24,000 nucleotides of DNA, from positions 1,218,770-1,242,769 of the forward strand of contig NZ_CP038865.1 in the NCBI RefSeq assembly GCF_004792515.1, given 5' to 3'. The stretch comes from Vagococcus xieshaowenii (GTDB taxonomy: Bacteria; Bacillota; Bacilli; Lactobacillales; Vagococcaceae). Under the pieces are notes generated by a model, which searched no databases, was not told the origin of the DNA, and saw only the letters and a list, made by a program, of their open reading frames with translations. A program made the position numbers and the translations under genes. Shown here one piece after another: positions 1 through 24,000 of this stretch. How positions within the stretch are numbered: the first letter of the stretch is position 1; each line of letters opens with the position of its first letter.

Positions 1-2105
1 CCGCTAGTATTCTTTATTTCATAAGAAGCTGTTTCTGTATTTTTAAAATTATTCTTAACTTTTTCAAAAAAAGCATCCCACGACTCTTCAAAAAAATCTG
101 TTCTTACATGGTTTTCGTTTAAATTAACTCGATTTAAAAATTCAGTGAAAATGCCTGGTCTAATTCTATACTGCATTTTTTGTTCTTCATCAATTATTAA
201 TTTTGCACCGCCAACAAAATCATCGTAAGCATAATCTTGATGAAATTGAATAAATTCAAATTGGTCATGATTATTTAACTCCTCAATTGAAATACCAATC
301 ATTTCAGAGGCTATTTTTTTTGCTAAATAAGTTTTTCCAACACCACTAGGACCTGTTAGAATAATATTTTTTGAAACAAAAGTTTTTTCTATATATTCGA
401 GTATTCCTTCTTTTTCTTCTAAAGAATCATTTATTTTAAGCGATTCATTCTCAGGTAAAACTTCTTGCTCATTAATATCAACATGACTTTTGCCATTATT
501 TAATTTTTCCAAGATACTAAATAATTTTTCATAAGAATAACTATTTCCTAATGCTATCTTGTTCGATGATACATGCCATACACTATCATAAATCCCCCTC
601 ATTGAAGCAATTGATTTTTTTTCTAAAAAATTACCAATTGACTGTTTGGGATGGCTTGTCGACAGAAGAACAAAGTTTTTTTGATACAGTGTTGCTTGCG
701 AATCATAATACAAGAAAACATCTCCAAACTTTATAAAGGGAAATTCTACTAAATTATGACCATCCATAAATTCCCTAGTTAGTTCAATATCCGATAAAAG
801 AGTTTCTCTCTTGCTCTCAATCAATTTAAAATAATTTTCACGTCCTATATTATTCGCTATTATTTGACTTCTAGCATCTTCAATTGCTGTTAAAAATTCA
901 TCAAGATATATTTTAAATTTATTAATGGATGCTTCTCTTGAATTCATTATGATTTCTTCATTTAATTCCTTTGTTACTTCATGATTAATTAATGTTTTAG
1001 AAGCTTTTGCAGATTGGACAGGTTGTTTCTTTATAAGATTACTAGATGCTTTCTTTAATCCGGTTCTATAAATTAAAGGTAAACATAAGAAAAAATTATC
1101 CGACCAGCCATATTGTTTATACTTTGTAAAAACATCAATAATTAATTTATCTTCATCAAGCTTTACTTTTTTCATTTTAAAAAAAGATTTCACGCGAGTC
1201 ACGACATCTTTTTCTTTTTTTATATTCCAGCCATCTAAATTTCTAGCTAGGCGTTCAAAATATTGAGGCGTGTATTTTAGTTCAATATGTGCTTCAATTT
1301 CCTTTCTTGTGATTTTGTTTTGTTTCAACTGCTGTTTAAAATCATCTTCTGGTTCAAATAGAACCAGTTCCATATTATCTTTGGTATCAAGCATAAACGA
1401 TTCAAAAACGTTTCTATATGGATTTAAATTTGGACTGTATTCCATCAAATGCAAATCTACTTTTCTTATTTCTTGTAAAATTGCTTGATAATCTGCTGTA
1501 AAAATCGGAAAATTTGTCCGTTTAAATTCAGAGAATCTTATTCCTAATGTCTTATTCAATTTAACTGGTTCATTGTATGAATTATTTCGATATAAAGCAA
1601 AATTATATTTTTTCCATAAATCTTCAGGAAATTCGTATTTTCTGTCTTTTAACCAAAGTAATTCATCCATTGAAACATCTATTCTATTAATTCCTCTTTT
1701 TATTTCATCAGCAACCTTTTGTGAAATATTAAGATGATCCTTAAAGTGAGTAATTCCAAGACCCATTTTTTGATTAGATTTAGTTGATTTAATTACGTAT
1801 TGATACTTTAATGGATAACCACATTTGCACCGTAAATTCTTGCTTACCTTCTTTTGATAATTCCAATCTACCTCTAATCTATCAAATTCCCATTCTGTAT
1901 TTTCCAAATACCTTTTCGTAGAAAAAACAGAACGTAATCGATATTTTTTTTGATCATTAACTAGTTGTTTCTCATTCTTAGTTAATTTATTGTATAAAGA
2001 ATCTCGCTCCTCTTTTAGATAATGTTTTGTACATTCTTTTGGATAATACTTTAAACCATAAGTATTTGGATACCATTTATCAAATAATTGTAAATAATTA
2101 ATCAT
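1..2105 (-). CDS. McrB-like AAA+ NTPase (McrBC / type IV restriction-family motor) with a long unrecognised N-terminal region; partial, C-terminus lies beyond position 1
   Basis: This ORF is absent from the ORF track because it has no in-window stop. Reading the reverse complement from ATG 2105-2103 (SD GAGAGGGA at 2111-2118) gives 701 uninterrupted codons down to position 3 (MINYLQLFDKWYPNTYGLKYYPKECTKHYL...). Walker A NIILTGPSGVGKTYLAKK is encoded around 330-353, with the Gly at about residue 585. It is followed by FEFIQFHQDYAYDDFVGG (core at 216-245) and YRIRPGIFTEF (about 147-161), which resemble the McrB hallmark FHQSYSYEDF...G.F. As a consistency check, a stop in this frame would have produced a listed minus-strand ORF starting at 2105, and none is listed. 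Confidence 0.8.
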   Translation of the reverse strand, partial: MINYLQLFDKWYPNTYGLKYYPKECTKHYLKEERDSLYNKLTKNEKQLVNDQKKYRLRSVFSTKRYLENTEWEFDRLEVDWNYQKKVSKNLRCKCGYPLKYQYVIKSTKSNQKMGLGITHFKDHLNISQKVADEIKRGINRIDVSMDELLWLKDRKYEFPEDLWKKYNFALYRNNSYNEPVKLNKTLGIRFSEFKRTNFPIFTADYQAILQEIRKVDLHLMEYSPNLNPYRNVFESFMLDTKDNMELVLFEPEDDFKQQLKQNKITRKEIEAHIELKYTPQYFERLARNLDGWNIKKEKDVVTRVKSFFKMKKVKLDEDKLIIDVFTKYKQYGWSDNFFLCLPLIYRTGLKKASSNLIKKQPVQSAKASKTLINHEVTKELNEEIIMNSREASINKFKIYLDEFLTAIEDARSQIIANNIGRENYFKLIESKRETLLSDIELTREFMDGHNLVEFPFIKFGDVFLYYDSQATLYQKNFVLLSTSHPKQSIGNFLEKKSIASMRGIYDSVWHVSSNKIALGNSYSYEKLFSILEKLNNGKSHVDINEQEVLPENESLKINDSLEEKEGILEYIEKTFVSKNIILTGPSGVGKTYLAKKIASEMIGISIEELNNHDQFEFIQFHQDYAYDDFVGGAKLIIDEEQKMQYRIRPGIFTEFLNRVNLNENHVRTDFFEESWDAFFEKVKNNFKNTETASYEIKNTS

Positions 2106-2141
2106 TATACTCCCTCTCAAAAAACAATTGTTATTATATTG

Positions 2142-2170
2142 ATTATCATACATTATTATTTGACTAGCAA
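2142..2170 (-). promoter_or_regulatory. Candidate sigma-A promoter for the McrB-like gene
   Basis: On the minus strand, TTGCTA (2170-2165) is followed by a 17-nt spacer and GATAAT (2147-2142). A perfect 10-bp palindrome AACAATTGTT (2123-2132) lies between this -10 and the SD and could be an operator. The call rests on motifs only. Confidence 0.35.
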
Positions 2171-2247
2171 CGATAAAATAGGAACGATTAAATTTAAAAT
2201 ACTCAAGACTGTATTTTTAATGGCATTTCAAAAACATGTGATTGTAG

Positions 2248-2326
2248 CTCAAACGTATCCAAAACCATTTGACGAAGAGACAAAAAAAAACTCTAAACGT
2301 TCATTTAACAACGTTTAGAGCGTATA
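2248..2326. repeat. Left copy of an imperfect direct repeat of about 75-85 bp (includes a terminator hairpin)
   Basis: Three colinear perfect blocks are shared with 17055-17142. They are cgtatccaaa (2254-2263 and 17073-17082), caaaaaaaa (2281-2289 and 17094-17102) and atttaacaacgttta (2303-2317 and 17119-17133). The offsets are 14819, 14813 and 14816. The last block extends to 21 of 23 matches. Confidence 0.5.
2282..2320 (-). terminator. Rho-independent terminator ending the yhf-like operon
   Basis: There is a perfect 11-bp stem, ctctaaacgtt (2291-2301) with aacgtttagag (2310-2320), and an 8-nt loop. The A9 run at 2282-2290 becomes a U9 tail on the minus-strand transcript. Confidence 0.8.
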
Positions 2327-2552
2327 TATAGAAAATAGCCCACGCTACCTTCCAATGAAAACTTGGAAGATAATTAACTAATAAAGACAATAATATCAGC
2401 ACTCTCTGATTAGAAAATACTGATACTATTGCTACATGATATTGCTTGATAGCAATCAAAACGTACCCAAAAACGAATCCAATTTTGCAGGTAGAGAAGT
2501 TGTTTGAATCCTTTTTAATATTTATATAAAACATAATTTTAGCTAACTAATT

Positions 2553-3590
2553 TTATATACCTCTTTCAAAATAGTTTTTTAAATTTCCAAAATAACTTTC
2601 AATCAATCCATCTTCATTTATTTGAAATTTATTAGCTATTTCAAATATTTTTTGGATATTCTCTATATTGTTTTTAGCCATTATAACATATCCAGTACTT
2701 AGCTCATTAGTTGGTACTGTCAAAACAATAACATTAAGCATATTTGCTACACGAATGTAACCTTTATTTGCAAGTTTTTGTTTTTCTTTTGTTTCATTGT
2801 CGAAATGTCCATAAATTGTATCACCAAGTCCATTAAGATCAACTGGTCCTTCTTTAGAAATCACAATATCGTAATCAGATAAATAAGAATCTAACTCTTC
2901 AATCAAGTCTTTTCTAGAATATTTATATTTATTATTCATATTCTTTTTTTCTATCTTATAATTACTTTTTTGCATGAATTTTTCATCCAGCTGTTCATCC
3001 ATTAATACGGTTATCGAATTATGTAATTTTGATTGAAAAGATTCAATCTCCAATAATCCACTAACTAATTTTTCAATATGAAATAATTCTCTTGAAATTA
3101 ACCCAATTGAAGGAGCAAATACAATCCCATCTGTTGAAATTTTTTTCTCGTAAAGAAAACTTGGATCTTTACCTATGGTTGGGTGAATAAAACCAAATAA
3201 ATTTAAACTCATAGCAGGGGCAAGTACAGAGCCTCCACCATCCGTACCCACTCCTACATCATTAATTCTCAAAAATACGTTTATTGCTGTACCACTTGAA
3301 GAACCCGTCATTGGTTTACCTGTAATTGGATTTTTCAAATCAATATCTATAGCTCTTCCTGAATGACTAGCTTTATCCACTGTATGATGAAAATAATTTA
3401 ACGTTTCCATTTTTTTAATCAAGTCATTAGAAATAAGACTTACATTCTTAGTGCCAAAATAATACCCGTTACTGTCACTAATATTATCAATAGAATTAGG
3501 GTAAGTTTTAATTACTGATTTGTATGGATTACTTATTGCAACAAATGTTTTTTTAGCGTATTCTTTAATACGATTATTTCTCCTCTTCAT
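2553..3590 (-). CDS. Short divergent amidase-signature (AS) family protein
   Basis: NPITGKPMTGSSSGTAINV...GVGTDGGGSVLAPAMSL aligns with the AS core NP...GGSSGGSAAAVA...LGTDTGGSIRIPA. The start was re-called to ATG 3590 (residue 12 of the track ORF) because GGAGG lies 4 nt upstream, whereas the track TTG at 3623 has no SD. The protein is 345 aa, compared with about 450-500 aa for typical AS amidases. It is the last gene of the operon. Confidence 0.7.
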   Translation of the reverse strand: MKRRNNRIKEYAKKTFVAISNPYKSVIKTYPNSIDNISDSNGYYFGTKNVSLISNDLIKKMETLNYFHHTVDKASHSGRAIDIDLKNPITGKPMTGSSSGTAINVFLRINDVGVGTDGGGSVLAPAMSLNLFGFIHPTIGKDPSFLYEKKISTDGIVFAPSIGLISRELFHIEKLVSGLLEIESFQSKLHNSITVLMDEQLDEKFMQKSNYKIEKKNMNNKYKYSRKDLIEELDSYLSDYDIVISKEGPVDLNGLGDTIYGHFDNETKEKQKLANKGYIRVANMLNVIVLTVPTNELSTGYVIMAKNNIENIQKIFEIANKFQINEDGLIESYFGNLKNYFERGI

Positions 3591-3624
3591 AATTCCTCCA
3601 AAAAAAGCCTGGATATTATCCAAG

Positions 3625-4839
3625 CTAATTATTTATTATATTTTTAAGAAAAGAATGACCATTTTGCGGCGATGATACACCAAAGAATTCTGAGACTGTG
3701 GCACCAACGTCAGCTAAAGTTAATCGTTCACCAATCATTCTCCCTTGAACTCCTGGACTATAAATCAATAACGGAACGCGTTCCCTTGTATGATTACTAT
3801 GTCCGATTGTTGGGTCATTTCCATGATCAGCCATTACAATTAATATATCACCTTTATTTAATAATGGTAATAATTCTCCTATTCGTTTGTCACTAAGCTC
3901 TAGACGATCTGAATATCTACTAACATCTTCAGCATGCCCCGCTAAATCTGTTTCCTGAATATTAAGAGCAATAAAACCTGTTTCGATAGATTCAATTTCT
4001 GAAATCAAACAATCAAAAAGATATTCTGAGTCAACTCCTGGAAATAGTCGCTTACTATCCGTTTGAATAATATCAGCAATTTTACCTAAGAAAGAAACAG
4101 TAATCCCAGCTTTGTCAAGAATTGTAGGTGTTTGAACATTTTTCTCAATACCGTAACCTAAATGAACTACCTGATATCCATGATTGTAGACGCCAGATTC
4201 TGGTGCATCTACTCCTGCTATCTCATTATTTTTTGTTTTTCTAGCAGCTAAAATATCATCTAACGTGATTTGTTCTCCTCCAAAGGTAATCACTCGAGAT
4301 ACTTCTACAACTTCACGAACTGCATATCCAATTTTTTTTAACTCTTCAAAACTCACTAAATCTAAGCTAGCAGTTACATTATACACCTGACCATAATCTG
4401 TTTCTAAATTGTCACCAACTGTAGCATATTCATTGACAACTAGTATTTCAGTTCCTTTATCTCCAACACGTCTTACTTTATAACCATGCTTGTGTAAATT
4501 TTCTTCAACAATATCTATTTTTTGATTGAAAGGTTGAATTAAAGGAACTTTCGGCGTAGTCCCCATTATTTCTTGATGCCCTAAAAAAGAATCTGCTCCA
4601 TGATGTGCAAGGTTAGAAGTTCCATAATTAGAGGTTGTGCTGAAATGATGTTTACCGATTTCATATCCCAATGCATTCATCAATCCTAATTTTTCAAGAA
4701 CAGGTAGCTGAATTTCAATATTTTGTTCAATAATGTGACCAGCAGTACTACTTCCAATATCTTGAGGCCTTACTTCGATACAATCATTCATTGCACCTAC
4801 CCCAAAACTATCCAAAACTATTACGATAAATCTACTCAT
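3625..4839 (-). CDS. yhfW: Phosphopentomutase-like metalloenzyme (YhfW family)
   Basis: The sequence MSRFIVIVLDSFGVGAM...ADHGNDPT...HT.E.VPLL is typical of the DeoB/alkaline-phosphatase superfamily. The SD GAAGGTGA overlaps the upstream stop. Its position in the yhf-type cluster supports the call. Confidence 0.85.
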   Translation of the reverse strand: MSRFIVIVLDSFGVGAMNDCIEVRPQDIGSSTAGHIIEQNIEIQLPVLEKLGLMNALGYEIGKHHFSTTSNYGTSNLAHHGADSFLGHQEIMGTTPKVPLIQPFNQKIDIVEENLHKHGYKVRRVGDKGTEILVVNEYATVGDNLETDYGQVYNVTASLDLVSFEELKKIGYAVREVVEVSRVITFGGEQITLDDILAARKTKNNEIAGVDAPESGVYNHGYQVVHLGYGIEKNVQTPTILDKAGITVSFLGKIADIIQTDSKRLFPGVDSEYLFDCLISEIESIETGFIALNIQETDLAGHAEDVSRYSDRLELSDKRIGELLPLLNKGDILIVMADHGNDPTIGHSNHTRERVPLLIYSPGVQGRMIGERLTLADVGATVSEFFGVSSPQNGHSFLKNIINN

Positions 4840-4843
4840 TTTA

Positions 4844-6001
4844 TCACCTTCTAATTAAATTCCCTAAACTGTTATATATTCCTTCAAGTTTTGGAGTTCC
4901 CGAGCTGATACCTGATACAACCGCTACATCACTTCTAGTGACGAACACTTGCGTTCTAAATGCCGCGATGACCGTAGAACCAACTGGATGAACTTTATTG
5001 CTTTCTAAATAATAATCAATACTTTCATTTCCAAATGGTGCTACTGTATCCTTGGAATAATTTTCATCTTTATCAATTACTAAAATATTTTCAAGATGCC
5101 CTCTTCGGTAATACCCTCCTCCATAAAAATATGAATGACCATCTAAAGAATGTGAGATTTCACTGACGTATACCATACTTGGTAATTCTTCTAAATCTAA
5201 TTTTGCATGAAGAGGCGTAGTACCTGTTAAAGCATGACCCGGCTCTCCCTGTGTTCCTTGTATTCCCTTGATTAGTGGAATTGTAGTACAACAAGTAGCT
5301 GAAGGAATATTTAGTTCTTGAACTTCGATGCCATGTTTCTTAAATATATTTCTAGCTGTATTAATAGTTTTCACATTATTTGTGGGCTTCAACTCTTTTT
5401 CACCATCAAATAAAAAACAAGGAAAAGAGGTAATACCAGCTATTTTAATATTATCTAACTTCTTAGCTATAGCTATTAATTCTTCTAAGTCCTCTAAATG
5501 ATAGCCACCAAACTGTCCTTCATATATTTCATCTGTAGGCTCAACAACTTTGATTAATACTTGTTGTACTTTATTTAATTTTTGAGCAACAGTATTTATA
5601 TTGTTCAACATTTCATTAGAAAATACAGTTATAAATTTGGGTCCATACGCAATTATTCTCTCTAACATGTTTTTGGGTACTTGAACTAGATGACCTACAT
5701 TACCTATGGGCAAATTATGTTCCATCATTATCAGCGCTTCTTTAAAATCAACGACCACCGCATGACTGATACCCGCTTCAACAATTTTCCGAGATACTAA
5801 TGGGTTTCTCCCAAACTGTTTCGTCATATAAAAAAGTTCTAATTTATACTTGTCTGCTTTTTCCTTCATCACCTTAGCATTGTGAGTAATCATATCTAAA
5901 TCTAACACGTACGTATCTGGTAAGATTAATCCTTGTTTATGTAGTTGAGACGCTGCCTCAATAAGTTTGGGATTCCTACGTTTAGTCAGTTCTAAAAACA
6001 T
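4844..6001 (-). CDS. yhfX: Alanine-racemase-N-terminal-fold PLP barrel protein (YhfX family)
   Basis: The N-terminus MFLELTKRRNPKLIEAASQLHKQGLILPDTYVLDLD and the 385-aa length fit my recollection of E. coli YhfX. The SD AAGGAGG is followed by 5 nt (ATTAA), which contains the yhfY stop TAA, and then the ATG. The cluster context also supports the call. Confidence 0.8.
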   Translation of the reverse strand: MFLELTKRRNPKLIEAASQLHKQGLILPDTYVLDLDMITHNAKVMKEKADKYKLELFYMTKQFGRNPLVSRKIVEAGISHAVVVDFKEALIMMEHNLPIGNVGHLVQVPKNMLERIIAYGPKFITVFSNEMLNNINTVAQKLNKVQQVLIKVVEPTDEIYEGQFGGYHLEDLEELIAIAKKLDNIKIAGITSFPCFLFDGEKELKPTNNVKTINTARNIFKKHGIEVQELNIPSATCCTTIPLIKGIQGTQGEPGHALTGTTPLHAKLDLEELPSMVYVSEISHSLDGHSYFYGGGYYRRGHLENILVIDKDENYSKDTVAPFGNESIDYYLESNKVHPVGSTVIAAFRTQVFVTRSDVAVVSGISSGTPKLEGIYNSLGNLIRR

Positions 6002-6002
6002 A

Positions 6003-6353
6003 TTAATCCTCCTTAAGAATATTAATAATATGTAAGTAGAAATAATCTAATTCCGATTCTTCAAATTCATTTCCATTAATCTTTTCTAATTCTGACCAAA
6101 TAACTTTTGCTTTTTCATATTTTGGATTCATCATAATATCGGAAATAATAAACTCATCTAAACTAGCAACAGCTTCATTTTTAACCCGTCTAGCATCTGC
6201 CATCGCCAAATGTGTTAAAAAAACTTCAGCCTCTGCAGATTCTTTAATAATCTCTTTATTCAATAAATATTCTAAAACTTCTAAGGAATAATCTTGTGTC
6301 TCTTTGCTAATAACGTCTGTACTAACTAAAATTTCTAGTTTCTGTTTAATCAT
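6003..6353 (-). CDS. yhfY: Stand-alone PRD-domain protein (YhfY family)
   Basis: The protein is 116 aa and carries the PRD-type motif FLTHLAMADARR with a conserved His. It has no RNA- or DNA-binding domain. The SD is AAGGAG. Confidence 0.8.
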   Translation of the reverse strand: MIKQKLEILVSTDVISKETQDYSLEVLEYLLNKEIIKESAEAEVFLTHLAMADARRVKNEAVASLDEFIISDIMMNPKYEKAKVIWSELEKINGNEFEESELDYFYLHIINILKED

Positions 6354-6364
6354 TGTGCACTCCT

Positions 6365-7288
6365 TTAATATCTGGGAATAATTTCTCCATCTTTCACTTG
6401 CTTTTGTATTTTCAATACATTTTCTTTATCAAATATTTTATTGAAAAAAGCTTGCATTGATTTATCTTCTTCATGACAAATAATCACAGAAGTATTCAAA
6501 TCTGTTTCAATAAGCGTGTTCTTCAACATTACTGCCTTGAGTTCATGGAGATTTTTATCCTTTATCTCGTCATAATTCCAAATCCCTGCATCAATAATTC
6601 CTTCTTTTAATGAATAGATAATTTGATGTCCTGGCATTTCAATCAATTCAACCTGTTTGTTTACTATATTTTCTTGTGTCAATAACTGCTGATCTAACGA
6701 ACTATAATCAATTGCAATACGCATACTATCTTCAATTGTTTCTTTCGTGGAATCAGAAAACAAAAGAACATGCTGACTAAGATAAGTTTTTTCACCAAAG
6801 TCAACCGTTATACAAACTGGTTCACCTTGGTTAATCGCTTGATTGGCAGCAAATTTTGAGACTACAGCAAAGCGATAAGTTTTCATTAATATTGAACGTA
6901 CCCTTTCCTTTGACCCTCTAATATAAGCAAGATTTAACTTTGAATTATGTTTACTAAATTCATCATAAATACCAGTGGCTAAACCTTCATACAATTTAGA
7001 GTAAGGTAATGTCATAGTTCCTAAAATAGATTCAGAAAGAGCATATTCTTGCAAAATAGGATAATTAATTTCTTCGATAAAAGTACCAAGATGCCCTCTG
7101 CTAACCAAAGCAATCGCTTTTTCATCTTTTAAATACTTAATTGCAGTTTGAATAGTTCCTCTTGCCACACCATAATGTTCTTGAAATTCCGAAATACTTG
7201 GCATTCTATCCCCTTTTTTTAATTGTAGAAAATCTGAAGCAAGTTGATTTATAATTATGCCTTTTTTTGTTAAGAACTTATTGCCCAT
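6365..7288 (-). CDS. yhfZ: GntR-type wHTH regulator with YhfZ-type C-terminal domain
   Basis: The N-terminal sequence MPSISEFQEHYGVARGTIQTAIKYLKDEKAIALVSRGHLGTFI is a GntR-like wHTH. The 307-aa length and cluster context match YhfZ. Confidence 0.8.
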   Translation of the reverse strand: MGNKFLTKKGIIINQLASDFLQLKKGDRMPSISEFQEHYGVARGTIQTAIKYLKDEKAIALVSRGHLGTFIEEINYPILQEYALSESILGTMTLPYSKLYEGLATGIYDEFSKHNSKLNLAYIRGSKERVRSILMKTYRFAVVSKFAANQAINQGEPVCITVDFGEKTYLSQHVLLFSDSTKETIEDSMRIAIDYSSLDQQLLTQENIVNKQVELIEMPGHQIIYSLKEGIIDAGIWNYDEIKDKNLHELKAVMLKNTLIETDLNTSVIICHEEDKSMQAFFNKIFDKENVLKIQKQVKDGEIIPRY

Positions 7289-7302
7289 TTGATCCCTCTT
7301 CT

Positions 7303-8394
7303 CTATACAATACTCATTGCTTTCTTAAGTATTCGAATAATTGTATCCACACCAGCTCTATTTGGGTTAATCCGAATCATTGAGTCCTCAGCTAGAGGAT
7401 TTGCTGAACGGAATGTTCCCGATACTCGATAGACTAACGGCGCAAATTCATACTTTGATTCTGCACCCACCGGATGAGGAAGTGCTCCTAAAGTTGTTGC
7501 TGCTTCAATAATTTTTTTGGCGTTGTTTTCTTTTAAATTGATAACTACAACTTTTGATTGAGCATTAACAACAAAGGCACTTTCTAATCCAGGGACTTCT
7601 CCTTTATTAATTCTATCACATAATTCTTCACTAACCTTTGAAGAAATAGCTAATGAAACCGGTGCGTAAATAAGCCCTTTTAACACATCTAAAGCCTCAT
7701 GACCTTGTACCTGACCACCACCAGAGTAATTTTCTTGTTTTAGTTTATCAAGATAAATTTTATCGCCTACAATACATCCAATGCCTTCAGGACCTAACAA
7801 CTTAAATGTTGAAAAACAGGCTAAATTGCCTCCTAATTGACTACCAATTCCTTTAGTTTTTAAAGCAGAGTAATTATCATCTGTCACAATAGGAATTGTT
7901 TTATCGACAGATTTGATAGTTCCTATAAGTTCTTCTAAATCATAAAAATCATCAATTTTTTGACGAGTCACTTGAATCAACACACCGTCAATCTCATGTT
8001 TATTCAGACATTGCTTCACTTCACTTAAATCATTAAAGTTAGCCTCAATCGTATTAATGCCTAACATATCAATAGATACTTTAGTGGTTGGATAAATTGG
8101 TGCTTGGTGAACCAATATCGTTTTACCAGTTCCAACGGCACTATGTAAAGCTAATCTAATTGCATTAGTACCAGATCCACGTACCAATAATGCTGATTCA
8201 CAACCGAAAAAGTGAGCTAAAGTCTCTTCAGTTTTTTTAGTAGTTATTGGTTGATTTAAACCTTTAACTACACCTAAATCACCCCGTGTTAGAATTTCAT
8301 TTCCAGGAAAAAACCTAGTTATTGAATCTACCAGTTTAAACTGTAAATTAGTCGCTTCCTCTAAAGTTAAACTTTTCAATGGATACGTATTCAT
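7303..8394 (-). CDS. yhfS: PLP-dependent fold-type I enzyme (YhfS family)
   Basis: The protein is 363 aa. FSTFKLLGPEGIG contains the candidate PLP lysine. The C-terminal GAESKYEFAPLVYRVSGTF...IRINPNR, the length and the gene order all fit YhfS. Confidence 0.8.
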   Translation of the reverse strand: MNTYPLKSLTLEEATNLQFKLVDSITRFFPGNEILTRGDLGVVKGLNQPITTKKTEETLAHFFGCESALLVRGSGTNAIRLALHSAVGTGKTILVHQAPIYPTTKVSIDMLGINTIEANFNDLSEVKQCLNKHEIDGVLIQVTRQKIDDFYDLEELIGTIKSVDKTIPIVTDDNYSALKTKGIGSQLGGNLACFSTFKLLGPEGIGCIVGDKIYLDKLKQENYSGGGQVQGHEALDVLKGLIYAPVSLAISSKVSEELCDRINKGEVPGLESAFVVNAQSKVVVINLKENNAKKIIEAATTLGALPHPVGAESKYEFAPLVYRVSGTFRSANPLAEDSMIRINPNRAGVDTIIRILKKAMSIV

Positions 8395-8397
8395 TTT

Positions 8398-9279
8398 TTA
8401 ACCTCTATTCATAAATTCTATTGGATTATCTTCCAGCATTTTATTAATAAACGATTCTGAAACACCTGTTTCTAATGCCAATGGCACAAATGTATCTAAC
8501 AAGTAAGAATAGCCAATGCCACCCATATACTCTAAATTTGACTTTCTTGTTATATCCATTGAAAGAAATACTTTATCAGTAAAGCCTCTTTTTTCAATTT
8601 CTAGTAACATTTCAGTTCTCAATTTGTCTGGTTGATAATTTTCTTTACCAATTGTGTCAAACTCAACATAGACACCTTGATCCAGCATATGTAGAATATA
8701 GTCAATATCACCTGTTAAATCTACATGTCCAATAACTACTTTTGACAACTCAACCTGATGATTTTTGAAAAACTCAACCTGCTCATGTCCATAAGTTCCA
8801 AGAGTCGTGTGAGTAGTAATTGGTACCCCAGTTTCTTTATGAGCTAACACGGATGCTGAAAACACCTTACGTTCATTTTCAGTCATGACGTTCTTACTTG
8901 TCCCAATTTCACCAATAATTTGAGCTCTAATATTTGTATCAGCAATTCCACAATTAATTTCTTTTACCATAAAATCAGAAAGGTCTTTAATGGAATAATC
9001 AGTTACAAAATCTGGTAAAAACTTATCTTGATAAAAACCTGTTGCTTGAACGATATTCATACCAGTTTCTTTTGCTACTCGTTCTACATATTGAGGATTT
9101 CTTCTCATATCCATATTGGTAACATCAACAATATTACGTACACCTTTAGAATACAATTTTTTGTATTCTTTTACAGTTTCTTCATAACAATTTAAATTAG
9201 TATCATCAATATTTTTTAATCGAGATAAATCGATAGTGGTATGTTCATGCATGTATGTTATGCCTTTTTTTAGTACCAT
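8398..9279 (-). CDS. php: Phosphotriesterase-homology protein (Php, amidohydrolase superfamily TIM barrel)
   Basis: GITYMHEHTTIDLS carries the HxH metal motif, and later His and Asp ligands are present (GHVD, SMDITR). The start was re-called to ATG 9279 because AAGGAG lies 9 nt upstream. The track TTG at 9303 would overlap yhfT. The result is 293 aa. Confidence 0.85.
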   Translation of the reverse strand: MVLKKGITYMHEHTTIDLSRLKNIDDTNLNCYEETVKEYKKLYSKGVRNIVDVTNMDMRRNPQYVERVAKETGMNIVQATGFYQDKFLPDFVTDYSIKDLSDFMVKEINCGIADTNIRAQIIGEIGTSKNVMTENERKVFSASVLAHKETGVPITTHTTLGTYGHEQVEFFKNHQVELSKVVIGHVDLTGDIDYILHMLDQGVYVEFDTIGKENYQPDKLRTEMLLEIEKRGFTDKVFLSMDITRKSNLEYMGGIGYSYLLDTFVPLALETGVSESFINKMLEDNPIEFMNRG

Positions 9280-9292
9280 GTAATTACACTCC

Positions 9293-10609
9293 TTATCCAC
9301 CAACTACTGGGGTAAATAAACCAATCAAGTTTAATATATTTACAATAATACCCAAAGTAATTGCAGCAATAGGTCCCACTGCTAAATCAACAACTGGTTT
9401 TTTAGCTTTTCTATTTAGCAACAGTAACCCAATAACCCAGAAATAACCAATTCCCGGTGCAATCGACTCTGAAGCCATTGCGCCACCAATTAATAAAGCA
9501 ACTTCTAAAACTTTATTCATAGAGGTTCTTATATGTTCTCCCATTTCTCTAATACCTGGGAATTTATCCAATGCTTTTGCCATCAATGATAACAGTTGAA
9601 CTTCAATAAACATTGCTAACGCACCCACTATAAAGGCTAAAATCGGATTATCTTTTAATAAAATACCAATTACAAAAACAAACGTTGTACCAGCTGGGCT
9701 ATACACACCTGTAACAATAGCTGTTGAAAATACTAAAGGAATAAATCCAATTCCACGAGCAAAAGCCGCTAATGCAGCCTCACTGTATTTACCTTCAGAT
9801 AACAAGTTAAGAGAAATAGGATCCCCTGCAATAATTAATAGACTAGATGCTGCCGAAACCAGTCCACCCATCAATGATAACCAAATCCAATTACGTTTAA
9901 TTCTATTAACACGTTCTAAGAATACACTTACTAAACTTTCATTTGAATTACTACCATCACCTTTTACTTTAATAGCATAGTAGATCATGAAAATCATTCC
10001 AACGAGTAATGACATTCCTTCTGCACTTAAAGTTAAAGACGCACCATTTGCAAGATTAAATGTACCATATTGCTTAACAGCAAATAATGTTAACAATGTG
10101 GCAATAAATGAAATTGCACCTTTCTTAAAGCCGTGTTGACTAGCTACCGCTACCGCTGGAAAAATACTAAAAGAAATGACTACTGGTGATCCAACTTGAG
10201 ATAATGAATCAATAAAGTTTACTGGCATTTTAGCAAATAAATCAACAACTGCTTGTAAACCAAGTACTAAAGCTACACCATAGATAGCACCTACAATCCC
10301 CGATATCACTAATCCCTTTTTACCTTCTGGAGCCCATGAACCAATAATATCCGTCATCAACAAGACACTATGAACTAATAGGATTGAAGCACCAATTGAA
10401 ACAGGAATACCAAAACCAATTACTAAACCAAAACTTAGTGCAAAACTTGTTGCTGCTAATTCTTTCTTACCAATCTTTTTTTCTAAAAATTCAGGAACAA
10501 TCGGTCTTAAGCCATCATTAAAAACGGCAATACCCTTGTTCGCTAATATCGAACTCATACCACCTAAGAGTGCAATGGCGATTAACTCAATAATTTTCGT
10601 AGACGTCAT
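9293..10609 (-). CDS. yhfT: Polytopic membrane protein (YhfT family), putative transporter
   Basis: The protein is highly hydrophobic with many predicted TM helices and is about 438 aa, which fits YhfT. The start was re-called to ATG 10609 (SD AGGTGA 5 nt upstream) instead of GTG 10618. Confidence 0.8.
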   Translation of the reverse strand: MTSTKIIELIAIALLGGMSSILANKGIAVFNDGLRPIVPEFLEKKIGKKELAATSFALSFGLVIGFGIPVSIGASILLVHSVLLMTDIIGSWAPEGKKGLVISGIVGAIYGVALVLGLQAVVDLFAKMPVNFIDSLSQVGSPVVISFSIFPAVAVASQHGFKKGAISFIATLLTLFAVKQYGTFNLANGASLTLSAEGMSLLVGMIFMIYYAIKVKGDGSNSNESLVSVFLERVNRIKRNWIWLSLMGGLVSAASSLLIIAGDPISLNLLSEGKYSEAALAAFARGIGFIPLVFSTAIVTGVYSPAGTTFVFVIGILLKDNPILAFIVGALAMFIEVQLLSLMAKALDKFPGIREMGEHIRTSMNKVLEVALLIGGAMASESIAPGIGYFWVIGLLLLNRKAKKPVVDLAVGPIAAITLGIIVNILNLIGLFTPVVGG

Positions 10610-10631
10610 TTGTTTCACCTATTCCTTATTT

Positions 10632-10991
10632 TTATTTACCAAGCTCATCAATAATGATTGGTATAACGATATCTTTATGTTGCGCAGTAAAACCAAATGC
10701 TCTTTTTCCAGATTTGATTTGAGCTCTAATATCATCTTCAGACATCACATTTCCTGGCATTGAAACAGTTACACAATTATCATGTCCTAGCAATGCTAAC
10801 GCCATGGCTAAGGCACCACCACCACCTGTATTACAAGCACCTAAATAATAGTCAGCTTGACCATTTTTTACTGCCATGGCCGCGTCAAGATCACTTTTAA
10901 CTTCGATTTCAAATCTTCCTTCAGAATATTTTTCAACAAGATTTTTTACCTCTTCTTTATCGATTTGACCACCAATTACAATTTTCTTCAT
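10632..10991 (-). CDS. yhfU: DUF2620 protein (YhfU family)
   Basis: The sequence is MKKIVIGGQIDKEE...YYLGACNTGGGGALAMALALLG. The start was re-called to ATG 10991 (SD AAGAAAGAGGGA 8 nt upstream). The 20-codon extension in the track has no SD. The result is 119 aa, and it is the first gene of the operon. Confidence 0.8.
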   Translation of the reverse strand: MKKIVIGGQIDKEEVKNLVEKYSEGRFEIEVKSDLDAAMAVKNGQADYYLGACNTGGGGALAMALALLGHDNCVTVSMPGNVMSEDDIRAQIKSGKRAFGFTAQHKDIVIPIIIDELGK

Positions 10992-11060
10992 AAATAATCC
11001 CTCTTTCTTAATATACATTTTTTTGTACATTGATGTTTGAAATAACATCATTACACGTTC

Positions 11061-11088
11061 ATTATATCAATATTTTATTTTTTTGCAA
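11061..11088 (-). promoter_or_regulatory. Sigma-A promoter of the yhf-like operon
   Basis: On the minus strand, TTGCAA (11088-11083) is followed by a 16-nt spacer and an extended -10, TGATATAAT (hexamer 11066-11061). It lies about 60-70 nt upstream of ATG 10991. Confidence 0.55.
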
Positions 11089-11204
11089 GCCTTTTCAAAA
11101 GAAACTATTGTAATAATAAATAATTTACTAATAGTAGAATTAACCTATAATTTTTATTGTAGCATTAATCTAAAACGTAACTAATTACAATTAATCAATA
11201 ATAA

Positions 11205-11242
11205 ATAGCCAATAACATTGAAGTAATAATGTTTTTGGCTAT
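11205..11242 (-). terminator. Probable terminator of the bgl/M20 operon
   Basis: A 15-bp stem with one mismatch pairs atagccaataacatt (11205-11219) with aatgtttttggctat (11228-11242) around an 8-nt loop. On the minus strand it is followed by the T-rich TTATTATTGATT, which is not a clean U-tract. Confidence 0.55.
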
Positions 11243-11360
11243 AGTAAAATTAAACCATACTGTCTTTCATTGAAGTATTAGTAAAGATGTTATTTGAAAT
11301 AATAAGATTAATATGTCTATTAAAATCAAATTCATATGAAGATTATATAATTTATATATT

Positions 11361-12545
11361 TTAATCAACTTTTTCCATTAATTTTAAAACTATCTCGCCT
11401 ATCACTTGAGATATTAATAAAAGACTACCTTCATCAATATTAAATTTGGGATGATGGTGAGGATAGCCAATTTCATTTTCTGGCTTGGCTCCAACTAGCA
11501 AGAAACAACTCGGGGCAATTGTTCGATAGTAACAAAAATCTTCCGAAGCAGTAACTCTATAATCAGTCAATATATTAATGTGATTTGATATATTAATGTC
11601 TCTTATTATGTTAGTGACATCACTCATTTTTATTGGATCGTTATATACCTCTTCATAATCATGATTATAATCAAGTTCAAATTCAATATCAAACATTATC
11701 GAAATACCTTTTAATATTCGAACAAATTCTTCTTTAATTTTTTTGCTTGTAGCGCTATTAAAAGTTCGAATATCACCACAAATTTTGACAGTTTCTTGAA
11801 TCACATTAAAACTTCCAGAGCCTTCTACACTTCCAATTGTTAATGTTGCAGGTTCCAAAGGGTCAACTCTTCTACTAATAATTGATTGAACAGCTGTCTG
11901 AAAAAAAGCAACTGCCAAATTAGTATCTTTTGCTAAATGAGGAGCACTTCCATGACCTCCGCACCCTTTAAAGAGAACACTAAAATGATCACGTCTAGTC
12001 ATTATACTACCTGGAGTACATGAAATAGTGCCTAATGGTAATAAACTCCACAAATGTGCTCCAATAAAAAAATCCACATCGTCAACTAGCCCTGAATTAA
12101 TAATTGATTGTGCACCGCCCGGTGGTATTTCTTCAGCTGCTTGATGAATAATTTTAATTGTTCCATTCCACTTATCTTTATAAGTAATTAGTGCTTCTGC
12201 TAGCACCATTAAGTACGCGGTATGGCCATCATGACCACACGCATGCATTACTCCATTATTTTTTGATGAAAAGGATAATCCTGTTTCTTCTAGTATAGCT
12301 AGCGCATCAAAATCTGCTCTAATTCCAATAACATTTCCTGGTTTTTGTCCATTTATTGTTACTACAATCCCGTTACTATTCGGATCCTTTTCAACTAAAC
12401 AATCTTTGGTCGAATAATAATCATAAATATAATTAGATGTTTGAAATTCATTAAATGATAGTTCTGGATTTTCATGTAAATAGCGTCTAATAGAAATCAT
12501 TTTTTTCTCATTATCTTCAAGAAATTTATTAATGTAGTTATTCAT
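11361..12545 (-). CDS. M20D-family amidohydrolase (N-acyl-amino-acid amidohydrolase / hippurate hydrolase type)
   Basis: The MHACGHDGHTA metal-binding motif, the 394-aa length and the N-terminal RRYLHENPELSF are all typical of M20D (the YxeP, AmhX and ILR1 group). AGGAGG lies 5 nt before the ATG. The gap after the bglA stop is only 20 nt and contains no hairpin, so the genes are co-transcribed. Confidence 0.85.
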   Translation of the reverse strand: MNNYINKFLEDNEKKMISIRRYLHENPELSFNEFQTSNYIYDYYSTKDCLVEKDPNSNGIVVTINGQKPGNVIGIRADFDALAILEETGLSFSSKNNGVMHACGHDGHTAYLMVLAEALITYKDKWNGTIKIIHQAAEEIPPGGAQSIINSGLVDDVDFFIGAHLWSLLPLGTISCTPGSIMTRRDHFSVLFKGCGGHGSAPHLAKDTNLAVAFFQTAVQSIISRRVDPLEPATLTIGSVEGSGSFNVIQETVKICGDIRTFNSATSKKIKEEFVRILKGISIMFDIEFELDYNHDYEEVYNDPIKMSDVTNIIRDINISNHINILTDYRVTASEDFCYYRTIAPSCFLLVGAKPENEIGYPHHHPKFNIDEGSLLLISQVIGEIVLKLMEKVD

Positions 12546-12565
12546 ACAGCCTCCTACTTTCTGTA

Positions 12566-15869
<3,304 letters not shown>

Positions 15870-15874
15870 ATTCA

Positions 15875-16708
15875 TTACTCCTTATCTAATATTCTTTGAA
15901 CATGCAGTGTTAAATATATTTTTTCATCTTGATTTGCTTTATATGAATATTCCTCTTCTATAAATTTGGATATTTTTTCTACACAAGAGTATGCTTCTTT
16001 GTATTTTTCTTGAATTACTTCTGCCAAATCATTAAATTTTTCAGTTGATTCTTCACTATTCATTACTCGGATTGTAAAAAATTTCAGGTGTGTAATAAAT
16101 CTTTGATAATATATTGAATTTTCATCATAGTTTAATTCAAAATGGTATTTGATAATATTTAATATTGCATTCATCAGCCTCGTGGATTTATGAACATTAT
16201 AAAAATCCAAACTTGTAGTTGCTGTAATTATATGCCAAGTAATAAAACCTGCTTCATCTTCATTAAAATCACATTCTAGAGTAGCATTAACTAAATCTAA
16301 AATATCCAATGCAATACTAAACTCTTTTTGATAAAAATTTTTAATTTCGAATAACATCGGATTGTCGATCAATAGATTAATTTCTTTCCTTTTAAGTAAC
16401 ATTGTTAAATGGTCTGATAATGTCACATATAATGTATCACTAACTTCAAGTCCATAACTACCTCTTAATAACGAGACTATATTATCAACCAAATCAAATA
16501 TTTCTAATGGAACGTCTACCAAGATATGTTGTAGTTTGTTTCTGATTTCATCATTATCAATAGTAAATTTTTTTTCTGCTTTTTCGATATCAACAGGATC
16601 TCCAACTTTTCTCTCCCAACCAATTCCAACTCCTGTATAAATCACCTCATTTCCTAATTCATCAATAGTTACAACCGCATTATTATTTAGCTTCTTTTTG
16701 ATTCTCAT
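15875..16708 (-). CDS. licT: BglG/LicT-family transcriptional antiterminator (CAT + 2 PRD)
   Basis: The N-terminus MRIKKKLNNNAVVT...GVGIGW is a CAT RNA-binding domain, and the 277-aa length with two PRD-like halves fits the family. The SD is AAAGGAGG. A RAT element lies upstream. Confidence 0.9.
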   Translation of the reverse strand: MRIKKKLNNNAVVTIDELGNEVIYTGVGIGWERKVGDPVDIEKAEKKFTIDNDEIRNKLQHILVDVPLEIFDLVDNIVSLLRGSYGLEVSDTLYVTLSDHLTMLLKRKEINLLIDNPMLFEIKNFYQKEFSIALDILDLVNATLECDFNEDEAGFITWHIITATTSLDFYNVHKSTRLMNAILNIIKYHFELNYDENSIYYQRFITHLKFFTIRVMNSEESTEKFNDLAEVIQEKYKEAYSCVEKISKFIEEEYSYKANQDEKIYLTLHVQRILDKE

Positions 16709-16722
16709 GATAACCTCCTTTC

Positions 16723-16790
16723 AAAAAAAAGAGACCTATCTAGAAAAAAGCACACAAAGAAATCTTGTGTTGCTCTTATCTAAATAGGTC
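16723..16790 (-). terminator. Conditional (antiterminator-controlled) leader terminator of the bgl operon
   Basis: On the minus strand, GGACCTATTTAGA...TCTAGATAGGTCTC forms a long hairpin with an inner CACAAGA/TTTGTG stem, followed by T8 (the A-run at 16723-16730 on the plus strand). Its 5' arm overlaps the 3' end of the RAT. Confidence 0.8.
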
Positions 16791-16816
16791 CAGCTTGCAT
16801 TTGCAATTACTATCCT
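16782..16816 (-). promoter_or_regulatory. RAT (ribonucleic antiterminator) element, LicT/BglG binding site
   Basis: The minus-strand sequence is AGGATAGTAATTGCAAATGCAAGCTGGACCTATTT. The B. subtilis RAT pattern is GGATTGTTACTGC-loop-GCAGGCAAAACCTAAA. The two share the GGAT.GT.A.TGC / GCA.GC...ACCTA architecture and the overlap with the terminator. Confidence 0.8.
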
Positions 16817-16859
16817 ACAAAAAGATAATGATATTTAATATTTATTATTTATATAAATC

Positions 16860-16888
16860 ATTATAACGGGTATTTTTAAGAAAGTAAA
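16860..16888 (-). promoter_or_regulatory. Sigma-A promoter of the bgl operon
   Basis: On the minus strand, TTTACT (16888-16883) is followed by a 17-nt spacer and a perfect TATAAT (16865-16860). The RAT begins about 35-40 nt downstream of the predicted start. Confidence 0.6.
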
Positions 16889-17054
16889 CAGATTGTTTAA
16901 AAACTAATGGGTTATTTGATCTGAAGATTCGATTGTTAAATTAGAAATTGTGTGAGTAATAATCGATTTTTAATCTATAATAAATAAACTCTTACACCCT
17001 TAGAATTTATAATACTAGCTATTAATGGACACACCCTATATTAAAAATATATAA

Positions 17055-17142
17055 CTCAAATGTATCAAAGGGCGTATCCAAAGTAATTTTAGGCAAAAAA
17101 AATAAGCTATAAATTCTGATTTAACAACGTTTATAGCTTATT
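17055..17142. repeat. Right copy of the imperfect direct repeat (includes the sufB terminator)
   Basis: See the left copy for the shared blocks. This copy also contains a local tandem, tgtatcaaag / cgtatccaaag. Confidence 0.5.
17095..17141 (-). terminator. Rho-independent terminator of the suf operon
   Basis: A perfect 12-bp stem pairs ataagctataaa (17102-17113) with tttatagcttat (17130-17141) around a 16-nt loop. The A-run at 17095-17101 gives the U-tail on the minus strand. It starts 7 nt after the sufB stop. Confidence 0.75.
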
Positions 17143-17148
17143 TAGAAA

Positions 17149-18543
17149 TTAACCTACACTACCTTCCATCTCATATGAGATCAATCGATTTAATTCCACC
17201 GCATATTCCATCGGTAATTCTTTGGTGAATGGTTCAACGAATCCCATGACAATCATCTCGGTTGCTTGTTCTTCTGATAAACCTCGGCTCATCAAGTAGT
17301 ACAATTGTTCTTCAGAGATTTTTGAGACTTTCGCTTCATGTTCTAAAGCGACTTGGCTGTTATGAATTTCATTAAATGGAATCGTATCTGATTTCGATAA
17401 GTTATCCATGATAATCGTATCACATTCGATATGTGAGATTGATCCTTGGCTTTCTTTACCAAATGTTACTTGTCCACGGTAGTTTACTTCCCCACCGCCA
17501 CGTGCGATTGATTTAGAAACAATCGAACTAGACGTATTTGGTGCGTTATGAATCATTTTAGCACCAGTATCTTGGATTTGTCCTTTATTCGCAAAGGCCA
17601 CTGTTAACATCGTACCACGAGCCCCACGGCCATTAAGTTGAACACTTGGGTATTTCATTGTTGTTTTGGCACCAATGTTACCATCAATCCATTCAACTGT
17701 TGCGTTTTCCATTGCACGCGCACGTTTTGTAACTAAGTTGTAGACGTTATCTGACCAGTTTTGAATCGTTGTGTAACGACAATAAGCGTCTTTCAACGTA
17801 AAGATTTCAACAATCGCCGCATGTAAACTATTCGTTGAATAGGTAGGTGCCGTACAGCCTTCTACATAATGCACACTTGCGCCCTCATCAACGATAATTA
17901 ATGTACGTTCAAATTGTCCCATGTTTTCGTCGTTAATACGGAAGTAAGTTTGTAATGGTACTTCCACTTTAACGCCTTTAGGTACATAGATAAAGGTTCC
18001 ACCTGACCATACAGCTGAATTAAGTGCTGCTAGTTTATTATCCGTTGGCGGAACTAATTTTGAGAAGTATTCTTTGAATAAATCTGGATATTCTTTTAAC
18101 GCTGAATCTGTGTCTGTAAATACTACACCCATCTTCTCAAATTCTTCTTTCATATTGTGGTATACCACTTCTGATTCATACTGCGCTGAAGCACCTGACA
18201 AATACTTTTGTTCAGCTTCTGGAATCCCTAAACGCTCGAAGGTTTCTTTTATTTTTTCTGGAACATCTTCCCAATCACGCGCTGGATTGTTACTTGATTT
18301 TTTGTAATAGGTAATCGCATCAAAGTCGATATCTGATAAATCAGGTCCCCACTCTTGCATCGCCATGTTATTAAATGCTTCTAATGAACGTAAACGGAAA
18401 TCAAGCATCCATTCTGGCTCATTTTTAACACGTGAAATTTCACGTACAATTTCTTCACTTAGTCCTTTACCTGTTGTATAGACAGGTTTGACATCATCAC
18501 GAAAACCAAATTGGTAATCGCCAACTACAGGTACATCCGTCAT
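17149..18543 (-). CDS. sufB: Fe-S cluster assembly scaffold protein SufB
   Basis: The sequence [22 protein letters not shown]...[10 protein letters not shown]... is strongly SufB-like. The start was re-called to ATG 18543 (SD GAAGGAGTG 7 nt upstream and overlapping the sufU stop) instead of the track start at 18567. Confidence 0.95.
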
Positions 18544-18548
18544 TGTCT

Positions 18549-21532
<2,984 letters not shown>

Positions 21533-21544
21533 TTTTGTCACTCC

Positions 21545-22312
21545 TTATTCTTCAGTTAATTCGATTCCTAATTCAGCGCTAATACCTGCATAACCTTCTG
21601 CTTCTAAACGACGTGCTAAATCAGCATCGCCTGTTTTAACGACACGTCCATCCATCATGATGTGAACCACGTCTGGTGTAATGTAGTTTAATAAGCGTTG
21701 GTAATGGGTAATAATTAACGCACCAAAGTTTTCTCCACGCATTTCGTTAATCCCTTTTGATACCACTTTAAGCGCATCAATATCTAAACCTGAGTCAATT
21801 TCATCCAAAATAGCGAATGTTGGCTCTAACATTAATAATTGTAAAATTTCGTTACGTTTTTTCTCGCCACCTGAGAATCCTTCATTTAAATAACGTTCTG
21901 CCATTTCTTCAGACATGTCTAATAATGCCATTTTTTCATCTAATTTTGTGATGAAATCCATAACAGAAATTTTATCTTCATCTTCTTTACCTGAGTTCAT
22001 TGCCGCACGCATGAATTCTGCGTTTGTGATACCAGGAATTTCACTTGGGTATTGCATTGCTAAAAAGACACCAGCACGTGCACGTTCATCAACTTCTAAC
22101 TCTAATAGGTTAACTCCGTCTAATAAGACTTCCCCTTGGGTTACTTCATAGTTTGGGTGCCCCATAATAGCGGCTGATAATGTTGATTTACCCGTTCCGT
22201 TAGGTCCCATGATAGCGTGAATTTCATTTGTGTTAATAACTAAGTTAACACCTTTTAATATTTCTTTATCTTCTATGCTAACATGCAAATCTTTTATTTC
22301 TAAAACTGCCAT
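21545..22312 (-). CDS. sufC: Fe-S cluster assembly ATPase SufC
   Basis: Walker A GPNGTGKST, the signature NEGFSGGEKKR and Walker B FAILDEIDSGLD are present. GGAGGG lies 9 nt before the ATG. Confidence 0.95.
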   Translation of the reverse strand: MAVLEIKDLHVSIEDKEILKGVNLVINTNEIHAIMGPNGTGKSTLSAAIMGHPNYEVTQGEVLLDGVNLLELEVDERARAGVFLAMQYPSEIPGITNAEFMRAAMNSGKEDEDKISVMDFITKLDEKMALLDMSEEMAERYLNEGFSGGEKKRNEILQLLMLEPTFAILDEIDSGLDIDALKVVSKGINEMRGENFGALIITHYQRLLNYITPDVVHIMMDGRVVKTGDADLARRLEAEGYAGISAELGIELTEE

Positions 22313-22351
22313 GTATTATTTCCCTCCATTGTCACTATATTTTATCATTGT

Positions 22352-22369
22352 GATACAACTAATTGTATC
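22352..22369. promoter_or_regulatory. Operator-like inverted repeat GATACAA-N4-TTGTATC overlapping the suf -10
   Basis: The sequence gatacaactaattgtatc has perfect 7-bp arms. It covers the TACAAT -10 hexamer. Confidence 0.4.
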
Positions 22370-22390
22370 TTAATTGAAAATGAAATTCAA
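22362..22390 (-). promoter_or_regulatory. Candidate sigma-A promoter of the suf operon
   Basis: On the minus strand, TTGAAT (22390-22385) is followed by a 17-nt spacer and TACAAT (22367-22362). An alternative extended -10, TGATAAAAT, lies at about 22340-22348. Confidence 0.5.
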
Positions 22391-22510
22391 TGATTGAACG
22401 CTCAAAACATTGTAATTTTAAGGCTTTCGCCTAAAAACAGGGGTGTTTCTAGATAATAATCATTATAAACTGTTGATAGACATGAAAGTGCTTTAGTTTT
22501 TAATTTTTAC

Positions 22511-22549
22511 AAAATAAAAAAAGACATATGGACCATTGCCATACATCTT
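22511..22549 (-). terminator. Terminator of the small-ORF transcription unit
   Basis: On the minus strand, AAGAUGUAUGG pairs with CCAUAUGUCUU in an 11-bp stem with two G-U pairs and a 7-nt loop, followed by TTTTTTATTTT. Confidence 0.7.
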
Positions 22550-22587
22550 TGTTCTTAAATAGTTATTCTTCTTAATTAAATATGTTA

Positions 22588-22779
22588 TTAATCAAATAAT
22601 TTAGACCAGTCATTATGCAAGCTTGAAACGCCACGTGAGTGTTTTTCAGTCGCACGGTTACAGTATTCTTTATCATTGACTTTTTTATTGAATTGATAGA
22701 TTTTATAGCGTTCCACAATGCTTAGGTACTTAGAGTTTTTTTGGATAATACCGAGTACCGTACTTTTTCTCTTTAACAC
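22588..22779 (-). CDS. Hypothetical small basic protein (63 aa from GTG 22779; 71 aa if TTG 22803)
   Basis: The ORF lies between a strong promoter and a terminator. GTG 22779 has the SD-like GGAAGGG 6 nt upstream. TTG 22803 has no SD and would sit only about 11 nt from the predicted transcription start. The protein is Lys/Arg-rich, and I recognise no family. Confidence 0.45.
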   Translation of the reverse strand: MLKRKSTVLGIIQKNSKYLSIVERYKIYQFNKKVNDKEYCNRATEKHSRGVSSLHNDWSKLFD

Positions 22780-22820
22780 TGCTTTCCCTTCCTTTTCCTT
22801 CAAATAAACAACCGAGGATT

Positions 22821-22849
22821 ATTATAATTCATAACAAACATTTTGTCAT
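22821..22849 (-). promoter_or_regulatory. Sigma-A promoter of the small ORF
   Basis: On the minus strand, ATGACA (22849-22844) is followed by a 17-nt spacer and a perfect TATAAT (22826-22821). Confidence 0.6.
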
Positions 22850-22914
22850 TAGTTTCTAGATTTTTAGATGATTTTCTACTAATTTTTTACCGATTTCTTA
22901 CCATTTTTTAACAA

Positions 22915-22954
22915 TAAAAAAACCTATGTTCTGTCATTTGACTAGAAACATAGG
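22915..22954 (-). terminator. Rho-independent terminator of mnmA
   Basis: An 11-bp perfect stem pairs acctatgttct (22922-22932) with agaacataggt (22944-22954). The A7 run at 22915-22921 gives the U-tail on the minus strand. Confidence 0.8.
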
Positions 22955-22970
22955 TCGTTTTACTATTTCT

Positions 22971-24000
<1,030 letters not shown>

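Follow-up and report, generated by a model that had tools for sequence, protein, structure and literature searches.

A McrB-like AAA+ protein of Vagococcus xieshaowenii with substituted active-site residues and an N-terminal domain from a widespread protein family

The left edge of the window, the 24,000-nucleotide stretch of Vagococcus xieshaowenii DNA analyzed here, cuts through a minus-strand open reading frame for a McrB-type AAA+ protein. Does this frame encode the motor of an undescribed and complete type IV-like defence system, as proposed in the original prediction? Starting from an ATG at position 2105, the frame is uninterrupted over 701 codons (window 2105 to 1, minus strand). It provides codons 1–701 (window 1..2105) of a protein of 957 residues, designated P0001, whose remaining 256 codons are located past the window edge. 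The complete gene was read from positions 10001–12874 of locus L001. No stop codon was present in the 957 codons of the reading frame, versus 89 and 136 in the other two forward frames, and the open reading frame length expected by chance at the base composition of the gene (27% G+C) is about 10 codons. A ribosome-binding site (GAGGGAG, 2110–2116, minus strand) was located 4 nt 5' of the ATG. The gene was detected in three of three V. xieshaowenii assemblies, with an identical sequence and an intact frame. Translation, stop counts, and the ribosome-binding site bore out the predicted frame, confirming that it is a real gene. The frame is not missing from the annotation, as had been stated, since public records carry it as WP_167790858.1 / QCA28868.1 (AAA family ATPase, V. 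xieshaowenii). In the complete genome of this species, an annotation variant of the protein contains 973 residues (P0245). P0001 is a singleton found in one species only, and a scan of a genome-contig collection devoid of V. xieshaowenii provided no match. The same collection, scanned with the neighbouring amidase, gave a Holdemania MAG as the sole match.

Assignment of the motor to the McrB type was borne out by sequence and fold comparisons. A phmmer search of the PDB matched P0001 to Escherichia coli McrB with an E value of 8e-23 in two stretches, residues 506–656 and 771–911. Submitted to Foldseek, the AF2 model was closest to the McrB proteins of T. gammatolerans and E. coli (E 3e-16 to 1e-13). 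BsuMI YdiS came next, and MoxR and dynein were far behind. The NCBIfam McrB model PRK11331 was matched with an E value of 9e-13 and 48 bits, far below its cut-off of 637. The first half of the AAA+ large subdomain (residues 566–656, window 138..410, minus strand) contains the three motifs originally named, i.e. the Walker A GPSGVGKT (residues 585–592, window 330–353, minus strand), FHQDYAYDDFVGG (residues 621–633), and RPGIF (residues 649–653), in addition to a QFHQDYAYDDF block (window 216–248, minus strand). The departure from canonical McrB that had been noticed after RPGIF was also found and corresponds to an insertion of about 115 residues (657–770), starting in the window with residues 657–701 (1..137, minus strand), beyond which McrB homology resumes at Walker B. 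The insertion folds with low confidence and has no sequence relatives. The following elements are located beyond the window: Walker B VIDEID (residues 783–788, including D785 and E786), MSSINNS (841–847), FRKF (855–858), and the lid. The lid was detected as a weak precomputed match to PF28529 and as helices at residues 880–957 of the AF2 model (pLDDT 73–87), which align with P0004 and P0074. P0001 contains both the GxxGxGK[T/S] signature of Walker A and the D[D/E] pair of Walker B.

Comparison of P0001 with the McrB proteins of E. coli and T. gammatolerans (AAA+ H2-insert clade), its best sequence and fold match, revealed that Walker A, QFHxxYxYxDF, the Walker B DE pair, FGEL, IIGxM, and the lid are common to these proteins, as is the plan in which a variable N-terminal region precedes the AAA+ domain. 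P0001 differs from them by substitutions in the loop, DEINR, and RRR motifs, by the lack of an adjacent mcrC gene in the 373 nt read, and by the presence of an additional 415-residue N-terminal domain and of the 115-residue AAA+ insertion. The nearest AAA+ relatives, P0004 (from a metagenome) and P0074 (a Flammeovirga 'McrB family protein'), are 27–29% identical to P0001. They too are interrupted by an insertion, at the position behind GIFxEF that it occupies in P0001, and they contain YIIGTM and HIGxxYFLK...LLW. In contrast to P0001, these relatives retained MNDIDRS and RRRF, have short N-termini, and are encoded by mcrB genes overlapped by mcrC over 8–17 nt.

Two properties define McrB, the MNxxDRS loop and the need for McrC. 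The loop is reported to occur in every McrB homologue (PMC7680126, PMC11090510). An alignment of four diverse McrB homologues has 75 invariant columns, of which P0001 kept 53 and lost 22. The losses include seven active-site residues, all invariant in the four homologues. DEINR is replaced by DEIDQ (N788 and R789), MNxxDRS by MSSINNS (N842, D845, and R846), and RRR by FRK at positions 855–857 (R855 and R857). Of these three positions, two of which would correspond to the adjacent trans-acting arginines of McrB (sensor II / arginine finger, R425 and R426 in T. gammatolerans), one keeps an arginine. No N...D pair (NxxD, NxD, or NxxxD) was found in any register of the P0001 loop (841–847). Thus, the rest of the AAA+ domain, on whose Walker B and sensor motifs the original prediction depended, is intact only in part: Walker B is present, whereas the consensus loop equivalent to sensor I is degenerate and the arginine pair appears to be so. 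In E. coli McrB, the substitutions N333A and D336N abolish GTPase activity, and McrC stimulates the enzyme through N282, N333, and D336 (Niu et al., 2020, PMC7680126). The counterparts of the latter three residues in P0001 are D, S, and N, respectively. By analogy with McrB mutants of E. coli and T. gammatolerans, hydrolysis would be lost in P0001, and the sequence likewise predicts an impairment of GTP-dependent cleavage of modified DNA. The protein would still bind nucleotide and probably oligomerise, and any hydrolysis of GTP or ATP would be poor. Stimulation by McrC would not be expected because the Asn/Asn/Asp network acted on by McrC is gone. A slow NTPase activity, or one of altered specificity, is possible since the protein still has Walker A, one arginine, and the DE pair of Walker B.

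A nuclease subunit had been expected directly downstream from the gene. The downstream DNA read comprised the 373 nt separating the P0001 stop codon from the end of the draft contig, and statements on partner genes hold for that stretch. It contained no open frame, all three forward frames being full of stops, and the hallmark of McrBC, an mcrC gene (DUF2357 plus PD-(D/E)xK) directly downstream or overlapping, was absent from these 373 nt. The stretch contained a copy of a 116-nt repeat, a terminator-like hairpin, and an IS200-like end (Rfam STnc490 match, E 5e-6, below the gathering score). PADLOC provided no system-level match at the locus. Since the contig breaks at the IS-like end, an insertion might have separated mcrB from mcrC. 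This would fit a functional split type IV system, in which the nuclease (McrC or other) is encoded beyond the IS200-like element or elsewhere and the N-terminal domain and middle region of P0001 form an enlarged target-recognition module. The intact frame, the conserved N-terminal domain, and the presence of Walker A, Walker B, and the lid are in agreement with such a system. We nevertheless consider it quite unlikely, as all the McrC-activation residues of McrB are substituted, the terminator-like hairpin is located 3' of the gene, the mcrC genes of the nearest relatives are canonical and overlap mcrB, and PADLOC detected no system. P0001 also lacks the characteristics of the CoCoNuT / NxD type, in which McrB has an NxD motif and a fused long coiled coil and is accompanied by HEPN or tandem nucleases. 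It contains no NxD motif, a single long helix (residues 379–419), and no adjacent nuclease gene in the 373 nt. With no visible nuclease partner and degenerate motor residues, the proposal of an undescribed complete type IV-like system was not upheld, and P0001 has the appearance of a restriction subunit left orphaned or put to a new use, not of a new complete defence system.

On the 5' side of the gene, an intrinsic-terminator-like hairpin followed by a T-run (2280..2321, minus strand) closes the upstream operon, of the yhf type, and the P0001 gene therefore forms its own transcription unit. The promoter assigned to the gene in the original prediction does exist as a promoter-like site, but this is not evidence for a promoter because the number of such sites, 23 versus 24 in shuffled DNA, does not exceed the shuffled expectation. 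The leader palindrome AACAATTGTT was found at 2123–2132 (minus strand) and is a putative element defined by its sequence. The gene had been described as adjoining an accessory block. Its GC3 (0.18) is indeed as low as that of the adjacent yhf/bgl block (0.17–0.24), the suf genes of the window being at 0.27–0.34, but the upstream neighbours form a metabolic operon of the yhfS-X type rather than a defence locus. Two copies of the 116-nt direct repeat bracket the P0001 gene. The upstream copy (2337..2452, minus strand) contains a 20-bp hairpin, and the second copy, 85% identical, is located outside the window, 67 nt past the P0001 stop codon (L001 12941–13056). A 77-residue open reading frame at window positions 2301–2534 was rejected as a gene since it is the translated repeat.

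The repeat and the IS-like end flanking the gene, its restriction to one species as a singleton, the loss of seven otherwise invariant active-site residues, and the presence of a middle region and an insertion that lack relatives and are modelled with low confidence could together reflect decay. According to this explanation, a locus comprising the N-terminal domain gene, mcrB, and mcrC lost its nuclease, and the motor is gathering inactivating substitutions in a protein devoid of function. We regard such a remnant as improbable. No stop or frameshift was found in 957 codons of DNA with 27% G+C, for 89 and 136 stops in the other frames, and the sequence is identical in three assemblies. In addition, the substitutions are concentrated in residues involved in hydrolysis and coupling to McrC, and have spared Walker A and the structural core, a distribution more in line with a functional shift than with random decay. 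The residues that are invariant in the family of the N-terminal domain are also retained, with the exception of Q45E. This conservation and the intact frame in three assemblies suggest that the gene is under constraint.

The N-terminal portion of the protein had been described as a region of about 580 residues belonging to no recognizable family. This was correct in that approximately 565 residues matched no curated family (residues 1–565 gave no match in Pfam, NCBIfam, PADLOC, or PHROG), but the region is not a single block of unassigned sequence, since residues 1–415 belong to a family whose members are widespread as stand-alone proteins. This domain (window 861..2105, minus strand) was modelled by AF2 (pLDDT 86.8, pTM 0.79) as a largely helical fold that includes a small three-stranded sheet and one long helix at residues 379–419. 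Its boundary (about residue 411–415) coincides exactly with the C-termini of the stand-alone paralogues P0003 and P0002, and a stand-alone paralogue 39% identical to the domain is encoded elsewhere in the same genome. Foldseek provided no match in the PDB (best E 0.88) or in BFVD (best E 4e-3, TM 0.16), and a profile of the domain matched no PDB sequence. A conserved feature is a putative metal site, C93-x-C95 ... H120-x3-H124 (window 1734..1829, minus strand). In 100 family members, C93 and C95 are conserved at 100%, position 120 is occupied by H in 88 and by C in 12, and H124 is found in 73. The CxC...HxxxH motif is a probable zinc-binding site, and the conserved Cys and His residues, together with the gene contexts described below, suggest that the domain may bind zinc and nucleic acid.

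We define this family, designated family X, by a profile over the core residues (about 27–215) and by the invariant residues C93, C95, and P200, the near-invariant residues being R34, W72, G117, D147, and L150. The conserved core extends from about residue 25 to 225 of P0001 (window 1431..2033, minus strand), which matched the profile of its own relatives with an E value of 8e-209 and displays the defining residues. A profile search at E ≤ 1e-3 retrieved at least 313 cluster representatives, and no model for the family was found in Pfam, PHROG, or PADLOC. Residues 25–150 align with the N-terminal 135 residues or so of Bacillus plasmid proteins annotated as 'DUF3895 domain-containing' (BLASTP 7e-19). 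These Bacillus/Paenibacillus proteins (for example those of pHT77, WP_000226086.1, and pBMB8240) contain CxCG...KYQY and HFxxH, as does P0001. They differ from it by their C-terminal 77 residues, which are covered by Pfam DUF3895 and absent from P0001. The 77-position model (PF13034) matched neither P0001 nor P0003, nor the first 420 residues even at E 0.1. DUF3895 was accordingly rejected as the core family, the model matching the Bacillus relatives elsewhere, in their C-terminal portion. pXO2-34 was also rejected, the N-terminal domain having no similarity to the first 50 kb of pXO2.

Between the N-terminal domain and the motor, residues 416–565 (window 411..860, minus strand) form an orphan middle region modelled by AF2 with a pLDDT below 50. 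Alone, this region matched nothing in the PDB or Pfam, and no sequence relative was found among 245 proteins and all loci. Homology to the N-terminal domain of E. coli McrB was considered because residues 117–180 of the latter protein can be aligned with the region. It was rejected since the alignment extends from the AAA+ match and since the region alone has no match, no relative, and a pLDDT below 50. The middle region is probably the original N-terminal domain, of about 150 residues, of the fused McrB gene. A family X gene would have been fused by read-through to a complete mcrB, whose own N-terminal domain would then have become the middle region. This reading of the fusion is based on the alignment, in which the C-termini of P0003 and P0002 fall at about P0001 residue 411, and on a family member, P0082, that adjoins mcrBC.

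The explanation to which we give an even chance of being correct is that P0001 is an AAA+ protein that derives from McrB but has ceased to drive a McrBC nuclease. If active at all, P0001 would be a nucleotide-dependent binding or scaffold protein rather than a translocase-nuclease, and nucleic acid or a partner would be bound through the probable zinc module at its N-terminus. P0001 is a natural McrB variant carrying the equivalents of the inactivating D336N and N333 substitutions in an otherwise conserved motor, and it has gained a new N-terminal domain with no adjacent nuclease gene in the DNA read. A precedent is PcdA of Staphylococcus aureus, a McrB-derived cell-division protein that functions without McrC and has degenerate motifs (PMC10602043). 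Both are McrB-family proteins of Firmicutes with degenerate catalytic motifs and no McrC (for P0001, in the 373 nt read). PcdA has lost one of two arginines, as P0001 appears to have done. PcdA alone contains two EVE domains, has a degraded Walker A, and lost the Walker B glutamate and the C-terminal helical bundle. P0001, unlike PcdA, retained Walker A, the Walker B DE pair, and the lid, gave no EVE match, and has an unrelated N-terminus. The resemblance is one of kind only. P0001 would add to PcdA a second possible example of a Firmicutes restriction motor that has been orphaned or put to another use.

Stand-alone chromosomal genes in variable housekeeping contexts encode the proteins most closely related to the N-terminal domain. 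With the PcdA precedent and a motor degeneracy of the same kind (an arginine and catalytic residues lost), these contexts raise the possibility of exaptation to a cellular role tied to the stand-alone paralogue. The AAA+ ring would then be an oligomerisation or switch platform for a family X domain with a housekeeping role in Lactobacillales, comparable to PcdA in staphylococcal cell division. Such a role appears distinctly improbable for a gene located at the end of a low-GC3 accessory block, beside an IS-like element, and its presence in one species only is unlike a recruited core function.

Other members of family X are encoded next to restriction or helicase genes, as would also be expected if P0001 belonged to a split system. 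P0082 adjoins a canonical mcrBC pair in three contigs (L008–L010), with a GIY-YIG gene in L008. On Ligilactobacillus salivarius megaplasmids (L012 and L023), family X members are found beside a methyltransferase and an HKD/Snf2 helicase, and in L015 beside a ResIII helicase and T5orf172. Each of these two types of multigene locus encodes two family X proteins, followed in the ResIII/T5orf172 type by a protein of 187 residues. The setting of P0082 beside mcrBC is reminiscent of LlaI and BsuMI, three-gene McrBC systems with a separate DNA-binding R1 subunit (bioRxiv 10.64898/2026.08.31.748284), in that a separately encoded recognition module accompanies a McrB motor. However, the gene order of LlaI and BsuMI differs from that of the P0082 loci, and LlaI.R1 has a two-domain fold with an ERCC4-like first domain, whereas the N-terminal domain of P0001 is mostly helical, contains CxC...HxxxH, and has no Foldseek match. 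A general association of family X with defence was rejected, as McrB or McrC was found within 7 kb of family X in none of 58 metagenomic loci and the closest relatives have housekeeping neighbours. The helicase/T5orf172 locus was present in only 4–5 of these 58 loci. DNA motors are linked to P0082 and to the long members with several domains, not to the closest stand-alone relatives.

More speculatively, the CxC...HxxxH domain might be a new and widespread nucleic-acid-recognition module coupled to NTP-driven DNA motors in mobile elements and defence loci of Firmicutes. The fused protein would then be a single-polypeptide, McrC-independent sensor or blocker containing a hydrolysis-dead McrB ring, and the loci with tandem copies would be undescribed defence systems. 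We hold this proposal to be unlikely. The N-terminal domain is nonetheless the more general lead from this locus, with at least 313 clusters and a confident predicted fold in the absence of a database model. Characterization of family X would allow many genes now called 'hypothetical' to be annotated and might bring new defence modules to light. The family is common on plasmids of Bacillus and Ligilactobacillus, with helicase or nuclease genes adjacent in several loci. It is adjoined by a Rep-SF1 helicase on small Bacillus plasmids, and some multigene loci hold tandem family X copies.

Translation of the minus strand from window position 2105 to the window edge revealed 701 codons without a stop, for a random expectation of approximately 10 codons at the local composition (27% G+C), and the motifs quoted in the original prediction were found in this frame at their expected positions. 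A protein search identified the full-length product, P0001, as a 957-residue protein (WP_167790858.1, 'AAA family ATPase [Vagococcus xieshaowenii]') encoded by positions 10001-12874 of a draft contig, L001. The P0001 gene contains no stop in its reading frame versus 89 and 136 in the other two forward frames. Based on the long open frame, the ATG start codon with GAGGGAG on its 5' side, and the stop-laden alternative frames, the open frame at window 2105 is a real gene. Two database entries (QCA28868.1 and TFZ43285.1) are 973-residue annotation variants that begin at a more upstream ATG, and establish the presence of the gene in all three V. xieshaowenii assemblies. Sequence comparison supports the start at window 2105, since stand-alone paralogues share the same initial MxNYL. 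The palindrome AACAATTGTT is located at window 2123-2132. The candidate promoter proposed for this gene was a promoter-like site no better than expected by chance.

The long N-terminal region had initially been matched to no family. Residues 1-415 (the N-domain) do belong to a family with paralogues, although this family is itself devoid of any Pfam, PHROG, or PADLOC model, none of which covered the N-domain region in any member scanned. The N-domain displayed 39% identity with P0003, a 418-residue hypothetical protein of the same species, whose gene (L002 10001-11257) is situated in a core region, with a DUF1002 gene on one side and a cold-shock gene on the other. A metagenomic orthologue of P0003 was found in the same DUF1002/cold-shock context (L004). 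Since GC3 is 0.19 in the fused copy and 0.27 in the P0003 gene, a recent local duplication does not account for the former. The C-termini of the paralogues coincide exactly with P0001 residue ~411, giving the protein the appearance of a read-through fusion. Thus, P0001 may have arisen by read-through from a P0003-type gene into a complete mcrB, and residues 416-565 would be the original N-terminal domain of the latter. No relative and no family or PDB match was found for residues 416-565, which had a pLDDT below 50 in the AF2 model.

The C-terminal part of P0001 is a McrB-family AAA+ domain. It aligned with E. coli McrB over residues 506-656 and again over residues 771-911 (E 8e-23), and the AAA+ core had a pLDDT of 70-85 in the AF2 model of residues 416-957. 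In Foldseek, the best matches of this model were the McrB proteins of T. gammatolerans and E. coli (E 3e-16 to 1e-13), followed by BsuMI YdiS, MoxR proteins, and dynein. The departure from the canonical McrB sequence noticed after RPGIF is real and is due to an insertion of ~115 residues (657-770) that separates the two McrB-matching stretches. GTPase-domain insertions of this kind are frequent in a census of McrBC systems (PMC11090510). The nearest AAA+ relatives, P0004 (metagenomic) and P0074 (Flammeovirga), harbor an insertion at the same point, and in both cases mcrC overlaps the end of mcrB.

Among 75 alignment columns invariant across four diverse McrB homologues, P0001 retained 53 residues and lost 22. 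The Walker A, QFHxxYxYxDF, FGEL, and IIGxM motifs were kept, as was the DE pair of Walker B. The original prediction had named a degenerate AAA+ domain lacking Walker B or sensor motifs as evidence against its proposal of an undescribed type IV-like or McrBC-derived defence system; the Walker B part of this description does not apply, but the sensor part does. The MNxxDRS motif, which replaces sensor I in all McrB homologues (Niu et al., 2020; PMC7680126), reads MSSINNS in P0001 (N842S, D845N, and R846N). DEINR is replaced by DEIDQ (N788D and R789Q) and RRR by FRK (R855F and R857K), all seven of these residues being among the 22 lost. In E. coli McrB, substitutions N333A and D336N abolish GTPase activity, and McrC-stimulated hydrolysis acts via a hydrogen-bond network formed by N282, N333, and D336 (Niu et al., 2020; PMC7680126). 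The three corresponding positions are all substituted in P0001, one of them by the D→N replacement itself. Judging from these residues, P0001 is predicted to retain nucleotide binding, and perhaps ring formation, and its hydrolysis is predicted to be weak and not drivable by McrC. The latter prediction is consistent with the lack of an adjacent mcrC in the 373 nucleotides following the stop codon.

The best-supported reading, which we consider about evenly balanced between right and wrong, is that P0001 derives from McrB through a gene fusion and has been deprived of both its nuclease partner and the residues on which partner-stimulated hydrolysis depends. Such a protein may act as a nucleotide-dependent binding or scaffold protein in defence or in another role. 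A remnant on its way out is unlikely, as the frame is intact in AT-rich DNA, the family-invariant residues are conserved, and the substitutions are concentrated in catalytic and coupling residues. By analogy, P0001 might have been exapted in the manner of PcdA, the McrB-derived cell-division protein of Staphylococcus aureus (PMC10602043), a reading we regard as quite improbable. In architecture, P0001 does not resemble PcdA. With respect to known systems, P0001 descends from McrB and would work like it. It lacks two features that are commonly regarded as defining, namely the consensus loop and, within 373 nucleotides of the stop, a neighbouring McrC, and is therefore not counted in a functioning McrBC system. 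The protein is not a CoCoNuT, since it has neither the NxD motif, nor an extended coiled coil, nor an adjacent nuclease in the 373 nucleotides read. Its N-domain is unlike LlaI.R1, the DNA-binding subunit of a three-gene McrBC system, which is ERCC4-like.

Contig L001 extends 373 nucleotides beyond the stop codon, and no open frame was detected in this segment, every forward frame being interrupted. At L001 13135-13246, which is located outside the window and 261 nucleotides after the stop, the sequence matched the Rfam family STnc490, an IS200-associated RNA (E 5e-6; the 42 bits fall short of the gathering score). The match terminates with AGGAGG where the contig ends. It probably represents the left terminus of an IS200/IS605-type element, and a repeated insertion sequence at this place would account for the break in the draft assembly. 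A split system, with the nuclease gene located beyond the IS-like element, is rather doubtful. On either side of the McrB-like gene lies a copy of a 116-nucleotide element (window 2337-2452 upstream and L001 12941-13056, outside the window, downstream); the two copies are direct repeats with 85% identity. Both include a 20-bp hairpin plus another, short one, and after each copy comes a terminator-like hairpin. The element had no Rfam match and no further copy in the window or in other Vagococcus loci. The two copies may mark the edges of an inserted cassette. A 77-residue ORF (window 2301-2534, minus strand) was rejected as a gene, since it only translates the repeat element together with the terminator region; a similar spurious ORF arises from the downstream copy.

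The same-strand upstream neighbours form a complete yhfS–yhfX-type metabolic operon (window 2553-11051) encoding DUF2620, YhfT, phosphotriesterase-family, YhfS-like aminotransferase, YhfZ regulator, PRD, YhfX, and metalloenzyme/phosphopentomutase-like proteins and a divergent amidase-signature protein. A relative of the last was found only in a Holdemania MAG in the genome collection. The operon is closed by a terminator-like hairpin, and beyond it lie a bgl-type PTS/β-glucosidase operon and the suf operon. No defence gene was found among the yhf, bgl/PTS, and suf neighbours in the window. GC3 was 0.17-0.24 in a block at window ~1-16.7 kb (McrB-like gene, yhf operon, M20 peptidase, and bgl/PTS) versus 0.27-0.34 in the suf genes and 0.21-0.33 in the core genes around the paralogue (L002), in agreement with the initial impression of an accessory block. 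The compositional step is located at window ~16700-17150; the suf operon and the further genes on its right all have the GC3 of 0.27-0.34, and the block to its left may have been horizontally acquired.

The McrB-like gene is a one-species singleton of uncertain role, and more promising leads are the uncharacterised domain family, designated family X, and the multigene loci containing it. When 1.84 billion representatives were searched with a profile (E ≤ 1e-3), 313 clusters of the family emerged, with a core at residues ~27-215. Three positions, C93, C95, and P200, do not vary. Among 100 members, position 120 is occupied by H in 88 and by C in 12, and 73 have H124. This CxC…HxxxH pattern suggests a metal site. 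Relatives were present in 116 plasmid records, including 76 from Bacillus and 31 from Ligilactobacillus salivarius megaplasmids. The Bacillus proteins are labelled 'DUF3895 domain-containing', but this Pfam model fits their C-terminus, outside the region homologous to P0001, and was rejected as the family of the N-domain.

A gene-neighbourhood counterpart of the P0001 fusion is provided by a four-gene array (L008 1929-7652, also L009 and L010). It begins with a canonical pair of mcrB (DUF8425, AAA_5, and lid, with MNTADRS and RRRF intact) and overlapping mcrC, continues with the gene for P0082, a family X protein of 525 residues, and ends with one for a LEM-3-like GIY-YIG protein. A conserved L. 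salivarius megaplasmid locus (L012 1-10804; L023, pIBB3154_1, 40854-50381) encodes a DNA methyltransferase, an HKD/Snf2 (DEAD/DEAH) helicase, a 1066-1068-residue protein with the family X domain at its N-terminus, and a second family X protein. No PADLOC model matched these two family X proteins, and the locus is a possible undescribed defence system. A five-gene locus (L015 1-8993; also L068, L070, L071, and L072), recurring in several metagenomes at 92-98% identity, encodes a ResIII/DEAD helicase, a T5orf172/MUG113 protein, family X proteins of 1099 and 810 residues, and a 187-residue protein. The four non-helicase proteins had no significant PADLOC match, the best being that of T5orf172 to PDC-S57 (E 1.5e-5).

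Motor or nuclease neighbours are not a general rule for family X: McrB or McrC was found within 7 kb at none of 58 metagenomic loci, the helicase/T5orf172 arrangement at only 4-5 of the 58, and the genes around the closest stand-alone relatives are housekeeping ones that vary from case to case. Gene contexts nonetheless suggest a nucleic-acid- or motor-associated module. A 1472-residue member directly follows an SNF2 helicase, and in the 8.2-kb plasmid pBMB8240 a member is located directly downstream of a Rep_ORF2-G2P + SF1 helicase gene. In this plasmid, the region matching the N-domain in tblastn (L020 173-1192) bridges the gap between a 65-residue hypothetical and a 216-residue 'DUF3895' coding sequence, which are probably a single gene that either its annotation or a frameshift has divided.

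Follow-up and report, generated by a model that had tools for sequence, protein, structure and literature searches.

The php–yhf operon occupies positions 2553 to 10991 of the 24,000-nt stretch of DNA analysed here (the window) and comprises nine genes, all on the minus strand. Taken as longest ORFs, the same nine minus-strand frames span 2553 to 11051, but ribosome-binding sites and the gene calls publicly available for this genome indicate that the longest ORFs overcall starts. On this basis, the start of yhfU was moved from 11051 to the ATG at 10991, that of yhfT to the ATG at 10609 and that of php to the ATG at 9279; the amidase start was moved from the TTG at 3623 to an ATG at 3590 with a GGAGG site. 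The products are YhfU, a DUF2620 protein (10632–10991, 119 aa); YhfT, a polytopic membrane protein and putative permease (9293–10609, 438 aa); Php, a phosphotriesterase-family binuclear metal hydrolase (8398–9279, 293 aa); YhfS, a fold-type I PLP enzyme (7303–8394, 363 aa); YhfZ, with a GntR-type HTH and a periplasmic-binding-protein-like sensor domain (6365–7288, 307 aa); YhfY, a single PRD domain (6003–6353, 116 aa); YhfX, a fold-type III PLP enzyme of the alanine-racemase fold (4844–6001, 385 aa); YhfW, a phosphopentomutase-like metalloenzyme (3625–4839, 404 aa); and a short amidase-signature protein (2553–3590, 345 aa). Every family assigned in a sequence-only reading of the window, the eight Yhf/Php ones as well as the amidase signature, was confirmed by profile searches with Pfam and NCBIfam. 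The co-directional, tightly spaced arrangement described there is also present; its spacer range of 1–22 nt holds for seven spacers after start correction, but not for the yhfW–amidase spacer, which measures 34 nt and contains a 9-bp hairpin followed by T7 (3606–3626). The locus is a genuine operon of nine genes and represents the php–yhfSTUWXYZ cluster of E. coli in its Gram-positive form.

A consensus scan places the promoter at 11061–11088 on the minus strand, with a -35 box TTGCAA, a 16-nt spacer and an extended -10 box TGxTATAAT. Generic promoter scanning gave no enrichment over shuffled sequence (92 found, 92.2 expected); this promoter is supported by the conservation of GGCTTGCA-N17-TAtAAT upstream of yhfU in about 12 Vagococcus and Enterococcus loci. 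The -10 box is followed, ahead of the ribosome-binding site, by the palindrome TCAATGTACA-N6-TGTATATTAA (11008–11033), a candidate operator for the GntR-type regulator YhfZ. The match is unique within the window, with 0 expected by chance, and the motif has 92 matches in 72 sources as against 3 in shuffled sequence, mostly just upstream of yhfU, yhfY, yhfZ, the amidase gene or a PBP4B-like gene. As TCAATATACA-N6-TGTATATTGA it is found ahead of php–yhf transcription units across phyla, from E. coli, whose cluster has two copies, to Clostridia; in Lactobacillus loci it is located between yhfU and yhfT. The palindrome is probably the YhfZ operator, and its presence ahead of the amidase and PBP4B-like genes places both in the same regulon. 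Because its position is consistently near the ribosome-binding site and the sense strand often carries an A-run there, it may also act at the RNA level; the copy at 11008–11033 folds as RNA into a weak hairpin only (-5.2 kcal/mol).

The operon ends at a strong intrinsic terminator (2281–2321, minus strand) with a 12-bp stem and T9, its hairpin lying at 2290–2321 (-16 kcal/mol, z = -5.2; none of 200 shuffles folds equally well). A second hairpin of 21 bp is found at 2387–2432. The earlier description of a single terminator is not supported: besides the one closing the operon, a terminator-like hairpin with T7 lies inside it, just before the amidase ribosome-binding site (3599–3626, minus strand; 9-bp stem, 3-nt loop; -11.3 kcal/mol, z = -2.6 against shuffles). 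A hairpin with a T-run, differing in sequence, occurs at the same place in most of the Vagococcus and Enterococcus loci examined; it was not found in Granulicatella, where the yhfW and amidase genes abut or overlap. We predict that this hairpin is an internal attenuator or processing site. The M20 gene upstream has its own terminator-like hairpin (11205–11242, -14.3 kcal/mol, z = -3.8), and thus the yhf unit is separate from it.

The operon was compared with about 85 related loci, most counts being over 84. The order U-T-php-S-Z-Y-X-W-amidase is found unchanged in loci of Granulicatella, Enterococcus and Vagococcus whose genomic surroundings are unrelated. In the window, the php–yhf cluster known from E. 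coli K-12 has this Enterococcaceae/Carnobacteriaceae arrangement. Core genes yhfU, yhfT, php, yhfS, yhfX and yhfW are each present in 78 to 84 of the 84 loci, yhfY in 81 and yhfZ in 77, and yhfT immediately follows yhfU in all 84. Relative to the E. coli order, Z-Y-X-W-php-U-T-S, the two halves are roughly swapped, as had been proposed, but php is also shifted relative to U-T. In E. coli K-12 the same families do adjoin frlABCDR and are all annotated "putative"; the view that published biochemistry assigns them no function agrees with a full-text literature search, which returned no paper assigning a function to the cluster.

The amidase had been taken for an addition in the window, which the comparison contradicts. 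It is present in 62 of 84 loci (Bacillota and Coriobacteriia) and in one further Fusobacteriota locus, its gene occupies at least five different positions, and the cluster palindrome is sometimes directly upstream of it. The amidase belongs to the php–yhf cluster as a regular, probably old member and is absent from E. coli and likewise from Lactobacillus and Companilactobacillus clusters; its amide cleavage is therefore not essential to the core pathway. PBP4B(YfeW)-like genes (230–250 bits to NF002968) occur in 18 of 84 loci; neither the window nor the E. coli cluster has one. Among PDB entries, their products are closest to S. aureus Flp and alkaline D-peptidase, while FmtA and D-amino-acid amidase rank lower, and all eight proteins examined have a lipoprotein signal sequence and an SxxK motif. 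Genes of sugar-phosphate metabolism that are tightly coupled to the cluster (NagB/Pgl family, G6PD, PGM/PMM, Gfo/Idh/MocA and macro domain) were each a single, sporadic observation.

Catalytic residues are intact, by sequence conservation, in Php, YhfW, YhfS, YhfX and the amidase. Php matches Pfam PTE (2.2e-82) and E. coli PHP (1bf6/4lef, E = 4e-82), and 97% or more of 85 homologues keep its HxH, bridging Glu (IIGEIGTS), two His and Asp. Mammalian PTER, a member of the PTE family, is an N-acetyltaurine amidohydrolase whose metal-contacting residues include H26, H28 and E169 (PMC11374699). Since the bridging-ligand residue of Php is likewise a Glu, its substrate could equally plausibly be an amide or a lactone, and the earlier label "lactonase-like" is too narrow. 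YhfS matches Pfam YhfS-like_C (1.2e-40) and E. coli YhfS (4j8l, 8e-114), followed in PDB profile searches by methionine gamma-lyases (1e-10), C-S lyases and cysteine desulfurases; Lys198 and Asp172 are invariant. YhfX is assigned by Pfam Ala_racemase_N and YhfX-like_C (9.2e-36) and by E. coli YhfX (4kbx, 1.3e-100), its next relatives by profile being alanine racemase (7e-6) and D-threonine aldolase, and Lys61 is invariant. YhfW matches Pfam Metalloenzyme (2.4e-38) and the NCBIfam phosphopentomutase model PRK12383 (NF009049; 580 bits, cut-off 254). Aligned to the B. cereus phosphopentomutase 3m8w it retains all metal ligands, and at the position of the nucleophile 56 of 79 homologues carry Ser and the other 23 Thr. 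The amidase match to Pfam Amidase (4.2e-7; 29.8 bits, cut-off 27) covers 48 residues only, and that to GatA, the best PDB profile match (1.5e-7), only about 110. It has 1092 homologues, each of about 338 aa, and Lys48, GSSSG (96–100) and DGGGS (117–121) are invariant in 26 diverse members.

YhfU is DUF2620 by Pfam (6.1e-47 to 1e-46), and an identical 119-aa protein is in a public collection. Its AlphaFold model (pLDDT 95.8) has a flavodoxin-like fold with a best TM-score of 0.59–0.60, to RpiB 5ifz. Cys53-x-Thr55 is invariant; the Cys lies after strand 3 as in RpiB, not after strand 1 as in EIIB, and leads into a glycine-rich loop at the N-terminal end of a helix. The modelled fold suggests that YhfU is distantly RpiB-like, a link that is sub-threshold throughout (Pfam E = 0.065–0.21; Foldseek E = 9e-3). 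One sequence, P0438, is an apparently natural fusion of DUF2620 and PRD. YhfT (Pfam YhfT, 6.5e-169) is modelled with about 20 helices at moderate confidence (pLDDT 75); compared with the PDB, this moderate model reaches a TM of at most 0.22, which is no fold match, and the sequence likewise matches no entry. YhfZ is identified by NCBIfam YhfZ_full (399 bits, cut-off 260) and by Pfam HTH_41 and YhfZ_C (9.8e-66), and YhfY by Pfam PRD (6.7e-5). The two PRD histidines of YhfY, 60 residues apart, are conserved in 100% (His48) and 99% (His108) of 82 sequences.

From these sequence features we tentatively favour, at a little under an even chance, a single substrate-inducible catabolic unit for an amide-linked amino compound, probably with a phosphate ester. 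Transcription would begin from the promoter at 11061–11088 and be repressed by YhfZ on the palindrome until an effector bound its binding-protein-like domain, while YhfY, with both phosphorylatable histidines, would link expression to the PTS phosphorylation state. To judge by the chemistry of the families, YhfT may import the compound, which would carry or acquire a phosphate or sugar-phosphate group, with YhfU as its partner, either an RpiB-like sugar-phosphate isomerase or a phosphoryl carrier. In the cytoplasm, the amidase-signature enzyme and Php would cleave amide (or lactone) bonds to give a free amine. YhfX would invert the amino-acid part, which YhfS, being gamma/beta-lyase-like, could then eliminate or transaminate; YhfW would move the phosphate ester, so that the carbon skeleton enters central metabolism. 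Expression of the amidase gene would depend on transcripts that read through a leaky internal terminator and is thus probably below that of the other eight genes. The presence of the amidase in 62 loci, the PBP4B-like genes in 18 and the PTER relative (PMC11374699) support amide hydrolysis; the YhfW phosphomutase site, the distant YhfU–RpiB likeness and the sugar-phosphate neighbours in single loci support the phosphate or sugar-phosphate group. The cluster encodes neither a kinase nor an EIIA, which leaves the origin of the phosphate unexplained in the favoured model, and the lack of fold likeness between the YhfT model and any solved transporter also counts against it. A phosphorylated amino-sugar or amino-acid conjugate as substrate, as the sequence-only reading inferred, is reasonable but unproven.

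That reading's version of the pathway, in which a phospho-(amino)sugar lactone either is the substrate or arises from it, we consider unlikely. Php would act as an Lmo2620-type phospho-furanose lactonase, a PLP enzyme would deaminate as DgaE does D-glucosaminate-6-phosphate, and YhfW and YhfU would shuffle the phosphate and isomerise the product. Php matches PDB 3pnz (5.7e-33) and the NCBIfam phospho-furanose lactonase model, but the latter weakly, at 77.7 bits against a cut-off of 630, and its bridging-position Glu recalls Glu169 of the amidohydrolase PTER (PMC11374699). A gene for G6PD, a phospho-lactone maker, 67 nt upstream of one cluster (L079), a NagB/6-phosphogluconolactonase-family gene overlapping yhfW in another (L080) and the RpiB likeness of YhfU are consistent with this route; the resemblance of YhfS to methionine gamma-lyases and C-S lyases, with no DgaE/SelA-type model among its matches, is not, and the widespread amidase and surface PBP4B-like proteins would be left without a role. 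Degradation of N-acyl-homoserine lactone or homoserine lactone, with the amidase as acylase, Php as lactonase, YhfW yielding O-phosphohomoserine and YhfS as gamma-lyase, is very improbable. PTE-like lactonases hydrolyse acyl-homoserine lactones, and YhfS is nearest to gamma-lyases, but the match of YhfW to a 'proposed homoserine kinase' model (E = 0.0039; 16 bits, cut-off 446) is a superfamily relationship only. A membrane-permeant signal would not be expected to have a dedicated permease and PTS-linked control, most of the hosts are Gram-positive fermenters, and the sugar-phosphate neighbours would go unexplained.

Salvage of a cell-wall fragment with D-amino acids, for example a muropeptide or a D-alanylated unit of teichoic acid, appears quite improbable. 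A surface PBP4B/FmtA-like lipoprotein would release the fragment and YhfT import it, the amidase and Php would strip acyl or peptidyl groups, YhfX would racemise the D-amino acid for degradation by YhfS, and YhfW would handle a sugar- or polyol-phosphate. The alanine-racemase fold of YhfX and the lipoprotein signals, SxxK motifs and Flp and D-peptidase relatives of the PBP4B-like proteins, one of whose genes (L063) is preceded by the cluster palindrome, point in this direction, as does E. coli yfeW, which we take to lie in the murQP MurNAc operon. However, the PBP4B-like gene is restricted to 18 loci, known peptidoglycan-recycling enzymes come from other families, and nothing ties Php or YhfS to such substrates. 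We likewise doubt, though marginally less strongly, that YhfU, YhfT and YhfY together make up a PTS-type group-translocation system not recognised before, with Cys53 of YhfU as an EIIB-like phosphoryl carrier, YhfT as permease and YhfY as PRD sensor of the phosphorylation state. The YhfT model does not match solved EIIC structures (best TM 0.13), the 50 best structural neighbours of YhfU include no EIIB, its Cys is at the RpiB position and not the EIIB one, no EIIA is encoded, and the DUF2620–PRD fusion that would favour the system is a single sequence. On the other side, phosphorylation of the substrate on entry would explain the missing kinase, and the conserved PRD histidines, the constant pairing of yhfU with yhfT and the invariant Cys and glycine-rich loop of YhfU are all consistent with such a system. 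The Lactobacillus palindrome between yhfU and yhfT also groups yhfU with the regulatory genes yhfZ and yhfY.

The interval 2553-11051 of the window is filled by nine co-directional minus-strand open reading frames, in the order yhfU-yhfT-php-yhfS-yhfZ-yhfY-yhfX-yhfW-amidase. Pfam searches placed YhfU in DUF2620 (E = 1e-46), YhfT in YhfT (E = 6.5e-169), Php in PTE (E = 2.2e-82), YhfS in YhfS-like_C/Aminotran_5 (E = 1.2e-40), YhfZ in HTH_41 plus YhfZ_C (E = 9.8e-66), YhfY in PRD (E = 6.7e-5), YhfX in Ala_racemase_N plus YhfX-like_C (E = 9.2e-36), YhfW in Metalloenzyme (E = 2.4e-38) and the ninth product in Amidase (E = 4.2e-7, over 48 residues only). The regulator also passed the NCBIfam model YhfZ_full (NF041241) with 399 bits against a cut-off of 260. 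By Pfam and NCBIfam, all eight php–yhf families proposed in the sequence-only reading (DUF2620, YhfT, PTE, YhfS, YhfZ, PRD-only, YhfX and YhfW) are present. Translation starts were set by ribosome-binding sites and by the gene calls publicly available for this genome (GCA_053758565.1); those of yhfU (10991), yhfT (10609), php (9279) and the amidase gene (3590) differ from the starts of the longest open reading frames. With these corrections, the spacing of 1-22 nt first described for the operon holds for seven spacers and breaks down between yhfW and the amidase gene, which are 34 nt apart. A 77-aa hydrophobic open reading frame at 2301-2534 was rejected as a gene, having no Pfam match, no homologue in any locus and no call in the public annotation.

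The E. coli K-12 cluster yhfZY / yhfXW-php-yhfUTS (b3376-b3383) is composed of the same eight families and is likewise contiguous and co-directional. Seven of the eight were detected by tblastn against this locus at 29-51% identity (YhfS 49%, YhfT 35%, YhfU 42%, Php 47%, YhfW 51%, YhfX 44% and YhfZ 29%), and the two clusters contain the same kind of palindrome. The match of Php to the solved E. coli PHP has E = 4e-82. The order of genes differs, being Z-Y-X-W-php-U-T-S in E. coli and U-T-php-S-Z-Y-X-W-amidase in the window, and E. coli has neither an amidase-signature gene nor an internal hairpin preceding a ninth gene. The E. coli genes apparently form two transcription units, whereas the window operon has one promoter, and the E. 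coli cluster adjoins frlABCDR while that of the window adjoins a bgl-M20 unit and a McrB-like gene. With families and palindrome in agreement and gene order alone in disagreement, the window locus belongs to the php–yhf cluster, which is known but uncharacterised. No functional assignment of this cluster was found in full-text literature available without subscription, and the literature searched contains no description of the amidase-containing architecture, the internal hairpin or the operator motif. NCBI annotation of 2026 still uses placeholder names for these genes, and the cluster is among the larger E. coli K-12 operons still without a function.

To follow the cluster across genomes, a scan with a YhfT alignment was run on one genome per species, giving 296 relatives from which 80 loci were fetched; with other loci added, 84 were analysed, both with tblastn and through unbiased clustering of every open reading frame. 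Both yhfU and yhfT occur in all 84, php in 83, yhfS in 82, yhfY in 81, yhfX in 79, yhfW in 78, yhfZ in 77, the short amidase in 62 and a PF00144 (PBP4B-like) gene in 18, with contig ends accounting for some of the absences. The contiguous co-directional arrangement recurs across these genomes, and yhfU lies directly 5' of yhfT in every locus. The cluster is distributed among Bacillota, Fusobacteriota and Enterobacteria from the gut, the mouth and food. The exact order of the window is also found in Granulicatella, Enterococcus and Vagococcus with unrelated flanks; the flanks differ between all genera examined, and clustering of all flanking open reading frames yielded no recurrent neighbour beyond the amidase and PBP4B-like genes. 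A nucleoside hydrolase gene is present in 10 loci, mostly of one clade, and other tightly coupled neighbours occur in single loci: a NagB/6-phosphogluconolactonase-family gene (L080), G6PD (L079), PGM/PMM (L084), a Gfo/Idh/MocA oxidoreductase (L008), a macro domain (L040), CutC (L074) and a tyrosine-phosphatase-family gene (L077). Mobility on plasmids was considered and rejected, as a yhfT relative is present in only 6 of 72,556 plasmid records, comprising three very large replicons and three chromosome-size E. coli entries. On a B. thuringiensis plasmid (L089, 8184-13502) a reduced cluster, Y-U-T-php-S-X, has neither yhfW nor yhfZ, and two ATP-grasp genes lie behind it; this variant suggests a minimal core of transporter, Php and two PLP enzymes. 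A Bacillota metagenome-assembled genome (L060) has two yhfT paralogues in one cluster (9983-11293 and 15843-17138), the second encoding a protein ~40% identical to YhfT of the window and followed downstream by yhfU and amidase genes.

The operon promoter proposed at 11088-11061 on the minus strand (TTGCAA, 16 nt, TGxTATAAT) is one among many in this AT-rich window, where 92 promoter-consensus matches were found and 92.2 were expected. It gains weight because it is conserved upstream of yhfU: the element GGCTTGCA-N17-TAtAAT could be aligned 5' of this gene in Vagococcus and Enterococcus loci. The final terminator (2290-2321 followed by T9) is strong, at -16 kcal/mol and z = -5.2, but the operon does not have one terminator as initially described. 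A second terminator-like hairpin of 9 bp followed by T7 is found at 3599-3626 (-11.3 kcal/mol, z = -2.6), between yhfW and the ribosome-binding site of the amidase gene. Most of the loci examined from Vagococcus and Enterococcus have a hairpin and T-run of different sequence at the same site, with the amidase ribosome-binding site directly 3' of it; in Granulicatella, the yhfW and amidase genes abut or overlap instead. Two further hairpins had been overlooked, one terminator-like at 11205-11242 belonging to the upstream M20 gene, and the other a perfect 21-bp stem at 2387-2432 (-25.7 kcal/mol, z = -7.3), which sits downstream of the amidase stop codon and ahead of the final terminator, within the non-conserved 77-aa open reading frame. 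A riboswitch or antiterminator RNA in the leader was rejected: no Rfam family reached threshold anywhere in the window, and nothing credible was found in 10900-11450 at E up to 1.

Alignment of the regions upstream of yhfU showed a palindrome, TCAATATACA-N6-TGTATATTGA, just 5' of the ribosome-binding site. When two mismatches were tolerated per arm, 92 matches were obtained in 72 of ~90 sources, as against 3 in shuffled sequence. The usual site is immediately 5' of the first gene of a unit, be it yhfU, yhfY, yhfZ, the amidase gene or the PBP4B-like gene. The palindrome occupies the U-T spacer in Lactobacillus and Companilactobacillus, and a minority of matches lie inside php or yhfY. The window contains a single copy at 11008-11033, downstream of the -10 box, where none would be expected by chance. 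E. coli K-12 contains two copies of AATATTCA-N6-TGAATATT (L001 16008-16029 and 17350-17371), one located in the yhfY-yhfX spacer and the other just 5' of yhfZ; both match the Bacillota palindrome and imply two putative YhfZ-controlled units in E. coli. The arms are conserved in sequence and change symmetrically, as in Alkalibacterium (TCAATTTACA...TGTAAATTGA), and as RNA the element would form a weak hairpin of -5.2 kcal/mol. Because the arms are symmetric and conserved, the RNA hairpin is weak and a GntR-type HTH protein is encoded in the cluster, we infer that the palindrome is a candidate YhfZ operator. The element always lies near the ribosome-binding site and often has an A-run on the sense strand, which may reflect a role at the RNA level. 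A second, weaker copy lies inside php in several Enterococcus loci (L004 4297, L014 11444 and L016 6589), and the only copy in Granulicatella is inside yhfY; these intragenic palindromes could be auxiliary operators or chance matches.

The amidase gene had been taken for an addition to the cluster, a view that its distribution does not support. Besides following yhfW, it is found between yhfT and php, between php and yhfS, divergently upstream of yhfU and upstream of yhfZ, and it extends to Cetobacterium (Fusobacteriota), while the clusters of E. coli, Lactobacillus and Companilactobacillus lack it. Given this wide occurrence and the varied positions, the amidase is a regular member of the cluster and not an addition in this genome. 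Across the aligned members K48, GSSSG and DGGGS are invariant, and the Lys-cisSer-Ser triad (K48, S97/98 and S121) is kept. Its Gly/Ser-rich signature and triad spacing are common to GatA, malonamidase E2, peptide amidase and FAAH, yet it measures ~340 aa against 412-636 aa in solved amidase-signature members, ~100 residues less than any of them, and only ~50-110 residues align. The score against PF01425 is 29.8, barely above the cut-off of 27, and the match is not full-length, covering profile positions 127-173 of roughly 445; ~110 residues were aligned by PDB profile, and the scores fall far below the cut-offs of all NCBIfam amidase models. These short proteins constitute a subfamily of their own, which in the loci examined is confined to php–yhf clusters.

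E. coli PBP4B/YfeW is the nearest relative of the PF00144 proteins (230-250 bits); among solved structures the nearest are S. aureus Flp and alkaline D-peptidase, and FmtA ranks lower. Lipoprotein signal sequences were present in 8 of 8 proteins examined, and these PBP4B-like proteins are therefore predicted to act outside the cell. The genes for these serine hydrolases lie in or beside the cluster in the 18 loci, for example at L002 1243-2613, L063 7736-9022 and L070 12192-13421. In L063 the cluster palindrome occurs 160 nt upstream of the hydrolase gene, and in L068, L070 and L087 a PBP4B-like gene is present in a cluster that has no amidase gene.

Catalytic residues are preserved in the remaining hydrolase and the mutase-like protein. 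When aligned to 1bf6, Php keeps the HxH motif, the bridging Glu, two His and the Asp, which are at least 97% conserved in 85 homologues, while the protein fails the NCBIfam PRK09875 equivalog (339 bits versus a cut-off of 486). Mammalian PTER, of the same PTE family, is an N-acetyltaurine/N-acetyl-beta-alanine amidohydrolase that hydrolyses N-acetyltaurine and whose metal contacts include H26, H28 and E169 (PMC11374699). Php has HxH and a Glu at the bridging-ligand position, and PDB entry 9efa ('phosphotriesterase-related protein') matches it at 2.3e-33; the similarity is distant, and PTER acts alone, outside any operon, whereas Php is encoded in one. Since its Glu-containing relative PTER cleaves an N-acyl amide, an N-acyl amidohydrolase activity is by analogy just as conceivable for Php as a lactonase activity. 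On alignment to 3m8w, all metal ligands of phosphopentomutase are retained in YhfW, and the nucleophile position is Ser or Thr in 79 of 79 homologues. It fails the DeoB equivalogs TIGR01696 (152.8 versus 341.2) and PRK05362 (186.7 versus 256) and passes the YhfW-type model PRK12383 (580 bits, cut-off 254).

After E. coli YhfS (4j8l), the nearest solved relatives of YhfS are methionine gamma-lyases, C-S lyases and cysteine desulfurases, which points to elimination rather than simple transamination as its probable chemistry. Those of YhfX, after 4kbx, are alanine racemase and D-threonine aldolase. YhfY keeps both PRD histidines (H48 in 100% and H108 in 99%). The model of YhfU is a flavodoxin-like alpha/beta protein (pLDDT 95.8) whose best structural neighbour by TM-score is RpiB 5ifz (TM 0.59-0.60, probability 1.0, E = 9e-3). 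This structural match falls short of statistical significance, as do those of YhfU to Pfam LacAB_rpiB (E = 0.065-0.21, 12-13.6 bits versus a cut-off of 24.7) and to the PDB profiles 2ppw (E = 0.033) and 3c5y (E = 0.41); in the non-significant 2ppw match, the invariant C53-x-T55 of YhfU aligns with the C-x-T of this RpiB-like protein. A link to the 'glycine-rich SFCGS' family is not established, there being one weak Pfam match (E = 0.27). DUF2620 is a very small family, with 176 representatives among 1.8 billion by profile search, and the ten that were checked, including the weakest full-length matches, were all DUF2620. YhfT is modelled as a bundle of ~20 helices (pLDDT 75), and no relative was found in the PDB by structure or sequence; YhfT and DUF2620 are two families without a known fold relative or activity. 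Two fusions were discarded as clues, PTE-DUF2620 (P0379) being an E. coli frameshift product and DUF2620-YhfT (P0437) likewise looking like one. The only apparently natural fusion found is P0438, a 267-aa protein of apparently high-G+C origin that joins DUF2620 and PRD by an Ala/Pro-rich linker, a hint that YhfU and YhfY may be physically linked.

The operon is a conserved and self-regulated module whose catalytic sites are intact and which contains an operator-like element specific to the cluster. In the route we propose, a substrate would be taken up by YhfT with YhfU, its amine would be unmasked hydrolytically by the amidase and Php, YhfX and YhfS would carry out PLP-dependent inversion and elimination, and YhfW would reposition a phosphate, with control by YhfZ and PTS input via YhfY. 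Three features suggest a phosphate-bearing substrate: the YhfW site is intact, YhfU is RpiB-like, and sugar-phosphate genes occur sporadically as neighbours. The weak point is that no kinase or EIIA is encoded in the cluster. The PTS operons ula (L-ascorbate) and dga (D-glucosaminate) proceed from uptake to lactone hydrolysis or phospho-sugar-acid deamination and then to isomerases, with a PLP ammonia-lyase in the dga system. Their likeness to the window operon is an analogy only: the families differ throughout and, unlike these operons, that of the window has no canonical EIIA, EIIB or EIIC.

Phospho-sugar lactones are a somewhat unlikely substrate. The Lmo2620-type phospho-sugar lactonases (NF045706) have the fold and metal centre of Php, and 3pnz matches it at 5.7e-33, but Php lies outside that equivalog with 77.7 bits against a cut-off of 630. 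Homoserine lactones as the substrate we hold to be very improbable. That the genes encode a new PTS-type translocation system is unlikely, as no EIIC-type fold was recognised in YhfT and EIIA and EIIB components are not encoded. Foldseek against the PDB gave a best TM of 0.22, and 0.13 for glucose EIIC 8qsr; an EIIC or other known transporter fold was set aside for YhfT on these grounds, although with a model of moderate quality a missed match is conceivable. Pfam detected no EIIA or EIIB among the nine operon genes, the nearby EIIBCA belonging to the separate bgl unit. Cell-wall D-aminoacyl fragments as the substrate are doubtful at best. On the boldest reading, YhfT-YhfU would be a new uptake class with no relative of solved structure, in which YhfU, a small flavodoxin-like protein with Cys-x-Thr, reports at the permease via YhfY to the repressor YhfZ. 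The operon would then serve gut and host-associated bacteria of several phyla as a hitherto undescribed route for using an amino compound that is amide-linked and bears phosphate; this full combination is a long shot. Within it, a candidate source would be D-amino-acid-containing cell-wall polymers, released in some species by the co-regulated surface PBP4B-like lipoprotein.

Nothing established here is surprising in itself; the locus is a genuine long-standing orphan pathway that is now easier to test. The comparison provides a defined promoter and candidate operator, intact active sites and a fuller parts list, extended by the short amidase and a surface PBP4B-like hydrolase as probable members of the regulon. 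It also raises the specific question of whether phosphorylation by the PTS extends to YhfY and YhfU. Identifying the substrate could make it possible to name eight E. coli y-genes along with thousands of homologues.

Upstream of the operon, minus-strand genes at 11361-16708 encode a licT-type antiterminator, a beta-glucoside PTS EIIBCA, a GH1 6-phospho-beta-glucosidase and an M20 amidohydrolase, and appear to form one unit ending at the hairpin 11205-11242. The M20 gene (11361-12545; TIGR01891, 335 bits) has a strong AGGAGG site, and an N-acyl-amino-acid-type amidohydrolase joined to a bgl operon is unusual. It was rejected as a tenth member of the cluster because it lies beside it in no other species' locus, begins 20 nt after the bgl genes and ends at a terminator-like hairpin of its own. 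G+C content is 27-35% from position 1 to ~17000, a part comprising the McrB-like gene, the yhf operon and the bgl-M20 unit, and ~37-41% over most of the sufCDSUB and mnmA genes beyond, a pattern that would fit acquisition of the left 17 kb as an island. The McrB-like gene, which encodes a 957-aa AAA protein (L088 11486-14359), lies downstream of the operon on the minus strand at 1-2100 and is cut off by the left edge of the window.
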